A stretch of DNA of 56,333 bases from Thermoleophilia bacterium (GTDB lineage: Bacteria; Actinomycetota; Thermoleophilia; Gaiellales; SKUG01), in the NCBI GenBank assembly GCA_039811765.1, contig JBDHZF010000003.1, positions 1-56,333 on the forward strand. Reading direction: 5' to 3'. A model generated the notes under the pieces. That model searched no databases. It had not been told where the DNA came from and saw only the letters and a program-made list of their open reading frames with translations. Below are positions 1-56,333 of this stretch, piece after piece. Both the position numbers and the translations under genes were made by a program. Each line of letters opens with the position of its first letter. Position 1 is the first letter of the stretch.

Positions 1-1488
1 CTCGGTGGCGAAGGTCGCGGCGCACGCACGTCCGAGAACGTCTTCGACATCCAGACGCCCGTGGCGATCACCATGTGCGTGCGCGACGCAGGCGCGAAGC
101 GCAAGCGACTTGCACGAGTCCACTACGCCGACTGGAGCGACGGCACACGTGCAGAGAAGCTTGCCCGGCTCGCGGCGGTCAGGCAGCTCGGCGACGTCGA
201 GTGGGAGACACTGACGCTGCCGGAATCCGGATCGCAGATCATCCCCGAAGGTGTAGGTGACTGGGCGGCGTGGCCGACGATCGAGCGTCTCATGCCGTGG
301 GCCTATTCGGGGGTACAGTTGAAGCGAACCTGGCCAGTCGCTCCCTCTGAAGCAGTCCTTGCCGATCGATGGGATGAATTCGTTCATTCAGCGGCGGCGA
401 ACCGAAGGGCGTTGTTCGTACCCACTCGCGATCGAGACCTGGATTGGTCAGGAAAAGTCGGGAAAGGCGTTTGCATTCCACCAAGGTGCCCACTTCTAGA
501 TGTCGAGCATCCAGATCCCGCTAGACGAAGCGAAGCGTCGCGCCAACCTACCGCTGTGCCGTTTGCGTATCGCTCGCTCGATCACGAGTACTTGCTACTC
601 GACGGCCGGCTTGGTGACTATCTCAAGCCGGTACTCTGGGAGATTCACGGCGATGCGCAGGCTTACCTTTGCACCATAGTCAAACACCCTTTGCAGGGCG
701 GTGTTGCGGCCGTCGTCGCTGGACCATCCCCTCCTGACATGGATGTGTTCTGCAATCGCGGACACGCCGGCAACTTCCCACTCTGGCGCGACATCGACGC
801 GACGGTCCCGAATGTCACACCGGGCCTCCTCGACCTGCTCACGAAGACGTACGGCCAGCCCGTGGATGCGCCGGCGCTCTTCTGCTATCTCGCCGGGATC
901 CTCGGCACGCCTGCGTACACAGCGCGATACGATGAGCAGCTCAAGCGACCGAATCCGCGCATCCCACTTGCCAAGACCGCCGGAGAATTCTTCGAAGTCG
1001 CCGAGCGCGGGCGGCGCATCGCCTTCCTCCATTCACGAGGCGCGCGCTTTGGTTCCAGCGGCGAGACGCTGCCTGCCGGCCGTGCACAGCTCGTGACCCC
1101 CGTCGAGACGAGCACGACCCCGGCCACCATGACCTACGACGCGTCGAGCGGCATCCTGCACGTCGGTGCGGGCGTCGTCGAGGGAGTATCACCCGAGGTC
1201 TGGGAGTTCGAGGCGTCGGGCTTCAAGATCGTGCAGGAGTGGATCCGACGCAGGCTCGCGCCGATCCCGGGCAAGGCGCGCTCCGAGCTGGACGCCATCC
1301 GTCCGATCGTCTGGGACGCGACGATGCAGCAGGACCTGCTGCGCACCATCTGGATCGCGGAGGAGCTCATCGAGCAGCATCAGCCGGCGATGGTCGAGCT
1401 GCTCGAGCGGATCGAAGCCAACGGCACCTGGAACGTCGACGACCTGCCCGAGCCGACCGAGGCGAGCACCAAGGCACCGAAGCTGTAG
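1..1488 (+). CDS. Type ISP-like restriction-modification enzyme / N6-adenine DNA methyltransferase, C-terminal part (5'-truncated by window)
   Basis: Frame is open from base 1 (LGGEGRGARTSENVFDIQTPVAIT). Motifs ENVFDIQ, YRSLDHEY, LFCYLAGILGTPAY..RY..L..PRIP and VWEFEASGFKIVQEW resemble the Type ISP C-terminal specificity region. Confidence 0.8.
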   Translation, partial: LGGEGRGARTSENVFDIQTPVAITMCVRDAGAKRKRLARVHYADWSDGTRAEKLARLAAVRQLGDVEWETLTLPESGSQIIPEGVGDWAAWPTIERLMPWAYSGVQLKRTWPVAPSEAVLADRWDEFVHSAAANRRALFVPTRDRDLDWSGKVGKGVCIPPRCPLLDVEHPDPARRSEASRQPTAVPFAYRSLDHEYLLLDGRLGDYLKPVLWEIHGDAQAYLCTIVKHPLQGGVAAVVAGPSPPDMDVFCNRGHAGNFPLWRDIDATVPNVTPGLLDLLTKTYGQPVDAPALFCYLAGILGTPAYTARYDEQLKRPNPRIPLAKTAGEFFEVAERGRRIAFLHSRGARFGSSGETLPAGRAQLVTPVETSTTPATMTYDASSGILHVGAGVVEGVSPEVWEFEASGFKIVQEWIRRRLAPIPGKARSELDAIRPIVWDATMQQDLLRTIWIAEELIEQHQPAMVELLERIEANGTWNVDDLPEPTEASTKAPKL

Positions 1489-1489
1489 G

Positions 1490-1750
1490 TCAGAGCAGCG
1501 TGGCCTGACCCGACTGCGCAGCCTCTGCGTTCGTCTGCGCCGAGAACGACGCGTACACGAGGCTCGACACCTGGCTGCTGGCCGAGCGGATCACGTTGAT
1601 CGCGTCCTCGATCGCCGCGGCGATCTCCTCGGGACCTTCCTCGCGGCGCACCACGGCTGCAACCTCCTTCGCGCGCCAGCGGAAGGCTCCGAGCTCCTTG
1701 AGGAGCTTCTCCGCTTCTACGAACGCGATCTCGTTGAGTTCACCAGCCAT
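1490..1750 (-). CDS. hypothetical protein (86 aa)
   Basis: Fills the gap convergently after the R-M gene; plausible helical protein; TACGCT -10-like box 9 nt upstream of the ATG. Confidence 0.55.
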   Translation of the reverse strand: MAGELNEIAFVEAEKLLKELGAFRWRAKEVAAVVRREEGPEEIAAAIEDAINVIRSASSQVSSLVYASFSAQTNAEAAQSGQATLL

Positions 1751-1920
1751 GTGGAAACGAGCGTAGCACGCCGATTCGGATGCACTCCGTCTCCACTGCG
1801 TGCGTCGGCCGGATCCGGCCTCATCCCGAACACCGAACGTCGCCGGACCGGAAGATACGATTCGCGGTCATAGAATCCACACCGCACGATGAGCACGACA
1901 ACTCCGAGACGGAAGTTCCC

Positions 1921-2649
1921 GTGACTTCGCAGGAGCCTCACGACGAATCGCACGCCTGTGCCTCCTGCGGGGCCCGTCTGGGATCGGGGAAGTTCTGTGC
2001 CGAGTGTGGAGCGCCCGTCGCACCGCAGGCACAGTCGCAGCCGTCGGAGCCGATGGCTGGCGCAGCGGACGATCCACGAGTATCGGACGAGCCGACGCCT
2101 GCGCGGCGTGGACGCCGCGCCATGCTCATCGCGATCCCGGTCGCGCTGATCCTGATCGCGATCGTCGGGGGTGGTGTCGCGTATTCCCAACACCAACGTA
2201 CGGTCGACCGGCGTGCACAGGCAGCCGCGGCCAAGAAACGAGCTGCGGCTCGACGCGAGCGCGCGCACGCGAAGGAGGTCGCGGTCAACGTCGCCTGCCA
2301 CGACATGCTTCAACCGCTCGTCGACGCCGAGCACGATCTGTCCGGCCGCCTCGACATCGGAATGACGTACGCGGACTATGGTTCAGCAGTTGGAACCGTC
2401 TCCGTCGCCTACGGGAATGTTGATGCTGACGCGCTCGAGGAAGATTTTGCGTGCTTGTCGGACATTGCAGTTCCAGCGGAGGCGGCATTCAATCAGTACC
2501 GTGCCGCGTACAACGTGTGGAACAACTGCTTCGAGAGCCTGAGCTGCGATACCGATTCGATCGACGGTACCCTGCAGAAGCATTGGACGCGCGCAGGAAC
2601 TCAACTCACAAAGGCCAAGAACGGACTCGAGGCACTTGAACTCGAGTAG
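1921..2649 (+). CDS. zinc-ribbon, single-TM membrane protein
   Basis: CASC..FCAECG double CxxC ribbon, TM segment MLIAIPVALILIAIVGGGVAY, coiled coil, Cys-containing outer domain. Start uncertain (ORF is open from 1780). Confidence 0.7.
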   Translation: MTSQEPHDESHACASCGARLGSGKFCAECGAPVAPQAQSQPSEPMAGAADDPRVSDEPTPARRGRRAMLIAIPVALILIAIVGGGVAYSQHQRTVDRRAQAAAAKKRAAARRERAHAKEVAVNVACHDMLQPLVDAEHDLSGRLDIGMTYADYGSAVGTVSVAYGNVDADALEEDFACLSDIAVPAEAAFNQYRAAYNVWNNCFESLSCDTDSIDGTLQKHWTRAGTQLTKAKNGLEALELE

Positions 2650-2670
2650 GAGCGCAAGGCTAGTCCTCGT

Positions 2671-3675
2671 TCACGCGCGCTCCACGGTGTTCTCGCCGAG
2701 CAGGCCTGTGGGTCGGAACACGAGGACCACGACGAGCACGCTGAAGATCACGACGTCCACCCAGCGATCGCCCAGGTAGAGCGACGAGTAGGCGTAGATC
2801 AGCCCGATCGAGATCGCGCCGACGACCGCGCCGGTGAGGTTGCCGATGCCGCCGAACACCGCGGCGGTGAACGCGAACATGCCGTTCTTGAAGCCGGCGT
2901 TCCACACGGTGGTGGTGTTGACGAGCGCATAGATCACGCCACCCGCGCCCGCGAGCAGGCCGCCGAGCAGGAACGTCATCGAGATCGTTCGGTTCACGTC
3001 GATGCCCATGATCGACGCCGCGCCCTGGTCCTGCGCGGTGGCGCGCATCGCCTTGCCCTGGCGCGTGCTGGAGACGAACCAGTTGAGCGACATCAGCAGC
3101 GGGATCGTCACCGCGATCACGAACACGTCCTTGAGGCGCACGTTGCCGAACACGGTGACGTTGCCGAGCAGGTCCGGCACGCTCACTTGGCTCGGACCCC
3201 AGATCTTCTGCGCGAGGTTCGACAAGATGAAGCTCATCCCGATCGCGGTGATCAGCGGCGCGAGCGGGGGCGCGTTGCGCAGCGGCTTGTAGGCGATCTT
3301 CTCGATGGTGACGTTGATCGCCGCGCACAGCAGCGAGCACGCGACGAGCGCGACGACGATGATCGCGACCTTCGCGAGCACGCCCGACCCAGCGGTGACG
3401 CCGCAGGAGACGATCAGCTGCATCGCGACCATCGAGCCGAGCATGAACACATCCGCATGCGCGAAGTTGATCAGCTCGATGATGCCGTACACCATCGTGT
3501 AGCCGAGCGCGATCAACGCGAGCGTCGCGCCGTAGGTGAGTCCGATCGTGGTCTGCCCCGCGAACGCCGCTGGGTCCTTCGCCGCCATCAGCACGAGCCA
3601 CAGCAGCAGCAAGCCCGCGGTGAGTTGCCCACCGCGATCGATCACGACTTGCTTTTGTGCGGCGCTCAGGTTCAT
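2671..3675 (-). CDS. livH: branched-chain amino acid ABC transporter permease
   Basis: ALIALGYTMVYGIIELINFAH, GKAMRATAQD, AAVFGGIGN and LVFRPTGLLG motifs. Confidence 0.93.
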   Translation of the reverse strand: MNLSAAQKQVVIDRGGQLTAGLLLLWLVLMAAKDPAAFAGQTTIGLTYGATLALIALGYTMVYGIIELINFAHADVFMLGSMVAMQLIVSCGVTAGSGVLAKVAIIVVALVACSLLCAAINVTIEKIAYKPLRNAPPLAPLITAIGMSFILSNLAQKIWGPSQVSVPDLLGNVTVFGNVRLKDVFVIAVTIPLLMSLNWFVSSTRQGKAMRATAQDQGAASIMGIDVNRTISMTFLLGGLLAGAGGVIYALVNTTTVWNAGFKNGMFAFTAAVFGGIGNLTGAVVGAISIGLIYAYSSLYLGDRWVDVVIFSVLVVVLVFRPTGLLGENTVERA

Positions 3676-4202
3676 CGCAGCTCCTGGAGCGCGGGTGGGA
3701 GCGGTGACGGCACCGACGTCTTCGACGCACGGTGCGCCTCGATCACCGCATCGGCGGCAGTTCTGACCCGAGCGAGCGCGGCACGCACCTCGGAGTGGGA
3801 CGTGCGAGTCGCCAAGGTGCTGGACACGTCGAGACGTGCGTACGGACGACTAGCACCCTGCGCAAGATCCTGCACGTGCTCTACGGCGCTCGTGACCTGG
3901 GTCGGCGCCGCATAGCGCATCTGCGCGGCATCGCCCACGCGCACGAAGCCATGGTGGACGAGCCGGGCACGCTCCACCCGATCGTGGTAGTTCAGGTGCC
4001 CGCGATCCAACAAGCTGCCGGAACCCGAGCGCGGAACCGACGACTCGACGACCTGCTCCAGGTCGACCACCGCGGCTCGCACCTTCGCGATGACGATGTC
4101 CACGCCCGCGAACGCGGCAGCGTCCGGATGGTGCGGGTACAACGGCCACGCGGTCTCCGCCGCACCGATGATCGCTTTGGCTTGACTCGTCGTCACGTTC
4201 AC
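3672..4202 (-). CDS. hypothetical protein inserted in liv operon
   Basis: GAGGGGG RBS before the GTG; stop overlaps the livH start (ATGA); no recognisable motif. Confidence 0.6.
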   Translation of the reverse strand: MNVTTSQAKAIIGAAETAWPLYPHHPDAAAFAGVDIVIAKVRAAVVDLEQVVESSVPRSGSGSLLDRGHLNYHDRVERARLVHHGFVRVGDAAQMRYAAPTQVTSAVEHVQDLAQGASRPYARLDVSSTLATRTSHSEVRAALARVRTAADAVIEAHRASKTSVPSPLPPALQELR

Positions 4203-4215
4203 CGTTCGTACCCCC

Positions 4216-5448
4216 TCATCCCTCGCCCACGTCGATCGTGCGATCGAACGCCCATGCGCCCTTGGTGACCTTCACGCCGCTCAGCACCGAGAGCGTGGTG
4301 TCGCCGGTGTCGGTCATCGAGAACGTGCCGAGCGCGCCCTCGTGGTCCTTGGTGGCGAACAGCTCCTTCAGCACGCACGCGCGGGTGACGCCGTCGCCGT
4401 CGGCGCAGCGCTTGATCGCCTCGATCGCGATGCCCGCCGCGTCGTACGCGTACGCGGTGTACGCCTGTGGGGCGCCGTGCTCCTTGGTGAACGCGTCGAC
4501 GAATTCCTTGCCCTTGCCTGTGAGCTTCTCCGGCGGGATGCCGCCGAACGTGGCGAGCGCGCCCTCGCCCGCGTCACCGGCGGCCTCCACGAAGGCGTCC
4601 TCGAAGATGCCGTCCGGACCCATGAAGTAGATGTCCTTGGATTCGGCGCGCAGGTCCTTGAGCAGCTGACCGGCGTTGTTCTGGGTGATGCCGCCGAAGA
4701 ACACGAGCTGGGCGCCGTCGCCCGTGATCTTCGGGATCAGGGGACGATAGTTCGACGCGAGCGGATCGATGCCCTCGTTGTCGACGACTTCGATGCCCGC
4801 CTCCTCCGCGGCGCCTTCGAACTGGTCGGCGAGTCCCTTGCCGTACGTCTCCTTGTCGTTCACCACGAACGCCTTCTCGACCTTGAGCTCGCTCGCCCAC
4901 TTGGCGGCGGCCTTCGCTTGCATGTCGTCGGCGAGCACCACGCGCAGGAAGTTGCGTTCACCGCTCGGGTAGTACTTGTCGGGCTCGCCCGGATCACCGC
5001 CGGACTTGGTGAGCCCGACCGCGGTTGCCGCGGGACTCACCATCGCGAGGCCGGCGCTGTTGGCGGTCTTGATCTGCACTTGCGCGCAACCGGAGTTCAT
5101 CGGGCCGATCACCACCACGACCTTCTGGTCCTGCGCGAGCTCGTTCATGTTGTCGGCGCACTTGGCTTCGTCCCACTTGCCAGCTTGGGCCGTGGCGTCG
5201 TCCATGCTGCGATAGGCGAGCTTCACGCCGCCCGCCTTGCCGTTGGTCTCGTCCACCGCCATTTGGATCGCTTGGACCATGCTCTCGGTCTGGGCGCGCG
5301 CGCTGCCGGTGAGCGGCAGGTCGGACGCGATCACCACGCTGGTGAGCGGCTTGCCGCTGGAGCCGCCGCTCGCGCCGCCGCCCCCGGCACAACCCGCGGC
5401 GACGAGCAGCGCGCCGAGCACGACGAGCGCTCGAACGAAGATGTGCAT
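4216..5448 (-). CDS. branched-chain amino acid ABC transporter substrate-binding lipoprotein (LivJ/LivK family)
   Basis: Lipobox VAAGC, SDLPLTG, IGPMNSG, YGKGLA, AYAYDA; AGGGG RBS before ATG 5448. Confidence 0.92.
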   Translation of the reverse strand: MHIFVRALVVLGALLVAAGCAGGGGASGGSSGKPLTSVVIASDLPLTGSARAQTESMVQAIQMAVDETNGKAGGVKLAYRSMDDATAQAGKWDEAKCADNMNELAQDQKVVVVIGPMNSGCAQVQIKTANSAGLAMVSPAATAVGLTKSGGDPGEPDKYYPSGERNFLRVVLADDMQAKAAAKWASELKVEKAFVVNDKETYGKGLADQFEGAAEEAGIEVVDNEGIDPLASNYRPLIPKITGDGAQLVFFGGITQNNAGQLLKDLRAESKDIYFMGPDGIFEDAFVEAAGDAGEGALATFGGIPPEKLTGKGKEFVDAFTKEHGAPQAYTAYAYDAAGIAIEAIKRCADGDGVTRACVLKELFATKDHEGALGTFSMTDTGDTTLSVLSGVKVTKGAWAFDRTIDVGEG

Positions 5449-5680
5449 TCCCCTGCTTCCCATGTCCGGCTATCGGGGTCTCGCGTGCGATGGCGTGCGT
5501 CGCGAAACGGCCTTCGTGCGGGCATCGCGTGTTGCAGGTGGCGGCGCGCGCTGGCCTTCGGCGGCCAGCGACTGGCCCGAATGGTGCAACATCCCTGCTC
5601 CCTGAACCGACACACAGGCACGAACTCGCCGCGTGCGGTCCCCAGCGCCGCGGTAGCCCAAGACGAGGAGCGGAGCGGCA

Positions 5681-6094
5681 ATGACCTTCATCGACAACGT
5701 GCGAACCTTCTTCGACAACCTCTTCGTGCCGCACGACGGGCTTTACGATCAGGCTAAGCAGTTGATCGCGCAGAACGATCCCGACGGAAACGGGCGCGTG
5801 GACGTGAGCGCGATCCAAAGCGGCGAACGAACGCCGCCACCCGGGCTGTTCGGCATCACGTCACGCGGATTCGCACGCGCAGATTCAGACGGAAACGGCG
5901 ATGGCCAAGCGACGGTGCGCGAGGTTCGCAACCTGCTCAAGCAGTACGACACGGGCGTGGACTGGGATCCGTCCAAGGCGGGCGACAAGCGCGTGGATGG
6001 CGTGGAGCTGCTGCGGTTGATGTCCGATCTTTCAATGCCGTCGTCCAACTCGTCCGTGGACCAAGCCGGTTCGGGCGCGAAGCAGGTGGCATGA
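5681..6094 (+). CDS. EF-hand-like putative calcium-binding protein
   Basis: Dx[DN]xDG-type loops NDPDGNGRVD, ADSDGNGDGQATVRE and GDKRVDGVE; GAGGAG/GGAG upstream. Confidence 0.65.
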   Translation: MTFIDNVRTFFDNLFVPHDGLYDQAKQLIAQNDPDGNGRVDVSAIQSGERTPPPGLFGITSRGFARADSDGNGDGQATVREVRNLLKQYDTGVDWDPSKAGDKRVDGVELLRLMSDLSMPSSNSSVDQAGSGAKQVA

Positions 6095-6122
6095 TTCGCG
6101 CCGCGCAGGGAACAAGCACGGC

Positions 6123-6386
6123 ATGGACTTGCGTTTCACGCCAATCACGGGCATCGTCGAAGTGATGGACGAGCAGCATCATCAGCAGCGGCAAGCATCG
6201 CTCGGCGATGCGTTGCAGCGACTTTCGGCGGCACGCGAGCAGCGCAGCTCGGTGGGCATGCTCGACCCGCTCGACGCAGTCTCGATGGACGAGCGCATCG
6301 CCGCGGCGGCGCCCGTGCGAACGGCGCGCCGGCGTCGCGGCCTGTTCAGCTTCTCCATGCGCGCGCGCAACGCGGTCGAGGGCTAA
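6123..6386 (+). CDS. hypothetical protein (87 aa)
   Basis: Fits between the EF-hand gene and the tRNA; AGGGA upstream. Confidence 0.5.
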   Translation: MDLRFTPITGIVEVMDEQHHQQRQASLGDALQRLSAAREQRSSVGMLDPLDAVSMDERIAAAAPVRTARRRRGLFSFSMRARNAVEG

Positions 6387-6460
6387 TAGCCACGGTCGGA
6401 CTCGAACCGACACTGGACGGGTTTTGAATCCGTTGCCTCTACCAATTGGGCTACGTGGCC
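6387..6460 (-). tRNA. tRNA-Leu(CAA), short variable arm
   Basis: GGCCACG/CGTGGCT acceptor stem, D-arm AATTGGTAGAGG, anticodon loop TTCAAAA, T-arm GTCGG-TTCGAGT-CCGAC; 74 nt; no encoded CCA. Confidence 0.95.
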
Positions 6461-6524
6461 GTGCATCGCCAATGCTACATGCGTTGCACGCTGGGGTACA
6501 TCTTCCGGCCCCAATGTACAACGC

Positions 6525-7463
6525 CTATGGGGTTCGTTCGTAGAAGGGTTTGAGCGAGCGCACGGTGGGTTCGAGGCGTTCGCGCTGGCCGGCGAGGTCG
6601 ACCATTTCCACTTGGCGATCGAGCGTGCGAAGCACTGGCGACAAATCCCGCCAGAGCGAGGCGAGCGCGAAGCGGCGAGCGTCGCCGTCCACGTCTGGAT
6701 CGAGTTCCACCGCCAGCACGAGCGACGGTTCGTCGTGGCGATCCGGCATGAACCATTGCAACTGCGTGCAGCGCGTGACGACCTCGTGTTCGGCGAGCAA
6801 GGTCGCGACGGCGTCGCGCGCGTCGTCGGGCATCTCGTCCTCGGCTGGCCCCACCACGACTTCCACGCCCTCGTCGATCACTTCCGTGCCATAGCCGCGC
6901 GCGGAATCGATCACGTCCTGCACCATGCGCGGGGTGAGCAGCAACGCCTCGTCCCCACCCGGATTGATGACGATGTTCGGCGGACCATCGTGGCCGGTGC
7001 CCAGCAGGGGAAACAGGTCGCGAACGGCGAGCGCCACGTAGCGCCCGCCATCCGGAATGAACGAGCCGAGCGCGCCCTCGTCGGTAAACATGGGGACGAT
7101 GTCGCCCTGCACGTCCGGGTGCCGCACGAGCACGAAGCTCAGCTCCAGCTCGCCATCGAGCGTGAGCTCGCCCGAACCATCCGACCCCTCGATCTCTTGA
7201 TCCTCGGGCACGAGCGCGATCAGCGTGGCGGAGAGCAAACCCGCGAACAGGCGCTTGGCAAGTTCGGGATCGTTCTCGCCACGCCGTGGATCGTTGAGCG
7301 AGCGGATCAGCGGCTCGTTCTCGAAGAACACGTGCGTGGGCAGCGCGAACGCGCCATCCGCGTCATCGCTCGATTCTTCGTCGGACGGTTCGGCATCGGC
7401 CTCCGGCCAGTCGCCGGAGGTCGAATCCTCGTCTTCGCGCTCGTCGTCGTGCTCGTGCCACAC
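6525..7463 (-). CDS. SseB family protein with SseB C-terminal domain
   Basis: Acidic N-terminus, VPMFTD and NIVINPGG motifs, then a C-terminal domain (EVVVGPAE..EPSLVLAVE); GAGGA upstream of GTG. Confidence 0.75.
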   Translation of the reverse strand: MWHEHDDEREDEDSTSGDWPEADAEPSDEESSDDADGAFALPTHVFFENEPLIRSLNDPRRGENDPELAKRLFAGLLSATLIALVPEDQEIEGSDGSGELTLDGELELSFVLVRHPDVQGDIVPMFTDEGALGSFIPDGGRYVALAVRDLFPLLGTGHDGPPNIVINPGGDEALLLTPRMVQDVIDSARGYGTEVIDEGVEVVVGPAEDEMPDDARDAVATLLAEHEVVTRCTQLQWFMPDRHDEPSLVLAVELDPDVDGDARRFALASLWRDLSPVLRTLDRQVEMVDLAGQRERLEPTVRSLKPFYERTP

Positions 7464-7525
7464 ATGTCCATCCTCGCATGGCCGCATGACACGCGCACGC
7501 CCGCCCGGGCACGTAGTATCCCCCA

Positions 7526-8566
7526 ATGCGAATCGGCATCCTCACTGGGGGCGGCGACTGCCCCGGATTGAACGCGGTCATCTCATCGGTGGCGCGGCGA
7601 AGCTGGGACCACGGCCACGAAATGGTCGGGTTCACCTATGGCTGGCGCGGCGTGATCGAGGACGACGTGATCCCCCTCACGCGCGACAACGTGCGCGGCA
7701 TCATGCGCGAGGGCGGGACGATCCTGCGCTCGAGCGGCGACAACCCGGCACACGGCGGCGATCGACCCGAACGCGTGATGGCGACCATCGCGAAGCACGA
7801 AATCGACGCGCTCGTCGTGGTCGGCGGCGAAGGCACGATGAAGGGCGCGCTGCACATGCACCGCGAGCACGGGTTGCCCGTGATCGGCGTGCCGAAAACG
7901 ATCGACAACGACCTGCCGGGCACGGAGCTCACGGTCGGATTCGACAGCGCGTTGGCGATCGCCACCGAGGCACTGGATCGACTCGCCACGACGGCGGAAA
8001 GCCATGACCGCGTGATGGTGTGCGAGGTCATGGGCCGCACCGCCGGATGGCTCGCGATGTACGCGGGCATCGCTGGCGGCGCGGACGTCATCTTGTTGCC
8101 GGAAATGGCGATGACAGTGGAGGACGCCGCCGACATCGTTCGCAAGCGCCACGGCCAGGGTCGCGACAGCTCGCTGATCGTGGTCGGCGAGGGGTACGAG
8201 CCGATTTCGAGCGGCGGGATCTTCGACGACGTCACGATCGACCAGCCACTCGACGCGTACGGCTATCCGCGACTGGGCGGCGTCTCGCACTACGTTGCGG
8301 ACGCGATCGAGAAGATCACCGGGTTCGAGACTCGCGTGACGATCCTCGGGCACGTGCAGCGCGGCGGCCCGCCCACGGCGCGCGATCGCGCGCTCGCGTC
8401 TCGCTTCGGGTTCCTCGCGGCGGATCTCGTGAACGACGGCCGCTTCGGCCTGCTCACCGCACAAGTGGGACGCGACGTCACCGCAGTGCCGCTGGAGCAA
8501 ACCGAGGGCGAAGCACGCGTGATCCCGCACGACTGGTTCCCGTTCGTCCAGTCGTTCATGGGATGA
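7526..8566 (+). CDS. pfkA: 6-phosphofructokinase
   Basis: ILTGGGDCPGLNA, GGTIL, PKTIDND, EVMGR and LGHVQRGG motifs. Confidence 0.95.
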   Translation: MRIGILTGGGDCPGLNAVISSVARRSWDHGHEMVGFTYGWRGVIEDDVIPLTRDNVRGIMREGGTILRSSGDNPAHGGDRPERVMATIAKHEIDALVVVGGEGTMKGALHMHREHGLPVIGVPKTIDNDLPGTELTVGFDSALAIATEALDRLATTAESHDRVMVCEVMGRTAGWLAMYAGIAGGADVILLPEMAMTVEDAADIVRKRHGQGRDSSLIVVGEGYEPISSGGIFDDVTIDQPLDAYGYPRLGGVSHYVADAIEKITGFETRVTILGHVQRGGPPTARDRALASRFGFLAADLVNDGRFGLLTAQVGRDVTAVPLEQTEGEARVIPHDWFPFVQSFMG

Positions 8567-8576
8567 CGCCGAGGTG

Positions 8577-9224
8577 TCAGTCGCGGGCGGCGGCGTCCGC
8601 GTACGCCGCGAGCGCGCTGGCGAGGCCCGTGTCGAGGTGCCCCTCGTCGAGCAGGAGCGCGTCCACGCCGGCGCGTTGCAGACGAGCGACGTGCTCGAGC
8701 GCGGCGATCGACTCGCTGAGCACGGGCCACCCGGCGGGGATCGCGGCGAGCAGGTCGAGCGTTCGATCCACATCCACGCTGCCGCCCGCGTCGCGATTGT
8801 CGACGTGCAGCACGTCGGCGCTGCCATCCACCACGCGCTCGATCTGCGCCTCGTCGTGCACCGTCACCACGACTTCCATGCCGCAGTCGTGCGCGGCGTC
8901 GAGCACCGCCGAATCGGCGTCGTCGTCAGGCAGCAGCAGCGCGTCGGCGCCGGCGTCGCGCAACGCCGCCACGCGCGACACGTCGTCCACTCCTCCGCGC
9001 GCGATGATCGGCAGCGCGCACGCGTCGCGCACGGCGCGGATGTCAGCCACGCCGAATCCGGCGTCGACCGACAAGCTGATCGCGATCGCGCCGGCCTGTT
9101 CGCACTCCGCGGCGATGCGCGCGATGTCGGCCGGCGCGCAGCGCGGCTCCACGATGAACGCGAGCTCGTCGGCGCTCAACACTTCGGTGAGCGAGCGAGC
9201 AGTCTTCGTGCCGTCTGCGTCCAT
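8577..9224 (-). CDS. degenerate indole-3-glycerol-phosphate synthase (TrpC)-like TIM barrel
   Basis: TrpC pattern GAIAISL, LPII, GADALLL, VH.E, NRD..VD, VLSES, GVDALL is present, but catalytic residues are altered. Confidence 0.72.
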   Translation of the reverse strand: MDADGTKTARSLTEVLSADELAFIVEPRCAPADIARIAAECEQAGAIAISLSVDAGFGVADIRAVRDACALPIIARGGVDDVSRVAALRDAGADALLLPDDDADSAVLDAAHDCGMEVVVTVHDEAQIERVVDGSADVLHVDNRDAGGSVDVDRTLDLLAAIPAGWPVLSESIAALEHVARLQRAGVDALLLDEGHLDTGLASALAAYADAAARD

Positions 9225-9229
9225 CGGGT

Positions 9230-9940
9230 TCAGCGCCTGACCTCTCGTGCGTGTCGTTCCTGGTCCACGATCGCGAGCGCGGCGCCGCTGCCCACGCGAA
9301 CCGCGCCCGCCACGAGCATCGCCTCCGCGTCGCCCAGCGTCGCGATGCCGCCCACCGCGATGATCGCGATGTCGTGCGGCAGTTGTTCGCGCAGTTCGCG
9401 AATATGCCGTTCGGTGATCGCTCGCGCCTGATGCCCGGAACCGGTCTGCAGGAACCCTGCCGGCGAATCGTACAATCGTTCGAGCACGGGCTGCAGACGT
9501 GGAAGGTCGAGCATCGTGGTCTCGAGCACGACGCTGAGCTCGCCACGCCCGCGCGCGCTGTTGAGCGACGACCACCACGCATGGCCGAGCAGCACGTCGA
9601 CTTCTTCGGCAAGCGCGGCCGGGCCCGCGACCTCGTCCTCGATCAGCGAGTGGTCGAGCATCACCGCGAGTTCGTGCGCGCCGTCGCGAATCGCGCGATC
9701 GCACGCGGCGACGCGCACGTCCACGCGGTCTTGGCCATATGGAAAGCCGATCGCGGCGCGAATGCGCGTGTCGCTTCCGGCGAGCGATTCGGCGGCGAGC
9801 GGCACGTGCACGGGCCACACGCAGACGGCGGCGAGGTGCGCCTCGCCCGCGCGCTCGCACGCGGCGACCACTTCCTCGCGCGTGATCAGCGGCTGCAACA
9901 AGTGCAGCTCGAGGCTCTTCGCGATCGAGATGCCGCTCAC
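9230..9940 (-). CDS. degenerate deoxyribose-phosphate aldolase (DeoC)-like TIM barrel
   Basis: AAVCVWP, IGFPYG, VLET, GGIAT and AGAVRVG match DeoC; Schiff-base Lys is absent; GTG overlaps the upstream stop. Confidence 0.8.
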   Translation of the reverse strand: MSGISIAKSLELHLLQPLITREEVVAACERAGEAHLAAVCVWPVHVPLAAESLAGSDTRIRAAIGFPYGQDRVDVRVAACDRAIRDGAHELAVMLDHSLIEDEVAGPAALAEEVDVLLGHAWWSSLNSARGRGELSVVLETTMLDLPRLQPVLERLYDSPAGFLQTGSGHQARAITERHIRELREQLPHDIAIIAVGGIATLGDAEAMLVAGAVRVGSGAALAIVDQERHAREVRR

Positions 9941-10248
9941 GAGAGCAACCACCCCAGCAGCGCGACCACCGCCAGCAGCGCCAAGGCGATGACGATCAAC
10001 GGAATCAGCAGCAGGCGCGCGCCGCCGGGCGCGACGCTGCCGCGCGGAACCTCGCCGTACGTCGCGCGCTCCGTGCGCGAGCCTTCGCGAAGCTGCGCCG
10101 ACACTTTGCCCTTCGGTCCCACGTCACCGGAGAGCCAGCCGGGCACGCGCGCGCGGCGCGCGTCCGTCTCTCCGTACGTTGCGTCCTCAGCGTCGGCTGC
10201 CATGCGCTCGAGATCTTCCGCTCGCTGCTTGTCGGGTCGGTCGTGCAT
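9937..10248 (-). CDS. small C-terminally anchored membrane protein
   Basis: C-terminal hydrophobic helix; TAGCAT 7 nt before ATG (leaderless); GTGA coupling to the next gene. Confidence 0.7.
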   Translation of the reverse strand: MHDRPDKQRAEDLERMAADAEDATYGETDARRARVPGWLSGDVGPKGKVSAQLREGSRTERATYGEVPRGSVAPGGARLLLIPLIVIALALLAVVALLGWLLS

Positions 10249-10258
10249 CGAACCGATG

Positions 10259-11206
10259 CTACAGCCCCGCGCGAGCGAGCCACGAGGCGTCGTCGCGCCA
10301 ATGCTTGCGAACCTTCACGCGAAGATCGAGGTGGATTCGCTGGTCGAGCTGTTCCTCGATCATCGCGCGGGCGGCGATGCCGATCGCGCGCACCTGCTCG
10401 CCGCCCTTGCCGACCACGATCCCCACCTGGCTTTGCCGCTCCACCCAGATCGTGCAGGAGACGCGCAGTCGATCGGGATCTTCTGGATCGACGAGCATGT
10501 CGTCCACCGTCACCGCGCTCGCGTGCGGCAGCTCGTCGCGAAGATGTCGCAGCGTGGCTTCGCGCACGTACTCGGCGATGCGTTCTTCGTCGCGCATGTC
10601 CACCACGTCGTCGTCGCCGAACCATGCAGGGCCCTCGGGCACGAGCGCGACGAGCTCGTCGAGCAGCGCGTCCACCCCATCGCCCGACTTCGCGCTGATC
10701 GGCACGAGCGCCGCGAATTCGCGTCCGTCGAGCAGCTCCTGGAGTTCGACGATGCGTCGGGCGACGAGGCCCTTGTCGCGGGTTCGATCCACTTTGTTGG
10801 GCGCGATCACCACGGGCTTGCCGCTGTCGAGCACGAGCTGCGCGACGCGGCGTTCGCCGGCGCCGGGTTCGTCCATCACGTCGATCACCCAGAGCACGAC
10901 GTCCACGTCGTTGAAGGATTGTTCCACGGATTGCTGCATGCGCTCGGTCATGCGGTCCATCGGCTTCTGGCTGCCGGGCAGGTCGACGAACACGAGCTGC
11001 GCGTCGTCTCGACGCACGGCGGCGCGAACGATGCGACGAGTGGTCTGCGCGATGGGCGAGACGATCGCCACGTGATGGCCGACGATCCGGTTCACGAGCG
11101 TGGACTTGCCGGCGTTGGGGCGACCGGCAACCGCGACGAATCCGCTGCGGCGCACGTCGCTGCTCGGATCCTTCGGACCGAAGAACGCGTCGACGGGGTT
11201 GGTCAC
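10259..11206 (-). CDS. era: GTPase Era
   Basis: GRPNAGKST, QTTR, DLPG, NKVD, ISAK and KH-domain IVVGKGG motifs. Confidence 0.95.
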   Translation of the reverse strand: MTNPVDAFFGPKDPSSDVRRSGFVAVAGRPNAGKSTLVNRIVGHHVAIVSPIAQTTRRIVRAAVRRDDAQLVFVDLPGSQKPMDRMTERMQQSVEQSFNDVDVVLWVIDVMDEPGAGERRVAQLVLDSGKPVVIAPNKVDRTRDKGLVARRIVELQELLDGREFAALVPISAKSGDGVDALLDELVALVPEGPAWFGDDDVVDMRDEERIAEYVREATLRHLRDELPHASAVTVDDMLVDPEDPDRLRVSCTIWVERQSQVGIVVGKGGEQVRAIGIAARAMIEEQLDQRIHLDLRVKVRKHWRDDASWLARAGL

Positions 11207-11649
11207 TCGACCCCCAGCGCGGCGGGAACGAATCCCGCGGGCAGCAGGCTGCGCACGGCCATCTCCACGAGCTCGCCGTCGTGCATGAACGCGATGCGCG
11301 CATCGGGCACGAGTTCGAGCAGGAACTGGCGGCACATTCCGCACGGTTCGCCAGACGAGCCGTCCACGTGCACTGCCACGAGATCCACGTCGGCGAGGTC
11401 GCGCCCCTCGGCAACGGCCCGCACGAGCGCGGTTCGTTCGGCGCACACCGTCAGGCCGTAGGACGCGTTCTCCACGTTGCATCCGGTGACGACGTCGCCG
11501 TCGCGTTCACCCGCGCCACGAAAGCGCAGCGCGGCGCCCACGCGAAATCGCGAGTACGGAACGCGCGCGCGCAGCGAGGCTTCTCGTGCGACCTCGCGCA
11601 GCTCGACGAGTGGCGGCGACGCTGACGTGATCGTGGCGACTTGATCCAT
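11203..11649 (-). CDS. cdd: cytidine deaminase
   Basis: PYSRFRVGAA, GCNVENASYGLTVCAE and PCGMCRQ; TAGAAT 7 nt before ATG. Confidence 0.93.
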   Translation of the reverse strand: MDQVATITSASPPLVELREVAREASLRARVPYSRFRVGAALRFRGAGERDGDVVTGCNVENASYGLTVCAERTALVRAVAEGRDLADVDLVAVHVDGSSGEPCGMCRQFLLELVPDARIAFMHDGELVEMAVRSLLPAGFVPAALGVE

Positions 11650-11693
11650 GCGGCCCATTCTAAGGCTCGTGCAGGTCGTGCGCGCCCGTCGCT

Positions 11694-12296
11694 TCACCCG
11701 ATCGGCACGAGCACGGGCGCGTCAGGGGCTGGCGCGGAAGCGGACGTTGGCGCGGGCGCGGGCGTTGGTGCTGGCGCGGGAGTTGGCGCTGGCGCGGCAT
11801 GGTATGTCGACGCCGGCGGCGTACTCGTGACGGGAGACGGCGTAGGCCGCGAGACGCGCGCCGGCGTCGATGTCGACTTGCGATGGCGCGTCGTGCCGTT
11901 TGGACGATCGATGCGCTGCGGCAGCGATTCGGCCGAAGCATCGTCGGAATCGGACCCGTTTGCGCCGACTTCTCCTTGCGTCGCGGCTGGGCGCGGATCA
12001 CCCGCAGCAATGTCCTGTTCCTGAATCGGAGTCGATGCCGCGGTTCGGGGCATGTCATCGTCGCGTCCAGGCACGGGCACCAACAACACGATGCTCACAA
12101 GCGCGACCGCGACGATCGAGCCACGGCGCACGAGCTTGCGACGTCGCGCATCGCGCTCGAGCTGCTCCGGCGTGGGTGGCGGATCGAGCAGGAAATCGCG
12201 CACGTCCACCGGCTGGTGCGCGACGGTCGGCGCGCCCATCAGCGCGCCGAATTGATCGTGCAAGCGGGCAGTTGCGTCGTCCGAGGTGGTGTCCAT
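11694..12296 (-). CDS. Pro/Thr-rich single-TM hypothetical protein
   Basis: One TM helix followed by a low-complexity PAPT tail; upstream region resembles that of comEA. Confidence 0.7.
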   Translation of the reverse strand: MDTTSDDATARLHDQFGALMGAPTVAHQPVDVRDFLLDPPPTPEQLERDARRRKLVRRGSIVAVALVSIVLLVPVPGRDDDMPRTAASTPIQEQDIAAGDPRPAATQGEVGANGSDSDDASAESLPQRIDRPNGTTRHRKSTSTPARVSRPTPSPVTSTPPASTYHAAPAPTPAPAPTPAPAPTSASAPAPDAPVLVPIG

Positions 12297-12380
12297 GCCT
12301 GCATCGTCGAGCAGAAAGTGTCACGAAAGACGCGCACTTTGTCACAACTCTGCAACGAAATTCATGAGATCCCGTGACAC
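12297..12380 (-). promoter_or_regulatory. promoter element shared with comEA (copy A)
   Basis: 59/84 ungapped identity with 39183-39266; GTCAC repeats; GACGAT -10-like box 6 nt before ATG. Confidence 0.75.
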
Positions 12381-12386
12381 GTTCGC

Positions 12387-13478
12387 TCAGGCGGCGCTGT
12401 GAGCCGCCGCAGGAAGCAGCAGCACGATCGACATCGCCTGCGCCGCGGGCGAGCGCGATTCCAGCTGCAGATAGGTGTCACCAGCCGGCAGATCCACGAC
12501 CACCGCCGCACCGCTCTGCGGCGGATCGCCCGGACGCCACCACACGCCGTCCGTGCCCGACAGCGACAGCCCTGGCGCGCCCACCCCGCTCCACGTGACG
12601 CGAATCGCGGCGCGCGTGGGCGTGGCCAATCGCAGCCACGTGCCCCACGTCGTGCCCGCATCGATCGCGATGTCCCATGCAGGGCCGTCGACCCATGCGT
12701 CCTCGATGCCGGGCGCCTCGCGAGGCGCCTGCACGAGATCGGCTCCGCCCGGCATCGCCAGCGCGGCGTCCAACACCTGCTCGACGCCGCCAACCTCGCG
12801 CCACAGGGCCAATCCGCCACACCCAATGATCGGGATCGCCACGGACGTCGCCAATCCGAACGCAACGAACCCTGCGTGCGGCACCTGCACCACGAACACC
12901 AACGCCACCAGCGACGCCGGCAAAGCGAATGCCGTCGTTGCCGCAAGCAGCAGCCAGACCACGCCGAACGCTGCGGGCTTGCTCGCACGCGCCGTTTCGA
13001 GCGCCACGCGCGGCGTCCAGCCCACGTCCCCCGACGCGACCGCCGCAGTCACGAACACGGCCAACGCGGGCGCGAACGCGGTCACGATCATTCCCACGAG
13101 CGGCACGAGCAGGAACCCGAGCAGGTCCACCGCGCCGCCGAGTTGCATGGCGCCCCACAAGGCGAACGCGAATGGTCCAATCGCAAGGGTCAGCTGCGCG
13201 ACGAGTCGCGGCAAGAGCGCGAGCACATCGCCCGGAAGGTCGGACGGTTCGGTGTCGTAGCCGCGTTCGCCACGCACCGCCAGGCGCATCGACAGCGCCG
13301 CGAGCAGCAACGCGACGCACCCCTCCACCGCGACGCGAACGATCGTCGAGCTGCCGAGCCGATCGCCGCCGAGCGCCGGCAGCGACAACGCCACCACGCC
13401 GATCGCGAGCAGCATCAACTGACCGCGCGCCGACACGCGCAGCAGGCGAAGCGTTCGCTTCCAAACCGCGTTCGTCAT
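12387..13478 (-). CDS. multi-pass membrane protein with soluble C-terminal beta domain
   Basis: About 6 hydrophobic helices, then a Trp-rich beta-type domain; start chosen at MTNAVW. Confidence 0.7.
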   Translation of the reverse strand: MTNAVWKRTLRLLRVSARGQLMLLAIGVVALSLPALGGDRLGSSTIVRVAVEGCVALLLAALSMRLAVRGERGYDTEPSDLPGDVLALLPRLVAQLTLAIGPFAFALWGAMQLGGAVDLLGFLLVPLVGMIVTAFAPALAVFVTAAVASGDVGWTPRVALETARASKPAAFGVVWLLLAATTAFALPASLVALVFVVQVPHAGFVAFGLATSVAIPIIGCGGLALWREVGGVEQVLDAALAMPGGADLVQAPREAPGIEDAWVDGPAWDIAIDAGTTWGTWLRLATPTRAAIRVTWSGVGAPGLSLSGTDGVWWRPGDPPQSGAAVVVDLPAGDTYLQLESRSPAAQAMSIVLLLPAAAHSAA

Positions 13479-13487
13479 CCACCGCGC

Positions 13488-13515
13488 ACATCGGCGCCGC
13501 GCGCGTGCGCCCTTA
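13488..13515 (-). promoter_or_regulatory. sigma-28 (FliA/WhiG)-like promoter
   Basis: TAAG-N16-GCCGATGT, 9 nt upstream of ATG 13478. Confidence 0.5.
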
Positions 13516-13615
13516 ATTGCCGGCGTGTCCAACCGGTGGTTGCACCAAGGATCGGGTTGAGCGCTTGCGCTGGAATCGGCAGGTTCGAATCGTTCGTCGC
13601 CGTGCCCGCATCGAA

Positions 13616-13709
13616 TTGCCGGACTTGTTCCGGATTCCGGCAACAACCCGGCAAATCGGCCAACTACTCCGGTACGTTCGTAACGGAAACCGATACGAAC
13701 GTACCGAGT
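13616..13709. repeat. two adjacent long inverted repeats
   Basis: TTGCCGG..TTGTT.CCGG/CCGG.AACAA..CCGGCAA and the perfect 12-bp pair GGTACGTTCGTA/TACGAACGTACC. Confidence 0.75.
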
Positions 13710-13845
13710 CGCCCGCGTCCGGAATCGCGCCGCATCGGGGCCGAGTTCCTGAGCGCGTGCGCGGGGCGTTGGCAAGGAGCGCGAGCGAGGGCGTGCACAC
13801 GCACGTCGAGCGAGCGGCGACGCAGTCAACGCCCCGCACACGCGC

Positions 13846-14622
13846 TCAGTACATGAGTTCGAACACTTGGAACACGAGCAGGGTGATGCCTGCGCCCACG
13901 AGCGCGCCGGCGAGCACTTCACCGGTTGTGTGCACGCCGGCTTCCACGCGCGTGTGCACCACGAGCAGCGCGAGCATGAAGGTGAGCGCGGAGACGAGCG
14001 TGCCGTAGGTGGTGCCCGCCGTGACGAACGTGATCGCCATCCACGCCGCGAACGCGATCGCCGCGTGCCCGCTCGGCCAGCCGCCGCGCAGCGCGGTGCC
14101 GTCCCTGCCCGAGATCGTCTTGAGCGCGATCGTGCCCAGCAGCGTCAACACCAGTGCGATGAACGTGATGTGCACGGGCGTGTCGCGCACGGCCATGAGA
14201 AATTGGCGGGACGGATCGCCGATCGCGGGCGCGAACACGAGATACCCCACCGCCACCGCGTTGAAGGTGGCGACGAGCACTGCCCCGGCGGCGACGTCCT
14301 TCGCCACTTTCGCGAGCGGATTGAAGCTGGTGGTGGCCACGTCGATCGCCGCTTCGACCGCGGTGTTGAGCATCTCCGCCACGATCACGAACGCCGCAGC
14401 GAAGATCACCAGCGCGAACTCCAGCCGCGACACGCCGAGCACCAGGCACGCGCCCATCGCCACCGCCGCGGCCGTGAAGTGGATGCGCATGTTGCGCTGC
14501 GTGGCGAGCGTGTGGATCACGCCCTCGAACGCGAAGTTGAAGCTCTGCACGAGCGGCCGCGCTTCGTGCAGCCCCACATAGCGCCGTGATCGGCGCGCGC
14601 GTTGTCGAATCCAACCGAACAT
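13846..14622 (-). CDS. dgkA: diacylglycerol/undecaprenol kinase fused to PAP2 domain
   Basis: QRNMRIH, EMLNTAVE..D and AKDVAAGAVL, then WPSGH and RVEAGVH. Confidence 0.88.
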   Translation of the reverse strand: MFGWIRQRARRSRRYVGLHEARPLVQSFNFAFEGVIHTLATQRNMRIHFTAAAVAMGACLVLGVSRLEFALVIFAAAFVIVAEMLNTAVEAAIDVATTSFNPLAKVAKDVAAGAVLVATFNAVAVGYLVFAPAIGDPSRQFLMAVRDTPVHITFIALVLTLLGTIALKTISGRDGTALRGGWPSGHAAIAFAAWMAITFVTAGTTYGTLVSALTFMLALLVVHTRVEAGVHTTGEVLAGALVGAGITLLVFQVFELMY

Positions 14623-14634
14623 CCGGATGGGATC

Positions 14635-15123
14635 CTACGCGCCCCGCACCCTGTCGAGCACGAGCTGTTCGAGCCCGAGCATCTCCGCGGCGTCGGTGTC
14701 GCTTCGCTCGTGGTCGAAGCCGCACAGGTGCAGCACGCCATGCACGACGCAGCGTTCGATCGCCGCGTCCAGCGACTCGTCGTCCTGCATCGTCAAGCCT
14801 TGTGCGAGCTGGTCGCGCACGTAATCGGGACACACGATCACGTCGCCCACGGATCGCGGCATGCCCGCGGGCAGCTGCTCGAGCAGGCCGTCGATCGGGA
14901 ACGAGAGCACGTCCGTGGGGACGTCCACCGAACGATGCTCGCGGTTGAACTGGGCGATGCGCTCGGGCGCGCAGAACATCACGCCCACCTCGAGCTGCTC
15001 GCCCCCGCCCGCACCAGCTTCGAACAGCGCCGTGGCGACGAGCAGCCGCACGCGCGAGGGGTCGATGACGGCCTCGACTTCTTCGTCGACCTCGCAGAGC
15101 AGCTGGAAATGCGGACGATCCAT
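14635..15123 (-). CDS. ybeY: rRNA maturation endoribonuclease YbeY
   Basis: PTDVLSFP, GDVIVC and HGVLHLCGFDH; TAGGGT 7 nt before ATG. Confidence 0.93.
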   Translation of the reverse strand: MDRPHFQLLCEVDEEVEAVIDPSRVRLLVATALFEAGAGGGEQLEVGVMFCAPERIAQFNREHRSVDVPTDVLSFPIDGLLEQLPAGMPRSVGDVIVCPDYVRDQLAQGLTMQDDESLDAAIERCVVHGVLHLCGFDHERSDTDAAEMLGLEQLVLDRVRGA

Positions 15124-15179
15124 GCCGCGCACCCTACCCCGTGCGTCGATCGAAGCAATCGGGTAGGACTCTCGTTCGA

Positions 15180-15788
15180 ATGACCACTTCGCAGATCATC
15201 GATCTCAGCCTCGCGATGCTGAACGTGATCGTGGGCGTCGCCGTGCTGATCCGATCGCGGCGATGGCTCGGGCACGCCACGGTTCCAACGATCGCGCTCG
15301 GCAGCTACTTCATGTTGCGCGCGGCCGCGCGCCTGCTGGATGTGTTCGAACCGGACGGCGCGAATCGCAACGCGATGTTGGACATCGGCATCGACGTGCT
15401 GCTCGCGTTCACGTTGATCGTCGTGCTGTTCACGATCGAGGGAATGCTTCGCGGCGTTGCCGCCCGCGAGGACGCCGCGCACTACCGCGCCGAGGAGTAC
15501 GCGCGGGCGCGCCGCCACTACACGCAGGTGGTGCGGCACCGCATCTTCAACCCGCTCGCCGTCATTCGTGGCAGCGCGCAGACGCTGCGCGATCGACCGG
15601 AAATCGTCGACCCCACGCGTGGGCAGCTGCTCGAAGCGATCGTGGACGCAAGCGACGAGATCGAGACGATCTCGCTGGAACCTGAGCGACGCGACGACAA
15701 CGAACGAGGCCTCGATGCGTTCCCGCGCGGCGTCGACGGCGAGCGTCGAACGAAGCGGTACCCCGACGGGCCATCGGGGCCCAGCTGA
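15180..15788 (+). CDS. membrane protein with HisKA (DHp)-like domain and no ATPase domain
   Basis: Three TM helices, then H-box VRHRIFNPLAVIRGSAQTL; ends without N/G1/F/G2 boxes. Confidence 0.7.
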   Translation: MTTSQIIDLSLAMLNVIVGVAVLIRSRRWLGHATVPTIALGSYFMLRAAARLLDVFEPDGANRNAMLDIGIDVLLAFTLIVVLFTIEGMLRGVAAREDAAHYRAEEYARARRHYTQVVRHRIFNPLAVIRGSAQTLRDRPEIVDPTRGQLLEAIVDASDEIETISLEPERRDDNERGLDAFPRGVDGERRTKRYPDGPSGPS

Positions 15789-16814
15789 TCAGTCCTCGCG
15801 GTCGCGCTCGGTGGCGGAGTGATAGGCCGCCACGATGCGCTGCACGAGCCGGTGGCGCTGCACGTCGGCTTGGTCGAACTGCACGAACGAGATGTCGTCG
15901 ATGCCACGCAAGACCGGCTCCACGTGCACGAGTCCGCTGCGCGTGCCGCGCGGCAAGTCGATCTGCGTCGGGTCGCCCGTGATCACCATCTTCGAGCCGA
16001 AGCCGAGGCGCGTGAGGAACATCTGCATCTGCTCGGGCGACGTGTTCTGCGCCTCGTCGAGCACCACGAACGCGTCGTTGAGCGTGCGTCCACGCATGAA
16101 CGCGAGCGGCGCCACCTCGATCACGCCCTGCTCCATGCAGGTGGTGAGGCGGTCCGGATCCATCATGTCGTACAGCGCGTCGTAGAGCGGTCGCAGGTAC
16201 GGATCGACCTTGTCGAGCATCGTGCCGGGCAGAAAGCCGAGCTTCTCGCCGGCCTCGACCGCGGGACGACACAGCACGATGCGCGCCACGCGACGCTCGA
16301 TGAGCGCGTCCACGGCGAGCGCCATCGCGAGGTACGTCTTGCCCGTGCCCGCCGGCCCGATGCCGAACGTGATCGAGTTCTCGCGGATCGCGTCCACGTA
16401 CCGCTTCTGCCCCGTCGAGCGCGGGCCAATGGGCTTGCCACGATGCGAGAGCACGACGTCGCCGAACACTTCCTTCGCGCTCGGCCGTACGCCTGTGGTG
16501 CACTGCTTGGTGCCTTTCGGCGCGGCCTTGGATTGCGCGGATTGCTGCGCGGGCGGAGCGTCCTGATCGGAGTCCACGACGTTCACCACGTCCGGCGTGA
16601 TCGGCGTGCCCGCGTCGTAGATCTCGGCGAGCTGGCTGACGAGCTGCACGCCGCGATCTACCGCGTACGGCTCGCCCGTGAGCGTGAGCTCGTTGCCCCG
16701 CATCGCGATCGTGCACCCGGCGCGCTCGGTGATCGCGTCGAGCACCGCGTCATGGTGCCCCGCGAGCGCCACCGCGACCTCGTCGTCGAGCTGAATCGTC
16801 TCCGTCTTCGTCAC
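15789..16814 (-). CDS. phoH: PhoH-family ATPase
   Basis: [33 protein letters not shown] and DEAQN; AGGAGG RBS. Confidence 0.95.
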
Positions 16815-16881
16815 GCGAACCTTCCTCCTGCGCCTGCGTGCACCCTACCGACTGCCCCGGCGCATGCCCGAACGGCGCAAG

Positions 16882-17658
16882 TCAGGGGGAGCGCACGTCG
16901 TCGAGGGACGCGGCGATGGCGAGACGACGAATCGCGTCGGCGTGTCGGGTGACGGATCCTGCGGGAACGCGGCCCGCGGGCAGCTCCACCACGAGCGCGA
17001 GCGAGCGACGAAACTCGCGTTCCTGCCACATCGCGGCGGTGCCGCACAGGCCCGTGTCCGGGTACCGCTTCATCGCGAGGCCGCTCGCGCGCTCGTACGC
17101 GCGCGCGAGTGCTTGACGCCAAACGCCGTTCGGGCGAATCACCATGTTCGCGTGCTGGTGGTACCACACGGTCGCGTCGGGACGCACGCGCCGAACCAGC
17201 GCGAGCAGCGCGCGCGTCTCCGGTTCGGACGCCGCGCGCCGGCCCGGATAGTAGGTGTCGAACGGCCGCCCGCCGCCGCGCCACGCGCCCGGGAAGTTGC
17301 GGTTGAGATCCACCCCGCGGGCGTTCTGGCGCGTGCCGCGTCGCGCGCCGTCCATGTTCAGCTCGCGGATCGTCCAATACCGAACGCGTCTCGGGGGCAG
17401 CGCCCGATCGAGCATTCGCACGATCGGCACGCCAGCGGTCTCGTTGCCGTGGATCACGCCCACCACGAGCACGTCGATGTCAGCGTCGGCTCGCCCGCGA
17501 ACCGTCACCGTGATCGGGCGCCCGTCCACCGTCGTGCCGATTCGTTCGACCCGCCGCTCGAAACCCGCTCCGGTTGCCGCCGCCGCGGTGCCCACGCTCG
17601 CCGCGATCACCGCACATCCGACGATGACGATCGCCACGACGACGCGCGTGCGCATCAA
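16882..17658 (-). CDS. secreted M14 zinc carboxypeptidase / murein peptide amidase A-like
   Basis: Signal peptide, IHGNE, RQNARGVDLNRNFP, SEPET, YH and VVEL. Confidence 0.85.
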   Translation of the reverse strand: MMRTRVVVAIVIVGCAVIAASVGTAAAATGAGFERRVERIGTTVDGRPITVTVRGRADADIDVLVVGVIHGNETAGVPIVRMLDRALPPRRVRYWTIRELNMDGARRGTRQNARGVDLNRNFPGAWRGGGRPFDTYYPGRRAASEPETRALLALVRRVRPDATVWYHQHANMVIRPNGVWRQALARAYERASGLAMKRYPDTGLCGTAAMWQEREFRRSLALVVELPAGRVPAGSVTRHADAIRRLAIAASLDDVRSP

Positions 17659-18104
17659 CCGCGCAGCGCCGACGACACCGCCGCGCTCACGGCCTTGCCG
17701 TCCGCTCGCCCGGCCACCTTCGGCATCACGGCCTTCATCACCGCACCCATCTGCGACGGATCGCTCGCACCGGTTTCGGCGATCGCGTCGCGCACGATCG
17801 CGGCGAGCTCGTCGTCGGACAGCTGCTCTGGCAGGTAGCTGTCGAGCATCGTCGCCTGCGCGCGCTCGGCTTGCGCACGATCCGGATGCCCGCCCGCCTC
17901 GAACGCCTCGGCCGCCTCCACGCGCTTCTTCTTCTCGCGCTGCAGCACGGTCACGACCTCGTCGTCGCTCAGATCGCGCAGCTTCGCCTTTGCTTCGGTC
18001 TGCACGGAGTTCACGAACATGCGCAGCGACTGCACGCGATCGCTGTCGCGCGCCTTCATCGCGTCCTTCACGTCGGCCTGGAGTCGATCGAGCAGATTCG
18101 TCAT
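17655..18104 (-). CDS. yqeY: GatB/YqeY domain protein
   Basis: KDAMKARD, KKRVEAAEAF, YLPEQLS, MGAVMK and ADGK; TAGCAT 7 nt before ATG. Confidence 0.92.
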   Translation of the reverse strand: MTNLLDRLQADVKDAMKARDSDRVQSLRMFVNSVQTEAKAKLRDLSDDEVVTVLQREKKKRVEAAEAFEAGGHPDRAQAERAQATMLDSYLPEQLSDDELAAIVRDAIAETGASDPSQMGAVMKAVMPKVAGRADGKAVSAAVSSALRG

Positions 18105-18148
18105 GCGCCGAATGCTACACCGAGGCGCTGCCCACGCCACCCACCATC

Positions 18149-18261
18149 GGAACTGGTGGGATGCAGTGGGAATGCGTCCCACTCGGTCCCACCACTCCCC
18201 CGTACGAAACGGAACTGGTGGGACCGAGTGGGAAATCATCCCACTACATCCCACCAGTTCC
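18149..18261. repeat. REP/BIME-like doublet of ~50-bp palindromic units in inverted orientation
   Basis: 18149-18198 is nearly the reverse complement of 18211-18261, and each unit is itself a hairpin (GGTGGGA..AGTGGGA/TCCCACT..TCCCACC). Confidence 0.85.
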
Positions 18262-18309
18262 CTGTCGGGGAGCGCGAGGGCGGCGCCGCGTGGGGCGACG
18301 AGGACGCGG

Positions 18310-18645
18310 TCAGAACCCCGGCAGCTTGGGACCCGCCATCACGTGCCAATGCAGGTGATCCACCACCTGCCCGGCGTCGACGCCGACATTGGTGACGAGG
18401 CGATAGCGACCGGCCACGCCGAGCTCGCGGGCGGTCTGGCGCACGAACGCGAGCATGCGATCGCTCGACCCGCCTGCGGCGATCCACGCGTCGAGATCGT
18501 CGACGTGCGCACGCGGCACGACGAGCACGTGCGTCGCGGCACGCGGTTGCACGTCGCGGAACGCGACGAACTCGTCGTCGGCCGCAACCACCTCGCTCGG
18601 CAGTTCGCCACTCGCAATCCTGCAGAAGACGCACGTTCCTTCCAT
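18310..18645 (-). CDS. HIT (histidine triad) family protein
   Basis: CVFCRI, AFRDVQP, HVLVVP and GQVVDHLHWHV. Confidence 0.93.
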   Translation of the reverse strand: MEGTCVFCRIASGELPSEVVAADDEFVAFRDVQPRAATHVLVVPRAHVDDLDAWIAAGGSSDRMLAFVRQTARELGVAGRYRLVTNVGVDAGQVVDHLHWHVMAGPKLPGF

Positions 18646-18718
18646 GACGTCGAAGCGTATAACACCAGTCGACGCGATACGATTCTGCGCAGCTCCGCTC
18701 CGAGAACGAACCGAAACT

Positions 18719-20290
18719 GTGCCGGAAACCCCCTCATATCGCGCGCCGTCGAGACCGAATCCGCGACTCGAATCGCTGCGGCCGTTCCATGCGCGACCGT
18801 GGCGCTCCGCCGGCGATCCGCAACTGCGGCGCGGCGTGGTGATCGCGACGACGATCCTCGCGCTGATGGCGGTGGCGGCACTTGCCGCGTTCGCGATTCG
18901 ATCGGGCAGGCCCGACCCATGGATCTGGGCGTTCGTGGCGGCGATCGTCGCAACAGAGATGACCGAGCTGCCGGTCGCCACCAGCTCCGGCGAATTCAAG
19001 GTACTGCTCAATGACGCGCTCGTGCTGATCGCGATTGCATGGTTCTCTGCGCCGGAAGTGGCGCTGCTCTTGGCTGTCGTGACCGCCACGTCGTGGATGC
19101 TGCTGCCGCTCTCATCGAGCATGCGGCTCGCCCACATGTCTAGCTCGCTCATGTACCGGTGCGCACTCTGGGGCGTGGCCGCGATCACGTTCGCGAGCGA
19201 CAGCTCGGTGTACGCCTCGCTGCTCGCGATGACGGTCGCTGGAATCGTCTACGACTGCATGCTGCTGTGGCCGCTCACGCGCCTCTACATCGCAGATCAA
19301 ACGCGCACGTGGCGACAGTACCTGCAACATGCGGTTCCGATGCAAGTCGTGATCGCGGGCGGCTGCCTGCCGCTTGCCATCATCGGCGTCGCCGCGATGG
19401 AAACTGCGCCGTGGGCAGCGCCGCTGCTCGCCGTGCCGCTGTTGATCACGTGGCGACTCGCCCTGCTCGGCAGCGAGCTTCGCGACATGACCGCGTCGGA
19501 TCGGATGAAGTCGAGGTTCATCTCGATGGCGTCGCACGAGCTGCAGACGCCGCTCACGTCGGTGGTGGGGTTCTCCGCCACGCTCGAGGACCGGTGGGAC
19601 CAGCTCGACGAACCGCAGCGCCGACGGTTCCTGCACATCGTGCACGAGCAAGGCGTTCGCCTGTCGCGCCTCGTGTCGCAGATGCTGGTGCTGTCGCGAC
19701 TGGACGCGGACGAATCGCGCCCGTCGCGTCCAGTCCAGGTGCTCGAGTCGGTGGAACGCGGCCTGCTCGACAGCGGCGTCGATCCGGCGACGGTCCAGAT
19801 CGACGTCGGCGAGGACCTGTACGTGCGCGCGTCCGAGGACGACCTCACCCGACTCGTCGTGAACCTCTTGTCGAACGCCGACAAGTACGGCGCGCCCCCG
19901 ATCCGCGTTTCCGCGTATCGCGACTCCGCCAGTTGGATCACGATCGAAGTGGCGGATTCCGGACACGGCATCGATCCCGGAGATCGCATGCGCATGTTCG
20001 ACCACTTCGCGCGTGGCGCGGACGTGCCGTCGAACGTGGCCGGCTCGGGGCTGGGCCTGGCGATCGCGCGCCAGATCGCGCGCCAGCACGGCGGCGACCT
20101 CTACTACGACGACAGCGCGGCGTCCGGCGCATGCTTCGCGCTGCGACTTCGTCGCGAGACCTGCGACGACGAATCGAGCAACGAGGCCGACAGCGCTCCC
20201 GAAGCGTGGTCGAGCGCGTCGATGCTCACCACGACGAGCCGACCGTCGAACCGATCGTCGGACACGCCGGGCAGCACGACGGGCGAGTAG
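18719..20290 (+). CDS. membrane sensor histidine kinase (orphan in this window)
   Basis: Multi-TM N-terminus, SHELQTPLTS, NLLSNADKY, DSGHGI and GSGLGLAI. Start uncertain. Confidence 0.9.
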   Translation: MPETPSYRAPSRPNPRLESLRPFHARPWRSAGDPQLRRGVVIATTILALMAVAALAAFAIRSGRPDPWIWAFVAAIVATEMTELPVATSSGEFKVLLNDALVLIAIAWFSAPEVALLLAVVTATSWMLLPLSSSMRLAHMSSSLMYRCALWGVAAITFASDSSVYASLLAMTVAGIVYDCMLLWPLTRLYIADQTRTWRQYLQHAVPMQVVIAGGCLPLAIIGVAAMETAPWAAPLLAVPLLITWRLALLGSELRDMTASDRMKSRFISMASHELQTPLTSVVGFSATLEDRWDQLDEPQRRRFLHIVHEQGVRLSRLVSQMLVLSRLDADESRPSRPVQVLESVERGLLDSGVDPATVQIDVGEDLYVRASEDDLTRLVVNLLSNADKYGAPPIRVSAYRDSASWITIEVADSGHGIDPGDRMRMFDHFARGADVPSNVAGSGLGLAIARQIARQHGGDLYYDDSAASGACFALRLRRETCDDESSNEADSAPEAWSSASMLTTTSRPSNRSSDTPGSTTGE

Positions 20291-21543
20291 TCACGCACGT
20301 ATCCGGTGCGAGTCGTCGCGCCGCGAGGCTCGTTCGGCCCAGCGTCAGCCGCGACGTGCGCGTCGGTCATCAGCACACCTGCACCGGCTCCGTATCCAGA
20401 CGCGGCGCGCGGCTCCACGATCACCTCGTCGACCGAGCCCACGAGCCGCGCGCGATGCGCGAGCGCCAGCTCGTCGGCCTGCTCGCGAAGCCGGCGACTG
20501 CGCTCGGCCTTCACCGCGCGATCGACGGGATCGCGATGCTGAACCGCGACCGTTCCGGGACGTTCGCTGAACGGGAACGCGTGCACCTTCGTGAATCCCA
20601 TCGAGCGCGCGAACTCGAACGTGCGCTCGAACGACGCGTCGTCCTCCGTGGGATACCCGACGATCACGTCGGTGGTCACGTTGAGCTCGGGCAACGCGTT
20701 GCGGGCAGCGTCGATCGCGCGGGCGTACCGGCGCGCGTCGTAGTGGCGCGCCATCGCCGCGAGCACGGAGTCGTCGCCGCTTTGCAGCGGCACGTGCAGG
20801 TGCGGACACACCTTCGGATGCTCCGCCATTGCCGCCACGAGTCGACGGTTGACGTGGTTGGACTCGATCGACGAGATGCGAACGCGATCGACCTCGTCCA
20901 CATCCGCCACCGCGAGCAGCAACCGATCCAACCCGATGCGCGAGTTCGCGTCGCGATACAGGCCGATGTTCACACCGGTGAGCACGATCTCGCGCTGGCC
21001 GCGCGCGGCGCGTCGACGCACCTCGTCGATGATCGCGTCGAGATCGCGCGAGCGTGGTTCGCCTCGAACCGCGGGCACGATGCAGTAGGAGCAATTGAAG
21101 TCGCAGCCGTCCTGCACCTTCACGAACGCGCGCGTGCGCTTCGAGGCGCTGCGCGCTCCGGGCGCGACGCCGGGCGCGGGCCCGCGGCACCCCAATCCAG
21201 CCAGCGAGTCCGCGGCCTCCACGATCGCGCTCGCCGCGAGCGACGCCGCGCCGGGCAGCACCGTCACCCGCTCGTCGATCGAGGCGTACTGGGCCGGATC
21301 GTTCGACGCCCCGCAGCCGGTGACGAACACGAGGCCGTCGTCGCCCACGCCGTCCAGCATGCGACGGACGCGCTTGCGCGATTTCTTCTCCGCTTCGCCG
21401 GTGATGCAGCACGTGTTGACCACGCGCACGTTCGCGTGCTCGGTGTCCTCGTCGTGACCGGCCGCGGCGAGCGCGTCGCCGATCGACTGCGCGTCCGTGT
21501 GGCTGATCTTGCAGCCGAGGAAGTCGACCTCGTACCCGGTCAT
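20104..21543 (-). CDS. mtaB: MiaB/MtaB-family radical SAM methylthiotransferase
   Basis: LGCK, NTCCIT, TGC, KVQDGCDFNCSYC, HLHVPLQSG and FSERPGT; located after rsmE. Confidence 0.85.
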   Translation of the reverse strand: MTGYEVDFLGCKISHTDAQSIGDALAAAGHDEDTEHANVRVVNTCCITGEAEKKSRKRVRRMLDGVGDDGLVFVTGCGASNDPAQYASIDERVTVLPGAASLAASAIVEAADSLAGLGCRGPAPGVAPGARSASKRTRAFVKVQDGCDFNCSYCIVPAVRGEPRSRDLDAIIDEVRRRAARGQREIVLTGVNIGLYRDANSRIGLDRLLLAVADVDEVDRVRISSIESNHVNRRLVAAMAEHPKVCPHLHVPLQSGDDSVLAAMARHYDARRYARAIDAARNALPELNVTTDVIVGYPTEDDASFERTFEFARSMGFTKVHAFPFSERPGTVAVQHRDPVDRAVKAERSRRLREQADELALAHRARLVGSVDEVIVEPRAASGYGAGAGVLMTDAHVAADAGPNEPRGATTRTGYVRDYSPVVLPGVSDDRFDGRLVVVSIDALDHASGALSASLLDSSSQVSRRSRSAKHAPDAALSS

Positions 21544-22241
21544 GCCACCTGCGTGCTGAACGCGTCGAGGACGGGTCGGCGGCCCATCATGCGGAGCACG
21601 GCCTCGCCGGCAGCGGTGCCAAGCATCGCGCCCATCACGACATCCGTCGGGAAGTGCACGCCGGCGTACACGCGCGAGGTGGCGACTTGCTTGGCGAGCG
21701 AATACGCCTCGGCTGCGAGCGACGGCGCCAGCACCGAGATCACGCGCGCGGCGGCATACGCCGAACTCGTGTGGCCCGACGGGTACGACGGATCGCGCGG
21801 GCGCGGCACTACCGTGGTGATCGAGGGATCGACCTGGAACGGTCGTTCCCGTCGGAAGCGCCACTTGATCGCCTGCGTGCCAATGCCGTTGACCGCGAAC
21901 GTCGCCGCGAGCAGCGCGGTGTCGAGCCAGCCCTGGATCGGACCCGAATCGCCGCGGTGTCGTTTGGCGAGATCCATCCAGATGCGATGCGAGCCGTCGT
22001 GCGCAAGCTTCAGCGCCCACGCGTTGCCCGCCGGGGTGCGCAGCCGCTGAGCCAAGCGTACGGATTCGAGGTCGGCTTTCCCTGCAACCGAATCAGGCGA
22101 CGGCGGCGCAGGCACCATGCTGCTCGTCATGCCGGACGATTCGGGGCCGGGAAGCCCGTCGATGCGTGGAAGCACGAGGCCGGGCACGAGCGTGTCGTCA
22201 GTCGACGGGAGCTGCGGGACGGATGCTGCGGGAATCTGCAT
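21540..22241 (-). CDS. PAP2-family phosphatase
   Basis: KWRFRRERP, YPSGH and SRVYAGVHFPTD; TAGAAT 6 nt before ATG. Confidence 0.88.
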   Translation of the reverse strand: MQIPAASVPQLPSTDDTLVPGLVLPRIDGLPGPESSGMTSSMVPAPPSPDSVAGKADLESVRLAQRLRTPAGNAWALKLAHDGSHRIWMDLAKRHRGDSGPIQGWLDTALLAATFAVNGIGTQAIKWRFRRERPFQVDPSITTVVPRPRDPSYPSGHTSSAYAAARVISVLAPSLAAEAYSLAKQVATSRVYAGVHFPTDVVMGAMLGTAAGEAVLRMMGRRPVLDAFSTQVA

Positions 22242-22250
22242 GACGGGATT

Positions 22251-22976
22251 CTACGTGCCGGGGCGCGCGTGCATCGAGACAACCGCCACCGCGACCGCGG
22301 CGGCGAGCTCGCTGCGCAGAATCGTGGGACCAAGTCGAGCGTGGCGCCAGCCGCGCCGTTCGAGGTCTTCCACGAGGCCGGAGGGGAATCCATTCGACGC
22401 GCCGATCAGCAGTCGCATCGCCGAACCCGCTGGCTCGCTCGCGACGAGTTCGGAGAGCAGGATCGGCGCGTCGGGAACCACGATGATCCCCGGATCCGCG
22501 TCGTGCAACTCGCACGCGTCGATCGGTTCCGCCACGATCGGCACGGCCGAACGCTTCGCCTGTTTGGCTGCGGTGATCGCGAGGCGCCCGAGGCGATCGG
22601 CGCGCGCGTTCACCTTCTCGAGGTCGCGAGCGTTCGCGACGACTGGAACGATTCGCGTCGCTCCGGCTTGCACGGCGCCGTCGACGAGCTGGTCGGTGCG
22701 TCCCCCCACGCTGACGAACGCGAACAGGTCGATGCGAGCTTCGAGCGGGACCTCGCCGATGCGCTCGTCCAGCACGACCAGGCCATCCGCGCCTTCGAAC
22801 GACGCCTGCCACGCGACGCGCGCCGCGTCGACGATCTCGATCGCCGCGTCGGTCTTCGCGCCGTGCAGCACGCGCGCGTGCCGTGAATCGAACTCGTCGA
22901 GCTGCACGCGCGCGCCGAGCTCGCCGATCGCGTCCACGAAGAAGCGGAATCGATGTCGATCGTCCGGCTCGCTCAT
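22251..22976 (-). CDS. rsmE: 16S rRNA m3U1498 methyltransferase RsmE (divergent)
   Basis: HARVL, AAKQAKR and LGPTILRSELAA; located after prmA. Confidence 0.8.
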   Translation of the reverse strand: MSEPDDRHRFRFFVDAIGELGARVQLDEFDSRHARVLHGAKTDAAIEIVDAARVAWQASFEGADGLVVLDERIGEVPLEARIDLFAFVSVGGRTDQLVDGAVQAGATRIVPVVANARDLEKVNARADRLGRLAITAAKQAKRSAVPIVAEPIDACELHDADPGIIVVPDAPILLSELVASEPAGSAMRLLIGASNGFPSGLVEDLERRGWRHARLGPTILRSELAAAVAVAVVSMHARPGT

Positions 22977-22981
22977 GCTGC

Positions 22982-23851
22982 TCACCAGATCGATCGGTGC
23001 CGCATCGCCTCGGCGTGCTCGCGCGCGTCCTCGAGCACGACCGCCGCCCAACCGTCGCGGTCGCGGCGCTCACGCAGCACGTAGCCGACTGCCTCGTAAG
23101 CCGCGACGCAATCGTCGACCTGCGATCGCAGCAATCCGCTCAGCACCAGACGGGGCGCGGTCATCTTCGGGGCGATGCGCACGAGCGGTTCGAGCAGCAC
23201 GTTGGCGAGGACAATGTCAGCGCGCGGGATGTCGTCGGCGAGCGCGTCGCACACGAATGCGCGCACGAGCATGTCCACGTCGTTGCGACGCAGGTTGTCG
23301 ATCGTGGATTCGATCGCGACGGGATCGTTGTCGATCGCGGCGATCGGACCGAAGCCGAGCTTCGCGGCGGCGATCGCGAGCACGCCGCTGCCGCATCCGA
23401 GGTCGAGCACGCTCGCTTTCGGCTGTTGTTGCAGGAGCGTCAGCACCAGGCGCGTGGTGGGGTGCGCGCCCGTGCCGAATCCTTGGGCGGGTTCGATCAC
23501 GATGCGGCGCATCCCTTCGGGCGCGTCGGCTTCCTGCCAGGGCGGCCCCACCCACAGATCGCCGATCACGACGGCCTGGTGGAACTCCTTCCAGCGCTCG
23601 GCCCAGTCGCCGGGCACGGGCGTCACCTCGGCGGCGTCGAGGATCTCGATCGCCTCGCCGGCGAGCCACGCCGTGAACCTGGATTCGTCTCCCGCAGGAA
23701 TGAACACCGCGAAGCGCGCGGTTGCGGTGGACTCGTCGACGTCGTCTTGTTGGAAGCCGCCGGGGCTGAACTCGCCGACGGCCAGCTCGGCGAGTTCGAC
23801 CTGGTCGGCGCGCACGCGCACAGCGACTTCCACGAGCGGCTGCTCGCTCAC
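22982..23851 (-). CDS. prmA: ribosomal protein L11 methyltransferase
   Basis: DWAERWK, GFGTGAHPTT, VLDLGCGSGVL and LSGLL. Confidence 0.93.
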   Translation of the reverse strand: MSEQPLVEVAVRVRADQVELAELAVGEFSPGGFQQDDVDESTATARFAVFIPAGDESRFTAWLAGEAIEILDAAEVTPVPGDWAERWKEFHQAVVIGDLWVGPPWQEADAPEGMRRIVIEPAQGFGTGAHPTTRLVLTLLQQQPKASVLDLGCGSGVLAIAAAKLGFGPIAAIDNDPVAIESTIDNLRRNDVDMLVRAFVCDALADDIPRADIVLANVLLEPLVRIAPKMTAPRLVLSGLLRSQVDDCVAAYEAVGYVLRERRDRDGWAAVVLEDAREHAEAMRHRSIW

Positions 23852-24966
23852 GGGTGCACCATGCGCTTGAGACGGCTGAGCAGGCTTTCCTTCTCACGAT
23901 AGATGCGCTCGTCCTCGAGCGCGTGGAAACGCGCGATCGCGTCGTGCTGTTCGGGCGAGAGGTCCTTGGGCACGCGCACGTTGCAGAAGACGACGAGATT
24001 GCCACGGCCGCCCCCGCGCAGGCGCCCCGATCCCTTGCCGGCGATCACGAGCCGCGTGCCGGGCTGGGTGCCGGCGGGCACGTCGAGCGACGCGTCTTCG
24101 CCATCCACCGTGGGAATCGACGCGACCGTGCCGAGCGTTGCTTGGGCGATGGTGAGGTCGAGCACGGTGACGAGATCGTCGTCCTCGCGAATGAAGCGAT
24201 CGTCGGAGGCGACCTGCACGTCGACGTACAGGTTGCCCGCAGGGCCGCCGTTGGAGCCGACGCCGCCGCGGCCGGTGAGGCGAATGCGCTGGCCGTCTTG
24301 GATGCCGGCGGGGATGCTCACGGTGACGGCGCGCTGCTCGGGTTGTTCGCCCGTGCCCGAGCAGGTGCGGCACGGATCGGTGATCGTGCGGCCGGAGCCG
24401 GCGCAGGCTGGGCAGACGCGCTCTTGCACGACTTGGCCGAAGATCGATCGCGACACTTGGCGCACGGCGCCGTGCCCGGCGCAGGTCTCGCAGGTGCGCG
24501 CGCCATCGGGGGTGGCGGCGCCGGAGCCGTCGCAGGTCGTGCACGTGCCGGCGGTAGTGAAGGTCAGCTCGCGTTCGGCGCCGAGCACCGCGTCGCGGAA
24601 GGAGAGTTGCACGGCGAGCTGCACGTCGTCGCCGCGCCCGCCCGAGCCGGGAGTGCCGCGCCCGCCGAAGATGTCCTCGCCGAAGAACGCGCCGAAGATG
24701 TCGGCGATCGATCCGAAGTTCGCGAACTGGGGTTCCCAGCCGCCCTGCTTGAGTCCGGCCTCGCCGTAGCGGTCGTAGACTCCTCGGCGTTCGTCGTCGG
24801 AGAGCACCTCGTAGGCTTCGGTGACGCGACGAAACTGCTCCTCGGCGTTCGGGTCGTCGCTCACGTCCGGGTGCAGCTCGCGCGCCTTGCGGCGGTACGC
24901 CTTCTTGATGTCGCCGGCGTCGGCGTCCTTCGCCACGCCGAGCAGCTCGTAGAAATCCTGCGCCAT
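23848..24966 (-). CDS. dnaJ: chaperone DnaJ
   Basis: J-domain with HPD, G/F-rich region, four CxxCxGxG motifs and C-terminal domain. Confidence 0.96.
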   Translation of the reverse strand: MAQDFYELLGVAKDADAGDIKKAYRRKARELHPDVSDDPNAEEQFRRVTEAYEVLSDDERRGVYDRYGEAGLKQGGWEPQFANFGSIADIFGAFFGEDIFGGRGTPGSGGRGDDVQLAVQLSFRDAVLGAERELTFTTAGTCTTCDGSGAATPDGARTCETCAGHGAVRQVSRSIFGQVVQERVCPACAGSGRTITDPCRTCSGTGEQPEQRAVTVSIPAGIQDGQRIRLTGRGGVGSNGGPAGNLYVDVQVASDDRFIREDDDLVTVLDLTIAQATLGTVASIPTVDGEDASLDVPAGTQPGTRLVIAGKGSGRLRGGGRGNLVVFCNVRVPKDLSPEQHDAIARFHALEDERIYREKESLLSRLKRMVHP

Positions 24967-25325
24967 GCTGGTGCTCATGCCATCCCGGGTCGATCGATCG
25001 TGCGTGCGCGACTGCGCGTCCGCGCATCGTATCGCAGCGCCGATCCCCGCCGCATCGCCCTGCCGAGGCCTCGTAGGCCACACAAAACCGATGCGTTCTC
25101 GGATCTCGCGACATCGGTGTGGTCCGAGGCAGTCGATGTCCATGTGCGTGGCACTGGCGAGCGAAAACGACGGCTCAACCGACGGATTCGCTCACCAGTG
25201 CACCACTCGCGCCACCGACACGACACATCGAACTCGCGTCCGCGGGCGACATGCCCCGCGCGCGATCTGGGGCCTGAATCGCCGCGATCCGAGCCACGCT
25301 CGGCACGACTCGTGGTGCGTGTCGA

Positions 25326-26378
25326 TCAGCGGCCGTAGAGCTCGCCGGCGAGGTCGCCCAGGCCGGCGGCGGCGACGTTGACGCAGCGCGAGGCGAGGCC
25401 GTAGTCCATCGAGCGCGGGCCGATCAGCCCGACGATGCCGAGCGGGCGTGCACCCACCCCGTACGCGGCGCCGACCACGCTCAGGCGGCGCAGCTCCGGC
25501 ATCTGGTTCTCGCCACCGATGCTGATCGCCACGCCGCGCGTGGAGCCGGCCGCGAGCGTCGGCGCGGCGCGTTCCACGATCGGGCGCAGCGCCTCGAGCA
25601 GGCGGCGGCGCTCGTCGAGCATCGCCACGAGCTGCAGCACGCGGCTCACGTCGGCGTCGCCATCCTCGGGCGCGGAGCCGCCGATCAGCAGCTCCTGGCC
25701 GGCGGCGTCGTCGAGTTCGTCGAACGCCGGCGCGAGCTGCGCGAGGAACGCGCGTTCTGCAGGCGCGAGTTCGGGGTGTGTGAACTGCGCGCGAAGGCGG
25801 TGATCGCCCACGGCGAGGCCGGCGACCTGCTCGTTGAGGTATTCGCCCGCCCAGTCGACGAGCCCGGGATCGACCGCGCCGGGCGTCGTCACCACGTGCC
25901 GAGCCACGTCGCCCGCGGCCGTGATCACGACCGCCACCACGCGGTTGGGTTGCAGCTGCAGCACCTCGACGTGACGAATCACGGCACCGCTCACTCGCGG
26001 TGCGGTGATCACCGCGAGCAGTCCCGTCGCGTCGGCCAGGCGACGCGTGGTCTCGCGCAACGCCTCCTCCACGCGTGCGCCGGGGTCGTCGACCGCGACC
26101 TGCGCGCGCACGCCCCCGCCACGTGCGGGCGCGGTGTCCATGAGCCGGTCCACGTACACGCGATAGCCGGCGTCGGTTGGCACGCGTCCCGCGCTCGTGT
26201 GCGGATGTTCGAGCATCCCGACTTGCTCGAGCCGCCCGAGCTCGTAACGCACGGTGGACGACGAGGCATCCACGAAGCCGCCCTCGACGAGCACCTTCGA
26301 TCCCACGGGTCGACCCGTGGCGTGGTGGATCTCCACCACGGCCTTGAGGATCCGCGCCTGTCGCTGCGTGAGCTGCAT
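25326..26378 (-). CDS. hrcA: heat-inducible transcription repressor HrcA
   Basis: PVGSK, SSSTVR, HPHTSAGRVPT..GYR.YVD and IGPRSMDY. Confidence 0.93.
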   Translation of the reverse strand: MQLTQRQARILKAVVEIHHATGRPVGSKVLVEGGFVDASSSTVRYELGRLEQVGMLEHPHTSAGRVPTDAGYRVYVDRLMDTAPARGGGVRAQVAVDDPGARVEEALRETTRRLADATGLLAVITAPRVSGAVIRHVEVLQLQPNRVVAVVITAAGDVARHVVTTPGAVDPGLVDWAGEYLNEQVAGLAVGDHRLRAQFTHPELAPAERAFLAQLAPAFDELDDAAGQELLIGGSAPEDGDADVSRVLQLVAMLDERRRLLEALRPIVERAAPTLAAGSTRGVAISIGGENQMPELRRLSVVGAAYGVGARPLGIVGLIGPRSMDYGLASRCVNVAAAGLGDLAGELYGR

Positions 26379-26416
26379 TCCTGCCAATTATGGCCCGTTG
26401 CCCGGGGAATCGCAGA

Positions 26417-27601
26417 TCAAGGATCCAGCAGCAGCGTGCCCACCGAGCCCTGCAGCATACGGCCGCGGCGGTTGAGTCGCAGGCGGACGCTGCCGCGGTG
26501 GACGCCGTCGTCGTCGGCTGCGAGTTCGGCCGTGCCGAGGCCGAGGTCGACGAGACGTTCGATGCCGGCCGCGTCCACGATGCCGTCGGCGATGTCGCTT
26601 GCCGTGATCAGCGCCGGCTCGTCCATGCGCAGCGCGAGCATCACGCGTTCGATGCGCGCGGTGGCCGCGTCGACCTGCTCTACGCGCGCGGGCGGCAGCT
26701 CGCCCGCCTCCACGGCCGCCAGCCAGCGCGGCACGTTCGGCAGGTTCGTGCGACGCACGAGGCCGCCCGCGGTGCATGACTCGTCATCCTGCATGCCCAC
26801 GCCGCCCACGCCCACGGCCATCCAGCCGGACGCGTACCAGTACGCGAGGTTGTGTCGGCAGCGCTCGCTCGCCTCGCGCGCGAAATTGGCGGTCTCGTAC
26901 CACCACCAGCCGGCGTCCTCGAGTCGGTCGACGACGAGGTCGTAGAGGTCGTCGCTGCCCTCGCCCACGATCTCGTCCTTGTCGGTGCCGAACGCGTGCG
27001 CCAGGCGCGTGCCGGGCTTGAACTCCAGCTCGTAGGCGCTCAGGTGATCGGGGCCGAGCGCGAGCGCGACATCGAGGTCCCGCGCGACCGCTTCGGGCGT
27101 CTGCCCGGGCACGCCCCAGATCAAGTCGAGCGAGAGGCGCTCGATGCCGGCGTCGCGCAGCTGGGCGACCGCGCCGCGCACGACCTCCGGCGACGCGCGT
27201 CGCTCGAGCGTGGCGAGCACCGCCGGATCGAAGCTCTGCGCGCCGAGCGACACGCGGTTCGTGGCGCCCGCCGCGAGCTGCGCGGCGAGCTGCGCGTCGA
27301 CCGTCTCCGGGTTGCACTCGATGGTGACCTCCGCGCCCGGGGCGGCGAGCTGCGCGAGCCATGCCTGCAGCGCATCCATCGCGTCCGGCTCGAGCAGCGT
27401 GGGCGTGCCGCCGCCCACGAAGATCGTGTCGAAGCCGTCGCGTGGCGTGCCGCCCTGCAGCTCGAGCTCGCGCGCGAGCGCCGCTACGTAGCGCGCGTGA
27501 ATCTCGGAGCTGCGACTCGTGGTGACGAAGTCGCAGTAGCCGCAGCGGTGCGCGCAGAACGGCACGTGAACGTAAAGGCTGCGGACGGGATCATTGGTCA
27601 C
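26417..27601 (-). CDS. hemW: radical SAM heme chaperone HemW
   Basis: LYVHVPFCAHRCGYCDF, GGGTPT, ECNP, YETANFA and HNLAYW; TACGAT 7 nt before GTG. Confidence 0.92.
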   Translation of the reverse strand: MTNDPVRSLYVHVPFCAHRCGYCDFVTTSRSSEIHARYVAALARELELQGGTPRDGFDTIFVGGGTPTLLEPDAMDALQAWLAQLAAPGAEVTIECNPETVDAQLAAQLAAGATNRVSLGAQSFDPAVLATLERRASPEVVRGAVAQLRDAGIERLSLDLIWGVPGQTPEAVARDLDVALALGPDHLSAYELEFKPGTRLAHAFGTDKDEIVGEGSDDLYDLVVDRLEDAGWWWYETANFAREASERCRHNLAYWYASGWMAVGVGGVGMQDDESCTAGGLVRRTNLPNVPRWLAAVEAGELPPARVEQVDAATARIERVMLALRMDEPALITASDIADGIVDAAGIERLVDLGLGTAELAADDDGVHRGSVRLRLNRRGRMLQGSVGTLLLDP

Positions 27602-28505
27602 GAACTCGATCGTAGCGGAGCGGTGAGCCCAGTGGCACCGGCACTCGACTAATCGGCGCGGGACGCCCCTCGGGCACGGAGATCCAGTTGCGTCCGTCCG
27701 GGGTGAACGCGATCGCCTCGGCGCGATCGGGCGCGGGCAGTGACATTGGTGGCGTCGCCAGCAGCGCCTCAGCGAGCGATTGCCCGGGCGCGCGTCGCCA
27801 CTCGTACGCGGTGGACGTGGAGCGCAGCACAATCGCGCCACCGTCGCCGCGCACGTCCCCCGCGGTGATCGCGCCGAGCCCGGTGAGCTCGCCCACAAGC
27901 TCGGCGCGCACGGATCCGACAAGCAGTTGTTCGCGCGGCAGACGAAGGAGCCGGGCGGGCGCGCCGTCGCGTTGCTTGCTCACGAGCAGCCCGTCTCCGG
28001 TGACGGGATCCATCAACAGCGCCTCGACATCGATCCTCGTGCCCAGCGGATATGCGATGTCGATCTGCCGCACGCCCACGATCTGGTCGCCCGCGGCGGG
28101 ATCCGGTTCGGCAAACGCGAACAGTCTCGTCCCCCCGCGCAGCTTCAGGTTGTCGCCCGTGTCGGCGAGCCACAGCCACGGCGATCCGTCCGGCCCTGGC
28201 GCGAGCGCGATGTCCTCCGCGTCGAACGTGATCGCGCGCGACAACCGCACCTCGGCGCGCACGTCGCCGTCCAACCCCACCGCGAACACGCGCGCAATGT
28301 CGCCCGAATCGTTGTGCACCCACGCGATGCCCGGATGCGTCGCGCTCACCGCGACGCCCGAGTTCTCCGTCAAGCGCGGATCGTCGATGCGCCCGACAAC
28401 CGGCCACGGCGCCGGCGCGCATGGACTCGGCACCCCCGGCACTTCAGGCACACTCGAAATCACCCTGCTCGTCGCGCACGGCGACGCCACCCCTGCGATC
28501 TGCAC
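27591..28505 (-). CDS. hypothetical beta-propeller-like protein
   Basis: ENSG, WVHNDSG, DAEDIA, LADTGDN, DVEAL and EAIAF; GGAGGG RBS. Confidence 0.7.
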   Translation of the reverse strand: MQIAGVASPCATSRVISSVPEVPGVPSPCAPAPWPVVGRIDDPRLTENSGVAVSATHPGIAWVHNDSGDIARVFAVGLDGDVRAEVRLSRAITFDAEDIALAPGPDGSPWLWLADTGDNLKLRGGTRLFAFAEPDPAAGDQIVGVRQIDIAYPLGTRIDVEALLMDPVTGDGLLVSKQRDGAPARLLRLPREQLLVGSVRAELVGELTGLGAITAGDVRGDGGAIVLRSTSTAYEWRRAPGQSLAEALLATPPMSLPAPDRAEAIAFTPDGRNWISVPEGRPAPISRVPVPLGSPLRYDRVRDQ

Positions 28506-28598
28506 CAGTCCCTCCCCGGCCCGGTCGACGCGGGGAATCTACCAGCGGCGTCAGTAGCGGAACTTGCGGGCGCGTCCCGCAGCCACCGTCGCGCCGCG

Positions 28599-30449
<1,851 letters not shown>

Positions 30450-30679
30450 GGGCGTCCCGGCATCCTATCCGACGCGACCGTCCGCCCCCGCCGCGCCCCA
30501 CAACTCGTCGCCAGTTAGTGCCAACAGGTCGTCCAAAGTGGCGACGAGTTACTCGCGTGGTGGCGATTGGGCCCTGTTTCGGCGCGGAGATACTCAGGAA
30601 CAAGCGTGGTGACGCAAAGCGACACCAGCGCAGGACGTGCGCGAAGTCGTGGCGCGCAACGAAACCGAGTGGCCGCGGA

Positions 30680-30889
30680 TCAGGCGCCCGGCCAGCGAAT
30701 GTGAACGGTGCCCGCGCCCGCGGCGACGCCGAGGCGCAACACGTCGTCCGCGCCGCTGGAGAGCTGGCCGAGCGCGTGGACCAACGAACCGGCGTCGCCA
30801 CCGCGGCGTACCAGCGCGAGCGAGCTGGACACCACGCCGCCGGCCGCCTTGAGCGCGGAAATCGCAGAACTTCCCGAAATCGCCGACAT
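30680..30889 (-). CDS. small hypothetical protein or gene remnant
   Basis: GGGGGA RBS before MSAISGSS; 69 aa; no motif. Confidence 0.35.
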   Translation of the reverse strand: MSAISGSSAISALKAAGGVVSSSLALVRRGGDAGSLVHALGQLSSGADDVLRLGVAAGAGTVHIRWPGA

Positions 30890-30983
30890 GCCGATTCCCC
30901 CCTGAACCAATGTTCGTGCCCGCGCGATCTCCCGATGCGCACGCACCCCTCGTCGGTAGACCGAATCGCGAGCCGTCGGCGTT

Positions 30984-31904
30984 TCACCCATTCGCCGCGT
31001 CGCTGTCGCCTGGGGGGAGGGGCCAGTCGCGCGCGGCGCGGGCGATGGCGGCGGCCACGGACGGTTCGAGCAGGTCGTTGTCGCTTTCCGAGCCGCGATC
31101 GATGATGACGAGGAAGTACGTCGCGGCAATCATGATCACGAGCGAATCGACCATCATCATCATGCCGCCCGCGAGCTGCTGGTCGAACATCGGCGACATG
31201 CCGTACGCGCGCGACGCGTTGCCGTAATGCGGATACAGCTGATGTGGCCACACGAGCATCGCGACGCCCAGGATGCCGCCGATCATGCGCGCCGCAACGA
31301 CGTACGCGGCTTTCCAAACGCGCCCTTCCACACGCTCGTGCGTGGGATCCATGAGCGGCCACCACGCGAGCACGGCCGTGAGCGCGAACGTCAGATGCTC
31401 GAGATCATGGATCGGACGACTCTCGAGCGCGGCCTGGTACATCACTGGCAGGTGCCACGCATAGAGCGTGACGAGCCACACCGAGAGGGCCACCTGCGGC
31501 TGGCGCAGCCACCCCCAGAACCGGCGTAGCCACTGCATTCGTGCGGCGCGCACGAGGATCGGCTTGGGCCAGAAAAAGAACACGACGGGCGCGCGCAAGC
31601 CGTAAAGCAGCAGCGGCGCGGGAATGTCGGCGATCAGCAGGTGCTGCGCCATGTGCGCGGACACGAGCGCGCTCTCGCCCACCGGGTCGACGAAGGTCTG
31701 CGTGGCGACGAGGATCAGGCCGAGCCCAGCGAACCAGCTGACGCGCTGGCCCATCGGCACGCGGCGTCCGCGCCCCGCGAGGATCGAGCACGCGCGCAGG
31801 TACAACAGCGCCGCGGCGGCCACGCCGAGCAGCGGGATCGCGTTGAACGAGAACAGCGCGGTGGGGACACCCCCCAGCGAGAACGCCTCCAGCGGCGCGT
31901 TCAC
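30984..31904 (-). CDS. cytochrome c oxidase assembly protein (caa3 CtaG family)
   Basis: SAHMAQHLL, AWHLP, HDLEH and DQQLAG; GTGA coupling to the upstream gene. Confidence 0.88.
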   Translation of the reverse strand: MNAPLEAFSLGGVPTALFSFNAIPLLGVAAAALLYLRACSILAGRGRRVPMGQRVSWFAGLGLILVATQTFVDPVGESALVSAHMAQHLLIADIPAPLLLYGLRAPVVFFFWPKPILVRAARMQWLRRFWGWLRQPQVALSVWLVTLYAWHLPVMYQAALESRPIHDLEHLTFALTAVLAWWPLMDPTHERVEGRVWKAAYVVAARMIGGILGVAMLVWPHQLYPHYGNASRAYGMSPMFDQQLAGGMMMMVDSLVIMIAATYFLVIIDRGSESDNDLLEPSVAAAIARAARDWPLPPGDSDAANG

Positions 31905-32455
31905 CGAACGGCCTCGGCGTCGACGGCGTCCGCGCCCTCGCCCGCTTCGCGCGCTCGCCGCTCCGCCTCCACGTGCCGGCGTAGCGCCGCTTGTTTGCGG
32001 GCCGTGCGAGCGCCAGCCCACGCCGCCGGGATCGCCAGCGCAAGCTGCGCGACGAGCACCCCGAACGCCGCGTTGGTGATCAGCAGCGCCACGAGCAGGA
32101 TCGCGGTTCGCGCGATCGCCCATGCCACGGCAACCTGCGGCGGGCGTGCGCGCGTGAGCGTGGTCACGAGCCCGCCGCCCCAGAAATCAGTCACGAGATA
32201 GCCGGCGATGCCCACCACCACGCTCGTGTCGTGCGCGGCGCCACCCGACCAGTCGAGCACTTTCACGCCGAGCGCGGCAAGCACAATTCCAAGGGGCGTC
32301 ATGCCAACGGAGACGAGCATCGCCGCGAGCAGCAGCCGCGGGTGCACGCGAACGCGCGCGAGCGCGCGAAGATCGAGCGACGGTTCGAGTTGCTCGTCGT
32401 CGAGGGGATGTTCGACCGTGGCCGAATCGGCGAAGTATGCCGGGGTGCGATCCAT
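31901..32455 (-). CDS. hypothetical membrane protein (about 4 TM)
   Basis: Hydrophobic helices; stop overlaps the ctaG start. Confidence 0.65.
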   Translation of the reverse strand: MDRTPAYFADSATVEHPLDDEQLEPSLDLRALARVRVHPRLLLAAMLVSVGMTPLGIVLAALGVKVLDWSGGAAHDTSVVVGIAGYLVTDFWGGGLVTTLTRARPPQVAVAWAIARTAILLVALLITNAAFGVLVAQLALAIPAAWAGARTARKQAALRRHVEAERRAREAGEGADAVDAEAVR

Positions 32456-32584
32456 GCGTCGGCAATCATGACTGATTCGCTCGCACCCCCGTGCCAGTTC
32501 GACCCGCGACCCGTCCCCTATGTGTGGTGGATTGCGCCCGCCCAGCGAGCACAATCCGCCGCACATCGCCCGAATCGCGCTGGA

Positions 32585-34258
32585 TCAGGGCCGATCCCCT
32601 CCACGCCTACGCATCTCGCGCAGCAGCCCCGGCCGAACCACGCCGAGCCGCCCGCCGAGCCACAAGTACGCCGGCACGGCGATGGCGAGCGCCACAACGA
32701 GCGCGCCCACCGTGACGAAGAAGCCCGTGCCGAGCTCGGGCGCCCACCAGTGGTGATACGCCAGCGCCGGAACGCCGACCGCAACTGCCGAGCTCGCGAG
32801 CGTCCCCAGCGCAACGCGAACAGTGCGCGCCGTGCCGAGCGGATCCGCTCGACGCGCCAGCAACGTGTACAACAACCCGACCGCCACCACGTTCGCGACG
32901 CTCGTGGCGAGCGCGATGCCGAACACGCCCCACGCGCGGTACGTGAGCAGCGCCACGACGAGGTTCGCCGCGAGCGTCGCCACGCTCGCGATCGTGGGCA
33001 GCCACGTGAGCTTGAGCGAGAACAGCGAGCGAATCAGCATCAACGTCAGGCCGTTGAACGTCAGTCCGATCGCGAACGCCGCGAGCGACAACGCCACCGC
33101 TTGCGTCTCCGGCTCCCCGAATCGTCCGTGCTCGTACAGCGCGCGCGTGATCGGCTCGGCGAACAACCCCACGAACACGCTGCTCGGCACCAGCAGCATC
33201 AGGATCTGGCGCAAGCCGCTGTCCACGGTCTGCGCGAATCCAGGACGATCCCCACGGCTCGCCAACCGAGAGAGCGCAGGAAAGAACACGGTGCTCACCG
33301 CCACGCTGAAGATCCCCTGCGGCAGCATGTAGACGCGAAACGCCTTGTCGAGGATCGCCGGCCCAGCGCCCGTCTCCAGCCCCCCGAATCCCGGCCCGAC
33401 GTTCGCGTCCACGTGCGCGGCGAGCAGCGCGCTGATGAACTGCTGCACGTTGATCAGGCCGAGCGCGATCGTCACCGGCAGCATCAATAGGAAGATCTCG
33501 CGCACCTTCGGGTCGTGGAACGCCGCGCGCAGGCGCAGGCGTCCGCCGAGGCCGCGCATCCATGGCACCGGCAGCACGGCCTGCACCACGGTGCCCGCGA
33601 GCATGCCGACGGCGTACACCCAGATGCGCTGGTCCTGCGGAAACCACCACACCGCGACCGCGAGCGCGATCAGGATCACCGCGTTCCACGCCACTGGGGC
33701 GATCGCAGCAGCGCCGAACCGTCCGTACGTGTTGAGGATGCCCACGATCACGCCGGAGAGCGCGAGCACGAGCACGATCGGCATCAACAGCCGCGCCAGC
33801 TGGACGGTGAGCTGCACGTCCGCGGCGGAGAACGTGTTGTCGAGGAACGGCCCGACGATCCACGGCGCGGCAACCATCGCCAGCACGGTGAGCGGCCCGA
33901 GCACGAGCAAGATCACGCTGCAGACGGTTCCCGCAACGCGCCACGCGCGTTCGCGTTCGCCGCGCTCGTCGAGGTCGGTGAAGACGGGGACGAACGCCGC
34001 GCTGAGCGCGCTGTCGGCCACGAGCGAGCGCAAGAGGTTGGGGATCTGGTTGGCCACCACGAACGCGGAGTAGGTGGTGCCAGCGTTGAACACCGCGGCG
34101 GTGACGGTTTCACGCAACAGTCCCGCCACGCGCGAGAGCGCGGTCGCGGCGGCGAACACGATCGTCGAGGCGCGGATGCGCTTCCGCTCGTGGGCCTGGA
34201 TCGTCTCCTCGTCCTCGTTGGGAGGCGAATCGAATTTGGATGTGTCGTGCTCGCTCAC
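32585..34258 (-). CDS. murJ: lipid II flippase MurJ
   Basis: SRVAGLLRE, IPNLLR..ADSALSAAFVPVF, LPQGIF and many TM helices. Confidence 0.94.
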   Translation of the reverse strand: MSEHDTSKFDSPPNEDEETIQAHERKRIRASTIVFAAATALSRVAGLLRETVTAAVFNAGTTYSAFVVANQIPNLLRSLVADSALSAAFVPVFTDLDERGERERAWRVAGTVCSVILLVLGPLTVLAMVAAPWIVGPFLDNTFSAADVQLTVQLARLLMPIVLVLALSGVIVGILNTYGRFGAAAIAPVAWNAVILIALAVAVWWFPQDQRIWVYAVGMLAGTVVQAVLPVPWMRGLGGRLRLRAAFHDPKVREIFLLMLPVTIALGLINVQQFISALLAAHVDANVGPGFGGLETGAGPAILDKAFRVYMLPQGIFSVAVSTVFFPALSRLASRGDRPGFAQTVDSGLRQILMLLVPSSVFVGLFAEPITRALYEHGRFGEPETQAVALSLAAFAIGLTFNGLTLMLIRSLFSLKLTWLPTIASVATLAANLVVALLTYRAWGVFGIALATSVANVVAVGLLYTLLARRADPLGTARTVRVALGTLASSAVAVGVPALAYHHWWAPELGTGFFVTVGALVVALAIAVPAYLWLGGRLGVVRPGLLREMRRRGGDRP

Positions 34259-34291
34259 GCGGCCGCGAGTATCGCAGGCGCGCAGCTCGCG

Positions 34292-34687
34292 TCACTCCGG
34301 AACGACGATGCGGATGCCCATGCGCTGCGCGCCAGCCGCGAGCTGGCGATCGAACGTGAAGACAGGCGCGCCCAGCTCTCGTGCCACAGCGAGGTATTCG
34401 GCGTCGTACGTCTTGTGCCATCCGAGCAGCGACGCGATCTCCCACGGCGTTCGCCGGTCGTACCCGTCATGGCAGCGAATGTCGACGGCATGGATCTGCT
34501 GGAACAACTCCCACTCTCGATCGTCGTCAGCGCGTCGTCGACGAGCGGAACGGTGGAGGGCGTTGCACACTTCCGCCCACATCAATCGGGGCGCGACCAG
34601 CGTGTGCTGCAACGCGAGCCGATCGAGCACACCACCGCTGACAGCCTTGATCGCCGCGTCCGCATCAATGACCAACGTCGTCTTCAC
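34292..34687 (-). CDS. vapC: VapC-family PIN domain toxin
   Basis: VIDADA, AEVCNAL, YDAEYLAVA and TFDRQL acidic tetrad. Confidence 0.88.
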   Translation of the reverse strand: MKTTLVIDADAAIKAVSGGVLDRLALQHTLVAPRLMWAEVCNALHRSARRRRADDDREWELFQQIHAVDIRCHDGYDRRTPWEIASLLGWHKTYDAEYLAVARELGAPVFTFDRQLAAGAQRMGIRIVVPE

Positions 34688-34688
34688 G

Positions 34689-34946
34689 TCAACGCTGATC
34701 TTCCTTCGCTTCCCGCACCATTCGAACGATGTCGTCGACCGTCCAGCCCGTGACCGGATCGACACCCTTCGCCCACTCCGGCACGTTCACGGCGCGAACG
34801 CCGTTGAGCAACTCGTCGAGGTCGATCTCGTCGATCATGTGCTGCGTGCCGAAGCGGCTGGATCGAAGCTTTCCAGAGCGGATCCAGCGACGGATCGTCT
34901 CCGGATTCTTGCCCGCGATCTTGGCTGCTTCGGCGACGGTGAGCAT
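34689..34946 (-). CDS. putative antitoxin with excisionase-like HTH
   Basis: LTVAEAA..PETIRRWIRSGKL; directly upstream of vapC; TACCGT 6 nt before ATG. Confidence 0.82.
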   Translation of the reverse strand: MLTVAEAAKIAGKNPETIRRWIRSGKLRSSRFGTQHMIDEIDLDELLNGVRAVNVPEWAKGVDPVTGWTVDDIVRMVREAKEDQR

Positions 34947-34960
34947 GCCCACACGGTACC

Positions 34961-34996
34961 ACATGAACATGTAGCATTATGCGACATGATTATGTA
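34961..34996. promoter_or_regulatory. palindromic operator in TA promoter
   Basis: AT-rich imperfect palindrome with core CATGTAGCAT-T-ATGCGACATG just upstream of the antitoxin -10. Confidence 0.6.
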
Positions 34997-35093
34997 GCGC
35001 TGAGTGCGGCGATGCGCCCGGATTCGCACTTCTGGTACGATTCTGCGGTTCGACCTACGATTTGCAGTCCCCCAGGAGAGGCCCAGAACCGAC

Positions 35094-35609
35094 ATGGCCA
35101 ACATCAAGCAGCAGAAGAAGCGCATCGGCATCGCCCAGCGCCAGCGCATGGAGAACCTGCGCTACCGCTCCACGATCAAGACGCTGTTCAACCGTCTGCA
35201 GCTGAACGTCGACACCGGCGACAAGGACGCCGCCGCGGCGACGCACAAGGAGCTCGTGAAGCTGCTCGATCGCTCCGTGACGCGTGGCGCGCTGCATCGC
35301 AACACGTCGGCCCGCAAGAAGGCGCGCGCCGAGCGCATGCTGCTGCAGGAGGCGAAGACGGACGCGGCAACCACGCGCAAGGCCAAGAAGAAGGCTGCGC
35401 CCGTGCGCAAGCCCGCTGCCAAGAAGGCCGCTGCGAAGAAGCCGGTCGAGAAGGCCGAAGCGCCGGTCGTCGAGGAGCCCACGGTCGAGGCCGAGGCACC
35501 TGCCGAGGCGGAGGCTGCTGCCGATGAGGCCGCTGCGCCCGAGGCCGAGGCTGCTGCGGAGGAAACTCCGGCCGAGGAGCCCGAAGCCGAGGCGACCGAC
35601 GCGGAGTGA
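35094..35609 (+). CDS. rpsT: 30S ribosomal protein S20 with long C-terminal extension
   Basis: MANIKQQKKR, RSTIKT and LHRNTSARKK; 171 aa in total. Confidence 0.93.
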   Translation: MANIKQQKKRIGIAQRQRMENLRYRSTIKTLFNRLQLNVDTGDKDAAAATHKELVKLLDRSVTRGALHRNTSARKKARAERMLLQEAKTDAATTRKAKKKAAPVRKPAAKKAAAKKPVEKAEAPVVEEPTVEAEAPAEAEAAADEAAAPEAEAAAEETPAEEPEAEATDAE

Positions 35610-35636
35610 GCGTCGCCGCAATCCAGTGATTCGCCG

Positions 35637-35662
35637 TGGGGCGCGACTTCGGTCGCGCCCCA
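35637..35662. terminator. hairpin between convergent rpsT and holA
   Basis: TGGGGCGCGAC-TTCG-GTCGCGCCCCA, an 11-bp stem with UUCG loop; weak U-tract. Confidence 0.7.
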
Positions 35663-35685
35663 TGCGTCTTCCCAAATACATTGGG

Positions 35686-36705
35686 TCAGACCAGTTCGAG
35701 CAGCCCGCGTTCGAGGACGATGCGGGCACCGCCTGTAGCGTCTTCGCCTACGCGACCGCCGAGCGTGCTCGCGCCCTTGAGCTCGGCATCGAGCTGCGCG
35801 ATGCGCGCGAGCGCGGCGTCCACGCGCGCGGTCTTCACGCGCTGCGCCTGCTGCACCACTTTCTTCGCCGCCCACGGGTTCGCGCCGCCAGCCTTCAGCT
35901 GATCGAGCGCTGCGTCCGGACCCATCGACCGCAGCAAGTGGTGCGCGTCGTCGACCTGCCGCAGGTGTCGCCCGAGCGAACCCACCAAGCGCACTGGGTG
36001 TTCGCGTTGTTCGAGCAGCTGTTCCACGAGCGTGAGGAACGCGCGCTTGTCGGCGCGCGCCCACGCGTCGCCGAGCAACCAGACTTTCTCGTCGGTCACG
36101 CGCGTGGCAAGCTCGTCGACCATCGCGACGGTCACTGGGTCTTCACCTGCATATGTCGCAATGCGTTCGATGTCGGTGCGCAGCCTCGCGAGGTCGCCGC
36201 CGTCGAGCTCCTTCACCGCGCGCGCGTCGTTCGGATCGACGCCGCAGCACAACTCGATCAGTCGCTTCACCGCGGCACGATCGCCGCTCGCGCCCGTGGC
36301 GGCGAACACGCCCTCGGTCCACGCGCTCAACAGCTGCGGTGTGTCGGGACCTGGACACTCGATCAGTCGCGGCTTGGCGAACGCCTTGCGCAACGGCTTG
36401 CGCGCGTCGAGCTTGTCGGCCACCATCAGCAGCACGACGTCGGGGGACGGGTCGTCGAGATACACGAGCACGCGCTTGGCGTCGTCGGCCTTCCAGTCCT
36501 GCGCGCTGGTGACGATCACGAGCCGCTGCTCTGCGAGCAGCCCGAGCGTCTGGAACGACGCCACGAGCGTGGCCGCGCTGCCGTCGGTCGCGGTGTGCGT
36601 CTCCACAGAGTGGTCGGGAAAGTGCGCCTTGAGACGCTGCAGCACCGTTGCGACCTTTGCCACGTCGGTGCCGACCACGAGATATGCGGGTTCCAGCTGC
36701 GCCAT
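35686..36705 (-). CDS. holA: DNA polymerase III delta subunit
   Basis: PAYLVVG, GLLAEQRLVIV, DIERIATY and DAELKG; canonical position after comEC. Confidence 0.85.
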   Translation of the reverse strand: MAQLEPAYLVVGTDVAKVATVLQRLKAHFPDHSVETHTATDGSAATLVASFQTLGLLAEQRLVIVTSAQDWKADDAKRVLVYLDDPSPDVVLLMVADKLDARKPLRKAFAKPRLIECPGPDTPQLLSAWTEGVFAATGASGDRAAVKRLIELCCGVDPNDARAVKELDGGDLARLRTDIERIATYAGEDPVTVAMVDELATRVTDEKVWLLGDAWARADKRAFLTLVEQLLEQREHPVRLVGSLGRHLRQVDDAHHLLRSMGPDAALDQLKAGGANPWAAKKVVQQAQRVKTARVDAALARIAQLDAELKGASTLGGRVGEDATGGARIVLERGLLELV

Positions 36706-36735
36706 CGTCCGCGTGATCCTATCGCGCGCGCACGG

Positions 36736-38601
36736 TCACTCCACGATCGAGAGCCGCGTTCCATCGCTTCGAAACTCGATCGTGCCGTCACGATCGGTGC
36801 GGCGCATGAGCACGTGCGCGCGACGCAGGTCGTCGAGCACTTGCGCGCGGGGGTGGCCGTAGTCGTTTCCCTCCCCCACGCTGATCGCCGCGGCGGCGGG
36901 GGTCACTTGGTCGAGCAGCTGCGGGAGCTGCGGGTCGGCGCTGCCGTGGTGGCTGATTCGCAGCAAGTCCAGATGCGGCAGTCCGAGTCCGAGCAGCACC
37001 GGCGCTTCGGCATCCGCGGGGATGAGCGCACGAACTGAACCGTGCTTCACGAGCAGCACGGTGGCGCCGTCGTTGTGCAGGTCGCCCGTGCGCGGCGCGA
37101 CCGTGCCATCGCAGCGCGGATGCAGCACCGACACGTGCGCCTCGCCGACGTCGAACCCGTCTCCCGCACAGATGTCCACGAGATCTGGCGCGACCTCCTC
37201 CACCCGCCGCCATGCGCCAAGCTCGTTGATCGGGCGGGTGGTCCAACGCGGGTGCAGCGACGCGACGACATCGTCGAGACCACCGCGATGATCGAGACTG
37301 TCGTGCGTGAGCACCACGCCGTCCACGCGGCGAACGCCCAGCTCGTGCACGCGATCGACGACATGCCCGTCCGGCGGCCCTGTGTCGACGAGCACCGCAT
37401 GCGAACCTTGCACGAGCAGCGTGGCGTCGCCCTGTCCGATGTCGAGCACGGCGATGCGCAGGTCGTGCGGACCTGCACGGAGCGTCGAACCATGCACGAG
37501 CGGCAGCGCGGCGTGCTGCGCGACGAGCGATCCGAGCACAAGCACGCACGCTCCGATCGCGACGGCTCGTCGCACCCATCCTCGAGCCGGTGCCACGCGA
37601 GCGGCGAGCCACCAGCAGAGCACGAGCAACGGAACGCCGATCGTGATGGCCGGTTGCGTGGCTTGCGCCGCCGGCGCCGCCGCGGCGCGACGCGCCACCT
37701 GCAGCAGCGCGCTCGCGAGCAGACCGACCGGCGCGAACGCCGCTGTGCCGAGCCACTCGGCCCCGAGCGAGTCGGCGGCAAGCGCGATCAGGGACGCGCC
37801 GAGCCCAACCACGAGCAGCGCTCCGGCCATGGGCACCGCCACCAGATTCGCGAGTGTGCCCGTCGCGGGCGCGCCGCCGGTGCGCAACTGCAAGATCGGC
37901 GCGGTGGCAAGCGAGCAGAGCGTGGTCGCTGCAACTGCGCCCGCAAGCCAGCTTGGCACACCACCCTCGTGCAGCGTCGTCGTCATCGGGGATGCCCAGC
38001 GCAGCAGCGCCGCCACGCACGCGAAGCTGAGCTGCATGCCGAGGCTGCGATGCGCCCCCGGCCAGATCCAGCATGTAGTCACGGCCGCGACGAGCAGCAG
38101 TCGCCACAGGTCCGGCAGCCGCCCCGTCAGCCACGCAACGATTCCGAGCATGCCGGTGATTCCGGCACGCACGATCGACGCGCCGCTGCCCACGACCATC
38201 ACGTAGATCGGAATCGCAATCAGCGCCAGCACGGCACCGGTCGTCTTGCCGGCGCCGAAGCATCGCGCAAGCAGGATGCAGCACGTGGCGACCAGCGCGA
38301 TGTTCTGCCCCGACGCGGCGACCAAGTGCTGGAGTCCGGAGTCGAGAAACGCCTGCTGGTCGGCAGGGTCCACGTCATCGGCTCGGCCGAACACGACGCC
38401 CGCGGCGACCGCGCCGGCGTCCGCACCCGTCACATGTTGCTGCGGCAGCGATCTCAGTCGATCCACGACGCTGGCAAGCGGCGCCGGGACCGGCACGTCC
38501 ACAATCTGCGCCGGCGGCGCGCCGCGCCACCCCGCCTCGGCCAAGAACACGCCGATGGCGAGCAACACGACGAGCACGATCGTCGAGACCCGCCCCGTCA
38601 T
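36736..38601 (-). CDS. comEC: competence protein ComEC/Rec2
   Basis: GLQHLVAASGQN, SIVRAG and GMQLSF; MBL domain with DIGQGDA, SHHGS and NDYGHP. Confidence 0.93.
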   Translation of the reverse strand: MTGRVSTIVLVVLLAIGVFLAEAGWRGAPPAQIVDVPVPAPLASVVDRLRSLPQQHVTGADAGAVAAGVVFGRADDVDPADQQAFLDSGLQHLVAASGQNIALVATCCILLARCFGAGKTTGAVLALIAIPIYVMVVGSGASIVRAGITGMLGIVAWLTGRLPDLWRLLLVAAVTTCWIWPGAHRSLGMQLSFACVAALLRWASPMTTTLHEGGVPSWLAGAVAATTLCSLATAPILQLRTGGAPATGTLANLVAVPMAGALLVVGLGASLIALAADSLGAEWLGTAAFAPVGLLASALLQVARRAAAAPAAQATQPAITIGVPLLVLCWWLAARVAPARGWVRRAVAIGACVLVLGSLVAQHAALPLVHGSTLRAGPHDLRIAVLDIGQGDATLLVQGSHAVLVDTGPPDGHVVDRVHELGVRRVDGVVLTHDSLDHRGGLDDVVASLHPRWTTRPINELGAWRRVEEVAPDLVDICAGDGFDVGEAHVSVLHPRCDGTVAPRTGDLHNDGATVLLVKHGSVRALIPADAEAPVLLGLGLPHLDLLRISHHGSADPQLPQLLDQVTPAAAAISVGEGNDYGHPRAQVLDDLRRAHVLMRRTDRDGTIEFRSDGTRLSIVE

Positions 38602-39182
38602 GTCGTCGCCGCCTCGCGGAGCGATTCGATCGTGGCGGGACCGATCCCCGGCACGCGATCAAGATCGTCGACCGACGCGAACGGCCCGCCGGATTCGCGC
38701 TCGTCGACGATCTTCTGCGCGGTGACCGGTCCGATACCCGGCAGCTCCTGCAACTGCTGCACGTCAGCGGCGTTGATCGACACCGCCGCTCCGGGCGTGG
38801 CTGCGGTCGCGGTCGCGGCAAATCCGCTCGAAGCGCGCGAACCGACGAGCACCTGCTGCCCATCGACGAGCGGCGCCGCTCGATTCAGCGCGGACAACTC
38901 CGCGCCGCTGCGCGCGCCGCCAGCTGCTTCGATCGCTTCGTGCACGCGCGCGCCCGCGTGCATTCGATACACGCCCGGTCGCCGCACCGCGCCAGCGACA
39001 TCGACGACCAAGCCGCCACTCGTGGGATCCTCATGGCCGGACGGCGCGTCCGCCGCGGCGTCGTCCGACGCCCCCGTCGACACCACTCGTTCGTTCGCCT
39101 CGCCACCGCACCCGCTGCAGGCGAGCAGCACGAGGACCACGAGGACGAACGAGACGGCAGAACCTGACAGCGTGCGATGCAT
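38598..39182 (-). CDS. comEA: competence protein ComEA
   Basis: SLBB domain VDVAGAVRRPGVY and HhH motifs INAA..LPGIGP..VPGIGP. Confidence 0.93.
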   Translation of the reverse strand: MHRTLSGSAVSFVLVVLVLLACSGCGGEANERVVSTGASDDAAADAPSGHEDPTSGGLVVDVAGAVRRPGVYRMHAGARVHEAIEAAGGARSGAELSALNRAAPLVDGQQVLVGSRASSGFAATATAATPGAAVSINAADVQQLQELPGIGPVTAQKIVDERESGGPFASVDDLDRVPGIGPATIESLREAATT

Positions 39183-39266
39183 CCACGAATCGTCGCGCCC
39201 AAAGTGTCACGCGATGCGCGCACTTCGTCACAAAAGTGCAACGAATTCGTCACGGCCTCGTGACAC
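39183..39266 (-). promoter_or_regulatory. comEA promoter element (copy B)
   Basis: Same 84-bp architecture as 12297-12380. Confidence 0.75.
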
Positions 39267-39272
39267 TTGGCG

Positions 39273-42200
39273 CTACTTGCGCTTCTTGCCGCCCTTCTTG
39301 GCGCCGGGGCCGTCTTCTTCCTCTTCGTCGTCGTCCTTCTTGCGACCGGCGCGCAGGCGATGCATGTGCAGGTCTTTGCCGCCCTTGGCTGCTTGGCCCA
39401 GGCCCTTCGCGCCCGCGCCCTTCGCCGCGGCGCGAGCCACCTTGGACGCCGCGTCGCCGCGGAACACGTACGCCAGCGTGCCGGCGATGCCGCCCGCCAC
39501 GAGCAGCAGCGGCAGCCACAGCTTCCAGTTGTCGCCGAGCCACGACAGCGCCTTCGCGATCGGACCCTTCTTCGCCTTCGGCTCCTTGTCGGACGCGGCC
39601 ACGACCTCGTCCTCGAGCTGCGTGCCGGTCTTCAAGCCCGGCTTCTTCTTGGCGGACTTGCCGCTGCCCAGCCCCTCGGGCAGTCGCGTCTTGCCCTCGC
39701 TGGTGCGCTCGCTGCCCGCCCCCGTTCGACGCGAATTCGAATCGCTCTTGCTCGTCGACTTGGGACGCTTCGTGGCGGACGGAACCGTGCCGAGCGGCTT
39801 CTTCGTGGTGGAGTCGCCGTCCTCGTCGCCGAAGTCGTCGGTGCCCTTGTCCACGTCGTTGTCGCCGATCGCCACCACGATCGTGCTGACGGTGGCCAGC
39901 TTGTAGTTCGTGTCGTCGCTCGACACCTTGAACGTGATCGCGCCTTCGTGGTCGCCCTCGATCTCGTCGTCGTCGATCGCGGTCACCGTGAGCGTCTTCG
40001 CGTCGCGCCAGCTCGTCGGGCCGAGCACGATCGCGTCGCTGTCGACCTTCACCTGGTCGTCGCCGGTCGGCACGACCGTGACGTCGCTCGTCGGCTGGCT
40101 CGACAGTCGGAACGTCACGGTGTCGCCGGCGGCCGCGCCCTCCACGACCTTCGTCACGTCGCCGGTCTGGCCGACAACGATCGTCGCCTCGTCGTCGTCC
40201 GTGATGCTGGCGGCGACGCTCGCGAGCTCGACGTCCTTCCAACCCGGCGCGGTCGTCGTGATCGAATGCTTGATCAGGCCCGGATGCGGATCGGGCTCGT
40301 CCAGCGAATCCTGCACCGCGGCCACCTTCACCGTCTGTGCCTGGTTCCAGTTCGCGGGCGTGAACGTGAGCGACTTCGGATCGGGCGTCACCTGGTCGCC
40401 GCCGTCGATCGCGAGCGTGACGTCCGCCGACGGCGCGGCGGCCAGCGCGATGGTGTACGTGTCGGTCTGCCCGGCCTCGGTGAGCGTGGTCTTGCCGTCG
40501 CTCTCCACGATGGTGACGCCAGCCTTGTCGTCGTCCTTGATCGCCACGGACTGCGCAAGCGGCGTCGCGGCGCTGCCGGCGACGTACGCGATGTCGTTGC
40601 TCGTGAGCGCGAACGTGACGTTGCCGGTGTGGTCGCCCTCGACGACGACGTCCTGCACCGCGGTGAGCGTGACTTCTTGCGGCGTGCTCCAGTTCGTCGG
40701 CGTGAACGTCAGCGACGCGGGCGCGGCGCCGACCTGCGCGTCGCCGCTGACCGCGACCGTCACCGTGTCGGTCGGGATCGTGCCGAGCACCACGCTGAAC
40801 GTGTCGGTGGCGCCGCCCTCGGTCACGGCGTTCCCGCTGTCCGTCGGCGTCACGGTCACCGCCGCCGTGTCGTTGTCGGTGATCGTCACGTCCACCGGCG
40901 CGGCGGTCGCGGCGCCGTACGCCGGATCGGTCGACGCGAACGTGAACGTCACCATGCCCGGGTGCCCGTCCGGCTCGTCGACGTTGTCGTCCACCGCCGT
41001 CACGGTCACCGTCTGCGGCTGGTTCCAGTTCGTCGGCGTGAACGTCAGCGTGCCGGGCGTCGCGCCCACCTGCGGCGCGCCGTTGAGCGTGATCGTCACG
41101 TCGGCGTCCGGCTCGCTCTGCAGCACCACGTCGAAGCTGGCGCTCGGCCCGCCCTCGGCGAGCGCGATGGGTCCGCTCGGCGAGACGGTGATTCCGGAGA
41201 CGTCGTCGTCGGCGATGTCCACGTCCAGGTCGGCGATCGTCTTCGCGTCGTAGATCGGGTCGACGCTCGTCACGTCCCACGTGATCTTCGAGCCGTGCAC
41301 GCCCTGCGCCTTGGAGTCGTTGGTCGCGGTGAACGTGAAGGTGGCCGGTCCCTGCGTGCCCTTGGCGATCGTCACGCTCGCGGGAGCGACGGTGACCGCG
41401 CCGTTGCTCAGCGTCGGGGTCACGACGATGTCCTCGGCCGCGTCGGTTGTGATCCCGACGATGCAGGTCACGACGTGATCGGTCGCGGCGGGGTCCTCCG
41501 ACATCAGCAGGTGGCCTGTGCCGGCGTCGACGTTCCACGCCGGACCACCCGAGCAGTCGATCGCGGCGCTTGCGGCGTCGTCGTCGTCGATATGGAACGT
41601 GCGCGGCGCGATCGCGATCGGCGCGTACGCCGGGTCCAGCGGCGCGGCGATCGTGAAGCTCACCACGCCGTCGTGAGGGCTGGGCTCGGCCACCGCGTCG
41701 TTGGCCGCCTGCACGCGCAGCTGCTGCGGCACGTTCCAGTTGGTGGCGTCGAAGACGAGCACGGGCGCGTTGGGGAACAGCACCTGGCCGTCGTTGGTGG
41801 CGGTGACGGTGACCGAGCCTGCGGGCTGCGTCGCGAGCGCGATCTCGATGACGCGCTCGGTGCCGGTCACGTCGGCTTCCTGCATCGTCATGAGCGCGGG
41901 ATCGGTGACGACCACGTCGGCGATGTCGTCGTCGTCGATCGTCACCGTGGAGTTCGGCACGGTCAGCGCGTCGAAGTCGGGCGCGCCGCTGCTGGACGTG
42001 GAGAACGTCAGGTCGCTCGTGTGCGGTCCTTCCGCGATCGGGTCGTCGATCGGCTTCACGGTGACCGTCTGCGGCATGTTCCAGTCGCTCGTCGTGAACG
42101 TCAGCGTGGACGGCGACGGCGCCTCGAGCTGCGTCGTGTCCCACGCCACGTCGACCGTCACGTCGTCGACCGGTTGCGCGGTGAGCTCCACGGTGAACGT

Positions 42201-45200
42201 GTCGGTGGTCTGTCCGGCCTCGGCCACGTGCAAGCCGTCGCCCTCGTCCACCTTCACGCCGGCGACGTCGTCGTCGGCGACGTCCACGTTCACGTCGGGG
42301 ATCGCGAAGCCCTCGTACGCGGGATCGCTCACCGAGTGCACCGCGTGCACGATCGTGTCGGTCTCGGGACCCTCGACGAGATGGTCGTCGAACGCGGCGA
42401 CCGTCACCGTCTGCGGGGTGGCGGCATTGCTCGCGTCGAACGTGAGCGTGGACGGCGTGGCCACGACGTCGCCACCGCTCGTGAGATCCACCGTCACCGT
42501 GCCGGACGGCGTCGTGTCGATCGCGATCTCGTACGTGGCCGTGGCGGCGAGATCGCCTTCGTCCACGCCCGCGGCAGGCGTCAACGGCGTCACCGTGAAG
42601 CCAGCCGCGTCGTCGTCGGCGATGTCGAACGTCGCGTCGTCGATCGTGAGCACGCCCGTGTCGTAGTTCGGATCGGTCGACGCGGTGTCGTGCGTGATCG
42701 TCCCGTCGTGCGGGTCCGTCTCGACGACCACGTCCTGCACGGCGGTCACGCTCACCGTCTGCGCCGTGTTCCAGTCGGCGGGCGTGAACGTCAGCGACGC
42801 GGGGCTCGGCGTGACCTGGCCGTCGTCGGCGAGGTTCACGGTCACGTCGTGCGTCGGCTTGCTCGTGAGCTCCACGGTGTACGTGGCGGGCGGCAGCACA
42901 CCGGCCTCGTCGAGCTGGCCGGGCGCCGGCGCCTGCGTCACCTTCACGCCGGCGGTGTCGTCGTCCGCGATCTCCAGATCCATGTTCGCCGGGGTGAGCG
43001 CCGCGAACGCCGCGTCGCCGCCCATCGTGTGCGTGAGCGTGCCGCCGTGCGGGGTGCCCTCGTCCACCTGGTCCTGCACGCCGGTGACGGTCACGGTCTG
43101 CGGCGCGTTCCAGTTCAGGTTGGTGAACGTGAGCGTCGGCTTGTCCACGCTCGCCTGGCCGTCGGGCGACGCGATCGCGACGGTGACGTCGGTGAGCGGC
43201 TGCGCGGTGAGCACCACGTCGTAGGTGGCTGTGACGGAGCCGTCTTCGCTGATCGACAGCGGGCCGGGCGTGGCGGGCGTGAAGTCGATGCCCGCGGCGT
43301 CGTCGTCGGCGATGTCGAACGTGCGCGGGGCGACCGTGACGGCCGTGTACGTGGGGTCGCTGCCGCCGTCGACGCCGAAGCTCAGCACGCCGGTGTGTGC
43401 GCCCTCCACCGTCGGGTCGTCCTTCGCTCGGATCGCCACGGTCTGCGCGATGTTCCAGTTGGACGAGTCGAACGTGAGCGTCGACGGGTTCGGCGCGTCG
43501 AGCTGCGGATCGCCGACCAGCACGATCGTCACGGGCGTGAGCGGCATCGTGTCGAGCTGCACGCCCACGAGCTTCTCGGTGCCAGCCGGGTCGGCCTCGT
43601 CGAGGTCGAGGCTCGCGGGATCGGTGATCGTGATGCCCGCCACGTCGTTGTCGACGATGTTGGCGGTCGCATCGGGCACGGCGAGCGCGTCGAAGTTCGT
43701 GTCCGCGCTGGTCGTCGTGAACGCGATCGCGCCGGTGTGCGCACCCTCCACCACATGGTCGTCAACGACCTGCACGAGCACGGTCTGCGGGAGGTTCCAG
43801 TCGGCGGGCGTGAAGTGCAGGCTCGTCGGGGCCATGATCGTCGTCTGGCCGTCCGGGGTGGTGATCGCCACGTCGACGTCGTTGGCCGGCTCGGCGTCGA
43901 GCGCCACCGTGAAGCTGTCGGTGCCCGGCACGTTCGCCTCGTCGAGGTCGATGCCGCCCATGTCGTCGATCGTCACGCCCGCCACGTCGTCGTCGGCCAC
44001 CGCGACGTCCACGTCGGGGATCGTCACCGGCACGTACGAGGGGTCGCTCGCGGCATCCACCACCGTGTGCACGTGCTCGGTCTCCGGGCCCTCCACCAAG
44101 TGGTCGTCGACGGCGTTCACGGTGACGGTGACCGGCGTGGCGTAGTTGGCCGAGGTGAACGTGTAGGTCGACGGCGACACGATCGCGTCCGGACCCGCGC
44201 TCAGGTTCACGGTCACGTCGCTCGCCGGGATCGTGTCGATGTACAGGTCGTACGTCGCGCCGGTTGCCGCGTCGGCCTCGTCCACGCTCGGCGCGGGCGA
44301 TGCCGGGTCGAAGTGGAAACCGGGGATGTCGTCGTCGGCGATGTCGAACGTCGCGTCGTCGATCGTGAGGCCCGTGTAGTTCGCATCCGTGCTGGTGGCC
44401 GAATGCGCGACCGTGCCCGTGTGCGGGGTCGGCTCGGTGACGTGGTCGTCCACGGCCTTCACGACCACGTGCTGGACGACGTTCCAATTCGCGGCGGTGA
44501 ACGTGAGGGCGGTCACGCCGCCGTCGACCTCCACCTGCGCGTTCGGCGTGAGCGCGATCGTCACGTCGGCGGTCGGCTGGCTGTCGAGCACGACGTCGTA
44601 GGTCGCGCTCGGCACGCTGCCGTCTTCGGCGAGCGGCTGCGGCGCCGGGCTCTGCGTCACCGTCACGCCCGCGGTGTCGTCGTCGTGGATGTCGAAGTCG
44701 ATCGGCGCAAGCGTCTCGGCGTTGTAGATCGGGTCGGCGGACGTCACCGCGAACGTCACGTTGGACACGTGCGGATCGGCCTCGTCGACGTCGTCGTTCA
44801 CCGCGGTGAAGGTGACGGGCACCGGACCGTGCGAGCCAGCTGGGATCGTCACGGACGCGGGGCTCGCGGTCATCTGCGCGGAGTCGGTGGTGATGGCGAT
44901 CGTCACGTCCTGCGCGGCGTCGGTTCCGAGCTGCATGTCGCACACCACGTCGTGCGTCGCGTCCGCGACCGTCTCGGACAAGTCCACATGGCCGCCGCCG
45001 TTCACCGCGAAGTCGGCGCCCGGCGTGCAGGTCACGTCCACGTCCGCCATGTCGTCGTCGGCGATCTGGAAGGTGCGGTCGGCGATCGTCAATGCCGTGT
45101 AGAGCGGATCGCTGGTCGGATCCACCGCGAGCTTCAGCACGCCCGGGTGCGGGCTTGTTTCGGCCACGTGGTCGTCGACCGCGCGCACCGCGACGCTCTG

Positions 45201-48200
45201 CGGAATGTTCCAGTTCGTGTTGTCGAACGTGAGCGTGGTCATGCCCTGCACGCCGATCTGGGCGTCGGCGGTCAGGTTCACCGTCACGGGCGCGGGCGGC
45301 GCGGTCTTCAGCGCGATCGTCGTCGTGCGCTCGGTGCCGGCGACGTCGGCCTCGTCCAGCGTCATGTCGGCCGAGTCGACGATGTCGAACCCGGGCACGT
45401 CGTTGTCGAGGATGTGCGTGATCGCGTCGGGCGTGGTCAGGCCGGCGAACGCCGTGTCCGCGCTCGCGGTGGTGAAAGCGATGTGGCCGTCGTGCGGGCT
45501 GGCCTCGGTCACGTGGTCGTCGACCACGGTCACGGTCACGACCTGCGGCGTGTTCCAGTCGCTCGTCGTGAAGGTCAGCGACGGCGTGTCGACGGTCACC
45601 TGCGCGTCGGGCGTCACGTCCACGGTCACGTCGCTGGTCGGCTGCGCCTTAAGCGCGACGGTGAAGGTCTTCGTGGTCGCCGCGTCGGCCTCGTCGAGGT
45701 CGAGGTCCGGCGTCGGGACCACGTCGAGCTCGGCGACGTCGTCGTCGGCGATGTCCGCGGTCACGTCCGGGATCGTCGTGCCGAGGTAGCCAGGATCGCT
45801 CGCGCCGGCATCGATCACGTGCGTGATCGTGTCGTGATGCGGCGTGGCCTCCGGGAAGTGGTCGTCCACCGCGGTGACGGTGATCGTCACCGGCGTGGCA
45901 TAGTTGGCGGGCGTGAAGGTGTAGTCGGCCGGGGCAACGGTCACCTGTCCGCTGGTCGCCGCGAAGTCCACCTTCACCGGACCGGCCGGCTCGGTGTCCA
46001 TGTACAGGTCGTACGAGTAGGTGGTCGACACGTCTGCCTCGTCGAGGCTCGGCGCGGGCGTCGCCGGGTCGAAGTGGAAGCTCGGCACGTCGTCGTCGTC
46101 GATGTCGAAGTCGGCGTCGGCGATCGGCAGCGCCGCCACGAGCGAGTACGCCAGGTCGAGCGAGTCGCTCGAGTGCGTGATCGTGCCCGTGTGCGGCGTG
46201 AGCTCGGTCACGTGGTCGTCGTGCGCCTTCACGGTCACGTGCTGCACGGCGTTCCAGTTCGCGGGCGTGAACGTGAGCGTGGTCACGCCGCCGTCGATGT
46301 CCACCTGCGCATCGGCGGTGAGCGTGATCGTCACGTCGCTCGACGGCTGGCTGTCGAGCACAACGTCGTACACGGCGTCGGGCAGGCTGCCGTCCTCGGC
46401 GAGATGCTGCGGCGACGGCGTCTGCGTCACGGTCACGCCCGCGGTGTCGTCGTCGTGCACGTCGATCGTCTCGGGCGCGGGGGTCACCGCCGCGTACGCG
46501 GTGTCGGCGCTCGCCACGGTGAACGCGACCAAGCCCGGATGCGGATCCGCCTCGTCCACGTCGTCGTCGTGCGCCTTCACCTCGAAGTGCTGCGGCGTGT
46601 TCCACGTGGCGCTCGTGAAGGTGAGCGTGGTCGGACCGATCGCGTCGAGCTGCGCGTCGGGCAGCAGTGTGACGGTCACGTCCGCGGTCGGGATCGTGGC
46701 GAGCACGACGTCCCACTTGCGGGTGGTGGTCGCGCTGGCCTCGTCCACGTCCGTGCCGCCGCCGGGGGTGATCAGCACGTCGCTCGTGTCGTTGTCCGTG
46801 ATGTTCGCGGTCACGTCCGTGTTCGCGAGCGCGTCGTAGGTCGGGTCGGCCGCCGCGACGCTCGTCGGGTCCAGCGTGACCGTGCTGGTGTGCGGGGACG
46901 CCTCGTCGATCGAGTCGTCCACTGCTTCCACCGTGACGTCCTGATCGACGTTCCAGTTGGTGGAGTCGAACGTGAGCGTGGTCGGGCTGGCGTCCACCTG
47001 CGCGGCGTCGAACGTCACGGCGACCGTGACCGTGCCCACGGGCTGGCTCTTCAGGTGCACCTTCACCGTGCCGTTCGTGGGCCCGGTCTCGTCGATCGCG
47101 ACGCTCGTCACGTCGGTGACGATGCCCGCGTCGTCGTCGTCGTGGATCGACGCGTCCACGCTCGCCACGGTGAGCGAGTTGAAGTTCGCGTCGGCGCTCG
47201 TCGTGGTGAAGTCGATCGGGCTGGTGTGCGGTTCGTTCTCGTCGATCGGGTCGTCCACGGCGGTCACGGTGACGGTCTGCGCGGTGTTCCAGTTCGTGTC
47301 GTCGAAGGTGAGCGTCGCGGGCGACACGGTCACCTGGCCGGCGGCGTTGGCGACGTGCACGTCCACGGTCTTGCCCGCGGCGGGCGAGGCAGTGAGCTTC
47401 ACCTCGAACGTGTCGGTCGCGGCGACGTTCGCCTCGTCCACCGAGATGCCGCCGAGATCGTCCACGGTCACGCCCGCGGCGTCGTTGTCGGTCACGTCCG
47501 CGACCGCGTCGGGGATCGTCACGGCGGTGAAGTTCGGGTCGCTGGAGGCGTTCACCGACAGCGCGACGTGCGCCGGGTGCGGGCTCGCCTCGATGAAGCC
47601 GTCGTCCACCGCGTCCACGGCCACCTGCACGCCGGTGTTCCAGTTCGTCGCGTCGAGCACGACGCTGGCCGGGGTCGCGGTGGCTTGCGCGTCGGGCGCG
47701 AGGTCGATCGTCACCGGCGAGTCCGGCTCGGCGGCGAGCGTGATCGTCAGGTGGTCGCCCGTGCCGCCCTCGGCGATCTGGAAGCTGCCGCCGTCCGGCG
47801 TCACGATCACGCCGGCGGCGTCGTCGTCGAGCACGTTCACGGTCTCGCTCGCCGCGGTCACGGCCGCGTAGAAGGCGTCCGCGCTGGTCACCGTGTGCGC
47901 GATCGTGCCGGTGTGCGGGCCCTCGATCTTGTGGTCGTCGAACGCCTGCACGTGCACCGTCTGCGGGGAGTTCCAGTTCGCGTTCGTGAAGGTGAGCGTC
48001 GTCTCGGTGGTCGTCACCTGCGCGTTCGGCGCGATCGCCACGGTCACGTCGGCGGTGGGCTGGCTGTCGAGCACCACGTCGTAGGCGTCGACCACGCTGC
48101 CGTCCTCCGCCACCGTGGTGTCCGCGCCCGTCGGGGTGATGGTGACGCCGGCCGTGTCGTTGTCGTGCACGTCCACGGTCTGCGCGGGGCCCGTCTCGCC

Positions 48201-51200
48201 GTTGAAGTTCGCGTCGGCGCTGGTCATCGCGTGCGCGATCGTGCCCGTGTGCGGGTCCGTTTCCTGGATCGGGTCGTCCACAGCCTCGACGTCAACGGTC
48301 ACGCCGGTGTTCCAGTTGCTCGAATCGAGCACGACGGACGACACGCTGGTCGTGACCTGCGCGTCGGGCGTGAGCGCCACGGTCACTGGCGCGCTCGGGA
48401 TGCTCGTGAGCGTCAGCGTGTAGGTGGCGATGAGCGTCTGGTCCTCGTCCGCCAGCAGACCACTCGCGGGCGTGACGACGAGGTCGGACGTGTCGTTGTC
48501 GTGGATCAGCGCGTCCACGGTGTCCGGCGTGAGCGCGGTGTAGCCGGCGTCCGCGGACGCGATCGTCATGTCGAGCGTGCCGGGATGCGGATCGGCTTCG
48601 TCGACGTGGTCGTCGATCGCCTTCAGCGTCACCGTCTGCGGCGTGCTCCAGTTCGTCGTCGTGAAGGTGATCGACGGCACGCTCCACTCGAGCTGCGTGC
48701 TGTCCGGCGTGAACGTCACGTCCGCGGTCGGCTGGCTGCCGAGCACGATGTCGTAGGTGGCGGTGGCGCCGCCCTCGGTCACGTCGAAGCCGGTGGTCTG
48801 GCTGATCAGGATCGCCGGGAAGTCGTTGTCCGCCACGTGGAACGTGACGTCGTCGATCGTCAGCACGCCGGTCCCGTAGTTCGGATCGGAGCTGGACGTG
48901 TCGTGGCTCACCACGCCGTCGTGCGGGTTGGCCTCGGCCACCGCGTCGTCGACCGGGTTCACTGTGACGTCTTGGTCCGTGTTCCAGTTCAGCGCCGTGA
49001 ACGTGAGCGTGGTCGGCGCGGTGGTCACCTGCGCGTCCGGCAAGATCGTGACGGTCACGTCGTCGGTCGGCTCGCTCTTGAGCTTCACCTTGTAGGTCTG
49101 GCCCGTCGCGGCGTCCGCCTCGTCGAGGTCGATCGACGGCGGCGGCGTCACGACCACGCCCGCCGTGTCGTTGTCCACGACGTGCACCGTCACCTGCGTG
49201 GCGAGGAGTCCGACGTAGTTCGGGTCGGCGCTGCCGGTGAGCGCGTCGATCGTGCCGGTGTGCGGGCCTTCCGCGATCGAGTCGTCGATCGCGGTCACGG
49301 TGACTGGCTGCGGCGTGTTCCAGTTGCCGGGAGTGAACGTGAGCGTGGTGGACGACAGCGTGACCTGCGTGCTGCTGAGCGTCACGGTCACGTTGGCCGT
49401 GGGCTGGCTCTGGAGAACGACGTTCACGACGTCCGTGGGGCCGCCCTCGGTCACGGTGGTGTCGGGGAGCGTCTCGTTCACGAGCACGCCGGCGTTGTCG
49501 TTGTCGGCGATGTCGAGGTCCATGTCGCCGAGCGTCAGCGCGGCGTAGACGGGATCCGCGCCGCCGGCCACGTGCGTGAGCTTGTCGGTGTGGGCGCCTT
49601 CGGCGATCGCATCGTCCACGGCGGTCACGGTGACAGTCTGCGCCGTGCCCCAGTTGCCGGGAGTGAACGTGAGCGTGGGCGTGTCGACGGTGGCTTGTCC
49701 CGCGAGCGCGGCGACGTCAATCGTCACGTTGCCGGTCGGCTCGGAGTCCAGCTTCACGTCGTAGCTGGCCGTGGCGCCGCCCTCGGCGATCGACAGCGGG
49801 CCGGGAAGCGCGGGCGTGAACGTGACGCCGGCGTTGTCGTCGTCGGCGATGTCGATCGTCTGCGACGGAACCGTCACCACGCCGTAGAACGCGTCCGTGC
49901 CCGCGGTGAGCGTGCCGGTGATCGTGGTGGTGTGCGCGCCCTCGGCGATCAGGTCCTGGACGATCGCGACGTCCACGTTCTGCGGGGTGGCCCACGTGGC
50001 CGGCGTGAACGTGTACGTGGTGGTGGTCGGCGCGCCGTCCGCGTCGCCCGCGAGCGTGATCGTCACCGTGTCGGTCGGCTGGCTGGTGAGCGACATCGCG
50101 TACGTCACGTTCGGGCCGCCCTCGGCGCCGCTCAGGCCGCTCGACGGCGCCAGCAGGATGCTGGCCGTGTCGTTGTCGGTGATCGCCACGTCGACGGGAG
50201 TGATCGTGAGCGCGCCCGTGTCATAGGCCGGCGCGGCGCTCGCGGTGTCGATCGTGATCTGCGTGCTGTGCGCGCCCTCCATCACGAAGTCGTCGTTCGC
50301 CACCACGTTCACGGTCTGCGGGATGTTCCACGTGGCGGGGGTGAACGTGAGCGGGGCCATCGCGACGAGCTGGCCGCCCTCGGTGAGGTTCACGGTGACG
50401 TCCGCGCCCGGGATGCTGTCGAGCACCACGGTGAAGCTGCCGTCCGGACCGCCCTCGCCCACGTTCAGCGTGGTCGGCGTCACGGTGACGCCTGGATCGT
50501 CGTTGTCGGTGATGTCCGCCACGACGTTGCTGACCGCGAGCGAGTTGAAGTTGGAGTCCGCGCTGGTGGTGGCGTGCACGATCGTGCCGTGGTGCGGGGA
50601 CGGCTCGGTGACGAGGTCGTCCACGGCGCCCACCGTGACGTGCTGCGGGGTGTTCCAGTTGGCCGCGGTGAACGTCAGCGTGGCGGCGCTGGTGGTGATC
50701 TGCGAATCGGGCGTGACGGTGACGGTGACGTCCGCGGTCGGCTCGGCGTCGAGCACCACGTCATAGTCCTCGGTGGCCCCGTCCTCGTCCACCGCGACGG
50801 TGGACTTGCTGATCGTGACGCCCGCGGCGTCGTCGTCGGTGACGTGCGCGACCACGTTCGGGATCAGCGTGGCGGGGCCGTAGTTGGGATCCGCGCTCGC
50901 GGAGGTGTGCACGAACGTCTGCGTGTGCGGGCCCTCCACCAGGTGGTCGGGCGTGCCGCTCACGGTGAGGATCTGCGGCGTGTTCCAGTTGGCGGCGGTG
51001 AACGTGAGCGTGCCGTGGTCCACCGATGCTTGCGGGCCGCCGGTGATCGTGATCGTCACGTCCGCGGTGGGCTTGCTGAGCAGCACGACGGAGTAGGTGT
51101 CGGTGGTCGCGCCCTCGTCCACGTCCGTGCTCGCGGCGGTCTCCACCACGGACACGCCGGCGGTGTCGTTGTCGTGGATCGACACGGCGACGTCGTCGGG

Positions 51201-54200
51201 GTTCTGCGCCGCGTAGCCGGTGTCGCTGGTGGTTCCCATGCCCACGACCACTGCGCCCGCATGCGGTTCGGCCTCGTCGACGAGGTCGTCCACGACGGTG
51301 AGCGTCACCGTCTGCGGGATGTTCCAGTCGAGGTGCGTGAACGTGAGCGTGGCCTTGTCCGCGGTCGTCTGCCCGTCCGGCGTGGCGACGGTCACGGGCA
51401 CGTCGAACGCCGGCTCGCTGTCGAGCACGACGGTGAACGTGGCGGTGGTCGCCGGCGCGGCCTCGTCGAGCGTGATGCCGGTAGTCGGCGTGACGGTGAC
51501 GTGCGCGGTGTCGTCGTCGCTCACCTCGACGGGCTGCTGGTCGATCGCGAGCGAACCGCCGTAGAGCGGATCGGAGCTCGAGGACACGTGCACGACCGCG
51601 GCGGTGTGCGGATCGGCTTCGTCGAGGTGATCGTCCACCGCGGTGACGGTGACGGTCTGCGGGGTGTTCCAGTTGGCGGACGTGAAGGTGAGCGTGGGCT
51701 TGTCGACGGTGGTCTGGCCGTCCGGCGTGGTGACGGCGATCGTCACGTCCGCGCTCGGCTGCGTGTCGAGCACGACGTCGTAGGTGGCGGAGGTCGTGCC
51801 GGCCTCGGCCACGGCGAGCGGCGTGCCGGTTCCGGGGGTGATCTTCACGCCGGCGGTGTCGTTGTCGTCCACGTTGACGGCGATGTCGGCGAGCGCCCAT
51901 GCGTTGTAGACGAGGTCCGCGCTGGTCACGTCCAACTCAACCAAGCCTGGATGCGGGGTGGTCTCGTCGATCGGATCGTCGATCGCGGTGACGGTCACGA
52001 CCTGCGGCGTGTTCCAGTTCGCGCTCGTGAACACGAGCGGGTCCACGTCGAAGCCGACCTGCGTGCCGGTGAGGTCCACGGTCACGTCGGCGGTGGGCTG
52101 CGTGTCGAGCACGACGCTGAACGTGTCGGTGGCCCCGCCCTCGGCAACGCCCAACGTCGTCTTGTTGACGGTAATGCCGGGGATGTCGTTGTCGGTCACG
52201 TCGAAGTCGACGGGATCGGCCGTGGCCACCGAGTAGTAGCTGTCGGCCGAGCTCACGGCATGCGTGATCGTTCGTGTGTGCACGGGCGCCTCGGTGACCG
52301 CGTCGTCGATCGCGTTCACCGTCACGTGCTGCGCCGTGCCCCAGTTCGCCGCGGTGAAGGTGAGCGTCGTGACGTCCGCGTGCAGGTCGCCCGGCACCGT
52401 GAGCGTCACGGTGACGTCGGCGGTCGGCTGCGTGGCGAGGCGCACGTCGTACTGCACGGTAGCCGCGGGGGTGTCCTCGTCGAGCGCGTACGGATCGGCG
52501 GCGTTCACGATCACCGCGGCGATGTCGTTGTCGGTCACCTGCGCGGCGATCGGGTCCGCGGTCGTGAGCGAGCTCCACAGCGGGTCCGTGCTCGACACCG
52601 TGTGGGTGATCGCGCCGGGATGCGGGGACGCTTCCTGGATCGGGTCGTCCACGGCGGTCACGGTGACGTGCTGCACCGCGTTCCAGTTCGCGTTCGTGAA
52701 CGTCAGCGTGGTCGCGCTCGTAGTGACCTGCGCGTCGGGCGCGATCGTCACGGTCACGTCGCCTGCGGGCTGCGCGGTGAGCACGACGTCGTAGGTGTCG
52801 GTGGCGCCGCCCTCGGCGACCGCCTCGCCGCCCAGCTCGCCGACCTGCACGCCGGGAACGTCGTCGTCGGTGATGTCCGCGTCCTTGTCGGCCGGGGTGA
52901 TCGCGGCGTAGCCCGGGTCTGCGGCGCTGGTCACGGTGTGCGTGAGCTTGCCCGGGTGGACGGGCGCTTCCACGAGGTGGTCGTCCACGGCGGTGACGTG
53001 CACGGTCTGCGGCGTGTTCCAGTTGCCGGTCGTGAACGTGAGCGTGGTGGTAGCCGTGGCTACCTGCGCGTCCGGCGACACGGTCACCGTCACGTCGCCG
53101 GCGGGCATCGAGCCGAGCACGATCGTGTAGTCGGCGCCGGCCGGGTTCGCCTCGGCGAGCGTCAGGTTGCCCGGGGAGACGATCACGGACGCCGTGTCGT
53201 CGTCGTGCACGTCGGCGGTCACGGTCTGCGGCGCGACCGCGGCGTACTTCGCGTCGCCGGCGGCGCTCACCACGATGTTGCCGTCGTGCGGATCGTTCTC
53301 GTCGATCGGATCGTTCACCGCGGCCACGGAGACGATCTGCGGCGTGTTCCAGTTCGCGGGCGTGAAGGTGAGCGTCGGCACGCCCGTGGTCACCTGCGCG
53401 TCGGGCGCGAGCGTGATCGTGATCGGCGCGGTCGGCTGGCTGTCGAGCACCACGGTGAAGGTGTCGGTGGCCGGCACGTTCGCCTCGTCCACCACCACGC
53501 CGCCGAGCTCGTCGATCGTCACGCCGGCCGTGTCGTTGTCGGTGATGTCCACCGCCATGTCGGCGAGCGCCCAGCCGCCGTAGTTCGCGTCGGCGCTCGT
53601 CACGGTGTGCACGATCGTGCCCGGGTGCGGCGTGTCCTCGTCGACGTGGTCGTCCGTCGCTGCCACGTTCACGGTCTGGAAGGTGTTCCAGTTCGCGGAC
53701 GTGAAGGTGAGCGACGTGATCGCGTCGAGCTGCGTGCCGGTCGCGAACGCGATCGTCACGTCGGCCGTCGGCTCGCTCTTGAGGCGGATCTGGTACGACG
53801 CGCCGGAGCCGCCCTCGGTCGCGGCGAGCGGGCCGAGCGGCGTCACTTCGATGCCGGGCACGTCGTTGTCGGTTACATCGGCGACCACGGGCGAGACGGC
53901 GATGCCGTTGTAGGCGGGATCGCCGATGCTCGTCGCGATGTGCGACGCGGTGGCGGTGTGCGCGCCCTCCACGATCAGGTCGTCAACGACCGTCATCGTC
54001 ACGGTCTGCGGCGTGTTCCAGTTCGCGACGGTGAACAGCAGCGTGGTCGGCGCCACGTTCGCGTCCGCGTCGCCAGTGACGGCGATCGTCACGTCGTCGA
54101 GCGGCTCGCTGTCGAGCGCCACCGTGTAGGTCGCGGTCGCGGCGACGTTGCCCTCGTCGAGCGTCAGACCCGCGGTCGGAGTGACGGTCACGCCGGCGGT

Positions 54201-56333
54201 GTCGTTGTCGGTCACGGTCGCGGTGACGTTCGCGAGCGTGATCGGCGAGTAGAGCGGATCGGCGCTCGTCACGGCCTGCGTCACGACGCCGGGGTGCGTC
54301 GCGGCCTCGTCGACGTGATCGTCCACCGCCGTGATCGTCACCGTCTGCGGCGTGTTCCAGTTCGCGGCCGTGAACGTGAGCGTCGCGGGCGACACGGTCA
54401 CCTGGCCGGCGCCGTCGGCGAGCGCGATCGTCACGTCCGCCGTCGGCTCGCTGTTGAGCACGATCGTGTACGTGTCGGACGTCGCGCCGGCCTCGTTCAC
54501 GGCGACGCTCGTGGCGTCGGGCGACACGGTGATGCCGGCCGTGTCGTTGTCGGTCACGTTGACGTTCACGTCCGCGCCCGCGAGCGTGTCGTAGGCCGTG
54601 TCGGCGCTGGCCGCCACGTGCGTGATCTGCGACACGGTCGGGTCCGGAACCTCGTCGACGTGGTCGTCCACGGCGGTCACGGTGACGGTCTGCGGCGTGT
54701 TCCAGTTCGCGGGTGTGAAGGTCAGCGTCGGCGATCCCGTCGACACCTGGCCGTCGGCGACGCCGAGCGTGACCGTGACGTCCGCGCTCGGCTTGGTGCG
54801 CAGCTTCACGGTGTACGTGTCGGTGGCGCCGCCCTCGGTGACGTCCGTGCTCGGACCCGCGCCCGACTCCACGATCACGATGCCGGCCGGCTCGATGGTG
54901 ATCGTGTCGCCCTCGGGATCGGCGAACGTCGCGGTGTTGCCGACGTTGTCGGTCACCACGAGCTGGTACTGGTAGCAGTGGTTGAGCACGACCGTGCCGT
55001 CGGTGTACGGCGTGGTCGCCGGATCGGTGGCGATGTCGCCCCACGCGGTCCACGCGCCGGTGTCGCACGTGCCCGGCCCGGTCACCGTCGTCTCGCGTCG
55101 CTGCAGCGCCCACGTCTTGATGCCGGAACCTGCGTCCGTGCCCTTGTCGATGTCGATCGACGGCGTGTTGGTGGGCCCGCCGTCGTAGTGCGTGTAGCCG
55201 CCGGTCGGGTCGGTAACGTCGCGCACGACCTCGAACCCGGCGGCGCGCGGCAGGTTGCCCGCGGCGTCGTAGAGGGCGGCGTTGAGCGGCAGCGTCGGAT
55301 TCACGGACGCCGCAGTCCACGCGTACGTCACCGTGTACGGTCCGGGCGCGTTCACGGTGCCCGAGCCGGGCGTGATCGTCCAACCCGTGCCGAGCGTCGG
55401 GAACACCGCGGAGGCCGGTCCGCTGAACGGATCGGTGAACGGGTTCGCCTCGGCCGTGAACGTGCCGGCGGGCTCGTCCGTGTTCACGTAGATGCGCTCG
55501 ACGGCGCCCGAGATGTCGATGTGCTGGTACTGCGGGTTCGTGCCTTTGGCGAGCACGACCTTGCTGGTCGCGTCAGGGCTGGTGTTGTCGATGTTCACGG
55601 CGCGGGTGACGGTGTCGAACACGTTGCCGGCGTTGTCGGTGATCACCAGCACGAGCGTGTTGGGGCCGTCCGGCGCGAGCGTGGAATCCCACGAGCAGCT
55701 CCAGTTCGCGGCCACAGTGACCGGGTCGCACGCCATTGCAGGGCCCGCGCCGAGGCGCACTTGGATCGACTTCACGCCCGAGCCGCCGACATCCGCCGAG
55801 GTGCCGGAGAGCGTTTTGGTGCCGCGCATCCATAGCGGCGGCGCGGGCGTCACCGCGTTGAGCGTGCCCGTCGGCAGCGTCTTGTCGACGCGGATGCGCT
55901 TTGCCGCGTTGGTCTGCCAGCTGACGTTGTTCGTGTTGTCGAATACGCCGATGCGGTACTGGTAGCACTCGTTCTCGATCACCGAGTGGTCGACGTAGCC
56001 CGAGGCCTCGCCCGTCGTGCCGATCTGGGTCCACGTGGTCGACCAGCCGCCGCCGCAGCCAAGCGAGTTCGTCGTACGGCGCTGGATCTGCAAGCTGTTC
56101 GCGCGCACGCCCGAGCCCGGGTACGCAGGCGAAGCGCCGATGTCGGGATCCGCCACGGCGGAGATGTCGTAGTTGATGACCGGGTCGGCATTCTTCCACC
56201 AGCTCGGGTTGGCGATGTCGCCCGGCGGGTCGTAGGAGTAGCCGTTCGGAGCCCCTGTGTCGTTGAGGTAGTAGGTGTTGAGGTTGGTGGTCTTGCCCGA
56301 GCCGCCGGTCGCGGTGACGGCCCGCAGCGCGGG
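39273..56333 (-). CDS. giant surface protein / adhesin with ~44 Calx-beta-like repeats and C-terminal TM anchor (5'-truncated by window, more than 5,686 aa)
   Basis: Frame is open to the window end; repeats of ~115 aa with consensus LTFTPANWNTPQTVTVTAVDD..E..H and V.I.DND; TM segment WLPLLLVAGGIAGTLAYVF followed by a basic tail. Confidence 0.92.
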   Translation of the reverse strand, partial: PALRAVTATGGSGKTTNLNTYYLNDTGAPNGYSYDPPGDIANPSWWKNADPVINYDISAVADPDIGASPAYPGSGVRANSLQIQRRTTNSLGCGGGWSTTWTQIGTTGEASGYVDHSVIENECYQYRIGVFDNTNNVSWQTNAAKRIRVDKTLPTGTLNAVTPAPPLWMRGTKTLSGTSADVGGSGVKSIQVRLGAGPAMACDPVTVAANWSCSWDSTLAPDGPNTLVLVITDNAGNVFDTVTRAVNIDNTSPDATSKVVLAKGTNPQYQHIDISGAVERIYVNTDEPAGTFTAEANPFTDPFSGPASAVFPTLGTGWTITPGSGTVNAPGPYTVTYAWTAASVNPTLPLNAALYDAAGNLPRAAGFEVVRDVTDPTGGYTHYDGGPTNTPSIDIDKGTDAGSGIKTWALQRRETTVTGPGTCDTGAWTAWGDIATDPATTPYTDGTVVLNHCYQYQLVVTDNVGNTATFADPEGDTITIEPAGIVIVESGAGPSTDVTEGGATDTYTVKLRTKPSADVTVTLGVADGQVSTGSPTLTFTPANWNTPQTVTVTAVDDHVDEVPDPTVSQITHVAASADTAYDTLAGADVNVNVTDNDTAGITVSPDATSVAVNEAGATSDTYTIVLNSEPTADVTIALADGAGQVTVSPATLTFTAANWNTPQTVTITAVDDHVDEAATHPGVVTQAVTSADPLYSPITLANVTATVTDNDTAGVTVTPTAGLTLDEGNVAATATYTVALDSEPLDDVTIAVTGDADANVAPTTLLFTVANWNTPQTVTMTVVDDLIVEGAHTATASHIATSIGDPAYNGIAVSPVVADVTDNDVPGIEVTPLGPLAATEGGSGASYQIRLKSEPTADVTIAFATGTQLDAITSLTFTSANWNTFQTVNVAATDDHVDEDTPHPGTIVHTVTSADANYGGWALADMAVDITDNDTAGVTIDELGGVVVDEANVPATDTFTVVLDSQPTAPITITLAPDAQVTTGVPTLTFTPANWNTPQIVSVAAVNDPIDENDPHDGNIVVSAAGDAKYAAVAPQTVTADVHDDDTASVIVSPGNLTLAEANPAGADYTIVLGSMPAGDVTVTVSPDAQVATATTTLTFTTGNWNTPQTVHVTAVDDHLVEAPVHPGKLTHTVTSAADPGYAAITPADKDADITDDDVPGVQVGELGGEAVAEGGATDTYDVVLTAQPAGDVTVTIAPDAQVTTSATTLTFTNANWNAVQHVTVTAVDDPIQEASPHPGAITHTVSSTDPLWSSLTTADPIAAQVTDNDIAAVIVNAADPYALDEDTPAATVQYDVRLATQPTADVTVTLTVPGDLHADVTTLTFTAANWGTAQHVTVNAIDDAVTEAPVHTRTITHAVSSADSYYSVATADPVDFDVTDNDIPGITVNKTTLGVAEGGATDTFSVVLDTQPTADVTVDLTGTQVGFDVDPLVFTSANWNTPQVVTVTAIDDPIDETTPHPGLVELDVTSADLVYNAWALADIAVNVDDNDTAGVKITPGTGTPLAVAEAGTTSATYDVVLDTQPSADVTIAVTTPDGQTTVDKPTLTFTSANWNTPQTVTVTAVDDHLDEADPHTAAVVHVSSSSDPLYGGSLAIDQQPVEVSDDDTAHVTVTPTTGITLDEAAPATTATFTVVLDSEPAFDVPVTVATPDGQTTADKATLTFTHLDWNIPQTVTLTVVDDLVDEAEPHAGAVVVGMGTTSDTGYAAQNPDDVAVSIHDNDTAGVSVVETAASTDVDEGATTDTYSVVLLSKPTADVTITITGGPQASVDHGTLTFTAANWNTPQILTVSGTPDHLVEGPHTQTFVHTSASADPNYGPATLIPNVVAHVTDDDAAGVTISKSTVAVDEDGATEDYDVVLDAEPTADVTVTVTPDSQITTSAATLTFTAANWNTPQHVTVGAVDDLVTEPSPHHGTIVHATTSADSNFNSLAVSNVVADITDNDDPGVTVTPTTLNVGEGGPDGSFTVVLDSIPGADVTVNLTEGGQLVAMAPLTFTPATWNIPQTVNVVANDDFVMEGAHSTQITIDTASAAPAYDTGALTITPVDVAITDNDTASILLAPSSGLSGAEGGPNVTYAMSLTSQPTDTVTITLAGDADGAPTTTTYTFTPATWATPQNVDVAIVQDLIAEGAHTTTITGTLTAGTDAFYGVVTVPSQTIDIADDDNAGVTFTPALPGPLSIAEGGATASYDVKLDSEPTGNVTIDVAALAGQATVDTPTLTFTPGNWGTAQTVTVTAVDDAIAEGAHTDKLTHVAGGADPVYAALTLGDMDLDIADNDNAGVLVNETLPDTTVTEGGPTDVVNVVLQSQPTANVTVTLSSTQVTLSSTTLTFTPGNWNTPQPVTVTAIDDSIAEGPHTGTIDALTGSADPNYVGLLATQVTVHVVDNDTAGVVVTPPPSIDLDEADAATGQTYKVKLKSEPTDDVTVTILPDAQVTTAPTTLTFTALNWNTDQDVTVNPVDDAVAEANPHDGVVSHDTSSSDPNYGTGVLTIDDVTFHVADNDFPAILISQTTGFDVTEGGATATYDIVLGSQPTADVTFTPDSTQLEWSVPSITFTTTNWSTPQTVTLKAIDDHVDEADPHPGTLDMTIASADAGYTALTPDTVDALIHDNDTSDLVVTPASGLLADEDQTLIATYTLTLTSIPSAPVTVALTPDAQVTTSVSSVVLDSSNWNTGVTVDVEAVDDPIQETDPHTGTIAHAMTSADANFNGETGPAQTVDVHDNDTAGVTITPTGADTTVAEDGSVVDAYDVVLDSQPTADVTVAIAPNAQVTTTETTLTFTNANWNSPQTVHVQAFDDHKIEGPHTGTIAHTVTSADAFYAAVTAASETVNVLDDDAAGVIVTPDGGSFQIAEGGTGDHLTITLAAEPDSPVTIDLAPDAQATATPASVVLDATNWNTGVQVAVDAVDDGFIEASPHPAHVALSVNASSDPNFTAVTIPDAVADVTDNDAAGVTVDDLGGISVDEANVAATDTFEVKLTASPAAGKTVDVHVANAAGQVTVSPATLTFDDTNWNTAQTVTVTAVDDPIDENEPHTSPIDFTTTSADANFNSLTVASVDASIHDDDDAGIVTDVTSVAIDETGPTNGTVKVHLKSQPVGTVTVAVTFDAAQVDASPTTLTFDSTNWNVDQDVTVEAVDDSIDEASPHTSTVTLDPTSVAAADPTYDALANTDVTANITDNDTSDVLITPGGGTDVDEASATTTRKWDVVLATIPTADVTVTLLPDAQLDAIGPTTLTFTSATWNTPQHFEVKAHDDDVDEADPHPGLVAFTVASADTAYAAVTPAPETIDVHDDDTAGVTVTQTPSPQHLAEDGSLPDAVYDVVLDSQPSSDVTITLTADAQVDIDGGVTTLTFTPANWNAVQHVTVKAHDDHVTELTPHTGTITHSSDSLDLAYSLVAALPIADADFDIDDDDVPSFHFDPATPAPSLDEADVSTTYSYDLYMDTEPAGPVKVDFAATSGQVTVAPADYTFTPANYATPVTITVTAVDDHFPEATPHHDTITHVIDAGASDPGYLGTTIPDVTADIADDDVAELDVVPTPDLDLDEADAATTKTFTVALKAQPTSDVTVDVTPDAQVTVDTPSLTFTTSDWNTPQVVTVTVVDDHVTEASPHDGHIAFTTASADTAFAGLTTPDAITHILDNDVPGFDIVDSADMTLDEADVAGTERTTTIALKTAPPAPVTVNLTADAQIGVQGMTTLTFDNTNWNIPQSVAVRAVDDHVAETSPHPGVLKLAVDPTSDPLYTALTIADRTFQIADDDMADVDVTCTPGADFAVNGGGHVDLSETVADATHDVVCDMQLGTDAAQDVTIAITTDSAQMTASPASVTIPAGSHGPVPVTFTAVNDDVDEADPHVSNVTFAVTSADPIYNAETLAPIDFDIHDDDTAGVTVTQSPAPQPLAEDGSVPSATYDVVLDSQPTADVTIALTPNAQVEVDGGVTALTFTAANWNVVQHVVVKAVDDHVTEPTPHTGTVAHSATSTDANYTGLTIDDATFDIADDDIPGFHFDPASPAPSVDEADAATGATYDLYIDTIPASDVTVNLSAGPDAIVSPSTYTFTSANYATPVTVTVNAVDDHLVEGPETEHVHTVVDAASDPSYVPVTIPDVDVAVADDDVAGVTIDDMGGIDLDEANVPGTDSFTVALDAEPANDVDVAITTPDGQTTIMAPTSLHFTPADWNLPQTVLVQVVDDHVVEGAHTGAIAFTTTSADTNFDALAVPDATANIVDNDVAGITITDPASLDLDEADPAGTEKLVGVQLDTMPLTPVTIVLVGDPQLDAPNPSTLTFDSSNWNIAQTVAIRAKDDPTVEGAHTGVLSFGVDGGSDPTYTAVTVAPRTFDIADDDAAGIDFTPATPGPLSISEDGSVTATYDVVLTAQPLTDVTVAIASPDGQASVDKPTLTFTNLNWNAPQTVTVTGVQDQVDEGTPHGGTLTHTMGGDAAFAALTPANMDLEIADDDTAGVKVTQAPAPGQLDEAGVLPPATYTVELTSKPTHDVTVNLADDGQVTPSPASLTFTPADWNTAQTVSVTAVQDVVVETDPHDGTITHDTASTDPNYDTGVLTIDDATFDIADDDAAGFTVTPLTPAAGVDEGDLAATATYEIAIDTTPSGTVTVDLTSGGDVVATPSTLTFDASNAATPQTVTVAAFDDHLVEGPETDTIVHAVHSVSDPAYEGFAIPDVNVDVADDDVAGVKVDEGDGLHVAEAGQTTDTFTVELTAQPVDDVTVDVAWDTTQLEAPSPSTLTFTTSDWNMPQTVTVKPIDDPIAEGPHTSDLTFSTSSSGAPDFDALTVPNSTVTIDDDDIADVVVTDPALMTMQEADVTGTERVIEIALATQPAGSVTVTATNDGQVLFPNAPVLVFDATNWNVPQQLRVQAANDAVAEPSPHDGVVSFTIAAPLDPAYAPIAIAPRTFHIDDDDAASAAIDCSGGPAWNVDAGTGHLLMSEDPAATDHVVTCIVGITTDAAEDIVVTPTLSNGAVTVAPASVTIAKGTQGPATFTFTATNDSKAQGVHGSKITWDVTSVDPIYDAKTIADLDVDIADDDVSGITVSPSGPIALAEGGPSASFDVVLQSEPDADVTITLNGAPQVGATPGTLTFTPTNWNQPQTVTVTAVDDNVDEPDGHPGMVTFTFASTDPAYGAATAAPVDVTITDNDTAAVTVTPTDSGNAVTEGGATDTFSVVLGTIPTDTVTVAVSGDAQVGAAPASLTFTPTNWSTPQEVTLTAVQDVVVEGDHTGNVTFALTSNDIAYVAGSAATPLAQSVAIKDDDKAGVTIVESDGKTTLTEAGQTDTYTIALAAAPSADVTLAIDGGDQVTPDPKSLTFTPANWNQAQTVKVAAVQDSLDEPDPHPGLIKHSITTTAPGWKDVELASVAASITDDDEATIVVGQTGDVTKVVEGAAAGDTVTFRLSSQPTSDVTVVPTGDDQVKVDSDAIVLGPTSWRDAKTLTVTAIDDDEIEGDHEGAITFKVSSDDTNYKLATVSTIVVAIGDNDVDKGTDDFGDEDGDSTTKKPLGTVPSATKRPKSTSKSDSNSRRTGAGSERTSEGKTRLPEGLGSGKSAKKKPGLKTGTQLEDEVVAASDKEPKAKKGPIAKALSWLGDNWKLWLPLLLVAGGIAGTLAYVFRGDAASKVARAAAKGAGAKGLGQAAKGGKDLHMHRLRAGRKKDDDEEEEDGPGAKKGGKKRK
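39858..54890 (-). repeat. tandem array of ~44 diverged ~340-bp coding repeats
   Basis: Recurring gtgttccagttcgc..gtgaacgtgagcgt on the + strand; units counted by eye from the translation. Confidence 0.88.

Follow-up and report, generated by a model that had tools for sequence, protein, structure and literature searches.

The question raised by this locus is why two barrel enzymes that appear to have lost their active sites, one resembling deoxyribose-phosphate aldolase (DERA, DeoC) and the other the synthase of indole-3-glycerol phosphate (IGPS, TrpC), should be encoded next to each other by intact genes. The genes lie in a window of 56,333 nucleotides, which is the whole stretch of DNA that was analysed, and the host lineage consists of uncultured bacteria of soil and wastewater. 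The two proteins are here called DeoL and TrpL, and the small membrane protein encoded ahead of them is called TM103 (Table 1).

Table 1. Genes at and around the DeoL-TrpL locus, with positions given within the window
Feature	Position	Strand	Description
cdd (cytidine deaminase)	11203..11697	(-)	first gene of the conserved cdd-era block; PF00383 E 1.5e-15
era GTPase	10259..11482 (longest ORF)	(-)	MMR_HSR1 and KH_2 domains
TM103, 103 aa	9937..10248	(-)	tail-anchored; hydrophilic towards the N-terminus, with a single hydrophobic helix at the C-terminus
DeoL, DERA-like barrel, 236 aa	9230..9940	(-)	without Schiff-base Lys and other catalytic residues
TrpL, IGPS-like barrel, 215 aa	8577..9224	(-)	without K53, K110, E159, N180 and N-terminal helices
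pfkA	7526..8566	(+)	PF00365 E 4e-101; convergent on TrpL

The minus strand is read in the order era, TM103, DeoL, TrpL, and cdd is found upstream of era in relatives too. The true start of era is probably further downstream than 11482, since alignments of its relatives begin at about residue 95-113; among genus relatives era is 65-79% identical. The ATG of TM103 lies 10 nt past the era stop on the same strand, the GTG start of DeoL (9940-9938) overlaps the TGA stop of TM103 (9939-9937) within the letters GTGA, and 5 bases (9229-9225) separate the DeoL stop from the ATG of TrpL, these open reading frames and junctions being just as the first-pass annotation of this DNA had described them. The TrpL query sequence was taken as 8577-9227 and therefore carries one extra N-terminal proline. 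The stop of pfkA is 10 nt from that of TrpL. A promoter and terminator scan of 8300-12400 returned no sites, a scan that is uninformative at 69% G+C. The one detail of the first-pass annotation that finds no support here is its description of TM103 as leaderless.

That DeoL belongs with the DERAs is seen from its match to the deoC model TIGR00126 (97.1 bits, E 9.4e-28, model positions 3-209 of 211) and to DERAs in the PDB (E down to 7.5e-27), the former being under the equivalog cut-off of 117.3 bits; PF01791 gave no match to it, even at E <= 10. The AF2 model (pLDDT 93.7) is a full eight-stranded barrel whose best Foldseek matches are all DERA at a TM of 0.85, and in the ESM Atlas it matched DERA-like clusters only. 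Fused or longer forms of DeoL were searched for and none was found, a search that counts as weak evidence.

The catalytic positions of DeoL were read from a residue-by-residue alignment to the solved DERAs 6D33 and 6MSW. The EVD/ELD motif has become ELA, so that the equivalent of Asp102 is A92, the lysine of xVxxET is replaced by serine (Lys137 equivalent, S136), FxKTSTG reads FLQTGSG with the Schiff-base lysine (E. coli Lys167) becoming Q165, and the lysine before xxGG is now isoleucine (Lys201 equivalent, I194). Asp102 and Lys137 have catalytic roles in DERA. Lys167 and Lys201 are described as critical, and exchange of Lys167 as abolishing function, in a review of DERA (PMC6244999). Because the Schiff-base lysine is lost, DeoL is predicted to be incapable of acting as a class I aldolase.

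These losses extend across the family, with glutamine at the Schiff-base position in 80 of 81 DeoL homologues, alanine at the Asp102 position in 73 and threonine at the K137 position in 77, whilst the Lys201 position is more varied (V 40, K 21, I 18, T 2). New residues have become strongly fixed in the family of the window, namely E11 (77/77), A92 (71/77), T136 (74/77), Q165 (76/77) and H170 (63/77). The arginine that follows GG is lost; the glycines G169 (77/77), G197 (77/77), G198 (74/77) and G217 (73/77), which we take to correspond to those in the phosphate-binding turns after strands 6, 7 and 8 of E. coli DERA, are retained, and the C-terminal phosphate-binding segment of PF01180 matches residues 169-228 (E 2.3e-8). 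Positions that presumably line the DERA pocket, on the same assumed E. coli numbering, are conserved at 0.83 as against 0.72 elsewhere in the protein (permutation p 0.025). Binding of FMN, considered because of DHO_dh and NMO Pfam matches, is not favoured, as the matched segment is a generic phosphate-binding turn common to DERA.

TrpL matches the IGPS family PF00218 with 67.7 bits (E 1.2e-18), above the gathering score of 27 but over model positions 68-238 of 254 only, and the highest-scoring TrpC model of NCBIfam reaches 72.7 bits, where the cut-off is 260. Its AF2 model (pLDDT 93.2) is again a full eight-stranded barrel, with IGPS as the best Foldseek matches (TM 0.85) and IGPS-family clusters only in the ESM Atlas, and what is missing is the N-terminal helical extension that closes the IGPS active site. 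Residue-by-residue alignment to the solved IGPSs 3TSM and 6Y88 revealed that the E-x-K-x-x-SPS loop reads VEPRCAP (K53 to R), LRKDF reads IARGG (K110 to R), VEVH reads VTVH (E159 to T) and INNR reads VDNR (N180 to D), with the equivalents of E51, R182 and E210 kept. Every substitution that the first-pass annotation had listed for either protein is present in these alignments. In S. solfataricus numbering K53, K110, E159 and N180 are given as essential for IGPS activity in PMC7681013. As these acid/base residues are lost, TrpL is predicted to be unable to act as an IGPS.

Among TrpL homologues the K110 position is arginine in 71 of 71, the E159 position is never glutamate and the N180 position is aspartate in at least 90%; with the same losses running through the 81 DeoL and 71 TrpL homologues, the eroded sites of the window are not a matter of chance. 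Both phosphate-binding turns of TrpL are altered (ESGI to ES-I, VGE to LDEGH), which makes it unlikely that this protein has simply kept its old ligand. It has invariant motifs of its own, NIDNR, ISES and DALLLDEGH, which place new acidic and histidine residues near the C-terminal face of the barrel. The clade of TrpL to which the window belongs is shorter than most of the remaining family (212-245 aa vs 260-280 aa) and has lost the N-terminal helices and two loops. No trp genes lie beside TrpL, its neighbours being DeoL and pfkA.

The canonical enzymes are encoded elsewhere, as a search suggested by the first-pass annotation established: deoC (169 bits) and trpC (255 bits) are both found on other contigs of the window genome, the former in a deoC-aldH-aldH' cluster on contig C14 (aldH' being a truncated aldH) and the latter in trpG-trpD-trpC on contig C49. 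A canonical deoC is present in all six tested genomes of the family of the window. Despite such redundancy the DeoL and TrpL reading frames are intact in 81 and 71 homologues, respectively, down to about 45% identity, and no internal stop or frameshift was found in the orthologues of any relative examined. The dN/dS of DeoL is 0.09-0.34, compared with 0.08-0.37 for era in pairs from the genus; it is 0.16-0.54 for TrpL, with relaxed constraint in the clade of the window (0.36-0.54), which may be on its way to loss, and 0.29-0.92 for TM103. DeoL and TrpL show the features expected of pseudoenzymes, in the sense of dead paralogues kept by selection, namely lost catalytic residues, an active paralogue and purifying selection. 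Since the residues are lost whilst the reading frames are intact, under purifying selection and accompanied by active paralogues in the genome, it is a fair inference that there is selection for a function distinct from aldol cleavage or indole synthesis, and the two proteins probably do a new job. To this extent the earlier claim of selection for a new role stands, the part of it that does not being the single membrane-tethered unit.

Why relics of these two enzymes should adjoin can be considered from the gene arrangement in the class's other orders. Of 29 loci from these, 24 have an active short DERA gene immediately after era, the encoded enzymes keep K137 and K201 in 29/29 and K167 in 28/29, hisI is directly downstream of the short deoC in 21/29, and the complete order deoC-hisI-trpE-trpG-trpD-trpC was observed in four. 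A DeoC relic could therefore adjoin a TrpC relic because hisI-trpEGDC follows era-deoC in these orders. For the adjacency of the two 'unrelated' enzymes, the order era-deoC-hisI-trpE-trpG-trpD-trpC thus offers a historical explanation.

Phylogenetic analysis places DeoL in one clade (100, starred; stem 0.86) that joins the era-linked short DERAs of the class (SH-aLRT 94, not starred), apart from the long-type deoC of the genome. Of 35 genomes from the order's other families 33 carry the long type, and it occurs in none of 94 genomes of families f6, f7 and f9, which keep the active short type. For TrpL the descent is less certain, as both it and a short IGPS-like family have long stems (0.91 and 1.06) outside the single canonical IGPS clade (96/91, starred), and in the careful tree neither is nested among the class's own TrpC. 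Rapid evolution could account for this position, as could descent from an older paralogue; TrpL probably comes from the syntenic trpC, an origin that its long stem outside the canonical clade leaves short of proof. Matches of the short-IGPS profile (alignment A3) in other orders were rejected as family members, being the canonical trpC of hisI-trpEGDC operons.

A wider view is provided by 77 related loci in Gaiellaceae and Gaiellales records, which run era, peptidase, long deoC, aldH, aldH', in about half of them a Lys-less DERA, a short IGPS-like gene and a convergent pfkA, with everything from the long deoC to the IGPS-like gene in one same-strand string. The Lys-less DERA-like gene is present in 39 of the 77, and 37 have the IGPS-like gene without a DERA-like neighbour. 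The same module occurs across the order: K167 is missing from 37 of the 38 DERA-like genes that stand beside a short IGPS-like gene (replaced by Q in 20, S in 8, E in 5, V in 3 and A in 1), K137 and K201 are kept in those 37, and the Lys-less DERAs of Gaiellaceae type score 162-204 bits, above the deoC cut-off. It was considered that DeoL might be an innovation of one family, and this was discarded when a Lys-less DERA-like gene with an IGPS-like neighbour was found in two sister-family genomes and then in the 39 loci. Deletion has removed the DERA-like gene from some half of these loci, and its role is thus dispensable in them. The varied replacements of K167 among lineages fit loss of the site better than gain of a new catalytic residue, whilst the near-invariant glutamine in the family of the window could mark a new role. 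The aldH' product is 272 aa long, covers the N-terminal half of PF00171 only and, being 74-96% identical among related loci that carry the whole gene, is strongly constrained.

TM103 has a narrower distribution. It has no match in Pfam or NCBIfam and is found in all six genomes of one genus (the window and five relatives), in which its core is conserved, a hydrophobic stretch lies at the C-terminus and its stop always overlaps the DeoL start (NTGA or TGATG). It was not found in the two other genera of the family with a complete locus, represented by genomes G206 and G208, in which DeoL comes directly after era. The locus of G208 consists of era, a DeoL-type gene and a convergent pfk with no TrpL, and a search of the rest of that genome (52% complete) did not find one. 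Complex prediction for DeoL plus TrpL gave a score of 0.00 and a mark of 0.32, a run with no controls that counts neither for nor against association. The trio that had been expected to be conserved together is a feature of the genus, and an obligate membrane-tethered trio is unlikely because each barrel occurs without the other and TM103 is confined to one genus. A pfk gene convergent on, and downstream of, the IGPS-like gene is found in 65 of the 77 related loci, and a convergent pfk also in G206 and G208; the convergence with pfkA is conserved synteny, and does not imply a shared function.

The reading that we favour, to which we would give a probability of about one half, is that DeoL and TrpL are superseded ancestral enzyme copies that have been kept as non-aldolase, non-IGPS and probably ligand-binding barrels. 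DeoL would be the old positional copy of deoC and TrpL, probably, the old copy of trpC; in the order of the window the canonical reactions fall to a second deoC, which is of the long type and accompanied by an aldehyde dehydrogenase, and to a trpGDC at another site. The Schiff-base lysine has gone from the old copy of deoC and the acid/base residues from that of trpC, whilst selection has kept both as intact eight-stranded barrels. Most likely they would bind a ligand in the old pocket, or carry out some other reaction there. In DeoL the phosphate-binding loops appear to have kept their glycines, and the pocket, though now without charge, is conserved, as would suit a protein that binds a phosphorylated sugar and does not cleave it. 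Each barrel would work on its own, with no obligate tie to the other, and TM103 would be a genus-level addition translationally coupled to DeoL.

The strongest competitor, which we hold to be about half as probable, is that DeoL and/or TrpL are neofunctionalised enzymes that catalyse another reaction in the same barrel with residues that became fixed once the old ones had gone, for example an isomerisation or a metal- or acid/base-dependent step on a phosphosugar. The new residues strongly fixed in DeoL of the window's family (E11, A92, T136, Q165, H170), the invariant TrpL motifs with their new acidic and histidine residues, a purifying selection on DeoL as strong as that on era and a pocket more conserved than the remainder of the protein would all be expected of such enzymes. 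However, the Schiff-base position of the sister families may be Q, S, E, V or A with no new catalytic residue that is order-wide, family and structure searches match DERA and IGPS and no other, and the DERA-like gene has been deleted in 37 of the 77 related loci.

Two further proposals link the eroded barrels to the deoxyribose branch, and both are improbable. The slightly better one is a speculation that an order-wide pseudoenzyme module (Lys-less DERA, IGPS-like barrel without acid/base residues and half-length ALDH), retained over a long evolutionary span next to or near the active genes of deoxyribose catabolism, binds intermediates and regulates or scaffolds DERA/ALDH, for example against toxic acetaldehyde, with TM103 as a membrane recruiter in the genus. 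A shade less likely is that DeoL, TrpL and aldH' associate as pseudoenzyme subunits with the aldehyde dehydrogenase and the active long DERA, whether as regulators of these or for the channelling of acetaldehyde. Dead and active genes do share one same-strand string at related loci, aldH' is strongly constrained and deoC-aldH-aldH' are together on contig C14, but in the family of the window this cluster is on a different contig from DeoL-TrpL and DeoL is only about 30% identical to the long DERA.

It would seem unlikelier again that the genes are functionless relics in slow decay whose reading frames happen to be undisrupted still. Both are redundant with canonical copies, the DERA-like gene is gone from about half of the related loci and the TrpL clade of the window is truncated with raised dN/dS; against this, reading frames are intact throughout the homologues, dN/dS is well under 1 and puts DeoL level with era, both proteins give confident barrel models, the DeoL pocket is conserved and so are the start/stop overlaps. 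Least probable of all is the model of the first-pass annotation, in which TM103 anchors a DeoL-TrpL complex as a sugar-phosphate sensor or scaffold linked to pfkA, for although the overlap of TM103 and DeoL and the order TM103-DeoL-TrpL are kept in the window and its five genus relatives and pfk is a conserved neighbour, TM103 is missing from G206 and G208, G208 has DeoL with no TrpL at the locus, 37 of the 77 related loci have the IGPS-like gene and no DERA-like one, constraint on TM103 is weak (dN/dS up to 0.92), convergent genes such as pfkA have no common transcript and, as weak evidence, no fused form was found.

If DeoL and TrpL are superseded copies kept for another purpose, then two textbook enzymes, and three at related loci, have dead or repurposed copies conserved across many uncultured genomes beside their active replacements. 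The DERA lineage forms a gradient of erosion, from the active short DERA of sister orders, through the Gaiellaceae-type loci in which only the Schiff-base lysine is lost, to the family of the window, which is without all four charged residues. Enzyme designers favour DERA and IGPS barrels as scaffolds, and natural folded barrels with emptied active sites are of practical interest to them. Source records at present give genes of the DeoL type the name deoxyribose-phosphate aldolase and those of the TrpL type the name indole-3-glycerol phosphate synthase, and because they carry these names and Lys-less copies pass the deoC cut-off, metabolic reconstructions will over-count both activities. To our knowledge bacterial pseudoenzymes have rarely been documented, and the literature that we searched yielded neither an account of natural Lys-less homologues of DERA nor one of IGPS paralogues without catalytic residues.

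Amongst known systems, the closest to DeoL is the short-type DERA BH1352 of Bacillus halodurans (6D33/6MSW), with a phmmer E of 3.5e-26, 30% identity and a Foldseek TM of 0.85. DeoL appears to keep the glycine-rich phosphate-binding turns of a short DERA and has the position after era of the active DERA of sister orders, but unlike a short DERA it has glutamine for the Schiff-base lysine, alanine for the aspartate and serine and isoleucine for the two other lysines. TrpL has the same barrel fold as the IGPSs of M. tuberculosis (3QJA), P. aeruginosa (6Y88) and Brucella (3TSM), with a Foldseek TM of 0.85 to IGPS, and differs from them in the four replaced catalytic residues (K53 to R, K110 to R, E159 to T, N180 to D), the absent SPS loop and N-terminal helices, the changed phosphate turns and its location outside a trp operon.

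The short IGPS-like family of Gaiellaceae and Gaiellales (195-218 aa) resembles TrpL in its setting, as it too lies in the era region, with a DERA-like gene upstream of it and pfk facing it in convergent orientation, and falls outside the canonical IGPS clade. The motifs that it shares with TrpL include ERTxDLLAxVPxG and RAGVDA, and at K110 it has arginine in 19 of the 22 members among the matches, the other three having L or H. However, it is only about 35-38% identical to TrpL, is without E51, is mostly acidic at E159 (D 13/22, E 7/22) and has its own invariant N-terminal motif, RFxxAISEGDGIS; its DERA neighbour, unlike DeoL, keeps K137 and K201 and passes the deoC cut-off.

Finally, a parallel from outside these families is HisZ, a dead paralogue of histidyl-tRNA synthetase that regulates ATP phosphoribosyltransferase as one of its subunits. 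For HisZ both a partner and a role have been demonstrated, whereas DeoL and TrpL occur without each other, but like HisZ they are dead paralogues of housekeeping enzymes that selection has kept beside an active copy.

The source genome is an assembly of 2.77 Mb in 221 contigs (86% complete, ~69% G+C), of which the window is contig C3, and the two barrel genes studied here, the DERA/DeoC-like DeoL and the IGPS/TrpC-like TrpL, close a series that begins with cdd. The junctions are as the first-pass annotation described them, with the DeoL GTG (9940-9938) overlapping the TGA of the 103-aa ORF TM103 (9939-9937) and 5 bases lying between the stop of DeoL and the ATG of TrpL at 9224. Its description of TM103 as leaderless is unsupported, because TM103 starts 10 nt past the stop of era on the same minus strand; a consensus scan found no promoter at the locus, where the DNA is ~69% G+C.

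Coordinates of the genes at the locus and of the related half-length gene aldH'
Feature	Coordinates	Strand	Remark
cdd	11203-11697	-	first of the cdd-era-TM103-DeoL-TrpL series
era	10259-11482	-	longest ORF, 407 aa
TM103	9937-10248	-	103-aa ORF
DeoL	9230-9940	-	DeoC-like, 236 aa
TrpL	8577-9224	-	TrpC-like, 215 aa
pfkA	7526-8566	+	converges on TrpL; 10 nt between stops
aldH'	G000 (source genome) C14:23577-24452 (L142:1501-2376); also L058:2773-3591		found in 68/77 loci among L062-L141

Several neighbouring features deserve mention. The longest era ORF shares 280 nt with the 3' part of cdd; relatives align to it only from about residue 95-113, and the true start is therefore probably much further downstream. 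An SseB-family gene (6525-7526, minus strand) and pfkA diverge from the common base 7526, which leaves no gap between the two if both longest ORFs are genuine. A giant ORF (39273-56333, minus strand), at least 5,686 aa long, with a T-, A-, D- and V-rich product and a third-position G+C of 0.957, runs off the sequence at the end of the window. It accounts for the strong AT skew that begins at 40 kb. Two 2,000-aa pieces of it gave no Pfam match at E <= 1e-5, and a plus-strand mirror ORF of 5,522 aa was rejected as a gene, being an artefact of composition.

DeoL matches the deoC equivalog model from end to end (E 9.4e-28), but its score of 97.1 bits falls short of the cut-off (117.3), and it has no Pfam DeoC match even at E <= 10, the sole segment recognised by Pfam being the generic C-terminal phosphate-binding part (PF01180, residues 169-228). 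The structure, predicted with high confidence, is a complete eight-stranded barrel (pLDDT 93.7, pTM 0.91) whose best structural matches are DERAs (6MSW, TM 0.85). Alignment to solved DERAs reproduces the substitutions originally listed: the Asp is A92, the Lys of the xVxxET strand S136, the Schiff-base Lys Q165 and the second Lys I194. A92 and S136 stand at Asp102 and Lys137 of E. coli DERA, which also have functional roles. Lys167 is described as the Schiff-base former, the exchange of which leads to loss of function, and Lys201 as likewise critical (PMC6244999). The protein database holds ~80 homologues at 45-100% identity, followed by a gap to canonical DERAs at ~30%; where the source of DeoL and TrpL homologues is named it is Thermoleophilia. 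In an alignment of 81 DeoL-type sequences, Q occupies the Schiff-base position in 80, A stands in place of the Asp in 73 and T in place of K137 in 77, with V (40), K (21), I (18) or T (2) at K201, and judged from this alignment the residue losses are not an accident of one genome. On an assumed mapping to E. coli numbering, conservation in the family is higher at the 18 positions that line the DERA pocket than at the remaining 218 (0.83 vs 0.72, permutation p 0.025).

TrpL covers only positions 68-238 of 254 of Pfam IGPS (67.7 bits) and reaches at best 72.7 bits against a TrpC equivalog cut-off of 260; it too is predicted with high confidence to form a complete eight-stranded barrel (pLDDT 93.2, pTM 0.90) closest to IGPSs (3QJA, TM 0.85). 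The changes read from it at first sight recur in alignment to solved IGPSs, namely the E-x-K-x-x-SPS loop to VEPRCAP, LRKDF to IARGG, VEVH to VTVH and INNR to VDNR. The residues given as essential in IGPS are Lys53, Lys110, Glu159 and Asn180 (PMC7681013). The protein database holds ~70 homologues of TrpL; in the 71 TrpL-type sequences aligned, K110 is always R, E159 is S, T, A or G and never E, the Gly of ESGI is always deleted, that of VGE is always D, and D replaces N180 in at least 90%; all retain E51, and K53 is kept in 58 but replaced by R in the other 13, a group that includes the window's clade. This clade is further reduced: it has lost the N-terminal helices, an insertion specific to the family and a loop that follows strand 1, and the ARDF of other family members is ARGG here. 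The alignments show that neither DeoL nor TrpL should be able to run its family's reaction by the known mechanism.

Canonical copies of both genes are present in the same genome: a long-type deoC (318 aa, 169 bits) followed by an aldehyde dehydrogenase gene on contig C14, and a trpG-trpD-trpC cluster on contig C49 (trpC 255 bits); a canonical deoC accompanies DeoL in all six tested genomes of the window's family. Nei-Gojobori dN/dS ratios, which are rough because synonymous sites approach saturation and the G+C content constrains them, were obtained for the window against five same-genus genomes and for pairs among three relatives, and are respectively 0.26-0.34 and 0.09-0.20 for DeoL, 0.25-0.37 and 0.08-0.28 for era, 0.36-0.54 and 0.16-0.30 for TrpL, and 0.29-0.62 and 0.32-0.92 for TM103. 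There are no internal stops in the same-genus orthologues compared. Selection has maintained DeoL and TrpL as folded barrels in genomes that also hold their active replacements.

Orthologues of DeoL (E <= 1e-30) occur in eight of the 61 closest genomes, the window's own and seven of the eight others of its family, while four other families of the order yielded none in 52 genomes; an HMM search found in the eighth family member a copy cut by a contig end. All five same-genus genomes have the order cdd-era-TM103-DeoL-TrpL, and two other genera of the family have cdd-era-DeoL-TrpL (G206) and era-DeoL (G208), each followed by a convergent pfk; TrpL was not found anywhere in G208, a genome 52% complete. 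In the class's other orders era is followed immediately by the best DeoL match in 24/29 loci, and this short era-linked DERA looks active, with K137 and K201 in 29/29, K167 in 28/29 and D or E at 102 in 29/29. The DeoL clade (support 100, starred; stem 0.86) adjoins these short DERAs in the tree (SH-aLRT 94, not starred), well apart from the clade formed by the family's long-type deoC (98, starred). The long type (E <= 1e-40) is found in 33/35 genomes of other families of the window's order, in 0/94 of families f6, f7 and f9 and in 13/36 of f5. The corresponding figures for the short type (E <= 1e-5) are 29/35, mostly weak partial matches (27/32 in f2), 94/94 and 34/36. Given the canonical deoC in the same genomes and this distribution of the two types, the best interpretation of DeoL is that it is the old deoC linked to era, whose place the long-type gene has taken. 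In another order, one short DERA followed by hisI-trpE (L023, G079:C4:82635-83291) has T at the Schiff-base position (DFATTCT) in a genome that also has a long-type deoC, possibly an independent loss of the Lys after gain of a second deoC; a metagenomic protein, P0082, with E at K167 and G at D102, groups near it in the tree.

In other orders the active era-linked deoC is followed by hisI (directly in 21/29 loci), trpE, trpG, trpD and canonical trpC, in full order in four loci, and loss or relocation of hisI-trpEGD, if it occurred, would leave deoC and trpC adjacent. In a careful tree all canonical IGPSs, those of the class included, form one clade (96/91, starred), outside which TrpL (stem 0.91) and a short IGPS-like family (stem 1.06) join at a node without resolution; this would fit one fast-evolving lineage from trpC and an older paralogue equally. 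A short-family profile matched 21 of 401 sampled genomes of the phylum, all within the class; of 19 matches outside the window's order seven were checked as further IGPS-like members and rejected, each lying directly after trpD and those read being canonical trpC.

Two genomes of a sister family carry, on one strand, long deoC, aldH, aldH', a DERA-like gene with Q or A at the Schiff-base position, and a 195-aa IGPS-like gene belonging to the short (195-218 aa) TrpL homologues. A species-genome scan with the short IGPS-like alignment gave 122 relatives, of which 80 loci were kept (records titled Gaiellaceae, Gaiellales, Thermoleophilia or uncultured Actinomycetes), the commonest layout being cdd, era, an M3-like HEAGH peptidase, long deoC, aldH, aldH', in some a DERA-like gene, the IGPS-like gene and convergent pfk. 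Among the 77 loci with enough upstream sequence the gene just 5' of the IGPS-like gene is DERA-like in 39, aldH' in 37 and the peptidase in one, and pfk converges on it in 65. K167 is missing from 37 of 38 full-length DERA-like genes in this position (Q 20, S 8, E 5, V 3, A 1; the exception is L129), whilst K137 and K201 are kept in all 38. Lys-less Gaiellaceae-type copies (L058:2044-2748, L098:5264-5968) score 162-204 bits with TIGR00126, above the cut-off of 117.3, so that automatic annotation will name them deoxyribose-phosphate aldolase. By these scores and the retained K137 and K201, erosion has gone furthest in the window's family, within a pair that is found across the order in the same place between era and pfk. 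Directly 3' of deoC-aldH, aldH' (272 aa) aligns to the aldehyde dehydrogenase model PF00171 over the N-terminal half alone (positions 20-251 of 461), with 74-96% identity across related loci where whole and 55-60% in the window's genome; too short for the catalytic half, it may be a third pseudoenzyme. The HEAGHALH protein (~480-514 aa; L098:3686-5230; 59/77 loci among L062-L141), between era and the deoC cluster in Gaiellaceae-type loci, matches M3 oligoendopeptidases only faintly (18.5 bits) and was not found in the window.

The reading we prefer, at a probability of about 0.5, is that superseded ancestral copies have been retained as independent barrels, neither aldolase nor IGPS, that probably bind ligands. 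The old pocket of DeoL would still be used, and the protein fits one that may bind a phosphosugar without cleaving it, because the presumed phosphate-holding Gly turns are kept and the interior is conserved and now uncharged. TrpL keeps the equivalents of E51, R182 and E210, and both its phosphate turns are rebuilt (acidic DNR, SES and LDEGH motifs), so its putative ligand is likely to be other than CdRP. A new catalysis by one or both of these altered pockets is rather unlikely. It is improbable that they are pseudoenzyme subunits of the DERA/ALDH branch, whose deoC-aldH-aldH' genes lie together on C14 in the window's own genome, and slightly more so that they are functionless relics.

TM103 has no family match in Pfam and NCBIfam profile searches. 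It is conserved in all six genomes of the genus, with a core of DAT[YFW], VPGxxSGD[VL]G[PV]KG and SAQ[LM]R before a C-terminal hydrophobic helix, and its stop overlaps the DeoL start in all six; on this conservation it is judged a real gene, translationally coupled to DeoL. Least probable of all is the membrane-tethered trio of the first-pass annotation: gene-order comparison finds TM103, its putative tether, absent from other genera of the family, and DeoL and TrpL each occur without the other in relatives.

As retained barrels the pair is of interest as a graded natural series of active-site erosion, conserved across many genomes and with a third "half enzyme", aldH', nearby; the literature searched yielded no published account of this IGPS-like family or of DERA homologues that naturally lack the Lys. 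DeoL and TrpL are homologous to DERA and IGPS, yet fail the defining catalytic features of both, and annotation under those names is therefore unwarranted, though sources use them. They come closest to what is called a pseudoenzyme in bacteria, or a paralogue put to a new use, of which HisZ is the textbook case.
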